A DNA stretch of 61,142 nt, counting the filler. It is 11 parts of 11 records of this genome, joined end to end, with 100 filler letters (N's around TTAATTAATTAA, not from the genome) between each part and the next. Parts side by side here need not be neighbours in the genome. Positions count along the whole stretch, not along the records: positions 1 to 11,134 come from SRR7504441_2817; 10 more parts are not named here. The stretch is one strand, 5' to 3'. The position numbers and the translations under genes were made by a program. The notes below the pieces were generated by a model that was not told the DNA's origin, did not search any database, and worked only from the letters and a program-made list of their open reading frames with translations. Positions within the stretch are counted from its first letter, which is position 1, and each line of letters begins with the position of its first letter. Of the stretch, positions 1 through 61,142 are shown piece by piece.

Positions 1-203
1 AGCACTCATGGCCGTGGGCAGGCGGGGGAGCCCAGTGAGTCCGGAAGTGAAGCGGGCGATATTTTCATTTTTAGAGAGTGTCTGCTTGTGACCTGAGTAC
101 ATGATTGTACATAAAGTATGTATAATGGTACGCGTAGCCACGGGTACGGTCGTACGCGGCCGTCTGCATGCGCCGGACCCTACCAGTGCGTACGTTCCTA
201 GAT

Positions 204-1755
204 TCACATCAAATTTGTACTATCCCCATTGAAGGCCTGCTTCCTCTCCCCAGGCCGATCGTCATCCCGGAACTCGTCCATCTTGTGCACACGCCTACGC
301 ACCTCGCCCCCCGCAGTGCCGTTCCGGCTGGCGCCGCGGCCCTGGCACCAACCCATTCAGCACCAACCCAGCCCTCCGCGCACCGCTGTGCTGCTCGGCG
401 GTGGCCCAGCTGCCCCGCCTGTTCCTCCTCCCGCAAATAAGCTATACACAAAAGCCAGCGCCTTCTCGTGGCAGCTGCAGCCGTCTCAGGGGCCGCTCTC
501 ACGAGGCGCGCACCGGAGGGCTGGCCCGGCTGCGGCAGCAGTGTGGTGTGTCACCCTCACGACTTCGAGAAGCGCAGTCGGCGTCAGTTGGAGCTCGGCC
601 AAGCTCTGGGTCATCTGAGCTGGCCCCAGAGCCCGCCGAGGGTATGTGTTGACCAGCTGAATGGCCGAGCCCTCCACTCGCTCCTCGGCCACCGCCTGCC
701 CCGCCGCTTGCCCCAAGAGTTAGTGCGGGAGCCACTCGGGCGTCTGCGAGCGGGCTATGCGCGTCGAATGTGTGTCGGAAGCTGCTGCCATCTGGCAGCT
801 GGAACTTTATGGTCGCCTTGGCGCCCGGCTTGGCTGCAGCTGCAGGTCGCTGTGTGTTGCCCTCCGCCGCTGCGGCAGCCTCCGGCGACGCGGCATGCTG
901 GGCCTCTTCGCGAGCCTTCTTCCTCTCCTCTTTGTCAGCCTGTATTCGAGCCAGGACCTTCTTCTTTTGCTCGGCCGCGTCCTTCTTGGCCTGCTTCCGC
1001 TCCTCCGCCGCCCGCTTCACCGCAGCGGCCTCCCGGGCGTCCCTTTGCTGCTGTATTATCTGCCCATCTTGCCTCCGCTTCTTCTCTCCGCTCAGCTCAG
1101 CTGCCGCCTGCTCCTTCGCTTTGGCTGCTTGAATCTCCGCCGCCCGCCTCTGGAGCGCGGCCGCCTTCTCCTTCAGCTCACGCGTCCTGACGGCCGAGGC
1201 CTGCTCCGGGTCGGCCGTAGTTTCGTCCGCTGCTGCTGGGGTGGAACTGTTGGCGGGACCGGTCGCAGGAGGCTCGGCCGGCTCGGCAACAGGGGCTGCG
1301 GGCTCGCTGGCAGCGGCGGTTGCTTTGCTCAGCGCTGCCAGCAGGGCCTCGGGTGACAGCTCGCCGGTCTCGACTGCCAGAGGCCTCGGCGGAGCACTGC
1401 AAGCAGGGGTCAGCTGCGGTCAGGGCAAGCGGCACCTGTTGACGTCGATCAAGTAGGTGGTGGGAAAGACAAACACCGGGAAGATGGCCATGAACTGCAT
1501 GGCGGCCTCGGTGCCCTGGACCCCCGCCATGGGCCGAGCCCCCCCCCCGGTTGGTAGGGTTAAGGGTTACGGCACCGCCGAGAGGCATAGCGCCAGCACG
1601 TTCTGGCCGGTGACCGCCTCAGCCACGGCTGGATCGGACCAGGTGTCGCTCGGGGCAGCGCCCTCGTGCACGTGGACCAGCAACAGCCGGCCCTCTTGCT
1701 GACAGAGGGCCAGGGCTTCCGGCACCGACCCACCGAAGAACAGGGGTTCAGCCAT
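204..1755 (-). CDS. UBX domain protein (UBXN4/erasin-like), multi-exon
   Basis: N-terminal thioredoxin-like segment (FFGGSVPEALALCQQEGRLLLVHV), charged coiled coil (VLARIQADKEERK), UBX core (ATIKFQLPDGSSFRHTF) and C-terminal FNGDSTNLM resembling the UBXN4 tail; exons joined by short introns. Confidence 0.75.
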
Positions 1756-2277
1756 CTTCCTTCGGGTGCGGCTACGGTAGGCTACAAAGCTACGAGAAAG
1801 ACGCGGTCGACGCTGTAATCATGGCGGCCTCCTGACCAGGTCTGGTTGCGGCGGTAGCGGTCGGGCCGATCGGCTCCAGGGCAGGATCTGGGCACCGATC
1901 TTGGGGCAGGACAACTGTGCGTTGGGTGGTCGGCGGCCGTCCGTGAAGAACGCGCTCCCGACTGGATACAACTCATCAACTCGCAACAGTCAGAGCCCGT
2001 CAATCAGCTCGCGCTCGTAATGCTGCGGGTAAGGCCGCTCGCTGTACACGTCCCGCAGCGTGGAACCGTGGTGGCTGCGGGACAAGTCGGCCGCACGGAC
2101 CGCCAGCACTGCCAGCCACACCCCCAGGGCCCGCACCAGCCGCCGCATCCCTGGTGGCTCACTCAGGCCAGCGCCTCGGCGGCTCCCCTGCGATGAGACC
2201 GGATTGGGAAGTCCACAACATTCCCTCCGATTGTCGTTGTAGCCTTGCACCCCGGCGCACCTCCAGGCAGCAGCAGC

Positions 2278-3996
2278 ATGAGTAGCCCCGTCGGCGCGAT
2301 CCGCAATCTGTTTGAGCGGATCGACAGCAACGGGGATGGGGTGCTGGACCGCGCGGTGCGGCCTGGCCGCCTGGCCCAGCCGCCCACGCCGCCGGGCGCA
2401 GGAGCTCGACGCCGTGTTTGGCGGCAAGTCGGTGATCATGCTTCAGAAGCTGCTCAGGCGCCCCGCCGCGGCCCGCAGCCGCTCAGCCCGGGACCAGCAA
2501 CCCGGACATCGAGGGGGATCTGGTCAACCTGGCCCAGTGGACCGCCTTCATGCAAGGCGTGCAGGCTCGCGCCGGCCCCGGGGCGCGCCCGCGACCGGCC
2601 GGGGCAGGAGCAGCGGGGGGCGGTAGCGCTCGACACGTTCGTCAACTACCTCAACCGGAGCTGCGACACCCTGCTGCTGCACACCATGGCCCAGTCCAGC
2701 CCAGCTTCGCCCGCGCAGTCCGACGACACCGCCCCGCAGCCCTCCGGCGCCCACCCGCCCGCCGTCTCTCCGGAGTCGGACGGGCCGGCCGCCGGGCAAA
2801 TGGCCGCGATCGAGCCGCGGACCAGTCCGTCGGCCCCGGCTGTCGACCCGAGAGACCACCAGTTCTGGGGCGACTCGGCGGTGGGGAACACGTGAGAGGG
2901 CGGGCCCGTGGCTGCGGCTGACGGCTCACAGGCACGTGCCGCCGGACATTATGATTAAGATTGTGCGGCCCGACCTGTTCGACGAGGAGATCGACTACAA
3001 GCAGCTGTTCGAGGAGGAGCAGGTGCCTTGTGTGCCGGGGCTGGCTCACCGGCGGGCCAGAAAAAGGCGGCTCTGGAGGTACCACAGCGGGATTACACAG
3101 AGACCATCGTGCGGCCGATCTCGTCGGAATTCAGGCGGCAGAACGACCCGCGCTCGGTGATCATGTCCGGCTTTAACGGCGTGATGAACGCGGCCGAGTA
3201 CGGAGCATACGGTGCACCACACTCCCTCAGTGCAGGCGCTGACTGCTGTAGTGCAGAGTTTGAGGTACACCCTGCGAACGGGATCGAAATGATGGACAAC
3301 TTGCTGCACGTGGCCGCCCGGGCCTGCAACATCCCGGCGATCGAGCTGCTGATCAAGGACGGGTTCACACTCTCCCGACGCAACCAGAGCGACATGGTGA
3401 CCCCGGCCCACAAAGTATTGACCGCTGACACGCCCCCCCAGGTGGCATACCAGTGTATACCAGACAACCACCCGCGGGCGGCCGAGGCCCGGGCCTGCTT
3501 CCCACTGGAGTGGGTGGAGCGGTTCGGGCGGATGACTGCCGGTGCAGCCAACAAGGCGAACAACCCTTTGCTGATTGCCAAGAAGAAGAAGGCGGCGGCC
3601 GACAAGCTAGAAGAGCAGCGGCTGAAGCAGGAAGCGGTGATGGAGGCCGAGCGCCGGCGCAACCAGTACGGCAACAGGCTGGCCATGGACAGGCAAAGGC
3701 GGCAGGCTGAGCAGCAGCGATGGGATCAGCAGCTGATGCACGCCACAGTCGAAGCTCAGCTGCTCGAACTCGAAGCCGACCATCAGCAGAGGTCGCCCGC
3801 GCGCAGGGCCTCCCCGCGGATCGCGTCGCCGGGCAAGTCGCAGCTTGGTGCTTCCAAGAGCAGGAGCAGGAAGCCCGGACTGCCAGAGGCGGCGCGAGGC
3901 AAGCAGAGCATCAGCGCAGTAAGACAAGGAATATATGACAAACACAGGCCGAGCAGTGCGCGCAAAAAGCCTGGCAGGAGCACGGTGCTGTGCTAG
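2278..3996 (+). CDS. EF-hand plus ankyrin-repeat protein, multi-exon
   Basis: EF loop LFERIDSNGDGVLDRAEL after splicing 2356-2401; removing 2458-2497 and 2565-2607 (both GC-AG) restores frame; ankyrin-like NLLHVAARACNIPAIELLIKDG downstream. Linkage of the two halves is inferred. Confidence 0.6.
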
Positions 3997-4265
3997 GTAA
4001 AGCACAAGTGGGCTGCTGTACGGAACAGCAGGCCGGCACGAGTACGCAATACGATTAGGCGTAACAACGAGCTCTAAATAACTAAAGTATGTAATACGTG
4101 GGCGGATTGTTGGTTAGAACAATTTCTTCGTTTACCAGCCTTATTACGATCTATCGGGATCGCCGGGACCTAGTCTATCGCTAGTCTTACGCTACCTGGT
4201 CTATCGCCATGCTACAATCCATCATGCCCCTGAAGAGCTGCTCAGGCACCGCGCACCACAGCTGC

Positions 4266-4676
4266 TCAGCCCGGGGCCACAGGCTCGGGCGGCGGGCCAG
4301 CGCCTTGCCCGAACGCATTCGTTGGGACTCCCTGCGGCGGGGGCGCGGCGGGGCTGCCACTCGACGAGACCCGCTGCGGTGCCAGAGTCGGGTTCCACGC
4401 ATTCATTGGATGGGACTCCATCGGCTTGTCATACGACGTGCGCATCTCGAACGCATTCAGCGGCTTCGGGGTTGCCTTTGGTTTGGGCTCCGGCTTGGCT
4501 TTGGGTTTGTCCTCTGCGGCTGCGCCTGCATCCTTTGCGCCTGCAGGCTGCCCGTCGGCCAGTTTGTCTGATGACTTCTTCGGCCCATTAGCTCCGATTA
4601 TTTCGGCGTCCCGCTGGATCTTAAGACTCTTCCTCGCATCCTCGCCCTTGTCCCCGGTGCCGCAGCACCCTCCCAT
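4266..4676 (-). CDS. Small, probably acylated protein (MGGCC N-terminus); 3' end uncertain
   Basis: ATG-initiated ORF with a myristoylation/palmitoylation-type MGGCCG start and a Lys/Pro-rich body. Confidence 0.5.
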   Translation of the reverse strand: MGGCCGTGDKGEDARKSLKIQRDAEIIGANGPKKSSDKLADGQPAGAKDAGAAAEDKPKAKPEPKPKATPKPLNAFEMRTSYDKPMESHPMNAWNPTLAPQRVSSSGSPAAPPPQGVPTNAFGQGAGPPPEPVAPG

Positions 4677-4775
4677 GGCGGCCCCGCACCCCGCCTCTGG
4701 GCGGCGAGTCCGTGTCTGCAGCGAGGATGGATGAGGAAAAAAACAAATGAAATCGGGCGGTCAACCTCGTCAACA

Positions 4776-6340
4776 ATGCAGGTCGGCCTTCTCGTTCTCC
4801 TCCTCGGACTCACTGCCCGATCGCTGTCTGCCGATGTGCTGGTCGGCCACCCCGAGGCCGGATACTCCGGACTGCGCTCGGCGCTGGCGGCGCAGACAAG
4901 CTGCAACGACTTCCAGACCATCCAGAGCTGCGAGGCGGATCCTTCGTGCGCCTGGTCGCACTTTGGGTGCGTCAGCAAGCACCCGGCCTGCCTGGTGCAT
5001 TCGGGCCCGGGGCTCGAGCAACTGAATCCGGCCAACTGCTCCTCGCTCACGCTCCTCGGGGTGCTGCCGCCCCCTGGCCTGCTCGACTCCCTCCGGTGCC
5101 CTGCGCTGGCCCTCCTGGGCTCGATGGACGGCGTCACGCGTACCTCCCACTTGGCTGTGGCCCGCGAGCGGATCGGCGGCGAGCGCCTCCGGTTCGGCCT
5201 GATCGACGGCGCCACACACCACAGCTTTGCCGACCCGGGAGTCTCAATTGTGCCGGACGACCTCCGGCCAAGCTTGCCGCACAGCCAAGTGCACGAGCTC
5301 ACCGCGGCCGTCGTGGCCGGTTTCGGTCACGGTCGGGACCCAACGGCGCTCGAGCACGCCGAGCGCCGGGCCGCGATGGTGGCCGCGCCGCTGGTGCAAG
5401 CACTCAAGCTCGAAGGCAGCACGATGCTCGGACAGCCGGCCTGCAACTCGGACTTTCCGACAAACCCGACCTGCCAGTACCCCAAATGGCCGGACCACGC
5501 GCTGTTCCCGGGACCGGCCCCAGCCCCGTCCCCGCTCCCGCCGTCGGACTGCGTGTGCGGCTCGCCGTGGGTTGCTGAAACAGCCAACAGAATCATATCC
5601 GGCCTGTCAGAGTCCGCCAAGCCGAGCTTCACCCAGACCGCCAAGGACGCTTTCCACGACGTATCCGACACGCACCCGTTTCACCTGCCGCACATCTTCA
5701 ACTCATGTGACCAGGCGGCCAGCAGCTGCCAGCTCAACATGACCACGCTCACGATGCCCGTCCACCAAGACAGTCCGCTTTTCCCAAACAGCTCGTCGGG
5801 CCCTCTGAGTGTCTTCGAGCTGCGCTCAAAGATCAAGTCTCGTGAGGCGGTCTGGGAGGCGGCCGGGCTGGGGCCGCAGGATTCCAAGAAGACCGACCAG
5901 AACATGACGATGTGCAGGGCTGTCAACCAGGCAGCCTACGACTGGGCACTCGAGCACGCTGATCCGGCCGTCCGTGCGCAGTTCGAGAAGGACGGCGAGC
6001 CGTTGGTGATGGTTGACGACAAGCCGGCCACGATCGGGATCACGGGCCCCGAGTGGATCAAAGATGAGCTGGTGAGTGGCACTTAGCCTTGATGTTGTTG
6101 CTGGTAGATTCATTCGCACTTGTCCCATCCGCCCTCGGGAGGTGCTCAGGCGCTGGGCAGGTGTACACCCGGACTAGCTCGGCCGTGGAGGTGCAGTCGT
6201 GGCAATTTGTGGTTGGCAACACCAATCAAGGCAAGGTGCCCTGGTTCTTTCCAGTCGGGATGCACTACTGCAAGCTGCTCTCGCCCGCCCGCGCCATGGA
6301 GTGGATCTACACCGACGGGCTCCGTCGTGCACGCGGCTGA
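4776..6340 (+). CDS. Secreted Cys-rich protein of unknown function (possibly alpha/beta-hydrolase-like)
   Basis: Signal peptide MQVGLLVLLLGLTARSLS, long ORF; intron 6072-6160 (GTGAGT..CAG) joins KDEL|VYTRT to the C-terminal YCKLLSPARAMEWIYTDGL. Confidence 0.65.
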
Positions 6341-6963
6341 ACTCCGTCAGTGTGATGTTCGATTGAGCGCCCAAGGACTAACTTTCCTACATCCAATGCT
6401 CATGAATTGCGTACACACCATTAATTAAGCTCAAAGGAGTTGAAATCTTGAGTCAATGAAAATGAAAAGCTTGGCCAGAGATTCATACATGTAGTATCTA
6501 GTATCAAGGACGACTCTGCCGGTAGGCTTGTATTGATACAATACATGTGTACAATAAAACTCCTCGCGTGCGTCGCGTTACGTCGCGTGCCCTTACAACC
6601 CACCCGACTTGAGAGCTGCCACGACACACAGTCAGTGAGTACGAAAAGCTAGTCAGTATACTAGCGCTACATGTAGCTATAGACATTATAGGCATCCCTA
6701 GCCGGACTCTGGCACTCCGCGGCACTCAAGGACGCCCTTCTGACTCGTCTGACTGTTCCGATCGCGAGTGCCTCGATCGAGGAGCAGCGCGTTCCCAAAC
6801 AAAGCCTAGGCCTTATTAAGCTTGAAGAATCTCGAGGCGCAGCGGTTTCCCAAAGCGCGCCTGGCACCTGCCTGTGGGTGCCCCAGCAGCCCACGGGAGG
6901 CGCTACGACCCGCACTGCATCGGATGGCGCGTACCGGTCCGCTGCGCTTTCGGCCAGCCGGTC

Positions 6964-7776
6964 TTAGACCGACAGGCACAGAACTGAATTCAGAATGGTG
7001 TCAAAATTTGCCCTTTCCTCTCCGAACTTATTTTGGAACAGGTCATAACCAATAGTACCGTAGATTAGTACAAGCACCAGCATGATGGCCACCACTGCCA
7101 ATAGGGACGGGACGCTGTGCTTTAGTCCGTCCATAGTTGCATGCACAGTGTCAAAGTGCCTCAGTCCCTTTGTGGCCCGCAAAACTCGGAATACACGGAG
7201 CGCTCGGAACACAGCAAAGCCATCAGCAGCATCAAGAGAAAGGGCGAGGTCCAGAATCATGGACATACCAGCCAGAAGCGATACTACACAGTCGAACCTG
7301 TTCCAGGCATCTCTGAGATACCCTCTGAGACCAAAGGCAAATATTTTGAGGAACATCTCAATCAAAAACAGGGTAGAGAAGAAAATGTCACAACAATAAC
7401 CACACAAGACACGATTTTGAACCCAGGATGGTACAAGAACCGACCAAACGACGTCTCGATCTTCAACAGCCCCAGGTCCTTCGCCGCCCGTACCTCTGCC
7501 CATCTGGAACCCGACGCCTGGATTTTCAGGGTGAGCTGGCAGGGAACCCAGGCAGGCAAATGCCTTGGGGGCTGCAGCATCGTCTTCAGGCGGACCAGGA
7601 ACCGTCTGAACGTTCCCCGGCGGCAGTGGCGGCGGCGGCAGCGGCGGCGGCAGCAGTGCCGGTGGCGGGGGTGGCGCAGGCGGCTCCTCGTCCCTGCTGC
7701 ACCGCATCAGCGGCTCGGCTGCAGCCGCCTGTGACCGGTCAAGGGTCGGGGCGCCTGGGCACGCCGCCATCGCCAT
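6964..7776 (-). pseudogene. Truncated, frameshifted voltage-gated cation channel (Cav/Nav-like) repeat
   Basis: S2 (FLIEMFLKIFAFG), S3 (WNRFDCVV), S4 (FRALRVFRVLR), S5 and start of the pore helix (NFDTILNSVL) then a stop; the S1-like FLYHPGFKIVSCVVIVV lies in another frame. Confidence 0.6.
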
Positions 7777-8796
7777 TCAGCTCGGTCAGACGCTCGGCTG
7801 GCTAGAGCCTGACCCTTTGCTGCCGCCCGGTGACAGCGCCGAACAGGGCGATGAATCCCAAAAATAATTATACCGCATTTTCGGTTCAGATGCGTAGGTA
7901 CGGTACACAGAACGCATGCAAGTACGTAGGAGCCCTGAAACCAATTGGACATCTCGCACTTGAGACCGGACGTGCTGGCGGCCATGTGATGGAAGTTAAG
8001 AAGTCTACTATTTAGGTATTCATTGCCTTATACGCTTACGCATCTGGTGCGCGCCCGCATACATCGTTGGCGCTCATTTGCGCATCTAATAATTTTTGGT
8101 ACTTATAATACCTGCACGGCCAAACCGCCACTGCAGCAGACCAGCTCGCACCGCCGCCTCCCCTGAGATAACCACCTCGTCTACCAACAGATCAATGCCA
8201 GCCCATCGGTTCATGAAGAAACGCCGCGTCCGCGCCCCGATTGATCCACCGTCGCCGGCCCGGCCCCACGCCCGGCCCATCCCGCATCTCCTGCGCAAAC
8301 TGGCGTCCAGCGCTCCGCACTGCCCCGACGTCTCCTGAGCTTTGATAAAGCGCGGCCAGGCTGCCCCAGCCCTCAGTGCGCCGGCCCGCGTCTCGGGCGG
8401 CACCTGCTGGAGGCCCCCGCGAACCCACTCGACGGCGGGGGAGGTGGCTCCACGAGCCCCACCCCTGGGAGCGCTACCCCGTTCACAAGCTGCCCCGAGC
8501 GCGCCACCAGCGCTGGGCCTTCCGCCAGGCTCCTGCAGCGGTGAAGCAGGTCCGATGGCTGCGGCGGCGGACACTCCGGGGCGGCGCGACGGGGAGGGGG
8601 CGGCGCGACCTCCTCCTCCGACTCGGAAGAATCCCACTCGTACCGCCGCCGCAGCCCGTACTCCAGCCGGACGACGTCCCTATTGTCTGCGACCATGAGT
8701 GGGTAGAATGCGGTTTGGATTCGCACATTTTCTGGCCGCCCTGGTCTGTTGAGACTTGCCGAAGCGCGTTACAGCCAGGACCACTGATCGGTGTCC

Positions 8797-10998
8797 ATGC
8801 GCTGCCTCATCCTCGTGCTGGTGGGGCTGCTCGGTGCCCAGCCCTCGGCCGGCCGAGCGAGCCGGTGGGGGCTCAGGCTGCTACGTACCAGCGCTGTGTC
8901 AAGGATCCTTGGAATGGAGGGAGAATTACCTCTACAAGAACGTCCGCCTGAGACTGGCCTGGCCTGAGCGCCGGTGCAGGTGCTGCGCAACAGCTCTCTG
9001 TACGACAAAACCACCTACCCGATCGGGATGGACATCAACGTCACGTTCCAGGTATGGGCCACGTCGGCGGGGCCTGACGGGCGCAGGTCATGTCGATCAT
9101 GGAGGTCAACGCACGCTACGGGTTTCTATTCATCCAGGGCGCCCTGCGCTCGTGGTGGAGGTGTCCAGAGTCCCGCTGCCCGCGGCCCACATCGGGCGCA
9201 GCGACTCGCGGCTGACGTATAACAAGACCGAGCACGGCTCACCGTCGGGCTACTTGCTGGTCAAGGAGGAGGACATGTGGTGCGGTCACCCTGCCTGCCT
9301 CTCCCGGAGCGCGGCGCAGGTACCCGGACGACCTCGGGGTAGTCAACGCGTACTTCGCCGAGACGCACGATGCTGCTTCGGGTCAAATCGCAGTCAAGCC
9401 CGACGGCAGCTGCTACATGTCTGTGGTGGGTGTCGATTGAGCTGTCGACTGAATCTCGGGACAGGTGGCAACAATGAAATTCAACTGCGTGATGGAATTT
9501 CGCGACTTCCCCTTCGACAAGCAGGTGTGCCCGATCACCCTCGAGTCGTGGATGCACAACGACGCTTGGCTCAAGGCAACTAGCTGCGCCGCGCTGCGAG
9601 ATTGACGGAGGACAGATCGCGCATAAATCGGATGCGGTTAGCAAGTTTCTGTCAGGCGATGTTCTTACTGCTTCACACAACGAGTTCGACATCATTGACG
9701 GCGGGTTCGACAGCAAAACATCTAGTTATGACAGCGGCGATTATACTGTATTGTCATGGTATGTCAAGCTGGACCGACACACGTGAGATCCCTTGAGCCA
9801 GCGGAGCCTGATCTGCTTGGTCGCAGGTCCTTCTTCTTCGCCATGGTGTTTATCCCGTGTACTACGCTCAACTTCTTGGTCTGGTTCTCTACTTTCATTG
9901 TACCCTGCCAGGCACCTGCCCAGCTAATTGACCTTCTGCCCAGGATCCGAATGCCGCGCCCGCCCGAGTCGGCATCTGTATCACATCCGTCCTTACTATC
10001 ACCGCGCTCAGGATTCCTATTGCGAGTTATGTATCTGCACCCGAGCGGAGTTCGGTCTGAGGCGACGGGGATCTAGGTGCCTGTGGTTGACTATGACACG
10101 TGGATGAGCGACTAGTGAGTCCTGTTCATCGTGATGAAGAGCTCTTACCTGTGGTGTGCGACAGTTTGACCGGCTCGCTGTCGTTTACTGCGTGTTGTCT
10201 GCTTGAATACTGTCTCATCAATTACTGGCTCAAGAAGGGAGACAGAAAGGTTGGGTGGCTCTGCTGCTTGCCAGCCTGGTTCTACCATTACATCTGTTGT
10301 CTGGATTCTGACATGGTCAAAGAGCAGCTGGACCTCTACAGCGACCCCACCCGCGTTACACTGGCACTGCTTAGTAGGCCCCGGTACGATGAGAGGTCCC
10401 GGTCCAGCAATGGAAATGGGAAAGTGTCAAACCCTTCACCTGGGGTTGGGGTGGAAGTGCATCTGAATGCGCTCCAAGATCAATCAATCGATCTCGACAC
10501 GAAGATGGAGTCTGGAGAGCAGCACAAGGCCCACCCGAACCTGGCACCGGAGCAAATTGCTGCGTGCCGCAAGATGTTCGACAGCTTTGACACCAACAAC
10601 TCGGGCGACATTGACAGCAGTGAACTCACGGCAGCCACCCGCATGCAGCTGGGGCAGGGCTGATCGGCGGACAGGTGGCGATGAAGAAACTATCCCCGAG
10701 CATGAAGGAGGACGCGGTGTGGCCAGCGAGGGAGCGGGTCGAGCCAGGCCAGGTGGAGGAGCTGATCAGCCAGATGGACATGGATAATAATGGCACCATC
10801 GAGTTTGACGAGTTCCTGGAGATGCATGTTATGATGACCAAGAAGGAGGTTTTACACAAGGTCATGACCTACAAAGAGCTGTCGATCGTCGCAGAATTTT
10901 ATTTCAGAATTTTCTTTCTGGTTGGGCTGATTACCTACCTGTCAATCATGCTTTACTTCGGTATGTCTGGCTACTCGAAGCTGCGTGGTCAGTACTAA
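8797..10998 (+). CDS. Pentameric ligand-gated ion channel (Cys-loop, anion-type) with EF-hand pair in the M3-M4 loop; about 13 introns
   Basis: Spliced product: signal peptide MRCLILVLVGLL, WWSDSRL, MWYPDD, Cys-loop CVMEFRDFPFDKQVC (9486-9530), M1 FFFAMVFIPC..WFSTFI, DPNAAPARVGICITSVLT (M2), M3 ..LLEYCLINY, EF loops DTNNSGDIDSSE and DMDNNGTIEFDE, M4 YFRIFFLVGLITYLSIMLYF. Confidence 0.9.
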
Positions 10999-11134
10999 TT
11001 AGACTAATTACGCGTCATGATCCGTGTACATACAGATGCATAATTAAAGTATTCATTGTAATGATGGGTGCGTTTCACTCTCACACCTGGACTCTGGCTG
11101 GCCGCGCCGACCGAGACTTGGCAGTCAGACTGGG

Positions 11135-11234
11135 NNNNNNNNNNNNNNNNNNNNNNNNNNNNNNNNNNNNNNNNNNNNTTAATTAATTAANNNNNNNNNN
11201 NNNNNNNNNNNNNNNNNNNNNNNNNNNNNNNNNN
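11135..11234. other. Artificial contig linker (N-run/TTAATTAATTAA/N-run); also at 14470-14569, 17862-17961, 21427-21526, 26254-26353, 29382-29481, 32764-32863, 44409-44508, 48942-49041 and 56496-56595
   Basis: The same 100-nt cassette with six-frame stop codons occurs ten times. Confidence 0.99.
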
Positions 11235-11374
11235 CGGCACATCCGATGAGCCAGTGGTCTACAAATAGTCTAGAACCTGATGCAAGCCACGTGCGCGGAC
11301 CTCGGGTGCACGAAAGACGAGGGGTGCTTAAATGGGCATCAAGTACCATCGGAGTTCGGTGCCTAAGGCATCCA

Positions 11375-11470
11375 CTCTACAGAATTGTACTAGAATTGTA
11401 TGAGTGCCTTGTACAAAATGCTTACTACATGTACAGAATTGTTACAGAATCATTACAGAATTGTATCCGT
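11375..11470 (+). repeat. Degenerate tandem repeat of TACAGAATTG(TA)
   Basis: About five imperfect copies: ctacagaattgta, ctagaattgta, tacagaattgt, tacagaatcat, tacagaattgta. Confidence 0.6.
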
Positions 11471-11510
11471 GGTCTTGTAGTAATAACTCTTTAGATTGTC
11501 ATGGCCAAAC

Positions 11511-14469
11511 TCACCTTATTTTAGCTTCCAATGGGCCGCATGTGGCTTCTGATGCACCAAGATCCAAGACTTTAAACACCATGTCACGCTTTAAGTGCAC
11601 TTCCTGGGCCTCGCTAATATGCCTGCACCGGCCGAGTCAGGCTCACAAGGTGGACATGTAACAAGACTGATCTCTACCTTATCCACTCGGCAGCTTCCTC
11701 TGGAGTAGCAGCTTGTAGGCTTGTCGCAACATGAGCAGACAGGGCTTCTTGGGATTCGCTCATCAACTCGCCGTCCACAGTGGCAGAGCTGCCCCTGACA
11801 CTGAAATTGCAAGGCTCTCCTTGCACAGGTGTGGCCTCAATTCCACTAAGCACCGACATTATTTTGTCCACCCTATACTGCTTTTGAAGCGCCCTGACAT
11901 TCCGTTTGATTTATAACCAAGACAGCGCATTGCCTTTGATCTGATATGTTCAGCGGTTTTAAGAGCTGGGTCACTTCTGCAAAGGTGAAAAATGTATTTT
12001 TTTGCATCTTGGGACTCTTCTTGTAACACTTTTCCAAGTCTGATGAAAGCGCCTGACACAACACAAAACAGCAGGAATTGGATAGGTCGTCAAGGCGGCA
12101 CACCTCTGCGGTGCGAACCCTTGACTTGTGGTTTTTAAACCACGCTTTGATTACTCTCGGGAGCTCGTCCGATGGTATTGTTGCATCCGAAGGCGGCACC
12201 CACGCATTACTGTCTGGGCACTTCATTCTAATTTTCTTCATAAAAGCCTTGGCAAGTGCGGCCACCTGGCATTCCAGTGGAATCGAGAAACCACTGCAGA
12301 GGTCTTACCCCAGGATCTTGGCGATTTCGAGCTTTGCAGAAGATAAGACAGTCTGACAGCAGAATCAGACGTAGTTCCTCAGTGCAGTCTTGATCCCAGC
12401 TCTGGCAAGATTGAACGCGCCCTGCGCGAATGAAGGACCGCTGCTCCGACAAGAAGCTCACCTCTGTGAACATGAGCGAATCCTGCAGCCTGCTCAGCTT
12501 GCAGTAGTTAGCATTTTCTGTTTCAGCACAGGTTATCAACTCGCCAACCTGCGCCCGGGCCCTCTCAGCTGCCTGCCTGTGGAGCGGCCTGCACCAGTCC
12601 AGTGATCTGAGCTGTCTGCTGCACCATTGTGGTGCCTTTGGGCAAGCTCTCCAGAAGCTGAGTTAGAAGCTCGCGCAACTTGACAATGTAGTTAAGGGTT
12701 GCGTGCGAGACGAGCATTGGCAAAGATGATGGAACGCCCGCAGCCCTTGCAGCTTTGACTGCTTGGCCCAGGGTGGTTCTGAACTCAGGGAGTCTTGTGT
12801 CGTATGCTTTTACACACTGGTTAACCAAGTGGGCTCGGTTCATCAACCTGACTGGCGCAAGTCTAGCACCTTACAGTCAGCAACGCAGGGTGCAATGGAG
12901 CCGGACCGTGCACGCCACAGCTTCTGGACCTGAGTGACGAGGCATTCCTGCGGTGCGATGGGTCCCCCTTTCAGCGACTTGGTCATCTGCGTACCATTAC
13001 CCGTCAGATGCATGGCCCATTGCCATGATCACCGCATCGGAAAACCCCCGACTTATGGCAGCCATCTGCTTGACTGATGTATAGAACTCGTGAAATCTAT
13101 CGCTGGACCAGCCGTTGGGGTCAATCTCAGTAAAGGCTGTTTCGGCCACGAGCGGTTCGAGCTGAGCCAAGTAAATTGTACTCAACACCCGCATCTGCAG
13201 CGCAAATCCACCAGTATTGGCTAGAATCTGCTGCATGAAACCATCGGAGGTGACCAGTGCCTTCTTGTACTCGCCAAACTTTTTACTGCGAATCACGTTC
13301 TTCAGCCTGAGCCTGAGCAGCATATTGCTGGTTGCTTTCTTGATGACTTTATATGACGCTGCTTCTGGGCAGCTGCTTGACATCCAATGCACCTGAGATA
13401 GCATCAGTAACACCTTCTAGGGTGATACACCTGCTCTCTGAGTTGCTCCATGTCAAGATTCTGCTGGTATGACCGACCACACTCGGCCTCGAGCTGCTCG
13501 TGCAAGCTAGCCAGCCTTTGGTTTAACAATTCCAACCGCCTCTCCTCGTAAGCCCGGCCGTTTAGAAACTGCCACCCGGGTGATTCGGCGGTCTAAACCT
13601 GGGAAGCACTACCATTCTGCATATCTCGTGGACCAGCTCCCTCACATTCTTGGCAGTGAATATCCTGGAAGGATCCAGTCCCTCGACCAAGTTAGCCTGA
13701 GCCCTGACACTTCACGTCCAGCGACAAGGCAATGATTGTTACCAGTGAGGTCGGGTCAACAGGCATGCCCACACCATTGCCGGCTCCTGACCTGCTTGCA
13801 CTCAACAAGCCAGACGCATTTGCGCTATTGGATAGCGAGATATCAAAGCACTCCTTCAGGGTATGCTGGCGCAGATAGTTCAGCTGGTCCGCCTCCATTG
13901 TGTTTTGGTGGCTCTGATCACTGACTCCTTCTTGTCCAATTGGAGTCTTATCCAATTTCTTGCTTGTAGCCGTTGGCCTAGCAGCCTCAGGGCTGACTGA
14001 CTCGATCCCAGAGCTTCCATCGTCGCTCGTGTACAGCTCGAGCTCCTTCTCAGCCGTAGCAGCCCGAGTATTTGCATCATCCAGCTTGGTCTGCAGCTGC
14101 GCAATCCTCGCGTAAGCCGGCCCTAGTGCTGTGGCAATGGCGTTTTGGACCACGGCATCGCTGTCCGACGAGGTCTCACCCTGGAACCAGGACTCGTCGC
14201 GCCCAAACATTTTCTCGTCTCGCTCTCGCTCAGCCGCCTCAGCCCTTCGGTTAGCCTGGTCTCGCTCGACTAGCAGCTGCGCCATCCTGGGGTCTGGTGC
14301 CTGCTGTTTGGCCGTAGATGGATCGTCATCCTTCGCTCTCAGCATTGCAACAAGAGCTGCTATCCTCTTTTCGGCTTCAACCTTGCACGCACACACTTTG
14401 TCATTCGCATCCGCCTCAGCCTTGCGCACAGCCTCCTTTTTGGCAGTTTCAAGCTGTGCCATCTGTCTC
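11511..14469 (-). CDS. Large hypothetical protein with N-terminal coiled coil, 5'-partial, multi-exon
   Basis: Successive minus-strand ORFs are bridged by short GT-AG introns (for example CRM|FLNG and LREQ|VHWM); no recognisable domain. Confidence 0.55.
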
Positions 14470-14571
14470 NNNNNNNNNNNNNNNNNNNNNNNNNNNNNNN
14501 NNNNNNNNNNNNNTTAATTAATTAANNNNNNNNNNNNNNNNNNNNNNNNNNNNNNNNNNNNNNNNNNNNTC

Positions 14572-17500
14572 ATGGCCGCCGAGCTCGATCGGGTTGGCTG
14601 GCGGGTGGTGGACCGGGCGGAGGACCGGGAGCTCCCGGCGATCGTCGCGGTGCTCGAGCAGCTCCTGGCCGCCTGCCGCAACCGCCGGCGCGCCCCGACC
14701 GCCGGGCGGGTGGCCCTGGAGGCCAGTCTGCCACGGGGCCGCCGGCGGGATCTGACGCTCAGTCACGGCGGGGAGGAGTTCCGGGTCTGGGCGCCGCCGC
14801 AGATCCGCTCGGGCGGCTCCTTCTGGGCTACGATCGGCCCGGCCGCAGAGCACGGCTGGGGCCGGGGTGGGCGCCCCGGCTATGGCCGGCTGGTGACCGC
14901 GGGCAGGCGAATCGGCGGTGAAGGACCCGGCGATCCGGCGGGTGATCCAGGAGGTGCGGCAGAGCGGCCGCCGGTTCCGAGACCGCCAGTTCGGGCCGGA
15001 GGATATGCGGCATCCGGACGGGGTGCGACGGCTGCTGGATGAGCAGCCCGACGAGTGCAGCTGGGCCCGGCCTTCCGAACTGCTGCCGGAGCTGCGTGGG
15101 GCGGACGGCGGGCGGGTGCTCTGGGCTGGCGGCTGTCCGTCGTACAGCACGATCCGGCAAGGGATGGCTGAAGATAACTGGCTCGTCTCTGCTGTGGCGA
15201 CTGTCTCTGCAGTTCAGCCAGCGCTTTTGAGGGATAGAGTCGTGCTGGTGCCCTTCGGCCGGGGCGGCGTCACTGTGCGGCAGGCGAGCCCCGAGCACGG
15301 GCTCTATGTATTCCGGTTCTGGAAAGCGGCGCGGTGGGTGCAAGTGCTGATTGACGACAGGCTGCTGATCATGGGAGGGAAGCACCGCGGGTAAGCGCTG
15401 ACTGTGGGCGTGATGCTGACTCGAGCCAGGTACACGAGCACCAAGCTGGTCTACTCATCGACAGTCGACACCAGCGACGACACCGTGCCAGGCGCTGCGA
15501 TGTGGATCAGCCTAATGGAGAAAGCTTACGCCAAGCTGCATGGAGGCTACTCCCGCATTGCTATCGATCCGGTGCCCCTAGGCCGGCTGCCCGGCAGAGC
15601 CGGCCGCAGGGCTATGCGGACATGGATATCTTGGCCAGCTGTCCTATCGATGTGAGTCGCAGGCCCTGTTTTGGCGCGAGGGTTGGTAGGTCTCGCGCAG
15701 CAATGACAGCGCGGGCGAGTTGCTCGGGGAGCTGCCCAGTTGGAGCGCTGACCAGTTTGTCCAATTCTACAGCCGGCTGACAGACACGCACCGGGTGCTG
15801 CCTGTGTGCGGGCTGTCGATCGGGCAGCATGGCCGGAGAAAGCACAGAGGTGTCGGAGCAGTTGAGAACTGCTCACAATAGAGGGGCAGGGAAGACCGGG
15901 CTGCTCCCAAACCACGAGTATAGTCTAGTCCGGCCAATCGACCTTAGAGCGCAGGTGGCCGGTCTGGCTGGATGGTGTTTGAACGGTGCTGCAGGGCTTG
16001 CCGCTGCTCATGCTCTTTCGAAATCCTTGGGGGCACAGTAAGCCGGGCCAGCGAGCCGGGGGCTAAGCTCGGGACAGATCACGGATGGGACGGCGACTGG
16101 TCGGACGAGTCAGGCCGTTGGACGTGAGTGGCTGGTGGATGTGTCGGTGTGATGTAGGGGCAGGCCCGAGACCCAGACCATGGCACGATACAGCCCTGAG
16201 GACTATGCTGGCGAGTTTGTGATGAGTTTCGAGGACATGCAGCGCTATTTCAATCAATACTGTGTCAATTTGCTCTTCAGTGACAAGAACAAGAAGGTGA
16301 TCTATTCGGCATGGGAAGGTGCGATCATTGACCGTCATGCGGGCTGATCCGAGGGACAGGCCGCTCTGCTGCGGGTGCCAGGGAACATAGGCACTTCGCA
16401 CACAACCCTCAATTCGCGCTGGAAGTGCCTCAGTCGGACCACGGCAGCCTGGTCTGGCTTACTCTCACTCAAAGTATGCTCGTTCCACTGCAGTCGGGCC
16501 TGACTCGCCGCTGTGCTGCAGGGGACGCTCACTTGAGTCAGCGGGGCGAGCTCTTCGCGATACATCTCGAGCTGGTCGAGCCTGCGGTGCACCATGCAAA
16601 GACTCGGCATCTCACCAATCCGCTCTCCCAGAGAGAATACGACAAGGGCACGATAGTTGCGAGCACGGGCAGCTACAAACGGATGCGTGATGTCACGCTG
16701 GCTGGTCTAGATCTGAAGCCTGGCTTCTACTTTCTGATTGCAAGCACAAGCGAGCCACACGAGGAAGGGCCCTTTCATATTACAGTGAGGGCGTCTGACG
16801 GAGTCGGGACTGTGGGCTTTGCAAATGAGCGTATAGTCGACCTGGCCACTTCAGAGGGAATTGAAGTGGCCGAGTCGACTGCACGCTCGTTTGAAAGCTG
16901 GCAGCATTCCGAGTCTACTTACTCTACAGAACAGACAGTGCTCACTGAGAAGGCCGAGCATATTATCGAGATTCTCAAAGAGAGAGGCCAGGGGCGCCGA
17001 GCTAAAGATGTGCAGATCTTGATCGATTTCATCCGAAACGACCTTGAAGATCCTGAAAAAGTCGACGAAGGCTGGTATGCTATCGAGGCAGGAGAGAAGA
17101 TTTCTGTGTCGCTCCGCAAGCACGGGGATGAAGCGTCAGCCAGGGATGTGCAGGTGCTCGTGGAAGCAGTTCGGAACAAGCTCGAAGCTAACAACAAGAG
17201 AAGCGAGAAGCAGGCCAGCAGACAGCAAAGACGTCACCTCCACCTGCACAGCCACCAAGTCTCACGGGCCGAGAAGGTTGCTGTAAGGCTCAAGGATAGA
17301 GGCCAGGGGCGCCGAGCTAAAGACGTGAAGGTGTTAGTCGATTTTATCCGGAACGACCTCGAGGATCCTGACAAAGTCGATGAAGGCTGGTATGCTGTCG
17401 AGGCAGGGGAGAGGGTCTCTGTGGCGCTCCGTGACGATGGGGATGAAGCGTCAGCCAGGGATGTACAGGTGCTTGTGGAGACAATACGCAACGAGCTCAA

Positions 17501-17861
17501 AGAGCGAGATAGTCGCAAGCGTAAGGTGTCGCACACACGGACAGAGCATCACAGAGACGATTCTTTGGTCACTACAGAGGGAATTGAGGTGTTGAGGACA
17601 CCCAGGAGTCCAAGCAGAAAGAGGCATGGGACACCCACGGAGGAAGAGGACCCTGTGTATGCAGTGGATGAGTCAGGCCACCAGCAAGTATACCATAATG
17701 ACAAGCCTAGGCCCAGAAGCAAGAGCACCTATCGCGAAAAAACCAGGCATGTGGTCACTGCTGTAGAAGACGAACCTAGGCCAAGGAGCAGAAGCAGCCA
17801 CCGGAGGCGACGGACTGAGGAGCCGAGGAGTAGGAGCAGCCATCGCAGTGTTGAGACAGTG
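14572..17861 (+). CDS. Calpain-family protein (CysPc plus domain III) lacking the catalytic Cys; 3'-partial
   Basis: FRDRQF, WARPSEL, IRQGMAEDNWLVSA, GLYVFRFWK..WVQVLIDDRL, WISLMEKAYAKLHGGY, GLLPNHEYS, FRNPWG, GEFVMSFED, and domain III LKPGFYFLIASTSEPHEEGPFHITV. Confidence 0.85.
16950..17510 (+). repeat. Internal tandem duplication (period about 315 nt, unit about 80 aa) in the calpain tail
   Basis: RGQGRRAKDV..DFIRNDLEDP.KVDEGWYA.EAGE..S..LR..GDEASARDVQVLVE occurs twice, near 16981 and 17296. Confidence 0.9.
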
Positions 17862-18066
17862 NNNNNNNNNNNNNNNNNNNNNNNNNNNNNNNNNNNNNNN
17901 NNNNNTTAATTAATTAANNNNNNNNNNNNNNNNNNNNNNNNNNNNNNNNNNNNNNNNNNNNTGGTGTTGATAATGTCCTACACCATTGTAATATCACCTC
18001 GCCACTATACTTCTCTATACTCGTAAACCTACTATAACCCACTCAACTACAGTGTCCTGTACCACC

Positions 18067-21000
18067 CTACCTGTGGAATTTTGGGTTCTTCACCTTTTGG
18101 CGTTTTTCTCGACCTTGAGTAACTGTTGTTGGTTTCTTTGGGAACTTTCTTTTTGCCGCGAGCACGTCTCGCTGGTTGCCGTACATAAGAGCGGCGTCAA
18201 CATTGTACAGTTTTAACAACACACTGGCGTCAGTCTGTGGCACCAGCGGAGCCCAGTCGTAGGTCTTGGTTGTTACACCAGTTCCGGTGCCAGCAGTAGG
18301 CGCACGACCAAACACTTGGGTGTACTTTTCAGCATATGCACCTGCAGCTGCTTCTGGAGTGGGGAACTGACCCAATTGCACAGTGCCCGTTCCACGGATA
18401 AATATGCAAGCCTCGAACTGGCCGTCTGGCAGCTTGTATACTCCGCGGAAGCCTGTGGCAGAGGAAGGGCATGTAAGCAGACCCTGCCGCAGCTCCTTTC
18501 GCTCGCGAATGGCGCGGAGACCCGCGTTCACATCGACCACAGGCTCCGGTGCGGGATCCAATGCTGGAGATGTGGATTCCACCGGCTTGCTCTCTGGCTC
18601 AGCAGTGATTTCTACAGGCTTGCTCTCTGGCTCGTCAGTGTCCATTTTCTCGAGCTTTGGTGGACTCTCGTCTTTGGGTACATTCTCTGGTTGCTCTGCA
18701 TCCATCTTCTGTAGTTCGGGCGGGCTTTGCGTCGTCCGCACGCTTTCCTCCTTAGACACATCATGACTCGGACAACCGTCCTCTAGGGTTTGTTCATCGG
18801 TTTGATCATCGGTGTGCTGAGCACGAAGTTGGCGCAGCTCTTTCATGGCTGCCCTGTGGTCTGCAGCATCCAGAAGTTTGAACATGAGCGTGAGAGGCCG
18901 GCCAGCTGCCTTGATCATGGTGAGTACTTCCTTTTTGGACAGCTGGTCCACTGCAGCACCATTCAATTGCTTGACTATCATGCCAGGTTTGATCTCTGAA
19001 GGCAGCTTCGTATTTGTCACCTCCTTGACCACCACTCCAGGCAGCTCCCCTCGGCTTCCCAGCACCAGCCCTAATTTGCCATCTCCCGACCATGTGTGAG
19101 TCACATGCTTGGCGGCCTCTGCCGCCTCGCGCTTTGCTTTCTTTTCTCGCAGCTTGTCTGATTCCTTGTGTTCTGCTCGGAGCAGCTCGACTTCCTCCGG
19201 AACTGCCCACCACTTCTGGACGTATGTCTTGTCCACGTGCGCAACCGCCTCATGAAGCAGCTGCAGCAGCTCTGATGAGCTCACAGCGAGCTTCACCCTC
19301 ATGTTCCAATCAATCTTGTCCTCCTGAGTCCAGTTTTGCACTGCTTCGTAAGGAACAGCTGCCTCGATATCCTGCAGTTCGGCTTTCAGGCGCTTCAGCC
19401 CTTTCGACATCTCGGGCGGTTCCTCGTTGGCGTGCTTGCGGGCGCACTCCTCCCAGTGGAGCGCTAACTGCTCGCGCGAGATCTCGGCGATGTTGAATGT
19501 GGTGTGGCACGTCGGGCAGTGCCGCTCTGTCTGCAGATCAATCATCTCCTGGCAGAACTCGCACCGCTCTCCTCCAGCCACAGGCTGTGTCAGCTCCAAG
19601 TACTGAGTGGCTTTGGTCTGCACCAGCTCATGAGACAAAGAGATCGATTCCGGTTCGTCGGCCCATGAGGAAAGCAGCAGGTGCTTGTGCTCGAGCAGCG
19701 CCCCGCGGAGGTAGTGCTCGCGCTTCCCAGACGGCCTCAGCGAATTGATCAGTGCAGAGTAGTCCTCTTCGTTGTCGATCATTGTGACAGGATCGCTGCT
19801 ATTGTTGTTGAGCTTCTCTACTAAGATGAACGAAGGTCTGCCGAGGATCCAGTATTGATTGCCATTACGGTCCTGTCCTAGTGCGTGCCGGCGCCCCCTG
19901 CCACGGCGCTGCTCTAGCTCTGTGGCCTCCCGAGCCCATTGGGCATCTAGCTCCTCCCTTGCACGGAACTCATCCTGTTGCAACACGCGGTCAGACACAA
20001 CTAGTACAGCAAAAGACTATGCACACACCAGGGATTATATAGCTAAAGCTGACCTCTTTCTCAGATGCAGTCTTTTTCTTCTTCCGGAAACTTTTGTTTT
20101 TGTCTGTATCCTTGTCCACAGCAGGGTCTTCTTGATTAGGCTTTGTCTCTTTGGCAACCTCCTCAGGCTTGACCACTGGAGCTGCCTCTGGCTTGGTTTC
20201 CTGCTTGCCTTCTCCACACTTGTGCTGCGATCGCAATTCTTTGGTCATAAAGCACTCTCCGCACACCATGCACAGGTACTCGCCCTGGGCTGCGGGCTCC
20301 TTGACGGGCTCAGCAGCCTCTGCTGGAGCGGGTTCAACTCCAGAATCGATTTCCCTCAGCCTCGTTGCAAGTTGCTCCTTCTTCCGTCCATTGAAGGCAC
20401 TTCGTGCATGATTGGCCTGATCAAGATGCCTCCGTGTCTTGTCAGAGGACATGACCAAGTACACCATCTGCGTGAGCAGTTCTATTCGAGTGTTCAGATC
20501 AAGCTCGATATACTCCGCAGCTGCTAGCTGGTCTGCAAGGGTGGCACATATTCCAGCATCTCGTAGTTGCTTCATGTTGTCCAGCGCGACGTGCAGGAAG
20601 TACAGTCGGAGGGCCTCGGGCCAGGTGAAAGCGTTCACTTCGCAGTGGCTCAGGAATGGACACTCCTGCTTCGTTGCCTGAGTCAATTCAGCAAAGAGCG
20701 ACTTGATACAATGGATGTGGATGCCACTGATCAGCGCTTGATTCTCCGCTGGATGCACAAGCCCCTGCTCCAGCTGCTGCCACGAAACCATGCCCACGTC
20801 GAGTGCCTTGCCCAGGAAGAGAACCAGAAAGTCCCAGATGCCCAACATGCTGTTCCGGGATGCTTCAGGGAGCGCTTGGAAAGGAATGGCTGGGTGGCTG
20901 GGCAGGCAGACGCTGGCTTCGCCTTCATGCGCGTCTGTAAGGCTGTCTTCGTCGAACAGGAGGTTAGTGTATGGCAGTTTGGCCACCTCGCAGAATCGCT

Positions 21001-21426
21001 GCCAGACAGTGCTCAGTAAGTCAGTCAGCCAACTAGTTGATCTAGCTCACCCGGTGTCGCCAGCACTCATTGACTGTGTCAAAGCTCTTCTCGCAGACGT
21101 GGCACTTGTATTTGCTTTCCTCTGTTTCGTGCGGAGGCTGAAGATACATGAAGCGCCAGCCACACACACAACACAGCGTTTTGGGCCCAGCCGGTCCTGT
21201 CATCCTGCCGTAACCCTCCGAAGACAGGCTTTTTGCTTGCTTAGAGCTTGCAGTGCACCAGTCGCAGGCCCAGTTGCCGCCATCACAGAACCGCTTGTGC
21301 CCTGCTAGCCCGCCGATCGTGTCAAACTCGCACTTGCAGTCCTCGCACTCAAACTTGCCGTTCGCGTTCTTATCACAATACGAGGTGTGCCCTGCCCGGA
21401 ACCGCGACCCGCACGTGCTGCACAGT
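18067..21426 (-). CDS. DDT/WHIM/WSD chromatin protein with GATA-type and C2H2 zinc fingers, PDZ and AP2 domains; 5'-partial
   Basis: CDWC..GPAGPKTLCCVCG (GATA-like), CEDCKCEF..LAGH (C2H2-like), LGIWDFLVLF/TWPEALRLY (DDT), EYIELDLNTRIELL (WHIM1), LGQDRNGNQYW and LINSLRPSGKREHYL (WSD), KLGLVL..IKPGMIVKQLNG (PDZ), TGFRGVYK..LGQFPTPEAAAGAY (AP2). Confidence 0.8.
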
Positions 21427-21526
21427 NNNNNNNNNNNNNNNNNNNNNNNNNNNNNNNNNNNNNNNNNNNNTTAATTAATTAANNNNNNNNNNNNNNNNNN
21501 NNNNNNNNNNNNNNNNNNNNNNNNNN

Positions 21527-24500
21527 GCAGGAGTCTCGCAATGCACTGCGCGAGACAGTAATAGGCGAAGCAGCTTGTAGAGCAGTGGCGATGCCAGCAC
21601 GAAGCTTGTGTCGACTAGGCGAATGTGCCGGCTCCGCGCATTCAGCATGGGCTTCCGCACCAACTCGCAAGCATCCAACAGCATTGCAGCAGACAGGCAG
21701 TCGCTTGCGTCTACCACCTGAACCAGCCTACTGTGTAAGCAGCGAGAGAAGAGAGTGCGCGGACCTCACAGAGCTGACCAAGCACAATTGTGATGGTGCA
21801 CGACACTGGGTCGCTAGGCAGCGTCACTGACGGCATCTGACAAAAGGCCATCACGCCCGCCAGCGCATCGAGCATGTGCTCTGCCAACGAAAACCGGCAC
21901 AGAGCGCCGATGACCTGCCACCCTCCTATCAATTTGCGGGTTCTGCTAGATATGCAACCTCCGCCGTGAGTTCTAGTGCGCGTCGCCGACTATGGACCTC
22001 GTCCTCGTCCTCATCATACCCGAGCAGTGAACATCCGCCATCCGGGGAACTCTCCAGGCTAAACTTGTGCAGGGTGTCCAGACTAGCTGCCATGAGCTCG
22101 CTCCGCAGTTCAAAGCTTGGGTTATAGATTTGGAGCCATGCTGTCGGATCCAGCGCTTCAAGTGCTGCAAGCCAAACAGGCGGCCGAGGGCCACAGCTCA
22201 GACTGGAGACCAGTCTGAACGCATCGATGTAGTCCCGAGGACGTTCCTGGCTCGTGTGAAGGACTGTACGCAGCAGCACGGGCAAAGTTGAGCTCACAAA
22301 GGCCGAGAGCGCTGGACACCAGATGGATAGCGCCCTGCAACCACACTCACTCAAGCCCGCCCGCGTCTAGACTCACTCTTCGGGCCCAGCAGCAGCCATC
22401 TGCCTAAGAATCTCGAGTGTGGCGTTGTTAATCTCGCACCGGGGCGCAAGCTGGAAGGCATGCTGGAGCCGGGCCACTGACAGGAATTTTTCCGGAGCCT
22501 CTTCAGTCTCTCCATCTGGACCTGAGCAGCACAGCTCTCCTATCAACACTTTGGTACTGGTAAGGTTGTCTGCCAGTGCCCGGACGGAGTCAGCATCGGT
22601 CTCCGTCTCGAACGAGTCGTAGAGCCGGACGCAGGGCCCCTCGCAGCTGGGACTGCAGCCACTCACCACCTTCTGAATGGAGGCCCTGGCGACATATAGG
22701 TGCCGAAGCGGATCCAGCCTGGCTTCGCCCAGAGCCTGAAGCTCAGAGGCACGTGCAGAAAACTCGAGAGCGTGCTTCCTAATTGCAGATGCCTCATTCA
22801 CTAGCTGTTGCTCCTGCGATCCAGTAGCAAACTCCGACAAGCCTATCGAGAGCTTGGCAGTCAGTTGAGTGCCTGAATGGAGCTCAAGATCCAAGTTGAT
22901 GCACCAGCCTGTTCCAATAGGAGGCTTGCTCGGCGCAGACTCGGGCACTAGGGTTGGCTGATCGGCTGGCTGCAGGTCCTCCTCTTTGGCATCATGTACA
23001 ACAGGGGCCTCCGACTGTTTGGCCAAGGGCTGCCACAGCGAAGCGAGCCGCGGTGGTGAGGTGAGGGCTTCAGCAGGTATTTCCAGCTGACGACAGAGCG
23101 AAGACCAGTTCTCAGGAATAGCGCTGGCTCTGTTGCGATATTCCAGACGGGGCGAGCACGAAAGCACTGAGGCGACAAGGTCGGGATCGCACACTGCTGT
23201 GGCGCCGTGGCGGTCCTTGCAAGCAGCAAGCGCCACTAGCACGCGCCAGGCAGGGTCTGCGACAGGGTGCCGATCTGGCAGCTGTGCCAGGAACTGGACC
23301 ATGCCGTTGGTCAGATGGTCTGGCAGTGGGTCCTCGTCCCGGGCAGCATGCACAGCGCAGGCCAGCACCACACCAAACCCAAGCCAGTGTCTTGAGCTGG
23401 CACTGAGCACGTGGTCATCGAAGCAGAGCCCTCGCATGGGCTCCTCGCTCGCAGCAGTCAGTTGAGACGGTGCCAGATAGGAAAGCAGTCCCATAGATCG
23501 GCCCACCAAGGCGCCTGACCATGTATCGGCCGCCTGTGTCGCCTCTGGTAATCCCTCCGCCACCTCTATTGGTTGCTCTTCTGGCACACACTGGTTAGAT
23601 TCAGACCCGACTATCCGACACACCGACTCGGAGCTTCACAGGCAACGCTTGGTCCAGGAAATAGCTCACCACGTCGCCTGTGAGCTCTTGCCGGAACCCA
23701 AGCTCGGTGAGGCCATCCACAAACCTCAACAGCTGCTCGCTCTGCTGCCACAACGGCACCAAGCCAGTAGCCCGCAGCCAAAATCCTACCTGTAGCCCCA
23801 AACAGATTCAGTCGAACACAGCCCCAAGGGCACCCATCTGGCGGCCTGGTCTGGGCTGGCCTCGATAATTGTGTGAACAATCTCACTTATTTGGGTGCTC
23901 AGCTGGTCGAGCATGCTAGCCGGCTCAGGTTCAGCCCCGACAAGCATGCTCTTGACGGTGCTGAGCGCGTCGTACGCCAGCCAGTGCTGTGAGACCATCG
24001 CCTGGAGCACCTGGGAGGCCCACCCGAGCAGCTCTTGGTTGTCGACAGCCCCCTCGAGCCTGGACACTCGCACCAGCACGCTCACAACGCTCGACAGCTG
24101 CTGCTGCTGGACCAGAACTCGGACAAGCGGTATCCCGAGGCTGAGGAAGCTCTCCAGGTCCGACCCGAGCTCGGTGGCCAGCAGCGCACAGTAGGCAGCA
24201 AACTCATCGGCCGGCTCACGCTCCAGGCAAAGCTCCTGCATCAGCTGGCAAGCCTCGTCTGTGTGGAAGCTCAGTTGCGAGCCTGGGCTGGCTGGCTGTC
24301 GATTGACCGCCCAGGAGAGCTGGTTGGCCGCCCGCCAGCTCCACTCGATAAAGTCAGGGAGTTGGCCGCTCGCTTGGCATATCCGGAGCAGCCCCATCAA
24401 GTATACTGCTGCTGTGTGCTCATCCCAGCACCGCACCGCCTGGCACAGACTGCGGGCAGCCCCGTGCAGCTGGCACTCTGCCGGCCGGTCAGGCCAGCAC

Positions 24501-26253
24501 GCCATCGGGCGCCACCTGAATCAGCTAGCCACTCGAGCAGCCGCTCCAGCTCCTCTGTGCCTGGCACCTGAGACCGCTCGCCAGACCTACCAAACCACCC
24601 ACCCAGAGCGACAGCGCTCCCGTATCCGCAGCCTCCGCCACCGCCCACCCAGCCTCAGGCTCCGCGCCGAGCGCTCTCAGCAACACAGCGGGCACTGGAA
24701 CTCCTGTCAGTCGGGCCAGTTGGGGCCGCACCGTCCTCTCGCTCCAACATGACGGCCAGCGCCTCAGGCAGCGCCGCCGGCTGGGCGGTCTGGCAGCGAG
24801 CTGCCGCGCTGAGCAGAACCCCGCAGACCGCCTCCAGCAGCGCCGGATCGTGCTGCTGCCTGGCGAGCTGAGCGATGGCGCCTAGCAGCAGCCCGGCCGA
24901 TGAGCTTCTCTCAAGCCGCTGCGCCAGCTGCCAGGCAGCGAGCCTACGCACACCCTGCTGCCGCATCCCCCCGGCCGTCCCGCCCCCGAGCAGCTCCTCC
25001 GCGGCCCCAAACCCGCCGGCGCACAGCGCAGCCAACAGGCTGTACGTCAGGTCGGCCTGAGCGTCCATCAGCCCAAATGGTGCCTGCCGCCCGCAGTCAG
25101 ACGGCCCACATGGCCAGTCACCGCAGAAAGGTAGCCCCAGAGCGACTCGCCCGGGGCCCCGAGCAGCCGGTTGCAGTGCTCCACCACCGCGGCCGGACTG
25201 TGGATCTGAAGCCGGTCCAGCACAGCGGCAGCGCGCCGTCGGACAGCACCAAGCAGCTTCGGATAACTTGCAAACCGACGCTCGGCGATTGCCAGCAGCT
25301 GCAGCCAGACATACGGCCCCGGCAGGCCCAGGCACGGCTCCTGCGGGGCCTGCGCGATGGCGCTGTCCAGGCTGTCGAAGAGCAGCAACAGGTCGCTTTC
25401 GGGCAGCATGTGCTCACCCGCCTCCGCCTCCGAGATCACTGCCCAGTCGTCCCTCGAGGCCGGACGGGCCGGCTCGTGCAGGTCCAGCAGCAGCGCCAGC
25501 AGCCCCAGCCCCAGCCCCAGCCGGCCCGGCCGGAGCAGCCCCGCCACCGCCCGTGCTGCGCCCGGCGTGCGTACCAGCTCCCTCAGCAGCTGAACATACC
25601 GCCACTCCGGCCCTGCGTCCACCGCCGCCGCCACCGCCGTCGCCAGCCAGCCGCCCAATCGGCGGCTGGTCTGCTCGGAGCACGGACCGGCCGCCCGATA
25701 GGCCGCGAACAGCGCCAGCACTGCCGGGCCGGCCTTGCCGGGAAGCCTGGCGGCCAGCCAACGGTCGACAGCTAGCGTGGCCAGGTGGCAGGCCGCGGCG
25801 GCTTCCGGGAGGGCACGGGTGGCGGTCCGGCGCAGCTGGGCCTCCTCCACCTTCATCAGCCCCAGGTTGGCTTCGGAGAACAGCGCGGTGCTCCCGATCA
25901 CCTCGGTCTCCACCTGCACCCCATGGACGCAGGTGCCCCCGATCCGCTGCTTGCGCTCCCGGACGTCCCACACCGCCCCCAACGCCCGCTCCAACCGCTC
26001 CACCGCCTCGCCCAGCTCGAACCGGCTGTCGGCCAGCCCGGTGGCCGCCGCCTGGTGCGCGGCCAGAAGCCCTGCCAGCCCCGGGTCCGGCCCGGTCTCC
26101 GGCAGCGGCGAGAGTGGCGCCAGCAGCCCGGCGGTGATCTGCACCAGCGAGCCGTCCGGCGGTGGCTCGAGGCTGCTCATCGCTCCGGCTACCAGCGCTG
26201 CATCGTCGACAGAGGCTGTGAGGGACACCGTCGACTGGTGGCCATTCGTTTCC
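21527..26253 (-). CDS. EPG5: Probable EPG5 (ectopic P-granules autophagy protein 5) homolog, partial, multi-exon
   Basis: Very large helical protein; VWDVRERKQRIGGTCVHGVQV and LRHLYV..SGCSPSCEGP resemble segments I recall as conserved in EPG5; not verified by alignment. Confidence 0.6.
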
Positions 26254-26881
26254 NNNNNNNNNNNNNNNNNNNNNNNNNNNNNNNNNNNNNNNNNNNNTTA
26301 ATTAATTAANNNNNNNNNNNNNNNNNNNNNNNNNNNNNNNNNNNNNNNNNNNNGCCGCTGATCGAGGGTGCCTGGTTCAAGGGTCCTGAAGTGGGAGAGG
26401 AACTCGGGGGTGCGGACGATGAATCCTGGCTCCGACAAGCTGGAGAGGATCCGGATGCCGACGGCCCGGCCGAGCCAAGCAGCCCGAGCAGCCCCGCACC
26501 GTATTGAGTACCGAATCGATTTGTGTTGAGGATTCTTATGCAACTTGGTGCTTCGTTTCATTCCTCCGTTGATGTTAAGCCTACTTCAAATGCGGATGAA
26601 GCGCATGAAGGTGTGCAACATGATTGTGTGAGGATGCAAAGCACCGGATTCACGGATGTATACATGTAATGTTACGTACTAAGTTTGAATAAAGTTTTCA
26701 ACATGTTAAATACCTCTTAGCCCTCTATTCCGAGGAAGCTTAAACGAGTCTAAACTACGGCGTGTGAGGTTTCAACTCGAGCTGAGGTCCACGGATGAAT
26801 TCACTTACATGTAACTTATTAATACGCACATGTATGGGTATCGTACAGAAGGAGCGGGTCCGGAGGAGCTTGCTGGTCGTG

Positions 26882-28399
26882 CTACTTGGGCGCGATCCGC
26901 ACTGTGACGAGCGACGCCGCTGCTGCAGCGGCTTCACTAGACGCTGAGATACAAAGCTTGTTGGCGTGGCCGGGACAGACTGCGTAGCTAAAGGCGTTTG
27001 CCGGGCCAAGCAGCTCGACGGCATACCCTCGCGGGTACCGGTACGGCGGCAGGAAGATCTCCGTGGGCGCCGTAACGGCAAAGTCCGGCTCGAAGGTCAA
27101 CGTGAAGTTGCCGCCGCTAGCATCAAAGTTCATCTCCATGGGTGTCCCAGCGACCGCCTGGGCATACGGGCGCACCATGTTGAGGATGCAGAATCCGCCA
27201 GCCTTACAATTAGCCTCGGCGCCCGTGGCCGGGTTCTCTTTTCCAAAGAAGCTCAGATCCCAGTGTGTCCAGCTCTGGAACTGCCGGTCGGACTCCGCGA
27301 GCACCCACTCTCCTTCCACGGTATCGCCGCCGTTTGGGTCGACCTGCCTCGGCGTGAAGTTGACGCCGCCCCATTCCGTCATGAAGCTGGCGCCGCCGAT
27401 GTGTGCCATCGTCTCCTGCACGCTCTTGAAGACCTTGGGCCCCAGCCCCTCTTCGCAGGCCTTTTTGAGCAGCGGTGAAAGAGGGGCGGTGCTGTTCTTA
27501 GGCGAGTCTAGCCGGCAGTAGTAGTGGAAGGAGAAGGCAGACCGGTTGGCGTAGGCAGGGCCGCCGGGGATGTGCGAGAACCCGGAGCCGAGCAGCTTGT
27601 TGGACCATACCATGCCCCAAGTCACCGGCTCAAACATGATAATCGTGGCATTGTCCTCGCCCCGGATGGCGGCACTGACTACATCGTAGCTCGGCATCAG
27701 AGAGTGCGACCCTGCGTAGGCCGGGTCTAGCAGTAACGGATTCGAGTAGATGTCGCCCGCAAACGGCTCGTTCAGCAGTTCGTAGGCGAGCACCGCCTTG
27801 ACTTCCCGGAACGATGACGCGAAGGTGCGCCACGCGTCGGCCCACGCGGTGAGCCCGCCATGCCGGTTCTTGTAGATATCCTCGAAGATCTGATCCGTCG
27901 CGGGGTCGAGGTCGCCGCTTTTGCCATCCCACGGGCGCCGAAACTCGGTCCGGTTGGCGAGCCATCGAGGCATGCCATCATAAGCCCCGACCCGGGACGA
28001 CAAGCCATCTTGGTGCATGTCGAGGATGGCATAGGCCCCGGCCCGGCCGATCGCCTCCGTCACGTTCAGCAGCGCTGCCAGATATCGGGTGTCCGTTACG
28101 TTGGGCTCCGGCTGCAGCGCCGCCCACTCGGCACCAATCCGGAACGCGTTGAACCCAAACTGGTTGACTAGCCAGTCCAGCTCGCGCCCGTTGTGCACCA
28201 GCGTCTGTGGGAGGTAGTTGGACCCATCGAACGGCCCAACCCGCTGGGTCTCGTCGCCGGCGTCGCAGAATCCGTGGAACAGCCGAATGCGGCCGGCCTG
28301 GTCGATGAAATGCCGGCCGGAGACAGAGATCCGGTCCAGATCCTCCTGGCCTGCAGCGCCGGCAACAAGGAGGAGGAGCAGGACTGCGGCGGCTGCCAT
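26882..28399 (-). CDS. Secreted GH5 endoglycoceramidase-like glycoside hydrolase, intronless
   Basis: Signal peptide MAAAAVLLLLL; FIDQAGRIRLFHG, GFNAFRIG, ILDMHQD, YELLNEP (acid/base), SFHYY, FMTEWG (nucleophile), RPYAQAVAGTP, TEIFLP. Confidence 0.9.
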   Translation of the reverse strand: MAAAAVLLLLLVAGAAGQEDLDRISVSGRHFIDQAGRIRLFHGFCDAGDETQRVGPFDGSNYLPQTLVHNGRELDWLVNQFGFNAFRIGAEWAALQPEPNVTDTRYLAALLNVTEAIGRAGAYAILDMHQDGLSSRVGAYDGMPRWLANRTEFRRPWDGKSGDLDPATDQIFEDIYKNRHGGLTAWADAWRTFASSFREVKAVLAYELLNEPFAGDIYSNPLLLDPAYAGSHSLMPSYDVVSAAIRGEDNATIIMFEPVTWGMVWSNKLLGSGFSHIPGGPAYANRSAFSFHYYCRLDSPKNSTAPLSPLLKKACEEGLGPKVFKSVQETMAHIGGASFMTEWGGVNFTPRQVDPNGGDTVEGEWVLAESDRQFQSWTHWDLSFFGKENPATGAEANCKAGGFCILNMVRPYAQAVAGTPMEMNFDASGGNFTLTFEPDFAVTAPTEIFLPPYRYPRGYAVELLGPANAFSYAVCPGHANKLCISASSEAAAAAASLVTVRIAPK

Positions 28400-28519
28400 C
28401 GTTGGCAGACGTAGTCCGGGTGTAGAGGACGGTGCTACTGAATCGACCACACGGGACACACGGAGCGAAATTCCGTTATGACAAGCCGAAGGGCAGTTGC
28501 CCAGTTGCCGGCCGCAGAG

Positions 28520-29381
28520 ATGGGTAACCAGCCGGGCGGCGAGCAAGGGGCGCCACCGGATCAGGAACCGACGATGGCGTCGGCGCTCGATCAGAACATC
28601 ACCCGGGTTGCTACCACGTACAAGAGGGAGACCGAGCAGGAGGCGGAGGCCGCCGCGCAGTACCGAGAAGGCCTGATCGAAAGCAACCCGCAGACCAACT
28701 ACAAGTACGGCCGCAAGCTGGGCGAGGGCGGGTTCGGAGTTGTGATTGAGGCGACGCGCAAGTCGGACGGGGTGACGTTCGCGATGAAGGAGATCAACAA
28801 GGGGAACGCAGCGGTGAAGGACAGCTACCTGGCCCGGGAGATCGGGCTTATGGTGCAGTGCAAGCATAAGAACCTGATCAAGATCGAGGAGACATACTTC
28901 CACCGGAACCGGCTGTACATCATCATGGAGCTGGTCCCCATGCCTGGGCCCAACATCGCGCCCGATCTGTTCAGCTGGCTCACCGAGGACGCGCCAGGCT
29001 GTTTAGGGTTCGCGAACGCAGCCACCGAGCACCAGGTCGCGGTGATAGTCAAGCTGGTGGCCGAGGCGATCAGCTACCTGAACACCGAGCTGCAGGCCAT
29101 CCACCGGGACCTCAAGCCGGAGAACGTGCTGGTCGGGCCAGACGGGATCGAGAATCTGAAGGTGACGGACTTTGGACTGGCTCGGATGGGCGTGATGGAC
29201 GGCCAAGCGCAGCAGTTTACGTTCAAGGCCGGGACCGAGGGGTACATGGCCCCGGAGGTGGTCAACCGGCAGGAGGCCGTGGACGGCAAGGTGAGCTACG
29301 GCTCTGAGCCTTTCAAAGTTGATGTTTTCTCGCTCGGAGTGATTATGTTCATCTGCCTCTGCAAGACTCCGCCGTTCGGAG
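28520..29381 (+). CDS. Ser/Thr protein kinase (CAMK-like), putatively myristoylated (MGNQ), 3'-partial
   Basis: LGEGGFG, FAMK, IHRDLKPEN, DFG, YMAPE, VDVFSLGVI. Confidence 0.93.
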
Positions 29382-30094
29382 NNNNNNNNNNNNNNNNNNN
29401 NNNNNNNNNNNNNNNNNNNNNNNNNTTAATTAATTAANNNNNNNNNNNNNNNNNNNNNNNNNNNNNNNNNNNNNNNNNNNNAGCCAAGGCCAAGCTGCAG
29501 GCCATGGAGCCTGCGCCCTGGGAGAAGGTGCCCTGAGCCCGGCGGTTTGGTGATCCGCGTGGCAGAGCTCGTACACGCCGGAGCGGCGCAAGCTGTTCTC
29601 GTCGGCGCCGCAACTCCATCTGAACGAAGGGCCAAAGGGTCGGAATGGGGATCGGAGCTCGGCCCTCAAGAAGCAAATCGCGCGGCAAAGAGCGCATCTT
29701 GAGACATTGAAAAGGGGCCGGTAGGACGGGCGTGATGCGCCACCGCGAGTCATTTTTCGCAATACTAACAACAGTATTTTACTTGTGCAGCTGCGCTTAT
29801 TACAATCATGTACTCGTAGGCGTACATGTATCGTAGGCGCTTATAATACAATCATGTAGCGCTTATACATACTTGATTCCTGATACAACCGCAATTCCTC
29901 AGTCTCGAGAATTTGCTAAAGATTTCATTGATCAAGATGATTGTTAGTGCGCAAGAGCCGGCACAATTGACAGGCTAAAAATGAGCATTCAAACTTTGGC
30001 AACCGTCAATTGCAAGCATTGTCGTCTGCCGCTCAAACCGCCTACAAACGCCGTTGGATTCGGTTGTGTGGATTCCGGAATAAACCAGCGTCGT

Positions 30095-30814
30095 TCACCA
30101 CCACGGGCTGCCCCCCGCCACCACGGGCACCTCAATCTCGAGCTCGGAGCCCGGCGCCACCACACAACCGGCTCGTATCACGTCGCCGGGCACAACCGGC
30201 CCCACCCCTTCGGGCGTGCCCGTCAGCACCAGATCGCCAGGCTCGAGCGTGTGCACGGCGCTAATCGCAGCGATGCAGCGCGGGATATCAAAGATCATCG
30301 CGCCTGGGCTGCCGTGCTGACGTTGCTCTCCATTGACTGTAAGCCACATCTCGAGCTGCCGGTAGTCCTCCACTAGCCCGGCTGGAATCAGCTGGTCGCT
30401 CACCGGGCACGAGCTGTCCCAGCCCTTGGCCGCCGTCCACGGCTTACCGGCCGCTTTTGCCTCGGCCTGGCCGGTGCGGTCTGTCATGTCGAGAGCTAGA
30501 CAATACCCCGACACGTGGCTCATCGCACGCTCGGCCGACACTCGACGCGCCCGGCGCCCGATCACCACGCCCAGCTCGAGCTCGTGGTGCGACTCGTCCC
30601 GGCCCGGGGGGCACTCGTGCGGCGCCCCGCCCCCGGAGAGGGCCGAGGGCGGTTTAAGGAACCAGAATGGCTTGGAGGGCACCTTGTTGTTGAGCTCGTG
30701 CGCGTGGGCGGCGTAGTTGCGCCCTATGCACACAATCTTCCCGACGCTGCCCTGCCACCATAGAGCATCTGCCGCGGTGCACACGCTCCTGCTGATGCTG
30801 GGTGTTCTCCACAT
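30095..30814 (-). CDS. FAHD1: Fumarylacetoacetate hydrolase family protein (FAHD1-like)
   Basis: KIVCIGRNYAAHAHEL, FLKP, HHELELGVVIG, YCLALDMTDR, PWTAAKGWD, TLEPGDLVLTGTPEGVGPV. Confidence 0.9.
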   Translation of the reverse strand: MWRTPSISRSVCTAADALWWQGSVGKIVCIGRNYAAHAHELNNKVPSKPFWFLKPPSALSGGGAPHECPPGRDESHHELELGVVIGRRARRVSAERAMSHVSGYCLALDMTDRTGQAEAKAAGKPWTAAKGWDSSCPVSDQLIPAGLVEDYRQLEMWLTVNGEQRQHGSPGAMIFDIPRCIAAISAVHTLEPGDLVLTGTPEGVGPVVPGDVIRAGCVVAPGSELEIEVPVVAGGSPWW

Positions 30815-30915
30815 CCTAGCCGCCACTAGCCCCCCTGCCAGTGTGTGGGCATCGATGCCGTTATTTTTTGGTTTTGCCGAGACTCGTGAGTGCGCAGGTG
30901 GGCAGAGGGGGGGCG

Positions 30916-31990
30916 ATGTTCTCGCCGAGCACGGCCGTGAGCCTGTCGATGAGCCCGACCCGCGGTCCGGGCTCGCTCAGCTTCTCGGCGCTCGAGCTGC
31001 AGGTCCCCCTCCCCTGGCAACCGCTCAGCTCCCTGGCGCAGGACGCGGCCACCATCGCGTTCGCCGCCGAGCTGCACGCGGTGCGCTGGGGCGCCGGGAT
31101 GTGCGTGGCGGCCCGGGTGGCCCGCCGACTGTCATTCGAGAACTGCCGCGGTCCGTTGGTGGCCTGGCTGAGCAGGTGACTGCCCGGAGGTGGGGGGCCC
31201 AGCCTCCAACGGCAGGATGGCGTCCGAGTGCCAGTGCGCGCGGCGGGCGTGTAGCCACATCTCGCTGGCGGTGGAGCAGATGGTGCTACAGGCAGCCCCG
31301 GACGCCCCAGGGTTCCGTTACATTCCGTTGGCAGGTGAGCGAGCAGCAGGCGTTGATCGTGGCCCTGCAGCAGCAGATCGTGGGGGGAGATGTGGAGTTG
31401 AACGGCGAGGCAGCTTCGATCCGCAAGGAGTGCGCGGTCCGGGCGATGGCGTGCTGGCAGGGGCACGTGGGCCGCAACCCGCTAAAGCTCGCGACAGAAG
31501 CGATGAAGCGGGGAGTCTCATCCCACCACGTGCGGGTGCGTGCAGGCGGCGCGAGCCAGCGGGCAGGTGGAGAGGGCTGGGGCTAGCGAGGCTAAGCAGG
31601 CCGAGATGGAGGCCAAGCTTGCGGAGATCCTGGAGGAGTGCAGCAAGATCAAAGAGCGGCTTAAAGTGGCCGAGAATGCAGCAGTCCAGAACGCGGAACT
31701 AGAGCGGAATCTTGAGCAGATTGTTGACAAACAGCGCGAGCGTGAGGCCTCGAGCGAGGTGCCGGCCGCTCAGCAGGGAGGGGGGGAATCGGGGGCAGGG
31801 CGACGCGTCGGAGCTGATGGCGCGGCTGCTGGCGGCTGAGGCTCAGAACAAGGAGTTGACTGGCGAGTTGTGGAGAGCCAAGGCGTATGCAAAGTTCGGA
31901 CTGCTGTTCGAGCATCTCAACTTTTTCGAGGTGGAGCTGGTCAGCTGGTCGATCAGTCGGTGGCGCTTCAACAAACGCCACCGCTTTTAA
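30916..31990 (+). CDS. Hypothetical coiled-coil protein, multi-exon
   Basis: Coiled-coil exons (AEMEAKLAEILEECSKIKERL; LMARLLAAEAQNKEL) separated by short introns. Confidence 0.45.
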
Positions 31991-32138
31991 TATATAAGTA
32001 CTGTGCTGGCGACAACACGAAGATTTAATTTAACACAATCGAGCCGGGCAAGACATAATAATAAATCAAATATTTGACAAATGAGAGCATGCCCGCCCTA
32101 GTTCACTAACTATACTCGATTCCAGCTCCGTGTGATTG

Positions 32139-32763
32139 CTAGCTGAAGGCGAGCAGCTCGAAGGGATTGCTAGTTTTGACAATACCCGGCTCCTCCGCCC
32201 GACGCTTGGTTGGCCGCTCGGCCTGCTCGGCCTGCTCCCGACAGACGGTTCGCAGGATGAACTGCAGCACAGACTCGTCTGCTGCCAGCCCGTCGACCTT
32301 CGCCCTGCCGTTGACCACGTTCTCCTTGAAGGCCGCCTGCCGCCGGCCGACCGCCCGCTGCTGGCTTTGCAGGTTCTGCGGCTTGTGCGCGCTCCGGGGT
32401 CGATAGTCCTCAGGCACCCGGCCGTAGTCCCTGCGGCGCCTGTGAGACCCCCCGGGGGGCGGGCGGGCGCACTCTTGATATTGGTTCCACAGCTTATCTT
32501 TACTCACCCTGCGCCCAGCAGTGAGCCAGCGCCCCCGCGGCGAGGGGCACTTGAGCCGACGGAGCAGCCACTCGAGGAACGCGATGTCCGCAATCCCCTC
32601 GCATCCGCGCAGCTTGCCTCCAATCACCAATCCGCCGAGCTCCCGCCGCCGCTTGCGTTCTTTCCGTTTCTGGTGCGGGCCCGGCTTGCACGCCGCCGCC
32701 GGCTCCGTCGCTGGGGCACCCTCCTCGCCCGCCCGCTTTTTGGGCCGAGCCGTCGGCTTGCTG
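32139..32763 (-). CDS. Hypothetical protein, 5'-partial
   Basis: Open minus-strand frame running from the contig edge to ..TSNPFELLAFS stop; no domain recognised. Confidence 0.35.
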
Positions 32764-33093
32764 NNNNNNNNNNNNNNNNNNNNNNNNNNNNNNNNNNNNN
32801 NNNNNNNTTAATTAATTAANNNNNNNNNNNNNNNNNNNNNNNNNNNNNNNNNNNNNNNNNNNNAGATTCCGGCTTTCTGCTGAACTCACAATACCGGCTC
32901 GGACGTTGAGCTTACTGAAAGTTGAAGTTGACGGAGTACGTACTCGAGCTGGGCGGCTGGGCACATTACACAATCATGGTTTGGTAGGAATTTACACATG
33001 AATGACTACAGAATGACTAGACAAGGCATCTGTCAAGCACCCGTGCGCGGACTAGATATGTGTCTCTGGGAAGTAGTGAGTTGGATTCATGAG

Positions 33094-34063
33094 CTAGTAG
33101 TTGCTACGAGCCGGATGGCGCAGTCCCAGGATCGCGCCGCTTGCGGTGCTTGCGTTGATGCCCTCCGAGTCTGTGGCCTCGAAGAAGGTGTACGAGAGCG
33201 TGACGTCGTTGATCCCGTGCATCTCCTTGTCGTCCAGCAGCTCCGGGTCCATGTAGAACAGCACCGGCATGTCCACGTCCTGCACCGCCTCCGAGCGGCA
33301 CCGAGCACACCGGCACCTCCCCGCTCTGCAGCCGCTGCTCCTCGAAGCAGAAGCACTGGATCTTCTTAAAGTGCCGGCCAGCCTGCCACAGGTTGCACCC
33401 CGCACCGCGGCCCGCTACCTGCACGGGTGTGACGCTGTAGGTCGCCATCCCAACCACTGGCTTATCCGCGCTGCCCAGCCGTCGGCGCCACGCCGGCGCC
33501 GTCCGCACCGGTTCTTGGCGTTGTAGAAGGCCAGTGAGCTCTTGCCGGGTATCACCCGCACCGCGCGCTGGAGCGGCTTGAACTTCCACTCCAGTTTATC
33601 GTTCGATCCGGCGTCGAACCGGATAAGCATCTCGCGCTCAGCGCACCGCTCGTCCACAGTCAGCTGCCCCCGGGTTGGACCCCCTCCAGGGCTGGGCCGG
33701 GCTCGCCTCCTTGAGCCGGTCGGCCGCCTCCTGCTGGCTGACCAGATCGTACCCAGTGGCCTGCAGCCAGCTCAGCCGCGCCGCACAGCGGGAGCGCCTG
33801 GCAGAACATCTTGTAGAGCGGGACCGCCAAGTACGAGGCGGCCAGGGTGGCCATCCCGACCGTGGCGCCCCAGTAGGCGATGTTCAGGTTGGACTGCCGC
33901 TGGGCCTCCGCCCGGGCTGCCGCCCAGCTCAGCCGACCACCGGGCCTTGTGCACCGTTGGAGCTGCACTGCCGCGCCGCGCATGCCCCGCCGAGCCTCCA
34001 GCCAGGGGCTGCGCCCTGCCTGGCTCCGGCGCGCACCAGCAGAGCAGCGCGAGCGGCCTGCAT
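33094..34063 (-). CDS. COX11: Cytochrome c oxidase copper chaperone COX11, multi-exon
   Basis: SYLAVPLYKMFCQ|ATGY, LEWKFKPLQ, AFYNAKN, GMATYSVTP, FKKIQCFCFEEQRL, DMPVLFYMDPE, TLSYTFF, joined by 36-38 nt introns. Confidence 0.95.
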
Positions 34064-34235
34064 CGAGGACCCGCTTCGCTCTGACGAAGACCTCACCTCG
34101 TTCCGTTGTAACCGACCCGGCCGCCGGAGAGACACACAAGGTGCGAGCGCGGGTAGTGCGGTTGCTCTGGGTCGAGGGTAGTTCCGGGGGCCCGAGGCGC
34201 CAGGCTGAGCCGGGCGCAGGGGACACCGCCAACCA

Positions 34236-34433
34236 ATGGAGGCCCAGCCCAAGGCACGGGAGCGCAAGAATAGTAAAAAGAAGGTGGCCGACATAGCCGA
34301 GCCGCCTGCACCGCCAAAGGACTGGGGCATCACCCCGGCCAAACCGCCGATGCCCGAGGTCGACCACGTGGGCCAGAGCCAGATTGGGATGGCGGAGGAT
34401 AAGCCGTGCTGTGCGGCGTGCGTGCTCTGCTAG
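34236..34433 (+). CDS. Small protein with C-terminal CaaX-like Cys cluster (CCAACVLC)
   Basis: 65-aa ATG-initiated ORF, basic and Pro-rich, divergent from COX11. Confidence 0.45.
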   Translation: MEAQPKARERKNSKKKVADIAEPPAPPKDWGITPAKPPMPEVDHVGQSQIGMAEDKPCCAACVLC

Positions 34434-35022
34434 CTGGACGGGCCAGCAGGCTGCGGGCTCCTTACGCTGTGCCGCATAGGCCGGTGCACGCTGTGGCCGA
34501 ACAGTTGTGGCCAATGCCGCCCAATAAACACCAAACGTAATGCGCTGTGCTCAGCCTGAGCCATGCTTGGTGCAGCACTTGGTCGGCGTAAGAGCGCACC
34601 AACGAAAGGTGATCAATTCCAATAGCCTGCACTTTCGTTGTCCCGGGTGAACATACATAAACAAAATGCGCGCCAGCTTGTCGAAGTTGCACCTGCCGAC
34701 TGCACCCCAAAGTGCTCAGTGCGACAATCCGATGGTGCTTTGATCATCGAGGCGATTGAGGCCGCGGTTTGCAAAGAAGCCTTCGAAGCTCTACCGGTAT
34801 GAGAGGTACTACGCTGAGGCATTCGCCAATAGGCCGACCAAGATCGTCTGATTTCCCACGAGAGCACCAGATATTGCCTCGTGCAAGTGTGTGGCTACAG
34901 TATTAACCTCGTAACCTTGAGCATCGCGACGTGCGCCTCAGTTGCCAGCAGCAGCTCATCATCATTTTCGAGAACGCTCGCACGGTAGCACACCGCGCGG
35001 AGTACACAGCCAGGACAGCGCA

Positions 35023-36297
35023 ATGATCAAGATATCCAACGCCAGCTACGAGGCGTTTGTGAGCGCCTCCTCCGGAGCCGTTGGAGCTGCTGTGGCTACC
35101 GCGGCCCTGTACCCGTTCGATCGAGTCAAGGTTGCACTGCACAAAGCCCCGGAGCCGGTGCCGGTCGGGCTGACAGCCGGCCGAGTTGGCTGGGCAGGGC
35201 GAGCAGCCGTACAAGTCGGGCACCGAGGCCTTCCTGGCCATCATGGCCCGGGACGGACCAAGCGGTGGCCCTGTGGCCTGGTGGCGGCGAGCGGGCGGCA
35301 GGCCTGCTCCAGGGTGGCGGCTCGAAGACGCTGCAGGCGACGGTGCAGCGGTTCATTTACTTTTATTCGTACAGGTTCTTCATGGACAAGTGGGTCAAGC
35401 AGTTTGGGGCCCCGGTGGGCACGCTAGCCAACCTGTTCATCGGGTACATCAGCGGACTGGTCCAGACCGGCTTCACGCTGCCGATCGAAGTGGCAAACAC
35501 CAAGTGCACCGCCTCCGGCAAGTCGTTCGGCCGGGTGCTCGCCGAGACCATCCAGACCGACGGGCTGGCCGGGCTGTTCCGCGGGCTGGTCGCCTCGATT
35601 GTGCTGTGCATCAACCCGGCGATCCAGTACACTGCGGGAGAGCAGCTCCGTGGAATCCTGCTCCGCGCCACCGGGCGAGACCCCCTGAACAGCAAGCTCT
35701 CGCTCGGGGCAGTTGAGGCGTTCGTGCTCGGGGCGTTGGCCAAGATTCTGAGCACGATCACCACCTTCCCTCTGATTCGGGCCAAAATCATGATGCAGAC
35801 CACCAAAAAGCAGGCAGGCGCCCGAGTGGAGGAAGAGTTGGAGCGATTCGCCAGACAAAGCTTCGCGCAGGCCGACAAGAACAGTAACGGCAGCTTGACC
35901 AAGAGCGAGCTCAAGCGCTGGCTGCAACGGCACCCGCAGGCCAACCAGAGCCTGGGCGGGGCGAGCTGGCAGGAGCTGTTTGCGAGTGTTGACGAGGATG
36001 GCGACGGGCAGTTCAGCCTTGCTGAGTGGACTGCGTTCGTCAAGTCCAAGGCTGTGGCACCAGTCCCAGCAGGGATGATGGAGATTTTAGGCTACATCGT
36101 CGAGCATGAGGGGAGCGTGGGCCTGTTCAAAGGACTCAATACACAGCTCACCAAAGGCGTTCTAAACGCTGCGCTGATGAAGATGATCCAAGAGAGACTC
36201 AACGGTGGCATGATTGCCAGCGCCATCCGTTCTAATCCGTGTGCGTGCAGGGGCCACCCGAGCAGGGCTCAACACTGTCTTTGACCGGTCCCGTTGA
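35023..36297 (+). CDS. SLC25 carrier (peroxisomal adenine nucleotide/PMP34-like) with an internal EF-hand pair
   Basis: Three carrier motifs YPFDRVK, LPIEVAN and FPLIRAK; EG..GLF[RK]G segments; LCINPAIQY typical of peroxisomal carriers; EF loops DKNSNGSLTKSE and DEDGDGQFSLAE; three short introns. Confidence 0.88.
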
Positions 36298-36880
36298 ACA
36301 ACACACGAGTAGCTCGTGCAGACAAGCCAACGGCCGTTCATCACGACAAGACAATGCCGATATGCTCATGCCTTTTGTCTATCTTTTGTCTGAGTGTGTC
36401 CCTTACAACGAGCTCGCACCTAGCTAGCAACTAGCCCAAAACTAGAGTCAGCAATGCCAACGATAAAAGAGTCCACAAGACTAGACTAGAGAGTGTTTAT
36501 TATGATGACACTCGACAAACTTACAATGACAAATCCCAAGGCCAAGGCCTCATTCGAGGTGCTCGAGCAATCGCAGAAGGCTATCCACGCTAGAACAGCC
36601 TTTTGTTCGGAATTGCAGTGCAAGTGACAGGAGCGCATGCTACTTTGCAGCATGTGACGAGAGTAGGTTAAGGTGGGGCTGGGGCCCTTTTTGCTCAGAC
36701 TACAGCCCATCACTCAAGGACACTGAAACTGCTGGTACTTGGAGATGACTGGAAATGCTGGTAATCTGACTAAGGTGTGACTCTTCTGCTGTAGGGGGGC
36801 TGGGTTTAGACTCTGACTATTTGGGGATTGGGAAGTTTCACTAGTGTTTGGCAAGTTTGGATTTTTCTTTTGGAGCTTTC

Positions 36881-38627
36881 TCACTGCGGCGGTTGTCCAC
36901 CAAAGTTGAAGCCACCCTGCGGCGCCTGCTGCATTCCGACACCGAAGGCGAAGTTGCCACCGGCTGTCTGCTCGGGCGCCAGCCCAGCATCCTCATCCTC
37001 AAAGCCAAAGTAGGTTTGGATAATTTTCATTGCCTTTTCATAGATTTCATTCTGCTCGTGGTTCTGCAGCAGCTCAATCTTGTCCAGCCCTCCGTGCGCT
37101 TCGACCATCTGCCCGAACACGTTGGTGTCGCTGCCTTGCTTCTGCGACTCGTCCTGCCCCACTCGCAGGATGTTTTCCAGACCCTCCAGCGCCACTGTAA
37201 CAATCCGGCCATCCTTGGCATCTAACAAGTCACAGAGCGGCGGGATGCAGTTCTTCTCCACCACGTATTTGATCTGCTCCACAGATCCGCCGGAGGTGGC
37301 GTTTGAGATGGCCCATGCCGCCTCTTTCTTAATGTCAAACTCAGCGTTCTTGAGCAGCTCGACCAGCGGCGGGATGACGTTGTGGTCAAACACGCACTGG
37401 ATCTGGTCCTTGGTCCCGGCAGTGATGTTGGATATCGTCCAGCAGGCCTCCTTCCGGATCCCCTTCTTGGGGCTGAGCAGCAGCACCCCAAGCCGTGCAA
37501 GCGCTCCGCAGTTGATCACAATCTGGGTCTGCATGTCATCGCCGGTCACAATGTTGCCCACGGTACGCAGCGCGGGCGTGACCACGGAGAAGGACATGTG
37601 GTTGAGCAGCTCGACCAACCGGCGGCAGACGCCGGCCTCGATTACCTTTTGGATCCTGTCATTCGGGCCATCCGACAAGTACGAGAGCGCCCAGGCTGCG
37701 TCGGTGAGCACCTCCTCGTCGTTGGAGTAGATCATGTGGGAGAGGGTGGGCAGGGCCGGGGCCACCCACTCGAACATGGGCTGCGGCTTGCCCCGGCAGA
37801 AGTTGGATAGGGTCCAGGTCGCATTCCGGAGCATTGAGAGCCGGTTGTTGTCACTCATACAGGTCAACAGCGGCTGGAGCGCCCCGTGGCTGAGCACCAG
37901 GTCACGGCACTTTGGCGAATCACCCGCAATGTTACCGAGCGCCCAGACCGCCTGCCCCCCGCTCAGCCGTATTGGCGGTGGAGGGCCACCTGCTCCCGGA
38001 CTTCCTCGCTCTGAGAGGAGAGCAACTCGACGAAGATTGGGACCGCGCCGTGCTCCATTACCACCCGGGTGTGGTCCGAGGTACCGCTCGCGATGTTGGT
38101 CAGCGCCCAGGCTGCCTCAAACTGGGCCGGCCGGTCAGATGGCCGGTTCAAGCCGCCGACCGACCTGCAGCTGCGGGTTGTCGTAGCACTTGAGGAATTG
38201 GATGAACCGCGGGACAACCCCGGCGCTAATCACCTCTTGGATCGGCGGGCTCCGCTCTGGGGCACCCACCGGGGTCAGCGGCTCAAGCGGGCGGTGGTTC
38301 ACCGATGGACAGGAGCTTGCGGAAGCGGGTGGTGGCTTCGAGCTGCTGGGCCCGGTCCTCCGAGATGACCGCTTGCACCATTTCTTGCAAGTCGTGCAGG
38401 TTGGCCTGGGTCGGGGTGTGCGGGACCTGAGCCATTGGCTCCTGCGCTGCCATCGCCCCGGACTGATCAAACTGCGCCGTCTGATCCTTGCGGCGTTTCA
38501 TCAAGCTGTCCTCGCGCTTGTTCCGACGGAGCTGGACCGTGGTCTCCTCGCGCCGCCGCCGGCTGTCATCTGTGTTGATCCCAGCCTTGTAGGACTTGGA
38601 GCGATTGCCACGCTCTCCAGCCGGCAT
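36881..38627 (-). CDS. KPNA: Importin subunit alpha
   Basis: IBB domain ([20 protein letters not shown]) and ARM repeats ([42 protein letters not shown]); introns of 46, 43 and 38 nt. Confidence 0.98.
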
Positions 38628-38733
38628 CTTGGAAGTAGCCGAGCGACTCAAACGTACCAACGGAACCAACCCTCAACGGAACTGTGCGTGAGCTGCAGAA
38701 ACTGGTGGCTCTGAGGGCGCTGAAGGGAGAGCG

Positions 38734-41055
38734 ATGAGCTCGCCCGGTAATCTTACCAAGGGAAGATCCTTCCCGCCGCCCAACAGCTCCAGCTCAGACG
38801 AGGGCCCGCGCCGCCGGTCTGGCGCGCCGGTCGACGAGCTGCACCCACGCCGCTCCGTGTCGAGCGGCGAGGTCGGGTCTGGGCGGCGGACCGGCGCCCA
38901 GCGGACGGACAAGAAGCCGCAGACGCTGAAGGAGCTGCTGGGGGAGGGGCTGGAGCTGGAGCTGGTGCTGCGGGTCGTGCTGCTCGGGCTGCTGATCTAC
39001 CTGGCCGGGGCGTTCCAGCTGGGGCTCGGGCTGCTCACTGTGGTGCTGGCCGGGGTTTACTTCTGGGAGCGCAACTCGCGGCGGAAGGAGATTGCGCGGG
39101 TGAAGGCCGCGTTCTCGTACCAGCAGCACCGGCAGCAGACCGCGCCGGACGGCGACTGGGATCCGGCACGCTGGCTGGAGCAGCTGTTCCGCACATCCTG
39201 GCGGGTGCATCGGCCCAACTACGACCGGTGGCTGGAGGCCCAGCTCAAGGTCTGGATGAGCTGGATCCCGCCGGACAAGGTGGAGTACATCCAAGTGGTC
39301 CCCGGGGGCGCCCGACTGGCCGAGGACGAACCGAGCCGCCTCAGGTTCTCAGAATGGCGAAAGCGGGACAACGACAACGAGGCGCAGGTGGACGTGGCGT
39401 TCGATTGGGTGAGAGCCGGGCCGGCTGGGGTAATGCGGGGCAGGTGAGCACCTCGCGGATCACACTCAAGGTGAAGCTGTCCAAGCACACGCCCTCGTTC
39501 CATCTAGTGGTCAAAGTGATCCGACTGTGCGGCAACGTGCGGCTGCAGCTCAAGTTTGTGCCGAGGATGCCGTATGTCGGGGTGCTCACCTTCTTCTTCA
39601 CCACCACTCCGGACATAGACTACTCGATCAAGCCCGCCAACGCTGTCGACATCACTGGTGGCCCGCGATCAGACTGCCTAATCGGGAGACAGGCCTGCCG
39701 GGACTGTCCTCGTATCTGGACGATCTGATCCGGAACTGGCTGCTCTCGTACATGACCCATCCGAACAAGATAGTGATTCCTCTCGAGAAGATGTGGTACC
39801 CGGACGACCAGTCGCTCCAGGACCCGCTCAACCCCCTCAACCAGTCCATGGTCAACCCGGCCGTCTCGCAGGGCCTGGTCGAGGTCAGGATCGTGCACGC
39901 CATCGGGCTGGAAGGAGCAAGAGTCAACCCGCCCTTCTGCCAAGTGTTCGTGAGCTCGCTTGGGACTGACCGGCCGTCCAAGGCAAAGTTCTGCCGCGGC
40001 GCGCCGGGTGACCGCACTGGCGGCTGGCCTTGACGGCCCGGGCAGCCGTGTGGGAGGCGGACGAAGTGGGTGGCAAGTGGGTGTTCGACCAAGGCGAGAC
40101 GATGGAGCTGATGGTGTGACGGAGCTGGGTGCTATGGCTGATTGGTTGGCAGGTGAGGGACTACGACACCGACCTGGTCACTGTCGAAGTGATGCTCCCA
40201 AAGGGCAAGAAGGAGATCACGCTCGGCAGCTGCCAAATCCAGGTGGCGCACCTGTCCAAACAGGCGCTCCCGCATCCGCAGGTCCGAGCTGGGGGGCCGG
40301 CCGCTCAGCCGGGGACAGCACCAAGAGCTGGAGAATGCAGACGGGAACGGGTGTGGCTACCTGCACTGCATCGCCACCTACAGGCAGAAGGAGCAGCGCA
40401 AGACGAATGAGCTCTCAGAAGTCTCACCAATGTCGCCCTCCTCAATCCCAGGTGCAGCCGAGCATGGCAGCTAGTGAGTGCGGGCAGATTGTGGCGAGAA
40501 CCAGGGCATCCTGGAGCTGCAACTGCTCGACTCGCTGCTGGATAAGTACGCCATAGACAAGCTCACCTCAGTCACCGACCTCTCAAGTCGGATGTACTGC
40601 CTAGTGGAGGTGGCTGCTGCTCGATGATGGGCGAGCAGGCTGTGCAGGTGTACCGAGTGGACGAGCAGGTCGTCACATGGAGGCACAAGACACCCGACCT
40701 GTCCGACCCTGGGATGAATCCTCAATGGCACCAGACCTTCGAGTTCCCGGTGCTCGGGACTGAGCAGATCATGATCCAGCTGTTCAAGGTCAAGAAGCTT
40801 GGGAAAGATTATAAGCTCGACGAATGGATTCTGAACCTGGCGGAGCACTTGCCCTCGCTGCAAGACAACCTGATGCACGAGTACTGCCTCGAGAGCGACA
40901 GTAGTTACAACCCCAAGACCTGGAGCCCCAACAAATTCAAGTTCTGCGTCCGATTTGTGAGCATGAGGAAGTGGGCTGTAAGTGGAAGTCCAAGATCACC
41001 GTCAACAAACGACCGAGATCGCAGCAGCAGCCTCACCCAATCATGCGCATTTTAA
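38734..41055 (+). CDS. TM-SMP-C2 protein (extended synaptotagmin/tricalbin-like), multi-exon
   Basis: Hairpin TM segment, SMP-like GNVRLQLKFVPRMPYVG..LPGLSSYLDDLIR..MTHPNKIVIPL, C2 strands GLVEVRIVHAIGL and MNPQWHQTFEFPV. Confidence 0.8.
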
Positions 41056-41074
41056 TACATTTTAATGAATCATG

Positions 41075-41175
41075 TACTAACTAACTAACTCGCAGTAACT
41101 AACTAACTAACTCAGTAACTAACTAACAAACTAACTAACTTACTAACTAACTAACCGGCTAACTAACTAACTACT
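41075..41175 (+). repeat. (CTAA)n microsatellite
   Basis: Interrupted run of ctaactaactaa in the convergent intergenic region. Confidence 0.95.
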
Positions 41176-41299
41176 GTAGTTTCTACGGACAGGCTACACT
41201 GTAGTCTATTACAGAGTTTTCTCTCTAAGTATTAATCGCGCTTAATCGCAAATTTGTACTGTATTAATCGCGCTATGTTACAAGTGTTGGATTTGCTAC

Positions 41300-42478
41300 T
41301 CAAAGCATCTTCCACTCGGATCGCTTACCCTCCAATTGGGGTCTCCACGGTTCCTCGATGTGCAGGCGCGGATCTAAAATCAAGCTAGCGCGACTGTGCG
41401 GAGCCTCGACTGCATCCACCACTGCTTGGACGCTCGGCAGCGGCTCATTGGGGGGATGCCCAACTGCCCAGCGGTAGTACTGTCTAAACGCGTCCCATTC
41501 GACCACTTCCCGGCCGCCAACTTGCTGGTACAGGTCGCGGCAGTAATCACGCAGCACTGGGTACCCGGTTGGCTCGGCTAGGATTGCTCCTCGGCCGGCT
41601 GCCAGCCCGAACCCAGCGGCATAGGCCACGTCATACCGTAGCAGATTCATGAGCAGCCGCACGTCCACCAGGGTGAGCTGCCCCCCCATCACGTACCGCT
41701 GCCGGCTCAGGCAGTCCTCCAGCTGGTCGAGTTTGGCGTACACCTTGAGCCCGGCTGCGCGCGCGGCCTCGATCTGGCCTCGGAGCAGCGGCACCCCGGC
41801 CTTGTAGACTCCGTTGAGCAGCTCGGCCCACAGCTCGGCCTGAGAGCTCTCGATTGAGCATGCCAACTCTGCTGGGTAAAGCTGGGCCGACCGGGTGTGC
41901 AGCGGTCCGAACTCGGTGCAGAGCAGCTTGATCAGCTGCCAGCTGTCGTTGCAGACAACCTTGTTGAGCTCGCTGTCCCACAGAATAGGCACCGTGATCC
42001 GCGTTGTGCACCGGCTGTCGTCCTGCTGATAGACTTCGTGCGCCCAGAACGGGCCAGGCCGCCCCCGCCACGGCTCGCAGCTTGCGCCCGATAAGAACAC
42101 CCAGCCGGCGCTGCTCTGGCCGTCGGCCACATCCATTGAGATGGCGTGCTCCAGCCCGAGCATCCTGCGGACAGCGCGCACACCATTCGCCCAAGGACAC
42201 ACCCCCGACACGAAAAGATGGTACCTGCCGGCCGTGGCGCACACGTTGCCGCCGGCTGGGCTGAGCGAGTACTCTGAGGGCGGCCGGACAAATTGCTTGC
42301 CGCCGTTGCCGCCGGCGACCAGCACGTCAGCTGCCAGCGCACCGTCGCACAGCACCGCACGGTTGAACTTTGGCCAGGTGCGCGGGTCCACTTCATCGTA
42401 CGTGTAGGTGCCGCGGGCCGGTGGCAGGCCTTCCTGGTGCCGGGCCGAGTCTGGGCAGGTTTTTTGACAGGTCGCCAT
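41300..42478 (-). CDS. Glutathionyl-hydroquinone reductase (omega/xi-like GST, YqjG/ECM4 family), intronless
   Basis: AGRYHLFVSGVCPWA, GLEHAIS, TVPILWD..VCNDS, LNGVYKAG, LTLVDVRLLMNLLRYDVAY. Confidence 0.9.
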   Translation of the reverse strand: MATCQKTCPDSARHQEGLPPARGTYTYDEVDPRTWPKFNRAVLCDGALAADVLVAGGNGGKQFVRPPSEYSLSPAGGNVCATAGRYHLFVSGVCPWANGVRAVRRMLGLEHAISMDVADGQSSAGWVFLSGASCEPWRGRPGPFWAHEVYQQDDSRCTTRITVPILWDSELNKVVCNDSWQLIKLLCTEFGPLHTRSAQLYPAELACSIESSQAELWAELLNGVYKAGVPLLRGQIEAARAAGLKVYAKLDQLEDCLSRQRYVMGGQLTLVDVRLLMNLLRYDVAYAAGFGLAAGRGAILAEPTGYPVLRDYCRDLYQQVGGREVVEWDAFRQYYRWAVGHPPNEPLPSVQAVVDAVEAPHSRASLILDPRLHIEEPWRPQLEGKRSEWKML

Positions 42479-42586
42479 GTGGACCCGAGCAGGATTGCCG
42501 TTATAAATCCGTTATCTCCAGCTGCCGCGGGTGCGCCTGTCCGCAGCTCTCCAGGGGTTGCACTCCTGCAGGCACAGCCCAGAGCG

Positions 42587-43824
42587 ATGCCGCCGCCAAA
42601 GTACGTCGAGCTCACGCCGTGGCAGAGCACCGGCGACTCGCGCCCGCGCAACTACACCGACTACGCCCAGCGGGCCCAGATCGAAGCCGCGCGCAGGAGG
42701 GCCGGCCTCACTCCTGCCGCCAGCTCGGTGGCCCGCTCGGCTGTCTTCACGCCGGCAGACAGCCGGTCCAGCAGCGCGATGCGGCTGCCGCAGCCGGTAG
42801 CAGGTAGCAGCGAACCCCGGCCGGCCACAGCTGGGCCGGCGACTGGCGCCCCGCGCTACTCCGGGCTGCTCGGGCGGACCGTGCGCGGAGTGCCGGCGGA
42901 GGAGCCCCCAGAGCACTCTGCAGGCCGCGCGAAGGCGGTCGAGCCGTCGAGCTGGATGTGGCAGGCCCCGCCCTCCGGCCCCGTGCAGCCGCGGGAGAGC
43001 CAGCCGGCCCGAGCAAAGCGCCAACCCCGCCCGGAGCCAGCACCTGAACCTGTCCCAGCCGACGAGCCTGCGTTGCCACAGCTGTCGATGAGCGTGGCCC
43101 AGTTGGTCAGGCTGCTGCCCCGGCTGGAACTGGAGCAGAGGCTGCTCAGCCTGGAGCAGGCCAGCTCGCTGACAGAGTGGTTGCTCCAGCTCGGAGGCAC
43201 CCCGCGCGGTCAACTCAGGGCCTCCGCAGCCAGCAAGATCTGCGCAAGGCTACTTGAACCGGCAAGTGCATGGCTGCCCGGTGGGGGCTGATTCGAGGCA
43301 GGACCAAGAAGGTCGGGTGTGCTGGCGAGAGCTGGTGTGTGCCCTGATGATGCTCTGCCAGGCCAGCAGCCCTGCTGAACGGTGCCTGGCCACCCGCGCA
43401 CTGGCCCACTGGGTGCTGCAGAGCACAGGCCGGTTTCAGTGTGTTTGACCTGGACGGGCGCGGCAAGCTGAATGAGCTCGAGGGGCGGGCACTGCTCCGG
43501 GCATTGATGCCTCCGCCACGAGACCCAGCCGTCTCGACCAGACAGGGCGATGCGCTGATGCAGGCGATTGGCGCATGGGAAGGTGGCGGATCAATTCTAC
43601 AGCGGCGCAGGTCCATAGCTAGGTTAGGGATGTTTGACTGAGTGGGGGACAGTTGGCGGAAGGCACGCCTGATTGATCCAGCACGAATCGAGCTCACGCC
43701 CTGCGTTTCCCGAGAAGTGGTGCATTGCTATCCTTGCATCTTGTATAGCCCCAGCTGCTATTGCTGCTCGCACTGTCCTTGCGCGTTGTTTGCGTGCGTG
43801 CATGATGAGTTGTCATGCATATGA
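42587..43824 (+). CDS. Hypothetical protein with a C-terminal EF-hand-like motif; 3' end uncertain
   Basis: Pro-rich ORF from MPPPKYV; later exon FDLDGRGKLNELE. Confidence 0.45.
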
Positions 43825-44096
43825 CACAATGTCATGATGACAACCTTAAAACTGGATGTAGGTGTCCGAATGCTTGAAACATCACGGTTTAGCAAAGGCA
43901 ATAGTTGAGCAACGTGCTGAATTCTGTAGCCGGTTGTTATGCTAGATTGATCGGAACCGAGTTGAATGTCCATTCATCGAACCTTTTCACAAACTCCAAA
44001 TTAAAAGAAATTGTTTACTGTCTTTATACTGTCATCCTAGCTATAGGCTACCATGTACATACTATGGGCTTTATTTGCAATCAACCATGCTAGTAT

Positions 44097-44408
44097 CTAA
44101 CTTAGTGCCCTTTGATTCAGCTGCTCAAACTTTTCACTCATTTGTGCAAGCTGCTGTTGTAATTCTGTTATAATCTTTGCTTGTGAGACAACTTTTCGGT
44201 GTAGATAGTGCGAGCTGCGACCCAAATCGATTTCACGATGCAGCTGCTCCTTTGCTGGGGATACATCAAGTAGCGCCTCAGCCTCTAAGTCGTCCATCAT
44301 ACTGTCTTCATCATCAAGCAGCTTGCTCGTGAGGAAGGCACTAGCAGACACTGTCCCTTTCAAGAGATCAATGGACACCGCCTCCGTCCCGGGAAGCACC
44401 ACGGCCAC
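44097..44408 (-). CDS. C-terminal fragment of a hypothetical protein (coiled-coil tail)
   Basis: ORF open at the contig edge, ending ELQQQLAQMSEKFEQLNQRALS. Confidence 0.45.
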   Translation of the reverse strand: MAVVLPGTEAVSIDLLKGTVSASAFLTSKLLDDEDSMMDDLEAEALLDVSPAKEQLHREIDLGRSSHYLHRKVVSQAKIITELQQQLAQMSEKFEQLNQRALS

Positions 44409-44510
44409 NNNNNNNNNNNNNNNNNNNNNNNNNNNNNNNNNNNNNNNNNNNNTTAATTAATTAANNNNNNNNNNNNNNNNNNNNNNNNNNNNNNNNNNNN
44501 NNNNNNNNTG

Positions 44511-44963
44511 AGCTTTATCGTCTTTCGGCTGCTGTTATTCCCGTTTATCCTGTACCAGTACGCTCGCGACCTAGTCGAGCTAGGCCCTGAGCGGCGCGGC
44601 GAGCTGCTTACTGTTGAAATGGTTTATAATCCAGCAGTTGTCGCGCTGGTGTGGGTGCTGAGTGTCGTTTGGTTTGGCAAGATTCATGCCGGTATGCTCA
44701 AAGCACTCCGAGGCAAGCCTGCCAGGCAGCCAGAGATCCAACCACTCAAGAAAGATCGCGTCGATCAGGCTGTGGGCGTCCAGTATGAGCCTAAGAAGGC
44801 CCGCGAGAGCTGGCAGCCGCCAGCCACAAGATCAAAGAATCCTACGGAAGAGGTTGCCAAGTTGACCAAGCGGAAGCTTGCACAGGGCTCCTCTGCCGCA
44901 TCGGAGGAAGCACTCCTGCGCCGACTGAGCCAATCGCGCAGTCCAGCCTCCAGCCCGCCTTGA
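44511..44963 (+). CDS. C-terminal fragment of a TLC-domain membrane protein
   Basis: SFIVFRLLLFP..LVWVLSVVWFGKI matches the end pattern of TLC (TRAM/LAG1/CLN8) domains. Confidence 0.55.
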   Translation, partial: SFIVFRLLLFPFILYQYARDLVELGPERRGELLTVEMVYNPAVVALVWVLSVVWFGKIHAGMLKALRGKPARQPEIQPLKKDRVDQAVGVQYEPKKARESWQPPATRSKNPTEEVAKLTKRKLAQGSSAASEEALLRRLSQSRSPASSPP

Positions 44964-45379
44964 CGAGCTGCAATAATTGAGGCGAGTACAAACGTGTAGT
45001 GCGTACTTGTATAAATCGTGATCAGCAATGCCGGTACTTACATGAAGAGTTATTTTGAGACAATCCGTCTATCTAGAGATTTTAGTGCAAATACAGCCGA
45101 TAGTCCTCTTGTACAACAAGTAGATCCTTGGCCCGTCAGGCTCAGTGCGCGTGGCACCGCATCGTGCATGTAAGTAACAAAACGGTGATCTGTTGATGAC
45201 TAGATGGTCCGTGACGTGTACGTTACTTGAACCTAGGACGTCGTACTTAACAGGTCCTTGGGGGTACTTGGGAGTACTTAAAACAGCATAATAGCCATGC
45301 TAGGGGACAACAAATGCGGTTAACCATGCAAGTGGCGCGATTACGCATGATAGAAATTTAATATCTAGAGCACGTGGGT

Positions 45380-48300
45380 CTATGTGTATTCATCGGCCAA
45401 TTGCCAAGGCTCGGGATCCCAACTAGGAGACCGTCGGGGCGAGTCGGGCGGCAGCATCTCGTCAAAAGTCACTCGACGCGAAGCAGACTCTGGAAGCGCC
45501 CTCAAGATGCACCGCAGTCGTGAGTTGCGCTCAGCCAGCGCTGGTGGCTGTGCAAAGAACGTGAACTGCCTATCGGTGAGTGCCCGGTGGGCGTCGTGGA
45601 ACATTCGAGCCACATTCGGCATCGCAAACGCGGCCGAGGCCAGATTGATGTCTGGGTTGAATGGCGAGACCACCACAAGGGGCGAGGCGTGGCTGCCTGG
45701 GTCTCGCTCAAAGTAGCCGTCCGCAAGCGATACGCCAGTCGTAGCGAAATCAAAATGAGCGTAGTGATCCAGAAAGTCTATTAGTCGCTGGCCGAGGTCC
45801 TGGCCGCCCAGTCAGCTCTTGGTGTGAAGGCAGGGCCCACCAGCGCGGCGTTTTCAGGGAGTGGGAAAGCCTCGAGGAAGCAAGCCACCAGCAGGGCCAG
45901 GTTAGAAGATGAAAGCCCGCCGGTGTAGGCCTGGCCAGGCGGTGAGCGGCCGCGGTGGCGGGGCGCCAACCTCGTTTAAATCCTGCTCAGACAGCAGCTG
46001 CTTGAGCACCAACACGAGTGGCACCAGCTCCTCTCGCGCGCGGCCTTGTTCCTCGAGTAAACTAGTCAACTGGAGCCCAACGTGCCGGCTATGCTCGCTG
46101 CCTGGACCTGTAACCGCCAGCGTGAGCAATCTGGCCGGTGGCAGATCGGGCACCAGGCAGGTTGAAGCTGATATCCATCTGCAGCTGATTGTGGCATTTG
46201 GCCTGCCAGTTGGGTCGAGTCTGCGGCTGGCGGGCTGGTCCACCTTCACTACAGGGATCGATGCGGTGTCGATCGCCATCACGGTCTGAGGCAGCACGAA
46301 CTGGGCCTTGTCAGAGCAGCGTAGCTCCCATGCGAGTTGGGTCGACATAGCCTGGGCATTGAGCCTGGTCGCCTCGTCGCCTTGTACTGAGACAACCTGC
46401 ATCGCATAACAATCAGGGAGGTTCCGCGTCCAAAGCCGTACAATATCTACGTCCGAGTTGGGCAAAGCCATTTGGCTCGCCCGGGATCCAAACAGCTGTA
46501 CTCGCGCCGACTCGCCCCACACTAGCTGCACCACCCCCTGGAGCTGTCGACTCGCCTGGACTCTGCTTACAATCCCGCCCAGCAGGGTTGCAGGCACCTC
46601 TTGAAGCAATGGCTCCTGCCACCTGACTGCCGCCTTCGCGTGCTCCGAAAAGGAGAGTATCTCGTGATGCAATGACCCGAAGTCGTCTTCCTCGGCCTCT
46701 GGCGGGCACCCAGCTATGTATGGCACAGCCGGAGGCCCTAAGTCGACTGAGGCTGGTATACCAAAGCTGCTGTGGCCCTTAAGCAAGCTGCAGAAGGTGC
46801 GGACCACAGCATCGTCTGACCTGCGGTCGAGGTCCTCCTCGTCGATCACACAAAGCTTGGGCTTCTTGCCCTGTCGCTTGCCGGAGTCTCGAATCTTGAC
46901 ACACAGCCTGTTCCCTGCAAACCGCTCCCACGGATTGGCGTTGTTCCCCTGAAACTGAAACAAGTGCAACCCCGAGTCCAGTACGAAGAAATCCCCCTTG
47001 GTCAGTGATGACCACTGCAGCGGCACCACCCGTACAAAGACCTGCCGCTCGTCGCCCTTGACCTGCCCCGGCATTCGCCACCACGGCAGCCCGCCCATCT
47101 TGCCTGGAGCAGCCTCGGCTCGATCGCAGTGTCAGCACCAGCGTGCAGCGCTGCCTGATGCTCCGGGTCAACAGCCTCTATTTCCCAGCTATTCTCGTGC
47201 ATCAGCTCCAGGAACTGCTCACTCTCCTGGTCCTGCTCCTCCCTATGGTGCCGACACCTGCCCACCACCGGATCGAGCCTGCCCGTGCGCTGATTCTTAC
47301 AGCATCATCGACCCTCCCCGGGCCAGCTGACTCCTGTGAAGGTCTTGCTTCAGCCCTGTCCATATCCGCGATACCTCGATCACGAGTAACGCTGCACACA
47401 ACACATGATCTCGCCGCCCCTGGCCTGGCTACCTGCAGCGGAGCGAATCCTCGCGGAGGCGCTTTTCCCAAGCCAAAAGTACGTGTCGCCCCCACTCTTA
47501 CCTCTTACAAAAGTGACATAACATTGGCTAGACTGAAGCGCCAACGGGCCCTGACCACCCCTGAGTCCACCTGCAGCCCATCCCAAGACCTCTTGCGGAA
47601 GAGGCTCCAGGTGGAAATCTACACCGCCGCCCGGGAGCTTCTTGCTGGCCACTCGCCAGAGCTTCCCCTCGTCCGAAGTCTGAAGCGACGCCTTGGGTGA
47701 TGGTATACTCGGCGGCAGCGTCGAGCTGTTGTTCGGCTTCTTCTTCTGCAGGGCGAGTGCAGCTGGCTTTGGCCAGTATGTCTCGAGGAATGGTGTCATC
47801 ACGTCCTCTGAACGTGCAGCTGGGCCCCGAAGCGGCACAGGTGGCCACTGCCCGAGCGCATTGCAGAAGGCAATCACGTCGATATCATAAGCGCTGTGCT
47901 CAAGATCTTGCTCGTCAATGTGCAGAAGCGGCGGTTTGTCGCTAAATGAAGTTCCAAATCCACTAGCCCTCGTCGGATCATCGCGGATGAAAGACGCAGC
48001 CGCACTCCCGACCACCCGCTCCAAAGGCTTGGCGGATGATTTTTGAAAGTGGAAAATTGTCATTCCAATGTCAAGAACGAACACATTCCCATGCCCCAGC
48101 GAAGTCCACTCGGCAGGCACTTCGCTCATTACTGGATCCTTTTTCTCTCCGGCAGTCACCAGCACAAGCCTCGGCGTGAATTCCACCTGAGGCGGTGGCC
48201 GGAACCCTTTGAGAGTCTCGCGCGACCGCTCTCTCGTGAGCTCCGCAGGCAGGCTCTGGTCGATCAGCGCCAGGAACCGCTTCGATTCGGAGCCCTGCAC

Positions 48301-48941
48301 TTCTCGCCGGTGCGTGCATGCCCCACCCAGCAGCTTGTCTAGCTCCGCAGCCTGGCATGGCTCACATTTGCCCAGCTACAGCGGCCACCTTGAGGGCTGC
48401 GGCGCCCCGCATGTCGATAGACGACTCACTCCCGAACCAAAAGAATACCTCGTGCCTGCCTCGCCATCTCTGGCAGCCAACCAAGCCAGGCACCCGAATG
48501 CCTGGAGCTGTCCGTTCATTCGAGCGTGCCCCTTGCCCACCCCCAGCTTGACTTTACACCAGCCGTCCTTCCTTGGCCTGTGCGTCCGGAGCAGCAGCAG
48601 CGCAGCGTTCGGCTGGAGCTCATCCCTGGTTGCAGTTGGATTCAGTTAGAACCACAGGCTAACAAACCTGCTGGTGGCGCAAGCTCTCATCCGGAACGCC
48701 GGGGCGCCTCCGACCCATCTGTTGTCCACACGCCACACCTGAGCCGAACACTCACCCCGCTGCCAGTTGGATTGCCCTGCCTGGGTGCCGAGCGATGCCC
48801 CCACGCAGCCCCATTCCTCCCGGCTCGCGGGCTTCGCGGGTTCGTGCGAGCGGGCCAGCAGCTGCTCCCGGGGCGGCGCTCACGGCCGGCGGTCAAGGTG
48901 CGGCCTAGAAGTCCGATACTGAAATACTTTGCCTCAGTATC
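45380..48941 (-). CDS. Gelsolin-repeat protein fused to a Trf4/TENT4-like nucleotidyltransferase; 5' end uncertain
   Basis: EVFFWFGSESSIDMRGAAALK|AAELDKLLGG..HRREVQGSES (gelsolin G1), WTSLGHGNVFVLD (G2), a second G1/G2 pair, then LFGSRASQMALPNSDVDIV, LVLVLKQLL, TGGLSS and SPFNPDINL. Confidence 0.85.
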
Positions 48942-49358
48942 NNNNNNNNNNNNNNNNNNNNNNNNNNNNNNNNNNNNNNNNNNNNTTAATTAATTAANNN
49001 NNNNNNNNNNNNNNNNNNNNNNNNNNNNNNNNNNNNNNNNNATGCTCAAGGTGAATCTGCACAAAGCGGGGATTGCACACGATAAGGCGGCTGCGGCTTT
49101 CGAGGCCCAAGAGGGGAGAGTCGGTCAGAAGCGGAAGCGTGTGGACGATTCTTGAGTACATCTTGACTAGAGATTCAATGCCATTTAAATGCGTAATAGC
49201 AACCAGCCCATAGATACTATAGAGCCATACGGTTGACCATTAGGCTGTTCGGATGATCCAAGGCCGACAGTCAGTACTAGACTACGACTGAGTATTAGTA
49301 GACTATAGTAACGGAAAGCTGGAGGCTCCAGAGAAGCGGCCCCGGTTACACTCATTGG

Positions 49359-51649
49359 ATGGAGGAGGAGCCGCCCCGCCCCCAGGAGGACCGGTGCCCC
49401 GCCCTCTCTGGTTGGCTAGCTAGCCCACCGCCCGCAGGTTCGGATTCCCCGTCCTGGCGCCGCAGCTCCGGATCGACGCAGCCGCCCAGGCGGTGGTCCG
49501 CGAGCGCTGGGCGGCCGCGGCCTTGCTGTCGGGTTGGGCTGGCTCTGGGGCGCACCGCTGAGCCGGCGGCAGCGGAGGTCGAGGACCAGCAGCGCCAAAA
49601 TTATTTCGAGGGGATCGTCCTCCGGCAAGGCTGGAATCAATTCGACAGGTGCCGCCCCCGGGCCCGGCGCGGATCGACGAGCGGCAGGCTGGCCGCCTGG
49701 GCTCGGCGTGGCGTCCCACCGGAGCTCCGCCCGCGGGTTTGCTGGCCAGGTCCGGCGTGTTGAGGACGGGCCAGGTCTGGCGCCAGCTGTGCGCGCTGCA
49801 TCAAATACCTCACGATAGCCAGCATTACAACTATCTTACCGCCAAGCGCCCGTCGCCCCAGGTGCCGCCTAGGGTGCAGCAGGTGCCAGCCGGTGGGACA
49901 GGTGCTGGAGGAGATCGGGAAGGATTTACATCGCACCTTCCCAGAGAACAGAACCGCCTGCAGCCCGGCGCGACTCAAGATTCAGGCAACCATCAGCTCG
50001 CGCTGCCCGAATCTGCGTCCAGGAGCGGGTGCTGGCGGCGTTCGGGGTGCACGACGAGCTGGGCTATTGCCAGGGTCGGGCTGGCTGCGCGAGCGTGGGG
50101 TTGAGGAGGCGTGCAGGGATGAACTTTGTGTGCGGGTTCCTGCTTATAGCGCTCGATGACGAACTTGACGTCTTCTGGTGCCCCCTGACCCACCCCCATC
50201 CTACCCAGCGGCTGGCTTAATCGGTGGCAGGTGCATGGTGGCTCTAGTCCAAAAACTACTCCCGGGGTGCTCCCGGCTGCGGCGCTGGTGCTAGCCGCCA
50301 CATAGGTACTTTGCAGCCGACCTGAGCGGATCCGTAGTCGATCTGCGAGTGTTTGAGGACATAGTGCGTGCCCGGCCGGCCAGGTTGGAGCTCCGGGGGT
50401 TCAGGTGCGGATGGGACTGCCTGAGATTGCCGAGAAGTTGCGTGAGCTGCATTTTGACATGGAACTCGTCTCTGCCCAGGCGAGTGATGGCTGTAGATAT
50501 GGCAGCCTGGACTGACCGCTGCCGTGCCGCAGTGGCTCACCACGCTGTTTGTGACAACCCATCCGGCGGACTTTGTAGCCAACGCCTGGGATGTGATAAG
50601 AGCATGCTCACATGCCGCAATGATTGCTCTGTTCAGGTCATCATGTGCGATGGGGCTGACGGATTGCTCCGGATATGTGCTCGATTCCTGGGTGCGCCCG
50701 ACGGCCGGCCCGGTGCCGACTGCCAGGCAGCGGCGCATCGCGAGATGATCATGGAGGCTGATGACGGGTGCGCACCAGCCAGCCACGGGTTGGAGCAGGG
50801 GGGTAGGTATGAGCTCGCCTGGCAGCTCAAGCAGACCGCGTATAGCTACTTCAGCTGCCACGAGCTGGCCAAGGCATCCAGCTGGCCAAGGCCTGGCCAG
50901 CCTGGCCGCAGGTGCGCATCGACAATCCGGAGAGCCTGTCCTCGGAGTTCATCAAGGAGCGTCGTGAGTTCCACAGGCAAGCTGTAGACCGGGTGCTGGG
51001 CTGAGCCCCAGGCAGTGCCGAGCTGGCCAAGGAGAAGCAGCAGAAGCACGACGCCCAGCCTTTCATGCAGGCGCGTTGGCAGCCGGTTGGGTGGCATTCA
51101 GAGGGCGCCTGCAGCGGCTCGGCTTCAACTCGAAACTGGAAAAGCTCCGCAAGGGCAGGAATGCCCTGCTCAAGAAGCTCGGGGATAGGGCCAACGAGTT
51201 TCTAGGTGGTGGCGCAGTGAGCGGTAGGCTAAGTGGTTGGGAAAGGCGATCGAGGACAGCCGATGCCGCCCCAACCAACCACGACCGCTGCTCGCGACCT
51301 CACTGATCAGACACTGGGCACCACGGGGTCGATGCGGGTGGTGAGTCTACTCCTACCTAAGCCTTTGAGCAGTCCTGCAAATGAGGGGATGAGGCGGGGC
51401 GGGTATTAACCTGGTGAGTGCAGACCAAGCACACGGTCTCGGCTTACGATAGCCTGGGGACGGTGCTGTGGCGGGAGCAGGGCAAGCCTGACGCGAGTGC
51501 AGGTGGCGGTGGCCTTTGATATGTCTATGCAAGACCTGATGGACCTGAATGAAGGGCTCGATGTGACCAAGCCGCTGCAGGCGGGCGATCAGATCATGGT
51601 GTTGCAGTGGCATTATGATAACGACCGCGATTCCGGTCCCCATGAATAA
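49359..51649 (+). CDS. TBC-domain RabGAP with C-terminal LysM domain, many introns
   Basis: RRGVPPELRPR|VW, IGKDLHRTF (Arg finger), GYCQ|GMNFVCGFLL (Gln finger); terminal exons give HTVSAYDSLGT|VAVAFDMSMQDLMDLNEGLDVTKPLQAGDQIMV. Confidence 0.82.
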
Positions 51650-51737
51650 TTGTATTTGTTCTTTTGTAATCACTACCTACAATCATGTACCAGTACAGTT
51701 GTGTACGTATTTAGACGTGTACAATCATGTCATTAGG

Positions 51738-52032
51738 AGTATGTCACGATATGTCAGGATATGTCAAGACATGTCGGGATATGTCAGGATGTGTCGGGAT
51801 GTGTCGGGATGTGTAAGGATATGTCAGGATATGTCAGGATATGTCGCTCGGGATATGTCGGGATATGTCGCTCGAGATAAGTCAGGATGTGTCAGGCTAT
51901 GTCAGGATATGTCAAGACATGTCACGATATGTGAGATAATTATGTCAGGATATGACATTCATTTGTCAGGAGAAGACATGTCAAGACATGTCACGATTAT
52001 GTCACGATATGGCAGGATATTTCCGCTCGGGA
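51738..52032 (+). repeat. Degenerate 10-bp tandem array (ATGTCAGGAT consensus)
   Basis: More than 20 variants such as atgtcaggat, atgtcacgat, gtgtcgggat and atgtcaagac, ending ..ttccgctcggg. Confidence 0.92.
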
Positions 52033-52205
52033 GGTTCTATGTGCGAGGGGTTGCCCTTTATTTAATGCTGGATGTGGGTTTGGCGTTCTCGTCTCGTTCA
52101 CCGAGTTGTTAAAAAAAGAATTACGCGTATACTGGTAAGCTTACATGCATACGACCGATCGGAATCACAACGCATCCAGCTTCACGTCAAGATACCTGCA
52201 GCCCG

Positions 52206-53617
52206 TCAGCACACAGAGCCATAATTTCGCCGGCTCACAAGGCAAAGTGGTCCGAAAAGTCGCCGTCCACCCGGCGCGAGGTTAGCATCTCGTGAGGGAA
52301 GTCTGGCGAAAGGAAAATATAGTCGTACCGCACGTCTCGCCACCGGTACGTTGCCATCGGCCCACGGCCCACCTGCACTGCTAGTTTGCCCAACGCCTGC
52401 CCTGGCTCGGACCTCATTGAACGCGTCCCTGGCCCCGGTGGCCATAAACTGCTCGAGCGCGTCGCCCTGCGGGTTGATCTCAAAGTCTCCAAACCCGTGA
52501 TATTTGTAGTCCTCCTCAAGAGCCCTCCACTCAGCATCGTCATAGTCCTCCTGAACCGCCAATCAGCCCGACCCACCATTCATCAAGGCACCCGGCGGAG
52601 CGCATTGAACGAGCCGAGCAGCGCGAACCCTCCGGCGTTCTTGCTGGCACCTGCAGCGACTGGAGGCCGGCCACCCGGATGGCAGCACCGTGCATGGCCT
52701 CGTCTACTGCTGCCAGTTGCTCTTGCCGGATCAGCTCGTTGGTGTGGTGCAGCCTGGTGACCCCTGTGCACACTGGCGGGTAGTCTGGGTGCCACTGTGG
52801 GCCAGTCAGTTGGCATCAGTTGGGTGCCCACCTTGATATCCCCCACCACCACCACACTCCCACTCTGGAGCTCGTGAGCGATCGGCGGAGCAGAGAACGG
52901 GAAGAGCGACATCAGCGCGTTCCCGAACTGGCTGCCGTCGCTGCCGGCCGGTGAGCTGCTGGCTGGTCGCATCGAACCTGTGGAATGCGTGGTGGATCAG
53001 CCCAGTCGCCTCAGCCACAAAATCGAGCACGTTCTGGCCCTCCTGCACCGACCGCTCGGACCGCCCGGCCCCGGCCAGCTACGTGCGCCCCGGCCAGCCC
53101 GTCCGACTCGCGCACTTGCCGGTCGTGCACTTCGCAAAGGGCCACAATGTCCGGGTCAACCTTTTTGATCAAATCCTGCACCGCCCAGATGCTCGAGTGC
53201 CCGTGCGCGCTGCCCCCGGCTGAGCCCCGCCCCAGGCCGCCGGGTGCCTGGTCCAGCCGCGCACGTTGACGGTGAGCATGCGGAGCCGGGCCTTTGGGCC
53301 GTTTTGCAGTGGGGCCTGCTGTCGGGTTCAGCAGTGGCCAGCCGGCTGGACCCGCCTTGCGGACCATCGAGAAGCGCACGAACACCCCCTGTTTGGGCGG
53401 GCAGTAAAAGTACCGCACACCGTCCACTGCCGGCCGTCAGCCAGCCCGCGGGCCGGGGGGCACCGCTGCCGTCGTTCTTGCCCTCGAAGCCGTCGTCGAG
53501 CACCACACCCACCCAGGAGCCCTTGGCGAACTGGGTCTCCCCGAGGTAGCGGACGGTGCCTGTCTCGGTGCCCCGGACCAGCACCCGCATCCCGAGCTCA
53601 GGGATCATCCGGCTCAT
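52206..53617 (-). CDS. CAP-Gly domain fused to an exonuclease/endonuclease/phosphatase (EEP) domain, multi-exon
   Basis: GTVRYLGETQFAKGSWVGVVLD..GKNDGS|VDGVRYFYCPPKQGVFVR; then LRMLTVNVRG, DPDIVALCEV, GNALMSLFP, LLGSFNA, RYDYIF and FSDHFAL. Confidence 0.85.
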
Positions 53618-53938
53618 CCTGATGACGCCGCCGCCCCTGGTGGTCTCCTGGTCTGTGCAACGGCCTTCACTCCACTGTCCTGAAGAACACGTAGATCTAC
53701 TCTACTAATAATAACTGATCGATACCATGTATGAGTGTGTGAGCCCTGGCCTCCTCACAAGTGTGTGCACTCTTCTGTATTTAACTTTATACTAACTTTA
53801 CATAGCGAGGGGCTTCATGCAAGCTTCCTGCGCTCCGGCTCCGGCCGGCATATTACTGCGTCTATATTGTTAATTGTTTGAGGTGTTTGAGGCGTTCTTT
53901 GAGGTATTAATCGATCTATAACCGATCGGTGATCTATA

Positions 53939-55620
53939 TCACGGCTGCGGGCTAGGCTCCGACGGCTCGGACAGCTCAAGCCCGAGGCCTCTAGCGTCGG
54001 GCTCCTCTGCTGGGGCGGGCTCGTCCCAAAGCTCGGACTTGGTGACCAGCACCCCATAGAGCTCCACCCCGGACACGGCAAAGTACCAGTCGCCGTCGTG
54101 CGCCGGCTTGGTCATCTGCAGCCGGAACCTTTGGTGCGTGCTCTCCAACGGCTCGAGCTTCCAGGTGAATGTCCCGTAGTCGTCATCCGTCCCCTCCAGG
54201 TTCCTGTCGTCCACGTGCTCGTGCAGCATCGTCCACTGCTCGCCATCATTCGACCCCTCAAGCACCCAATCGCGCGCACGCGAAGCCCCGCCGCCCCTGC
54301 CAATCTGTGGGCCCCCGCCCGGGCTGGCAGGCACCGGCGGAGCGTGTAGGCGTGCAGGCTGAGGCTGTGCTGCGGTCCTAGGTCGATCTGGTACCAAGTC
54401 TCGTTCGGATCATCGTCGGTCCAAACGTCGGCGCCCTCCCGCCCGACCACGTTGTTCAGGTCACCGTAGCACATCTTGCCGCTGCTCAAGCTGACTGATC
54501 CGAGCACCGCTGGGTTGCAATACTTGGCCGTGCCCGCCTGCCCGCTCTCAGCCAGGGCCCACACCGGGGCTGCCTTGGTCCCGAGGTGGTAGAGCACCCC
54601 GTTGGTGTCCAGATCCTGCTCGTACCCAAACACCCGACTCACCCTCACGCAGTGCCGCGCGCCCGGCGGGATCGAAGTACCAGTCCGCTCATACCAACCC
54701 AGCCGCTCGAGCAGTGCGTCGGTCACCCGCTGGTCTGGCACACACGGCCGGCCGCTGGCGTCGCGCAGCTCGTCGGCGCTCAAGTGCTCGAACTGGATGC
54801 AGCCCAGGATCTGGTCTACTGCATCCTCACCGAGTTGAGGGTACCGGTCGAGGTACGCCATTGCCCACCTGTACAAGTCGGCCTCTCTGCGGACCACCAG
54901 CTCAGGGTGCGAGGCAAGCATCAGGAACATGTCCAGCGGCAGCTCGAGCAAAGCCTCCGGGTAGCTTTCGAGCGCCTGATGCAGGTTGGGCGCCACAAGG
55001 CCCACAAAAGCCTCAGCCAGCACAAGCCCCTCGGCGAACTTGGCCGACTCAATAAAGTACCGGGTGGCGGTCTTGGGGTCCACTTGACCGGAGATGTGCG
55101 CCTGCACCTTCTCCTTGAGCACCTGCACCTGCAGCTGCTCCGCGGCCACCAGCACCGGAATCGCGGTAGCGGACGAGATCTCGATATCGCCCTGCCCCAG
55201 CCTCGAGCGGGCTACACACGGGGCGCACCGTGTACAGGCTCCGGATCACCGCGTACAGCACGTTGGCCGGGTCCGGGAACTTGATCGCGAACTCGGCCTG
55301 CGAACTCTCCTGGAATCCGCCCCCGAACGCCGCCCGGAAGAACTCCGAGTGCGCGGACAGCACTAGCCTGCCCGGCCTGCCGCCCGAGCACGGCCCAGCG
55401 CACCGGTGTACCCGGACCTGCACGGCCGAGGGCAGGATCACGGTGCAGTCGCTGAAAAGGGGCGAGTCGAAATAGTCGCACAGCGGACCGCCGGCCTGGC
55501 TCGGGCTGTAGTAGGCCCTGCCCCGGCTCAGCAGGGCCGGGTGGGCGGGCGGCACAGGGTCCAGAGCTCAGGCTTCTCCAGGCTCACCATGTCGCTTGGC
55601 AGCGACTGCTCGCCGGCCAT
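53939..55620 (-). CDS. BTB/POZ-BACK-discoidin-like (F5/8C) protein, multi-exon
   Basis: FSDCTVIL..VHR|LVLSAHSEFFRAAF (BTB), LLELPLDMFLML..EADLYRW (BACK), DTNGVLYHLGT, WYQIDLG, YTLR, RDWVLEGSNDGEQW, SGVELYG. Confidence 0.85.
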
Positions 55621-56062
55621 CGGCCCCCGCGGGTGGCCTGCTGTGAGCGAGGCCACTCTGCGAGGCCCAGCGGGGCAACGGCAAAGGCGTCCAACTCCTT
55701 TTGGAACGATAGTAGCCTGGCCATGGCGGCATGGCGGCATGGCCGAGCTCGGACATTACTCAGATTTCAAGCTGTAGCCATTCCAAGGCATGTACGTTAC
55801 CATGGCTGCCCTCAACGCGGACGACGAGGGAGCCGTGCTTACTTATGCAGTCATTTTCAGCGCTGGTACACTTGGTGTACACTTGGTGGAGCGGAGGGGT
55901 GGCATTTTGTGTATTGTTTTAGTTTTTTTCATGGGGTATTTTTATTTCTTTTTTTTTTGCGTTTTAAAAAACTTATTTCTGTCTGGGCCACTCACTGTGA
56001 GAAAGGAGTTGAAAAGGTGGTGCTCAGAGTGTACTGGTGCTTCAAGGCATTCAACGCCTTCT

Positions 56063-56495
56063 TCAACGCGTCATTTTTTTGTATTTAACAATCAAATCCC
56101 GATCCAATATCAACTGGTGGCTTAGCCCTTGTCGCTCCTGCTTCAAATATTGGATGTGATCGTTTATCACTTGAGGATTAAGATGTCCATTCACGTCTCT
56201 CTCTATCTCTGCGTCCGCAATCTCTTTGTCCAGGTGCGAAATTAATTGTTTCAGTGCATCCATCTTTGCATTCAGCGTTTCGCCACACAAAAAAGCCTGG
56301 GCTTTGTCGCCTCCCAGAAGTCTGGTGAGCGCGGCGATGGCTGTTTGAACGGCAGAAGTAACGTGTTCAGGCACAGGGATCTCGCCCGCCACCACAAGGG
56401 GCGTAGCGTCGTCTTCATCCAACGACGCAAGTTGAATGCGACCGACACGAGTCGCAACTGTTCTGGTTAATCCCAAATTTCTAAATAGGATTAAC
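56063..56495 (-). CDS. Hypothetical coiled-coil ORF in a lower-GC segment at the contig end
   Basis: 137-aa ORF without introns; base composition visibly more AT-rich than flanking genes. Confidence 0.35.
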
Positions 56496-56837
56496 NNNNN
56501 NNNNNNNNNNNNNNNNNNNNNNNNNNNNNNNNNNNNNNNTTAATTAATTAANNNNNNNNNNNNNNNNNNNNNNNNNNNNNNNNNNNNNNNNNNNNTCCCC
56601 ACATGGAGCCCTCCCGCCCAAAGCTACTATTTAGACACTAGCACTCATGTACTGGTTGACTTATATGTATCAAATGGTCATCCCAATTGGTTTAATATGG
56701 TATCACGCTAGTAGTCGCCCGGGCCGTCGTAGGGCCGTCGTGCAGTCGAATTGAACACTTGAACGGACAGCTGACCTGAACATCCAAGCCAACGAGTTCT
56801 GGCATGTGAATGCCGTTGCTCAGAAGAGTTGGTGAGA

Positions 56838-57359
56838 ATGAGCGACGGAGGTAGGCGAGCGCGCCGGGCCAGGCCCTGAGAGGTCCTGTGTGCAGACATT
56901 TCCCTAAGCACGACGCCGCCGGACACGCGTTTCCCGAACGTTAACCAGGCCCGGCACTGCTTCTCGAGGTCGGCCGCGCCCGTGCCCCCGGCGAGCCAGG
57001 GGGGATCAGATTTAATGAGTACAACCGGTGTGTCGCCAAGCAGGGCGCGGAGAAGTGCGCCACTCTAAAGAAGTTCTACGAGGCAGTCTGCCCGAACGAG
57101 TGGGTGCGTACGCTCCCCTCCCCCGGCCTGTGCCTGGCCGCGCCCTGTCTCGATCGTCCGGCTTGGTCGGGCGTAACCCAGCCCCCTGGAACGCAGATAT
57201 CTGGCGGGGCCCTTGTGTCGGTCCGGCGGGGGGCGGTTCTTGAGGTCGGGGTTGCAGAGCAACAAGTGGATCGATCAGATGGAGGCCGGCACCTTCCCGG
57301 GCCCCACCTTCGAGGAGGGGACTGGCAAGATGATTCACCCCCGCGCTGGCATGCATTAA
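56838..57359 (+). CDS. COX6B: Cytochrome c oxidase subunit 6B (COX12-like), 4 exons
   Basis: Spliced: DTRFPNVNQARHCFSR|FNEYNRCVAKQGAEKCATLKKFYEAVCPNEW|SNKWIDQMEAGTFPGP; the ORF track misses it. Confidence 0.9.
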
Positions 57360-57578
57360 GATCCGTCGGCACTGCCCCGCCGAAGTCATTCGCGGACTGA
57401 TCGGGTGGTGCTCCGGGTTCCCCCCTAAGGGGATATGTGATGGAACTTCTTGTCTCGATTAGTCTGGACGAAATCCGTCCACCGGAGCAAACTTCTTAGC
57501 TTTTAAAGTGAATCAACGCTTTAAATAAGTCTATTCAGGTTGCCATTGCGCGTCTGGGCCTCTCCTCGTAAACCGGCA

Positions 57579-58838
57579 CTACACCAACAAATTGAGCTGT
57601 CGGTAGCTTGGATGATCGATAGGCGGCATCGCGTGCCCGTCATCATGCAAGCACGCGCTAACCTTGCAACCAGCCGCCCGCCACATCTCCTTGAGTTTCT
57701 CCACATGCAACGCGCAGCCTTGCTCGTCCAGCAGCCCCCCCGATAGAAACACCTTTAGTTTGCCATAAGGAGTCTCCGCAATCTCAGGCAGCACGAAAGC
57801 ATCCGCTCGACCTAGCTTCTGCCGCATCTCGTAAGAGTTCATCATGCACGACCAGCCGGCGATGAATCCTATCTTGCGCTCGCAGGCCCTGTTGATCCTC
57901 TCCAGACGCTCAGCCAGCTGCATCACCGCGGAAAATCCCTGAGAGAACCCACACAGCCCATCATACCCGCCTGCTCGCACAATCTGCCGCTCTAGACTAT
58001 CAATCGGGGCATCAAGCGCTGCCTCATTTCTCGGCAGGTTGCGGTCGTATCCGCGGTAGTATTGCGGTTCAAAGTCATAGAAGCTGTACAGCTCAATCGA
58101 GCCTTCGAGACCGGCGGATCTGAAGTCCTCGCCGAGACCCACCGACTCGTGGAGCTGAGCGGCCGACAGCCGGACCTCCCCCTGCGCGCACTCCACCTCG
58201 GCCTGCCCGCCGAATGCCTTCCGGATCAGATCTGCCCCTCGCCCTGAGCCCAGAGCCGCACGGCACGCACCGATCTGAAAGTCTCTCGCTATTTGGGCCG
58301 AGCTGCCGTCCCCGTGAAGGAAGAGCAACTTCAACGGCCGCCGGATGGGCAAGCCGGCCGGACCCGGGACCGGCGCCCCGGCCGCTGCCCCGGCCGCCTG
58401 CTGCAACGCGGCTCGGAGCTTCTTGATAAGCCCGGTAATGGCGGCCACCTCCTCCGGACGGCGCCGGTGATGGTTGGGGTCGAACTGCGGGTGCCGCCAC
58501 TGGTCGCCGTTGGTATCGGCCGCTGCCTCCCTCAGCCGCTCAAGGTCGCGTGCGGCTCGCTGCATCGCTCCCATCCGGACACGTCTCGGGTCGCTTTCCA
58601 CCGCCCGCAGCACCGCCGCTGTGTCGGCCCGGACCAGACCGGCCGCTTCCAGACCGGCCAGCTGGTCCAGCGTCACCGGCATCGGCACGTGCACGTGGCC
58701 TTGGTCGGTATCCGGCGACTCCAGGCTCTGGGCTGCCCCGGGCTTGACGATCCCGGACTCGACCCCGGCCTCGAACTCGGCCCGGTCGATCTTGCCGTCG
58801 CCATTGGTGTCCAGCTTGTTGAACGTCTTGTCTGCCAT
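57579..58838 (-). CDS. FSH1/OVCA2-family serine hydrolase with an N-terminal EF-hand
   Basis: FNKLDTNGDGKIDRAEF; LKLLFLHGDGSS, YDGLCGFSQG (nucleophile elbow), HDDGHAMP. Confidence 0.8.
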   Translation of the reverse strand: MADKTFNKLDTNGDGKIDRAEFEAGVESGIVKPGAAQSLESPDTDQGHVHVPMPVTLDQLAGLEAAGLVRADTAAVLRAVESDPRRVRMGAMQRAARDLERLREAAADTNGDQWRHPQFDPNHHRRRPEEVAAITGLIKKLRAALQQAAGAAAGAPVPGPAGLPIRRPLKLLFLHGDGSSAQIARDFQIGACRAALGSGRGADLIRKAFGGQAEVECAQGEVRLSAAQLHESVGLGEDFRSAGLEGSIELYSFYDFEPQYYRGYDRNLPRNEAALDAPIDSLERQIVRAGGYDGLCGFSQGFSAVMQLAERLERINRACERKIGFIAGWSCMMNSYEMRQKLGRADAFVLPEIAETPYGKLKVFLSGGLLDEQGCALHVEKLKEMWRAAGCKVSACLHDDGHAMPPIDHPSYRQLNLLV

Positions 58839-58955
58839 CTCACTGCGCAACAGCTGCCAATGCTGCCTGCCGCCGCACTCCTTGCCACCGACTGGCCCAG
58901 ATTGAAGCAACGGAAGTTACACTCCATGGGTTAAAGGGCTTCCACGCATGGGAAG

Positions 58956-60152
58956 ATGAGCTCGATGGAGGAGTGGATGGCCCGGGAGCTGGGTCCGGAG
59001 CTGTCGCTGGACGAGCCCACGCTCAGCTACATCGGCTCCATGCTCGCTGATCACCCCCCGGAGCTCGCAACCCTCACCCTGATCCTGGAGGCCGCAGGAG
59101 CCCGCCCTGGGGCCGCCGAGGCGCTGGTTCATGCCGTGAGTCAGCACCCGTCCTGGCAGCTGCCAGAATCGCCCAGCCTCCTGCCCAGCTCCCCGCCGGT
59201 CAGCCCGCCGGCCAGCCCGCCGGTCAGCCCGCCGGCCAGCCCGGCCGCACCGCGCGGGCGGCGTCGACAGCATCAGAGGAAGCAGCGCACGGTCGACAAC
59301 CTGGAACTTGGGTTGGCGATGGAGCCCAGCGGCCGGACCGAGGCGGCGCCGGCGGCCATGTGCCGCCACTGGCTCAGTGGTCAGTGCGCCCGGGCCGATT
59401 GTCCGTTCAGCCACGACCCTTCGGCCCATGTTTGCAGCTTCTGGCTCAAAGGACGGTGCCGCAAGGGCAGCAAGTGCCCGTTCTCTCACCAGCAGCTGCC
59501 CGACCCGACCCAGTGCGTGCCCAGCACCCCCGATCCGCCACTGGATGCCCCACCGGAGCAGCCGGTGCTGTCGACAAGACCAGGAGAGTGGGCTGAAGTC
59601 GCTGGCCGGCTGAGACCGGAGCCGTTGCCTGCGGCCGGCCGGGCCTCGGAGCTTCCCCCGGCCAAACTGCCGCTGGTCCGGACCGGGGTGGCACTGGCCC
59701 GCGAGTTTGCGCAGTCGCGAGCCGAGGCACACGAGCAGGAACGGCTAGCTCGACTGCATAGAGAGCAGGCAACCAACGCGTACAGGGCCGGCGAGAAGGG
59801 TCTGGCCAAACAGCTCTCCCGGCAGGGGCAGCAGCACCAGCGGCAGGCCGAGATGCTGCACAAGCAGGCAGCGGCCAGCATGCTTAGTACTCAGAACAGT
59901 GGACTCGGGGCCAACGCTGTGGACATGCATGGACTGCGGGTCCAGGAGGCGGAGCTAGAGCTTCGCAGGCTGCTCAACCAGCCAGGGCGGGAGCTGCCGC
60001 TCTATCTGATCGTGGGGGTGGGCAAGCACAGCAGCAGCCGGGGCGGCAAGCTGGGGCCAGCGCTCAAAGCGGTGATCCAAGAGTACGGACTCCGGCTGAG
60101 CGACTGCCAAGCCCGGCCAAAGGGGAGTGTGATATGCGTCTACCCTGGCTAG
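58956..60152 (+). CDS. CCCH zinc finger plus DUF1771/Smr domain protein
   Basis: Two CCCH fingers (CRHWLSGQCARADCPFSH; CSFWLKGRCRKGSKCPFSH), ATNAYRAGEKGLAKQLS, VDMHGLRVQEA, LIVGVGKHS. Confidence 0.9.
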   Translation: MSSMEEWMARELGPELSLDEPTLSYIGSMLADHPPELATLTLILEAAGARPGAAEALVHAVSQHPSWQLPESPSLLPSSPPVSPPASPPVSPPASPAAPRGRRRQHQRKQRTVDNLELGLAMEPSGRTEAAPAAMCRHWLSGQCARADCPFSHDPSAHVCSFWLKGRCRKGSKCPFSHQQLPDPTQCVPSTPDPPLDAPPEQPVLSTRPGEWAEVAGRLRPEPLPAAGRASELPPAKLPLVRTGVALAREFAQSRAEAHEQERLARLHREQATNAYRAGEKGLAKQLSRQGQQHQRQAEMLHKQAAASMLSTQNSGLGANAVDMHGLRVQEAELELRRLLNQPGRELPLYLIVGVGKHSSSRGGKLGPALKAVIQEYGLRLSDCQARPKGSVICVYPG

Positions 60153-60503
60153 AGTCCATTTTGTACATGCACTCTAATAAATGAGGTTTGTTTGAGTCTA
60201 AATTGATTATCAGTAGTGTCGACTTGGCCAGTGTCGGCGTGTCGGTCATGGTGTCGGCTTTACGTAACAAAATTCTCAGACCAGAATCGGGGAACTGGGG
60301 CTGCGCAGTGCGGGCGGCCGGGCAAAGCCAGTGGGTCGTAACCGTTGTTTCGACTACATGTAGCGTACAATCATGATAATTATCGATTGTATCAACATTA
60401 GTACTCGTACCATTAGTACTACCATTAGTACACTCTTGACCACGTGTGCCTGAACGATTTGAGGTCGCCTAGCAGTGGCTTATGGCAACGAGCAGCCACC
60501 AGG

Positions 60504-61142
60504 TCACGTCTGACGAACAAACGGCACCTCGAACACAATCTTGTCCGGCCCAGTCGTCTGTTCCAGCTCGCAACGCAAAACCAGCAACCCGAACCCATCG
60601 CCGAGGCACACCCAGCTCTGCTTGGCCACTAGCCCCGCCCTTGACACGTTAAACTCGAGCACTGCGCATGTGCTCGTGTCCGGTGTGCCCGCCACGCAGC
60701 ACGCGTCGGCCTGTGCCCCCGTCGGCCCGGTGGGGCAGAGCATGTTGGCACCGTCAGCTCTCCAGGCATATCTAGACTGAAGCCGCTTCCATCCGCATTC
60801 AGCTGGCAGACGTGGCTCCTCTGGCTGTGCCCCTGGCTCGCCCCGGCGGCCACCGGCCCGCGCACCGCATGGAGAACCCGATCGTGATGCGGGGGCCTTC
60901 GCAACGGATTGCAAGGAACTGCAGCTGCCTGTAGGCCTCTAGGATCATCTGCCTTGCGAGCACGCCGTAGTCCATCGCCAGCAGCGCCGCGTCGTGCGCC
61001 TCGGTGTTGTATTGCTTCTGGTCCAGATTCCACAGCCCAGCCAGCTTAGGGCTCACCTGCCCTCCCGGCTCGCACCCACAGCCCGCCCGAGCCACACCGG
61101 CGGCTCAGCGTGCAGTTGAGCCCGGAGCTTGGTGGTCTGTTC
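60504..61142 (-). CDS. Hypothetical protein, possibly lipocalin/FABP-like, 5'-partial
   Basis: KLAGLWNLD (GxW motif) followed by a helix pair and beta-rich exons; weak similarity only. Confidence 0.35.

What the first reader, a model, noticed from the sequence alone, without database searches (positions are those of the whole stretch)
8797..10998. Protist Cys-loop anion channel with a calmodulin-like EF-hand pair in the M3-M4 loop
Seen: splicing about 13 tiny introns gives a complete pLGIC subunit with a true C-x13-C loop (CVMEFRDFPFDKQVC), four TM helices, the PAR motif before M2, and two canonical EF loops (about 10561-10830) between M3 and M4. Known: PAR at -2'/-1'/0' marks anion-selective GABA-A/glycine/GluCl-type receptors; the M3-M4 loop is the cytoplasmic regulatory region and in characterised animal receptors has no EF-hand domain; pLGIC homologs do exist in some protists. 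Inference: an anion channel gated by an extracellular ligand and directly tuned by cytosolic Ca2+, a coincidence detector in a unicellular eukaryote. The ORF track hides it because no single ORF holds the domains.
Basis: partly seen in the sequence, partly recalled or inferred. Interest (0 to 1): 0.88.

Follow-up and report, generated by a model that had tools for sequence, protein, structure and literature searches.

The report
Protist Cys-loop channel with built-in EF-hands
A marine protist gene encodes a neurotransmitter-receptor-type ion channel subunit that carries a calmodulin-lobe-like calcium-binding module in its cytoplasmic loop, a combination I found described nowhere and whose function is still untested.

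Summary
Window 8797-10998 (+) is a 14-exon, 13-intron gene (introns 35-50 nt; 11 GT-AG, 2 GC-AG). All 13 splice joints appear in marine metatranscriptome contigs. The spliced product is 553 aa: signal peptide, C-x13-C Cys-loop with FPFD, M1-M3, P-A-R before M2, a roughly 190-aa cytoplasmic loop with two canonical EF loops 24 residues apart, then M4. EF1 shares an exon with M3 and EF2 shares one with M4. One 917-nt RNA contig runs from M1 to M4 through both EF hands, so this is one gene.

The two relatives found with a complete loop, P0002 (59% identical) and P0009 (36%), have the same core but no EF pair. The module looks like a clean insertion of about 75 residues just before the conserved pre-M4 motif.

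Protist anionic-type Cys-loop receptors are already published (PMC4795631). Eight literature searches found no pLGIC with EF hands in the loop.

Anion selectivity, ligand gating and Ca2+ tuning are inferences from motifs and were not tested. The architecture census across eukaryotes is incomplete. One caveat: intron 12, inside the EF pair, is spliced in one run but retained in contigs from two others.

The parts
8797..10998 (+). Whole coding region, 14 exons: 8797-8833, 8877-8941, 8980-9051, 9087-9160, 9202-9279, 9320-9425, 9465-9575, 9616-9782, 9827-9899, 9944-10030, 10077-10114, 10165-10630, 10675-10716, 10753-10998 (stop included). Product 553 aa.
   Evidence: Joints in RNA contigs for all 13 introns; open spliced frame.
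8797..8833 (+). Exon 1: start codon and most of a hydrophobic N-terminal signal peptide (residues 1 to about 21, continuing into exon 2).
   Evidence: Kyte-Doolittle 19-residue windows 1-6 score 1.8-2.2. No signal-peptide predictor was run.
8980..9782 (+). Extracellular ligand-binding domain (exons 3-8, residues about 35-236), with N-x-S/T sequons at N38, N54 and N90.
   Evidence: Neur_chan_LBD hit on exon 7. The 59%-identical P0002 scores Neur_chan_LBD 61.8 bits. Alignment; sequons read from the translation.
9486..9530 (+). Cys-loop, C152-x13-C166, containing FPFD.
   Evidence: PF02931 E 5.5e-10. Best PDB matches are nAChR-type subunits.
9828..9899 (+). M1 (residues 238-261).
   Evidence: Hydropathy; alignment to P0002 and P0009.
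9959..10030 (+). P-A-R (-2', -1', 0') followed by pore-lining M2 (residues 267-290), with Leu at 9'.
   Evidence: best PDB hits are GlyR alpha-1 TMDs. Neur_chan_memb 18.3 bits on this 27-aa piece.
10165..10234 (+). M3 (residues about 303-326), at the start of exon 12.
   Evidence: Alignment to P0002 and P0009. Below my hydropathy threshold of 1.5.
10235..10546 (+). Proximal M3-M4 loop: a basic and Cys-rich membrane-proximal stretch, then a low-complexity linker. No intron lies inside.
   Evidence: RNA contigs are contiguous over 10165-10629 in X1, and over parts of it in X2, X3 and X5. Partly conserved in P0002.
10547..10836 (+). EF-hand pair module (residues about 431-500): EF1 loop 10589-10624, linker exon 13 (10675-10716), EF2 loop 10777-10812. 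It is interrupted by introns 12 (10631-10674, GC-AG) and 13 (10717-10752).
   Evidence: Pfam EF-hand families on both pieces. EF1 is closest to the first EF hand of centrin, troponin C and calmodulin; EF2 is closest to calmodulin residues 49-75. The spliced segment aligns end to end with whole EF pairs at up to 44 bits.
10837..10959 (+). Pre-M4 helix with a motif conserved in the family, then M4 (residues about 517-541), in the same exon as EF2.
   Evidence: Hydropathy windows 514-527; conservation in P0002 and P0009. AF2 on exon 14 alone gives one helix over residues 12-80, with block-mean pLDDT of 93 or more for residues 21-70.
10999..11134 (+). 3' flank up to the contig end. The window is a chain of contigs joined by N44-linker-N44 spacers.

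Best explanation
The locus is one expressed gene of a marine, GC-rich, intron-dense protist. It encodes a subunit of a pentameric ligand-gated (Cys-loop) channel of the 'anionic type'. A calmodulin-N-lobe-like pair of canonical EF hands has been inserted into the cytoplasmic M3-M4 loop, directly upstream of the conserved pre-M4 helix.

Shown: the gene structure, the transcript, the domain order, the motifs, and the absence of the module in the two relatives with a complete loop.

Inferred: the subunit forms pentamers with the ligand-binding domain outside (or in an organelle lumen) and ten Ca2+ sites on the cytosolic face. An agonist opens a pore that prefers anions. Ca2+ binding to the EF pair changes its conformation, and that change passes through the helix linking EF2 to M4 (and possibly by capture of the basic, hydrophobic post-M3 segment). 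The result would be altered gating, desensitisation or conductance through the cytoplasmic vestibule. The channel would then integrate an external chemical cue with the cell's Ca2+ state.
For: - Gene and transcript: all 13 introns have RNA joints. A single 917-nt contig of run X1, with 0-2 mismatches per listed piece, covers 9748-10928, that is end of ECD, M1, M2, M3, loop, EF1, linker exon, EF2 and M4 (record 2 and joint table). The spliced frame is open for 553 codons.
- Exon logic: EF1 is in exon 12 with M3 and EF2 is in exon 14 with M4.
- Channel identity: Neur_chan_LBD 39.5 bits on the Cys-loop exon. P0002, 59% identical over 366 aligned columns, scores Neur_chan_LBD 61.8 and Neur_chan_memb 64.6 bits.
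- Anionic type: P-A-R before M2, and the M2 exon is closest to GlyR alpha-1. Family member P0009 hits GlyR alpha-2 at 1.3e-21 and GABA rho-1 at 1.6e-21; the first cationic receptor appears at 7.7e-12.
- EF pair: both loops have D at position 1, D/N at 3, S/N at 5, G at 6, I at 8 and E at 12. The loops are 24 residues apart, the same as I recall for calmodulin EF1-EF2. PDB best hits are collinear with the N-lobe of calmodulin, centrin and troponin C.
- Coupling: AF2 on exon 14 predicts one continuous helix from the EF2 exiting helix into M4.
- Precedent: two-pore channels have a cytosolic linker with two EF hands, one of which is needed for Ca2+-dependent gating in plants (PMC11085791, passage read).
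Against: - No functional data of any kind. Selectivity from P-A-R is only a correlate, as PMC4795631 itself cautions.
- The Cys-loop exon is closest to cation-selective nAChR-type subunits rather than anionic ones, so subfamily placement of the ECD is mixed.
- Intron 12, inside the EF pair, is seen spliced in only one contig of one run (X1). An X3 contig (10623-10715 contiguous, then spliced to 10752) retains it, and an X2 contig (10492-10646) reads 16 nt into it. Retention puts a stop at 10661-10663, before EF2 and M4.
- Three ECD joints come only from a contig about 94% identical to the window. I laid reads at 90% likeness, where the tool warns that other organisms can contribute.
- EF1 scores 23.6 bits, just under the Pfam cut-off of 25.4, on a piece cut by the exon end.
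- The AF2 model is single-sequence, of an isolated fragment, and does not form the EF loop (pLDDT 51-74 in the first 20 residues).
- The close relative works without the module, so the EF pair is not needed for a basic channel.
Confidence: 0.55

Rival explanations
1. The EF pair binds Ca2+ but acts as a docking or trafficking module. Like a tethered calmodulin lobe, it would grab a cytoskeletal, scaffold or enzyme partner to cluster, internalise or localise the receptor, without changing gating directly.
For: In animal pLGICs the M3-M4 loop is mainly a site for scaffold binding and trafficking (recalled knowledge). The EF pair resembles a target-binding lobe of calmodulin or centrin. The closest relative lacks it yet keeps the whole channel core.
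Against: The module sits immediately before the conserved pre-M4 helix, not in the variable middle of the loop. It is predicted to be helically continuous with M4, a position suited to mechanical coupling.
Confidence: 0.2
2. The EF pair no longer senses Ca2+. It would be a structural helix-loop-helix bundle, or permanently Ca2+/Mg2+-loaded, and the protein would be an ordinary protist Cys-loop receptor with an unusually folded loop.
For: Many EF-hand domains are structural. EF1 is slightly below the Pfam cut-off.
Against: Both loops keep every canonical ligand position, including Gly6 and Glu12. EF2 passes the EF-hand_1 cut-off. The spliced pair aligns over its full length with functional-type EF pairs.
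Confidence: 0.1
3. The channel-plus-EF combination is an artefact: a chimeric contig of a metagenome-derived assembly, a mis-joined transcript contig, or two adjacent genes.
For: The window is a chain of separate contigs. Transcript evidence comes from assembled metatranscriptome contigs, not single molecules. The form with intron 12 spliced comes from one run.
Against: The gene lies wholly inside one contig (1-11134). EF1 is in the same exon and frame as M3, and EF2 is in the same exon and frame as M4. Contigs from three studies are collinear with the genome. The flanks of the module align with P0002 and P0009 on both sides.
Confidence: 0.03
4. The protein is an organellar channel (vacuole, calcifying or secretory vesicle, plastid-surrounding membrane). 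Its 'extracellular' domain would face the lumen, responding to a lumenal ion or pH, with cytosolic Ca2+ as the main physiological gate. This is not a cell-surface chemoreceptor.
For: A single-celled organism has no synapses. Topology puts the EF pair in the cytosol whichever membrane is used. Proton- and ion-gated pLGICs exist ('pH gated chloride channel' and 'Proton-gated ion channel' appear among PDB hits).
Against: There is no targeting information beyond a signal peptide. The ECD keeps the aromatic Trp after the Cys-loop, as in agonist-binding nAChR-type subunits (alignment).
Confidence: 0.12

Closest known systems
Protist 'anionic-type' Cys-loop receptors (Jaiteh, Taly and Henin 2016, PMC4795631; passages read)
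   Same: Unicellular-eukaryote pLGIC with true Cys-loop cysteines and the anion-type signature before M2. That paper reports this group from Emiliania, Aureococcus, ciliates and opisthokonts.
   Different: The paper treats the M3-M4 region as variable and gap-rich. Its main text has 0 occurrences of EF-hand, calcium, calmodulin, 'fused' or 'additional domain'. I could not see its supplementary alignment, so an EF-bearing member may be hidden there.
Glycine, GABA-A/rho and GluCl receptors of animals
   Same: Cys-loop, four-TM layout and A-A-P-A-R-V-G at the M2 start. Relative P0009 hits GlyR alpha-2 at 1.3e-21.
   Different: Animal receptors have no folded Ca2+-binding domain in the loop (recalled). 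In them, intracellular Ca2+ acts indirectly through kinases, phosphatases or diffusible factors (recalled). Here the Cys-loop exon looks more nAChR-like.
P0002 (373 aa, N-terminally truncated) and P0009 (526 aa), environmental relatives
   Same: 59% and 36% identity to the spliced model. Same Cys-loop type, same P-A-R, and the same post-M3 and pre-M4 motifs.
   Different: No EF loop pattern in either (0 of 2 with a complete loop) and no EF-hand Pfam hit. In P0002 two residues replace the roughly 75-residue module.
Two-pore channels (TPC1) with EF hands in the cytosolic inter-domain linker
   Same: A channel polypeptide with a pair of EF hands in a cytosolic linker between transmembrane parts, giving Ca2+-dependent gating in plants (PMC11085791, passage).
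   Different: Unrelated fold and gating (voltage-gated 2x6TM dimer). It is an analogue of mechanism only.
Calmodulin, centrin and troponin C N-lobe
   Same: EF1 and EF2 are collinear with the first and second EF hands of these proteins; same loop spacing.
   Different: Only one lobe (two hands, not four), embedded in a membrane protein.

Membership tests
Pentameric ligand-gated ion channel (Cys-loop / Pro-loop superfamily; Pfam PF02931 + PF02932) | Extracellular ligand-binding beta-sandwich domain (Neur_chan_LBD) | tested here: met
   Exon 7 alone scores 39.5 bits against a cut-off of 26. The other five ECD exon pieces gave 0 families individually, but they align with P0002 and P0009, which pass PF02931.
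Pentameric ligand-gated ion channel (Cys-loop / Pro-loop superfamily; Pfam PF02931 + PF02932) | Cys-loop: two cysteines 13 residues apart around the conserved aromatic-Pro-x-Asp | tested here: met
   C152-x13-C166 with FPFD.
Pentameric ligand-gated ion channel (Cys-loop / Pro-loop superfamily; Pfam PF02931 + PF02932) | Four transmembrane helices, M1-M2-M3, cytoplasmic loop, M4 (Neur_chan_memb) | tested here: met
   The M2 exon alone scores only 18.3 bits against a cut-off of 28.1, and M3 is below my hydropathy threshold. M1, M2 and M4 are hydrophobic. M1-M3 and M4 align without gaps to P0002, which scores Neur_chan_memb 64.6 bits. The whole spliced protein could not be given to Pfam.
Pentameric ligand-gated ion channel (Cys-loop / Pro-loop superfamily; Pfam PF02931 + PF02932) | Pentameric assembly and agonist-gated current | not testable with these tools
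No electrophysiology.
Anionic-type Cys-loop receptors (GlyR / GABA-A / GluCl group) | Pro -2', Ala -1', Arg/Lys 0' at the cytoplasmic mouth of M2, in place of the Gly-Glu-Lys/Arg of cationic receptors | tested here: met
   P267-A268-R269. Alignment to GlyR alpha-1. The motif rule is as stated in PMC4795631.
Anionic-type Cys-loop receptors (GlyR / GABA-A / GluCl group) | Overall sequence closer to anionic than to cationic receptors | tested here: inconclusive
   Relative P0009: GlyR and GABA receptors at 1e-21 to 1e-12 rank above the first nAChR at 7.7e-12. The window's own M2 exon points to GlyR, but its Cys-loop exon points to nAChR des-2, acr-23 and alpha-9. No tree was built.
Anionic-type Cys-loop receptors (GlyR / GABA-A / GluCl group) | Measured anion permeability | not testable with these tools
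   Needs reversal-potential measurements.
EF-hand pair (Pfam PF13499 / PF00036), calmodulin-like | Two 12-residue loops with oxygen ligands at positions 1, 3, 5 and 12, Gly at 6, and a hydrophobic residue at 8, each flanked by helices | tested here: met
   DTNNSGDIDSSE and DMDNNGTIEFDE. Both match the recalled PROSITE-type pattern. EF-hand_1 scores 23.6 bits (EF1, just under 25.4) and 26.1 bits (EF2, above it).
EF-hand pair (Pfam PF13499 / PF00036), calmodulin-like | The two hands are paired at the usual spacing to form one four-helix domain | tested here: met
   24 residues lie between the loops after splicing. The segment at residues 425-510 aligns over positions 4-78 with whole EF pairs of P0001, P0003 and P0007 at 40-44 bits. 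The fold of the pair was not predicted because it is split over three exons.
EF-hand pair (Pfam PF13499 / PF00036), calmodulin-like | Four EF hands in two lobes (calmodulin proper) | tested here: not met
   Only two EF loop patterns occur in 553 residues. It is a single lobe, not a calmodulin.
EF-hand pair (Pfam PF13499 / PF00036), calmodulin-like | Ca2+ binding | not testable with these tools
   Needs ITC, a 45Ca overlay or a spectroscopic shift on the recombinant fragment.

The most novel reading that the evidence does not exclude
This is the first pentameric ligand-gated channel with its own cytosolic Ca2+ sensor: a ligand-gated anion channel whose opening or conductance depends directly on Ca2+ binding to ten EF sites under the pore. 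The sensor would have been acquired recently as a clean insertion of about 75 residues, because a 59%-identical relative lacks it. That relative gives a natural with/without pair for dissecting how the poorly understood intracellular domain of Cys-loop receptors talks to the gate.
Probability: 0.4. Interest if true: 0.8.

Novelty: new variant of a known kind. Interest (0 to 1): 0.68.

Why it matters
The M3-M4 intracellular domain is the least understood part of Cys-loop receptors: mostly disordered, absent from many structures, and known mainly as a site of indirect regulation. A natural receptor with a compact, well-understood Ca2+ switch bolted onto the helix that leads into M4 would be a ready-made tool. 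It could show whether and how conformational change in the intracellular domain reaches the pore, and it comes with an EF-less close relative as a control.

Biologically, it would show that unicellular plankton link chemical sensing at the membrane directly to Ca2+ signalling within one polypeptide. It would also add a third route to Ca2+-dependent anion conductance besides TMEM16 and bestrophin (named from recall).

If the architecture turns out to be widespread in protist proteomes, the finding becomes a catalogued but uncharacterised family, still without any functional study that I could find.

Tried and rejected
- Whole genome: none is held for this window, so paralogues could be sought only inside the window. 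tblastn of the spliced model found no second copy.
- The search for homologous proteins, exon 12, 'longer': 264 candidates, none at E <= 0.001.
- The search for homologous proteins, P0002: 3 hits, counting P0002 itself. With alignment A1: 4 hits, counting P0002 and P0009, which are rows of A1. None has an EF-hand Pfam entry. The collection holds very few relatives, so this is a weak census.
- The search of protein representatives, exon 12: 8 hits at E <= 0.001. One is a channel (P0002, matching only M3 and the proximal loop), 6 are multi-EF-hand proteins matching only the EF1 segment, and 1 is an unrelated GH25 protein (Pfam). None is collinear over M3 plus EF1.
- The search for related loci: metagenome contigs with exon 12 and with A1 found nothing; viral contigs with A1 found nothing.
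- The search for related loci, genome contigs with A1: 39 prokaryotic pLGIC loci at 19-29% identity. 0 of 39 ORFs contain the EF loop pattern. These are distant and mostly lack a loop, so this says little.
- ESM Atlas with exon 12 and exon 14: no usable hit.
- The search of earlier findings by place, words and sequence: nothing.
- Literature: eight searches. No paper in the held library describes a pLGIC with EF hands. The co-occurrences I opened (PMC11085791, EF hands of TPC; PMC4967905, lancelet gene-prediction errors) are unrelated. The other co-occurrence rows were judged from the search listings only.
- P0002 relic idea: one MAFFT run aligned a D-G-S-N-N-G stretch of P0002 with EF2. Another placed it upstream of the module. 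It does not fit the EF pattern and Pfam finds no EF hand, so I dropped the idea of a relic EF loop.
- GC and GC3 along the CDS show no compositional break at the module, so composition gives no sign of foreign origin.
- Not done: I did not fold the full protein, the EF pair or a pentamer, and ran no complex prediction, because the tools take only unspliced translations.
- Parts of the gene without RNA cover in runs X2, X3 and X5 are not evidence of anything.
Full report
**What is there.**

Reading the three forward frames of 8700-11050 shows short coding blocks that shift frame every 70-170 nt. No ORF in the gene's own frames is longer than 188 aa. I enumerated GT/GC...AG introns that keep the frame open and then laid public RNA data on the stretch.

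An index search found 12 RNA runs holding part of it, all marine or seawater metatranscriptomes from 7 studies. I laid four of them: X1 and X2 from one study, X3 and X5 from two others.

Their contigs skip exactly 13 short segments: 8834-8876, 8942-8979, 9052-9086, 9161-9201, 9280-9319, 9426-9464, 9576-9615, 9783-9826, 9900-9943, 10031-10076, 10115-10164, 10631-10674 and 10717-10752. After the tool's stated cut offsets, 11 are GT-AG and 2 are GC-AG (9576-9615 and 10631-10674). Lengths are 35-50 nt.

Support by run:
- Eight joints are seen in two or more runs.
- Five are seen in X1 only.
- Three of those five (9161, 9280, 9426) come only from a 530-nt contig that differs from the window at about 5-6% of positions. 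That contig is a related strain, allele or paralogue with the same intron positions.
- I had set likeness to 90%, where the tool warns that other organisms can contribute.

Joining the 14 exons gives a 1662-nt frame from ATG 8797 to the stop at 10996-10998, or 553 aa.

**The protein.**

From the translation:

| Feature | Residues | Note |
|---|---|---|
| Signal peptide | 1 to about 21 | hydrophobic N-terminus |
| Extracellular domain | about 35-236 | three N-x-S/T sequons |
| Cys-loop | C152-x13-C166 | contains FPFD |
| M1 | 238-261 | |
| P-A-R | 267-269 | directly before M2 |
| M2 | 270-290 | Leu at 9' |
| M3 | about 303-326 | |
| Cytoplasmic loop | 326 to about 516 | |
| M4 | about 517-541 | followed by 12 C-terminal residues |

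Exon-by-exon Pfam scans (the spliced protein cannot be handed to the tools) gave:
- Neur_chan_LBD, 39.5 bits (cut-off 26), on the 37-aa Cys-loop exon.
- Neur_chan_memb, 18.3 bits (below the cut-off of 28.1), on the 27-aa piece of the M2 exon that was scanned.
- EF-hand_1, 23.6 bits at the end of exon 12 and 26.1 bits in exon 14 (cut-off 25.4).
- Five other ECD exon pieces and the M1 exon piece gave nothing on their own.

The two EF loops are DTNNSGDIDSSE (445-456) and DMDNNGTIEFDE (481-492). Both keep every canonical ligand position, and both fit the EF-loop pattern I recalled from PROSITE. After splicing they are 24 residues apart, the spacing I recall for calmodulin EF1-EF2.

Against solved structures:
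- EF1 is closest to the first hand of centrin/caltractin, troponin C and calmodulin.
- EF2 is closest to calmodulin residues 49-75.

The pair is therefore collinear with an N-lobe. The spliced segment at residues 425-510 aligns over nearly its full length with whole EF pairs of unrelated multi-EF proteins, at up to 44 bits per pair.

**One gene, not two.**

EF1 lies in the same exon and frame as M3 (exon 12, 10165-10630). EF2 lies in the same exon and frame as M4 (exon 14, 10753-10998). Only the 42-nt exon 13, the inter-hand linker, is separate. Exon skipping therefore cannot produce an EF-less channel.

X1 holds a 917-nt contig with 0-2 mismatches per listed piece. Together with the joint table, it runs 9748-10928 through M1, M2, M3, the whole loop, both EF hands and into M4. 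The gene sits entirely within one assembly contig (1-11134). The window is a chain of contigs separated by N44-linker-N44 spacers, so nothing beyond 11134 is physically linked.

**A caveat on intron 12.**

The GC-AG intron 10631-10674, inside the EF pair, is spliced in the X1 contig only. An X3 contig is contiguous over 10623-10715, then spliced to 10752, so it retains this intron. An X2 contig (10492-10646) reads 16 nt into it. Retention meets a stop at 10661-10663, before EF2 and M4.

I read these contigs as incompletely processed RNA across a weak GC donor, but regulated retention is not excluded. Only removal of 10631-10674 keeps the frame open and gives the canonical loop spacing.

**Relatives.**

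The protein databases hold very few.
- A full HMMER scan of 1.84 billion representatives with exon 12 gave 8 hits at E <= 0.001. By Pfam, one is a channel (P0002, 373 aa, N-terminally truncated; Neur_chan_LBD 61.8 bits, Neur_chan_memb 64.6 bits). Six are multi-EF-hand proteins that match only the EF1 segment. One is an unrelated GH25 enzyme.
- P0002 matches only residues 2-118 of the exon, that is M3 and the proximal loop.
- Word-index searches seeded with P0002 and with an alignment added P0009 (526 aa, full length) and three fragments.

Identity to the spliced model is 59% for P0002 over 366 columns and 36% for P0009 over 495 columns. Both have the Cys-loop, P-A-R, and the post-M3 and pre-M4 motifs. 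Neither has an EF loop pattern or an EF Pfam hit (0 of 2 with a complete loop).

In the alignment, P0002 follows the window's loop up to the residues just before EF1. It then has two residues where the window has about 75, and rejoins at the conserved pre-M4 motif. The EF pair is thus a discrete module inserted in this lineage, or deleted in the other. No intron marks the module's borders, and GC3 shows no break there.

P0009's best solved relatives are GlyR alpha-2 (1.3e-21), GABA rho-1, GlyR alpha-3/alpha-1 and GABA-A beta. The first cationic receptor appears at 7.7e-12. For the window's own exons the picture is mixed: the M2 exon is closest to GlyR alpha-1, and the Cys-loop exon is closest to nAChR-type subunits des-2, acr-23 and alpha-9.

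**How it most likely works.**

Shown: the architecture. Everything below is inferred.

By the invariant pLGIC topology (established knowledge), the N-terminal domain is extracytosolic and the M3-M4 loop is cytosolic. A pentamer would therefore carry five EF pairs, or ten Ca2+ sites, beneath the pore. P-A-R at -2' to 0' correlates with anion selectivity in animals. PMC4795631 uses the same signature to define protist 'anionic-type' receptors, while cautioning that it is a prediction.

The module's position is suggestive. About 24 residues separate the end of the EF2 loop from the start of M4. AF2 on exon 14 alone predicts one helix from just after the EF2 loop to the C-terminus, with block-mean pLDDT of 93 or more for residues 21-70. 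This is weak evidence: it is a single-sequence model of an isolated fragment, and the EF loop itself is not formed.

I propose that Ca2+-driven opening of the EF lobe re-orients this pre-M4 helix, and that the lobe may clamp the basic, hydrophobic, Cys-rich post-M3 segment. Either would change gating, desensitisation or ion access through the cytoplasmic vestibule.

A precedent for EF hands in a channel's cytosolic linker conferring Ca2+-dependent gating is plant TPC1 (PMC11085791, passage read).

My rough odds:

| Claim | Odds |
|---|---|
| The architecture is real | about 0.95 |
| The pair binds Ca2+ | about 0.8 |
| The pore prefers anions | about 0.65 |
| Ca2+ directly modulates channel function | about 0.55 |

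Rivals:
- A Ca2+-dependent docking or trafficking module.
- A structural EF pair that no longer senses Ca2+.
- An organellar rather than surface channel.
- An assembly artefact, which is nearly excluded.

**Known or new.**

Protist Cys-loop receptors of both anionic and cationic type were described in 2016 (PMC4795631; passages read), so the channel itself is a new member of a known group. That paper's main text has no occurrence of EF-hand, calcium, calmodulin, 'fused' or 'additional domain'.

Eight full-text searches combining pLGIC or Cys-loop terms with EF-hand returned no paper describing such an architecture. The co-occurrences I opened were unrelated; the rest I judged from the listings.

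I could not run a proper architecture census over eukaryotic proteomes. The available collections either lack spliced eukaryotic proteins or gave nothing. 0 of 39 distant prokaryotic homologues has an EF loop, which says little.

I therefore rate it a new variant of a known kind, with the proviso that the combination may already sit unremarked in domain-architecture databases.

**Verdict.**

- Observation: confirmed.
- Interpretation: structurally supported, functionally untested.
- Interest: 0.68.

Noticed in passing
window 6964-7776 (-): About 1 kb upstream on the same contig, an ORF piece scores Ion_trans (PF00520) 105.8 bits, E 2.8e-30, with an S4-like Arg-repeat segment. A voltage-gated-type cation channel gene therefore neighbours the pLGIC gene. 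Its exon structure was not worked out.
   Followed up: partly
window 8376-8768 (-), start near 8697: A divergently oriented ORF begins about 100 nt upstream of the pLGIC start codon. It is acidic and Pro-rich with no Pfam family. The two genes would share a very short head-to-head intergenic region.
   Followed up: partly
window 11135-11234 and nine further places: The window is not one molecule. Ten spacers of N44 + TTAATTAATTAA + N44 join 11 separate contigs, so gene neighbourhood is meaningful only within a contig.
   Followed up: yes
window 34989-36281 (+): A mitochondrial-carrier ORF (Mito_carr, 71.3 bits) has an EF-hand pair at residues 288-353, after the carrier repeat that Pfam matches at 144-225 rather than at the N-terminus. 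This is another EF-hand accretion in the same genome. Exon structure not checked.
   Followed up: no
window 57582-58916 (-): An FSH1-type serine hydrolase ORF carries an N-terminal EF hand (EF-hand_5 31.4 bits, FSH1 40.8 bits). This is a further EF-hand fusion, suggesting that EF modules are attached to many protein types in this organism.
   Followed up: no
window 10631-10674: The GC-AG intron inside the EF pair is retained in contigs from two runs (X3 fully, X2 partly) and spliced in one (X1). Retention would truncate the protein before EF2 and M4. It may be slow splicing of a weak donor or a regulated step.
   Followed up: partly
window 10792-10824: Depth in all four RNA runs jumps to hundreds or thousands over this 33-nt stretch of the EF2 loop and exiting helix. 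The loose ends on both sides differ from the window. These are contigs of other, highly expressed EF-hand genes (calmodulin-like) of many organisms sharing near-identical codons, not expression of this gene.
   Followed up: yes
window 10235-10300: The post-M3 segment has two Cys-Cys pairs within a basic, aromatic stretch next to the membrane. It is partly conserved in P0002. It could be a palmitoylation site or a target helix for the EF lobe. This is speculation.
   Followed up: no

Follow-up and report, generated by a model that had tools for sequence, protein, structure and literature searches.

The contig at positions 44509-48941 of the window (the whole stretch of 61,142 nucleotides analysed here) is a 4.4-kb metagenomic molecule carrying a gene in which gelsolin repeats are followed by a non-canonical RNA polymerase, and sequence comparison indicates that this gelsolin-polymerase fusion is a single gene conserved in relatives. 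The chances appear about even that its one product combines a gelsolin module binding actin filaments with a tailing polymerase thereby placed on the actin cytoskeleton. The gene comes from an uncultured marine protist that is GC-rich and has short introns. As the window was put together artificially by joining 11 contigs, genes outside 44509-48941 are not neighbours of the fusion gene. An importin-alpha gene on an adjoining contig of the window has environmental relatives of 77-93% identity, whereas its best named or labelled relatives reach 63-72% and are spread over many supergroups. The splice junctions of the gene model were enumerated from coordinates, and several intron borders have alternatives. 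The contig limits, the coding region and the introns are as follows:

48942-49041, no strand: artificial linker N44 - TTAATTAATTAA - N44, identified from the N-run table and the sequence, marking the contig end
44409-44508: twin artificial linker at the other end of the same contig
45380-48879, minus strand: conceptual coding region of 12 exons, with 972 codons and a stop codon (45380-45382)
48739-48780, 48626-48667, 48460-48557 and 48352-48388, minus strand: proposed introns in the first gelsolin repeat, G1
47290-47397, minus strand: proposed intron of 108 nt in the third repeat, G1', the alternative being a GC donor at 47424 and a length of 135 nt
47063-47103, minus strand: GC-AG intron of 41 nt in the fourth repeat, G2'
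46397-46441 (45 nt), 46203-46243 (41 nt) and 46108-46153 (46 nt), minus strand: introns in the palm domain
45931-45970 (40 nt) and 45800-45840 (41 nt), minus strand: introns in the central / PAP-associated domain

The joined frame of the spliced model has a single stop, located at its end, and the gene is considered 5'-incomplete since no ATG appears upstream as far as position 48941, where the contig ends. There are about 11 introns, mostly of 37-46 nt, an unusually short length able to mask true frame changes within an apparently open GC-rich ORF. An additional in-frame intron at 46556-46597 was weighed and left out of the model, the region being kept as coding because similar residues are retained there in the relative P0040. 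In another lineage, represented by P0152, there is a hint of an intron near this region.

The N-terminal half of the predicted protein is, judging by its sequence, a duplicated severin-like gelsolin module. Four gelsolin repeats in the order G1-G2-G1'-G2' had been proposed in an earlier note on this DNA, and both the number and the order were borne out by home-made G1 to G6 profiles, all four repeats lying on the minus strand:

48253-48801, minus strand: gelsolin repeat G1 (model aa 27-136), matching the G1 profile at 3.3e-21 and containing four proposed introns
47836-48213, minus strand: second gelsolin repeat, G2, including the G1-G2 linker ahead of it (model aa 150-275), found with Pfam and the G2 profile
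47194-47664, minus strand: third gelsolin repeat, G1', divergent in sequence (model aa 333-453), for which the G1 profile is the best of the six
46778-47127, minus strand: fourth gelsolin repeat, G2', together with its linker (model aa 476-578), found with Pfam and the G2 profile

With the same profiles, aa 159-228 were classified as G2 at 1.1e-11, aa 387-453 as G1 at 6.2e-05, and aa 476-563 as G2 at 7.7e-23, and none of the four repeats matched a G3-, G4-, G5- or G6-type profile best. The Pfam Gelsolin family (PF00626, cut-off 21 bits) was found in ORF 47380-48375, where it corresponds to repeat G2 (6.9e-08, 32.7 bits), and at aa 33-101 of ORF 45902-47131, where it corresponds to G2' (1.4e-08, 34.9 bits); G1 and G1' were not detected by this family and were seen only with the home-made profiles. 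Among solved structures, 32 and 34 distinct sequences are matched by the two gelsolin ORFs, all of them belonging to the gelsolin superfamily or to engineered or Asgard gelsolin-domain proteins, with the best matches being adseverin (3.4e-11, for G2') and villin (4.1e-11). The end of G1, the linker and G2 (query aa 10-135) are colinear with residues 80-199 of horse gelsolin. In BLASTP searches performed by repeat, G1, G2 and G2' each fell within the expected region of all ten six-repeat references, the best matches of G1 lying within the first ~120 residues in 10/10, and G1' matched the G1 region in only three of the seven references it matched at all. The repeats are also related pairwise, G1 to G1' at 7e-08 with 33% identity and G2 to G2' at 1e-21.

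The colinear arrangement of G1, linker and G2 is common to the contig's protein and to gelsolin, severin, fragmin, adseverin and CapG, and the best solved matches of its G2' are gelsolin G2 and adseverin. In contrast to these three- or six-repeat proteins, it has no G3-type repeat, and its C-terminus is an enzyme. Gelsolin repeats are likewise joined to an unrelated module in flightless-type, villin-type and PH- or CH-domain forms, although the partner there is a structural or signalling module and not an RNA enzyme. Six of the seven long gelsolin matches scanned carry such an extra module (LRR in two, headpiece in five, PH in one, CH in one), and a nucleotidyltransferase was found in none of the seven.

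The repeats and the enzyme are connected as follows:

46679-46777, minus strand: linker of about 33 aa joining G2' to the polymerase without a change of frame, free of Met and stop codons

According to the earlier note, the last repeat and the nucleotidyltransferase motif share one uninterrupted ORF at 45902-47098. They do lie in the same stop-free frame, but the ORF extends over 45902-47131, and it is open by chance of a GC-rich frame and holds several short introns. The locus is interpreted as one gene because a single frame runs over the junction, no Met occurs between G2' and the GS motif, and colinear fused homologues exist elsewhere. One of these, P0002 from another assembly, shows 49% identity by tblastn across the junction (window 47062-46589, E 6e-46). 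P0001 (927 aa, E 6e-42) contains two Gelsolin domains, MTPAP-like and PAP_assoc, and among the 11 members of its cluster five possess the whole last repeat together with the polymerase and one a partial repeat with the polymerase. Two contigs of 3.6-3.8 kb, L001 and L002, which are 100% identical over 3612 nt, harbor a single 1133-codon frame that covers gelsolin repeats, linker and polymerase. In L003, a related genomic contig, frame breaks and gaps occur at three places that are uninterrupted in L001, which gives L001 the appearance of a spliced mRNA. In both halves the spliced model aligns colinearly with P0153 (E 3e-52 and 7.5e-32). Two ENA contigs, 5178 and 4002 nt in length, each appear as the longest contig listed for a G2' piece and likewise for polymerase pieces.

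An assembly chimera, or two adjacent genes misread as one, would account for such a junction in a metagenomic contig, and no independent contig bridging 46660-47015 came from four DNA runs of marine or aquatic metagenomes. These runs contain small shares (0.05-0.15), no RNA run being listed among those with a share, and yielded only pieces of 92-325 nt when mapped onto the contig; no piece bridging this interval and no joints were seen among them, and they are uninformative on assembly and expression. Against a chimera stand the frame crossing the junction without a stop or Met, the two ENA contigs, and the same order of parts in independent assemblies of other lineages (the P0001 cluster, L001/L002 and P0002). 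Since colinear homologues occur in independent environmental assemblies, the fusion is not regarded as an assembly artefact, and the chimera or two-gene reading is extremely improbable and largely refuted. Other searches gave no further fused relatives: a word-based search for longer fused relatives of the window ORF scored none of 8000 candidates, which is weak evidence; 33 pattern matches in viral contigs included no relatives; and all clusters listed for P0153 in the ESM Atlas were polymerase-only, with scores of at most 0.84 and none with gelsolin. The suggestion that no protein with this architecture has been described also held, none being named or published in the literature and sequence collections searched. 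Metagenomic eukaryotic contigs can thus contain domain architectures absent from every named protein returned in searches.

The fused homologues of the P0153/P0001 family (loci L001 and L002) have the same fusion and order as the gene on the contig, with 30-31% identity over both halves, and P0153 likewise keeps the catalytic residues. The family differs in its repeat formula, G1-G2-G2-G2 versus G1-G2-G1'-G2', and in GC content, 50% versus about 60%.

The C-terminal half is, by its domain content, a predicted Cid1/Trf4-family non-canonical RNA nucleotidyltransferase with a PAP-associated domain:

46100-46678, minus strand: nucleotidyltransferase catalytic (palm) domain, by Pfam MTPAP-like_central and alignment with TENT4A-like enzymes
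46445-46489, minus strand: GS...DxD motif
46173-46175, minus strand: codon of the third catalytic Asp
45584-46099, minus strand: central / PAP-associated domain, by Pfam PAP_assoc and alignment
45907-45921, minus strand: GGLSS motif in the PAP-associated domain
45635-45667, minus strand: loop corresponding to the nucleotide-recognition motif
45383-45583, minus strand: C-terminal tail of 67 aa, with no confident Pfam domain

The nucleotidyltransferase and PAP-associated motifs are present where the earlier note had placed them, on the minus strand. Of the three families it had named for an HMM scan, Gelsolin and PAP_assoc score above their cut-offs, the latter marginally (PF03828 in ORF 45380-45811, 6.5e-05, 23.6 bits against 22.6), but NTP_transf_2 reaches 19.2, under its cut-off of 21, and MTPAP-like_central scores instead (PF22600, aa 189-301 of ORF 45902-47131, 7.1e-08, 33.1 bits, cut-off 27). 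ORF 45380-45811 also has sub-threshold matches to DUF2017 (E 0.027, aa 59-117) and tRNA_NucTransf2 (E 0.057, aa 40-86). The third catalytic Asp, the loss of which had been named as counting against the enzyme, is present only after splicing: it is outside the frame of ORF 45902-47131 and sits in ORF 46089-46310. Removal of the frame-shifting introns 46397-46441 and 46203-46243 brings this residue in, and the catalytic triad, the role of which is described in the available part of PMC13702519, is therefore complete. In an alignment with TENT4A-like enzymes and other relatives, GS, DxD and the third D fall in matching positions, and the G, S and three D residues are invariant in 17/17 sequences of alignment A3. 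The polymerase half thus appears catalytically complete and is predicted to be active.

The family assignment was refined by comparison with solved structures. The 409-aa ORF of the window matched gelsolins only, the last exon gave a weak mtPAP match (0.011), and the N-terminal polymerase piece gave no match to solved structures, so the assignment to Trf4/TENT4 rests on a homologue. Its best solved match by sequence is Trf4p (3nyb, 2.7e-13 and 1.2e-14), followed by TUT4/7 (3.5e-07 and 4.9e-08). The AF2 model of homologue P0160, with a domain pLDDT of about 90, is predicted to have the bilobal Cid1-type fold, and in Foldseek it gave 221 matches with E <= 0.001, the 38 chains listed being Cid1-family RNA-tailing enzymes without exception. 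Trf4p 3nyb was again the best (1.5e-15, TMt 0.73), the margin over TUT7 and GLD-2 being small at the fold level. The spliced model itself matches fish TENT4A at E 4.6e-29. By homologue comparison, the polymerase is probably nearest to the Trf4/TENT4 type, the closest solved relative of the homologue being yeast Trf4p.

Trf4p/TENT4 (PAPD5/PAPD7, the catalytic subunit of TRAMP, PDB 3nyb) and the fusion protein have in common the palm and PAP-associated domains, GS, DxD and the third Asp, and both lack an RNA-binding domain of their own; for the fusion protein, none was detected by Pfam in the window ORFs or in P0001. Gelsolin repeats are not reported for Trf4p/TENT4 in three TENT reviews, the word gelsolin occurring 0 times in the available portions of PMC7988573, PMC6232586 and PMC13702519. 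Star-PAP (TUT1) and GLD-2 also possess a Cid1-family core with targets set by an added module or partner, as far as described in the accessible parts of PMC6309179 and PMC4191412; their accessory parts differ, and the homologue's solved-structure matches to them are weaker than to Trf4p. Nucleotide recognition in Cid1 involves D330, F332, E333 and H336, according to the excerpted text of PMC13702519. At the H336 position, located by its distance from the (D/S)-P-(F/L) motif, there is Ile in the window, Ser in P0153 and Asn in TENT4A, the His of terminal uridylyltransferases of the Cid1 and TUT4/7 type being absent from the window at this position, as judged indirectly by spacing, since the direct alignments to Cid1 did not extend over this loop.

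In the alignment the window has Ser at the position of Cid1 D330, a residue discussed in the available part of PMC13702519, and this, together with the lack of a detected RNA-binding domain, would fit a polymerase domain acting on a non-RNA target (e.g. by nucleotidylation of actin or another protein) or an inactive pseudoenzyme. Such a function is very unlikely: the GS/DxD/D set is complete and, like the PAP-associated domain, characteristic of Cid1-family enzymes specific for RNA, and 38/38 chains listed in the fold search with P0160 are RNA-tailing enzymes.

With TRAMP polymerase Trf4p as the closest solved relative of the homologue and G1' too divergent for Pfam, the repeats could have taken on the role of a scaffold, either protein-protein or nuclear (e.g. 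for nuclear actin or other partners), the enzyme then being a TRAMP-type nuclear surveillance polymerase. This arrangement is unlikely: G1, G2 and G2' are strong matches to true gelsolin/villin repeats in the right order, with the G1-G2 linker included, and neither a Zn-knuckle nor any other TRAMP-like feature was found by Pfam in the window ORFs and P0001.

The conserved acidic pair of gelsolin repeats consists of Ca2+ ligands, and the Ca2+-released latch of gelsolin is formed by parts of G3-G6. The pair is invariant in 11/11 reference G1/G4 repeats and in 7/7 reference G2 repeats. In the alignment both residues are absent from G1 and from G1', which distinguishes the protein from actin severing and capping gelsolins, and G2 has Asn at the conserved Asp position with the Glu retained; of the four repeats only G2' has both. 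As the best-scoring profile of every repeat is of the G1 or G2 type and never of the G3 to G6 types, the latch is concluded to be absent. The Ca2+-switched enzyme envisaged in the earlier note thus keeps its basis in G2' and loses it in G1 and G1', in part in G2, and in the missing latch, for which reasons Ca2+ regulation of the putative tailing enzyme is weakly supported.

The same residues bear on the proposal that the gelsolin module is mainly a Ca2+ or phosphoinositide switch, gating the polymerase by intramolecular docking, and not a tether. Both acidic residues are kept in the repeat adjoining the enzyme, not only in the window but also in a distant homologue (its repeat G2c), and a phosphoinositide-modulated non-canonical PAP exists, namely Star-PAP (accessible part of PMC6309179). 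A switch of this kind is nevertheless quite unlikely in view of the missing pairs in G1 and G1', the incomplete pair in G2, the absence of the classical latch and the linker to the enzyme, which is about 33 aa here and about 215 aa longer in P0153, a difference arguing against a fixed docking geometry.

The preferred interpretation remains that of actin tethering of the polymerase, which is plausible from the sequence data. The gelsolin module is expected from homology to bind actin filaments, the best candidate for actin binding being the G2-type repeat that always adjoins the enzyme. It would thereby put a polymerase without a recognisable RNA-binding domain on the actin cytoskeleton, where nucleotides would be added without a template to the 3' ends of nearby RNAs, presumed to be the substrate, with A or a mixture of nucleotides being more probable than specificity for U. 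To our knowledge, non-canonical RNA polymerases of the Cid1/Trf4 family show no intrinsic RNA-binding specificity, their targets being set by partners or placement. Trf4-type enzymes are mostly nuclear, which makes them a poor fit to an actin-filament role, and the lack of the acidic pair in G1 and G1' as well as the high divergence of G1' count against actin binding. That enzymes of this kind can be directed by tethering is indicated by the available part of PMC4191412, in which cytoplasmic ncPAPs are described as elongating tails in artificial tethering assays.

The conserved combination of gelsolin and polymerase suggests that RNA tailing may be tied to the actin skeleton. It is tentatively proposed, with somewhat less than even confidence, that uncultured marine protists possess a conserved family of F-actin-bound tailing enzymes in which a G2-type repeat always precedes a Trf4/TENT4-like polymerase. 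With an actin side-binding repeat always located before the polymerase, tailing would be physically coupled to actin within one polypeptide chain, and the stability or translation of mRNAs would be affected locally as a consequence. The family offers a recombinant test system, in which tailing can be followed with and without F-actin or Ca2+ and for which the frame of L001 is intron-free. If true, the proposal would mean that a natural, conserved fusion connects the cytoskeleton directly, through a genetically encoded link, with the modification of RNA 3' ends.

Ten N44-TTAATTAATTAA-N44 linkers split the window into 11 contigs, and since it is a chain of separate contigs, gene neighbourhood across the linkers is meaningless. 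The 4433-nt contig at 44509-48941, with a GC content of about 0.51-0.60, is the only true context within the window for the gene joining gelsolin repeats to a Cid1/Trf4-family polymerase. A convergent plus-strand ORF (44509-44963, 168 aa) enters this contig from the linker and ends about 420 nt from the fusion-gene stop, with lower GC between the two (about 45000-45380).

Features of the window
47380-48375, minus: ORF with a Gelsolin match (Pfam, 6.9e-08)
45902-47131, minus: stop-free ORF with Gelsolin (aa 33-101; Pfam, 1.4e-08) and, in the same frame, MTPAP-like_central (aa 189-301; Pfam, 7.1e-08)
45380-45811, minus: ORF with PAP_assoc (Pfam, 6.5e-05, just over the cut-off)
11135-11234, 14470-14569, 17862-17961, 21427-21526, 26254-26353, 29382-29481, 32764-32863, 44409-44508, 48942-49041, 56496-56595: artificial linkers
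16332-17861, plus: ORF on another contig, calpain domain III
18067-20016, minus: ORF on another contig, WSD (DDT-associated) motif
26882-29002, minus: ORF on another contig, GH5 cellulase with C-terminal domain
41300-42511, minus: ORF on another contig, GST

The earlier note placed the last gelsolin repeat and the nucleotidyltransferase in one uninterrupted ORF, and both Pfam matches do lie inside the stop-free ORF 45902-47131. Neither a stop nor a Met occurs in translation between that repeat and the GS motif, so the polymerase is unable to start alone in this frame. The openness of the frame is, however, partly an accident of GC richness, and the motif with the third catalytic Asp sits in another frame (ORF 46089-46310), which is matched by relatives (P0015 against window 46205-46158).

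The gene model was built by enumerating GT/GC-AG junctions by coordinate and picking those where the spacing of the homologues was reproduced. It consists of 12 exons and 11 introns giving one 972-codon frame with the stop at 45380-45382; upstream there is no ATG as far as the contig end, and the gene is 5′-incomplete. The introns, within 45800-48780, measure 42, 42, 98, 37, 108, 41, 45, 41, 46, 40 and 41 nt, i.e. nine of the 11 fall in the range of 37-46 nt, with the borders of two having alternatives (46108-46153 against a 52-nt version; 47290-47397 against a 135-nt GC-AG version) and a candidate in-frame intron, 46556-46597, excluded. Nine donors are GT and two GC, the latter being the only possible ones for the intron 47063-47103. 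An independent importin-alpha gene on another contig carries a 46-nt GT-AG intron (38258-38303), so tiny introns are normal for the source organism; its spliceosomal introns are unusually short and able to hide inside open GC-rich frames.

Environmental relatives of this importin-alpha share 77-93% identity with it, and the best named or labelled ones 63-72%, spread over many supergroups; small fragments of the fusion contig are present in four marine or aquatic metagenome runs. The source is thus an uncultured marine eukaryote. On its other contigs, the ORF 57579-58916 (minus) has EF-hand matches at its N-terminal end together with a serine hydrolase domain of the FSH1 type and may be another unusual Ca2+-linked fusion. 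In the stop-free ORF 34989-36284 (plus), Mito_carr repeats (aa 144-225) precede the EF-hands (aa 288-353), whereas Ca2+-regulated mitochondrial carriers usually have them the other way round; hidden short introns may distort this ORF.

Misassembly, or two genes read as one, is a very unlikely explanation of the fusion, since fused homologues occur across assemblies. An exhaustive HMMER search over 1.84 billion representatives gave 166 matches at E ≤ 0.001, the top one being the 927-aa environmental protein P0001 (6e-42) with two Gelsolin, MTPAP-like and PAP_assoc domains in Pfam. Among the 11 members of its cluster, five have the complete last repeat with the polymerase, one a partial repeat with the polymerase, and the other five, from short contigs, are fragments with the polymerase alone. 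The environmental contigs L001 and L002, carrying loci of this family, are 100% identical over 3612 nt and contain one 1133-codon frame followed by a 317-nt non-coding tail. The related genomic contig L003 shows frame breaks and gaps at three sites where L001 is continuous, and its alignment ends at a fourth, GT-initiated junction near the contig end, so L001 and L002 resemble assembled mature mRNA.

The spliced model is colinear with another family member, P0153, across both halves (3e-52 and 7.5e-32). The alignment of a closer relative, P0002 (tblastn, 49% identity, 6e-46), runs through the gelsolin-polymerase junction (window 47062-46589), the place that the earlier note singled out for checking. 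Two ENA contigs (5178 and 4002 nt) each appear as the longest one listed under a G2′ piece as well as under polymerase pieces. These comparisons show the fusion to be conserved across lineages sharing only 30-31% identity. At the 5′ end of L001 (1-400), the G1 start is read in frame 0 and everything after it in frame 1, a stop lying immediately ahead of nt 89; an indel, intron retention or faulty assembly may be responsible. P0152, from the P0001 cluster, has a differing N-terminus, possibly through intron retention or use of another 5′ exon. It meets the sequence shared by the cluster immediately ahead of the first conserved helix-strand region of the polymerase, near the place of the excluded intron 46556-46597.

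The two gelsolin ORFs match 32 and 34 distinct solved sequences, all of them either members of the gelsolin superfamily or gelsolin-domain proteins of engineered or Asgard origin, and aa 10-135 of the upstream ORF are colinear with gelsolin 80-199 (G1 tail, linker, G2). Profiles of the six repeats, made from seven gelsolin/villin-type matches with six repeats each and approximate repeat borders, assigned model aa 27-136 to G1 (3e-21), 159-228 to G2 (1e-11), 387-453 to G1 (G1′; 6e-05, the best among six profiles) and 476-563 to G2 (G2′; 8e-23); no G3-type repeat was detected in the model. BLASTP placed G1, G2 and G2′ in the expected region of all ten references, with G1′ being ambiguous (seven of ten matched, the G1 region in three of these seven). 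Within the model, G1 matches G1′ (7e-08) and G2 matches G2′ (1e-21), which bears out the order G1-G2-G1′-G2′ read earlier, and the gelsolin half appears to stem from duplication of a G1-G2 unit within the protein.

The polymerase half of the spliced model aligns with fish TENT4A (4.6e-29 over ~300 residues) and further relatives, keeping in register the G-S, the DxD, the third Asp, the GGLSS-type helix and the PAP-associated region. The catalytic residues are invariant across a 17-sequence alignment, and the third acidic residue, whose presence the earlier note wanted checked, is in place once the introns are removed; the roles of the Cid1 counterparts D101, D103 and D160 are described in PMC13702519. 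The same source gives H336 of Cid1 as UTP-selecting. At this position, located by spacing from (D/S)-P-(F/L), the window has Ile, the homologue Ser and TENT4A Asn, so a U-specific enzyme seems unlikely by this indirect criterion. The best solved match of the homologue by sequence is Trf4p (3nyb; 2.7e-13 and 1.2e-14, with TUT4/7 at 3.5e-07 and 4.9e-08). The AlphaFold model of P0160 (pLDDT about 90 in the polymerase domain) likewise retrieved 3nyb first in Foldseek (1.5e-15, TMt 0.73), with TUT7 and GLD-2 close behind. This Trf4p affinity is a property of the homologue, the window's exons being too short to tell subfamilies apart. As judged from the deduced protein, one gene joins true gelsolin repeats in G1-G2 order to a catalytically complete Cid1/Trf4-family polymerase.

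Among the proteins searched the architecture is rare. Both domains were found in one of 13 HMMER matches scanned with Pfam and, with P0153 as query, in one of 15 proteins at E ≤ 0.001 (its own cluster), the other 14 being polymerase-only. It was absent among the Atlas clusters listed and from the viral contigs scanned. None of seven long gelsolin proteins scanned with Pfam had a nucleotidyltransferase, six having LRR, headpiece, PH or CH partners. Full-text searches combining gelsolin with TENT terms gave either no paper or a single unrelated one, and none of the papers listed by broader searches, three TENT reviews among them, mentions gelsolin. On this sequence evidence the conserved fusion is real, its function is predicted, and no named or published counterpart was found in the searches. 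The P0153/P0001 family carries the same fusion, but with the formula G1-G2-G2-G2 and a far longer linker.

Gelsolin repeats bind Ca2+ through conserved acidic residues, and the Ca2+-released latch of gelsolin involves its C-terminal repeats; the repeat that binds the filament side is G2. All references keep two acidic residues unchanged (11/11 G1/G4 and 7/7 G2 repeats). In the window protein both are missing from G1 and G1′, G2 has Asn and Glu, and G2′ alone retains the pair; common to both lineages is a G2-type repeat with both residues directly ahead of the enzyme. Of the interpretation offered in the earlier note, the single fused gene with a complete catalytic set stands, and a Ca2+-gated switch of the polymerase is less likely because one or both acidic residues are missing from three of the four repeats and none of the repeats is closest to a G3, G4, G5 or G6 profile. 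The gelsolin module may alternatively be a scaffold unrelated to actin filaments, or the enzyme may have a nuclear TRAMP-like role. According to the abstract of PMC4191412, cytoplasmic ncPAPs are active when artificially tethered. In the reading we prefer, the gelsolin module would anchor the polymerase on actin filaments, and this placement would do the work of the RNA-binding partners on which enzymes of this kind usually depend.
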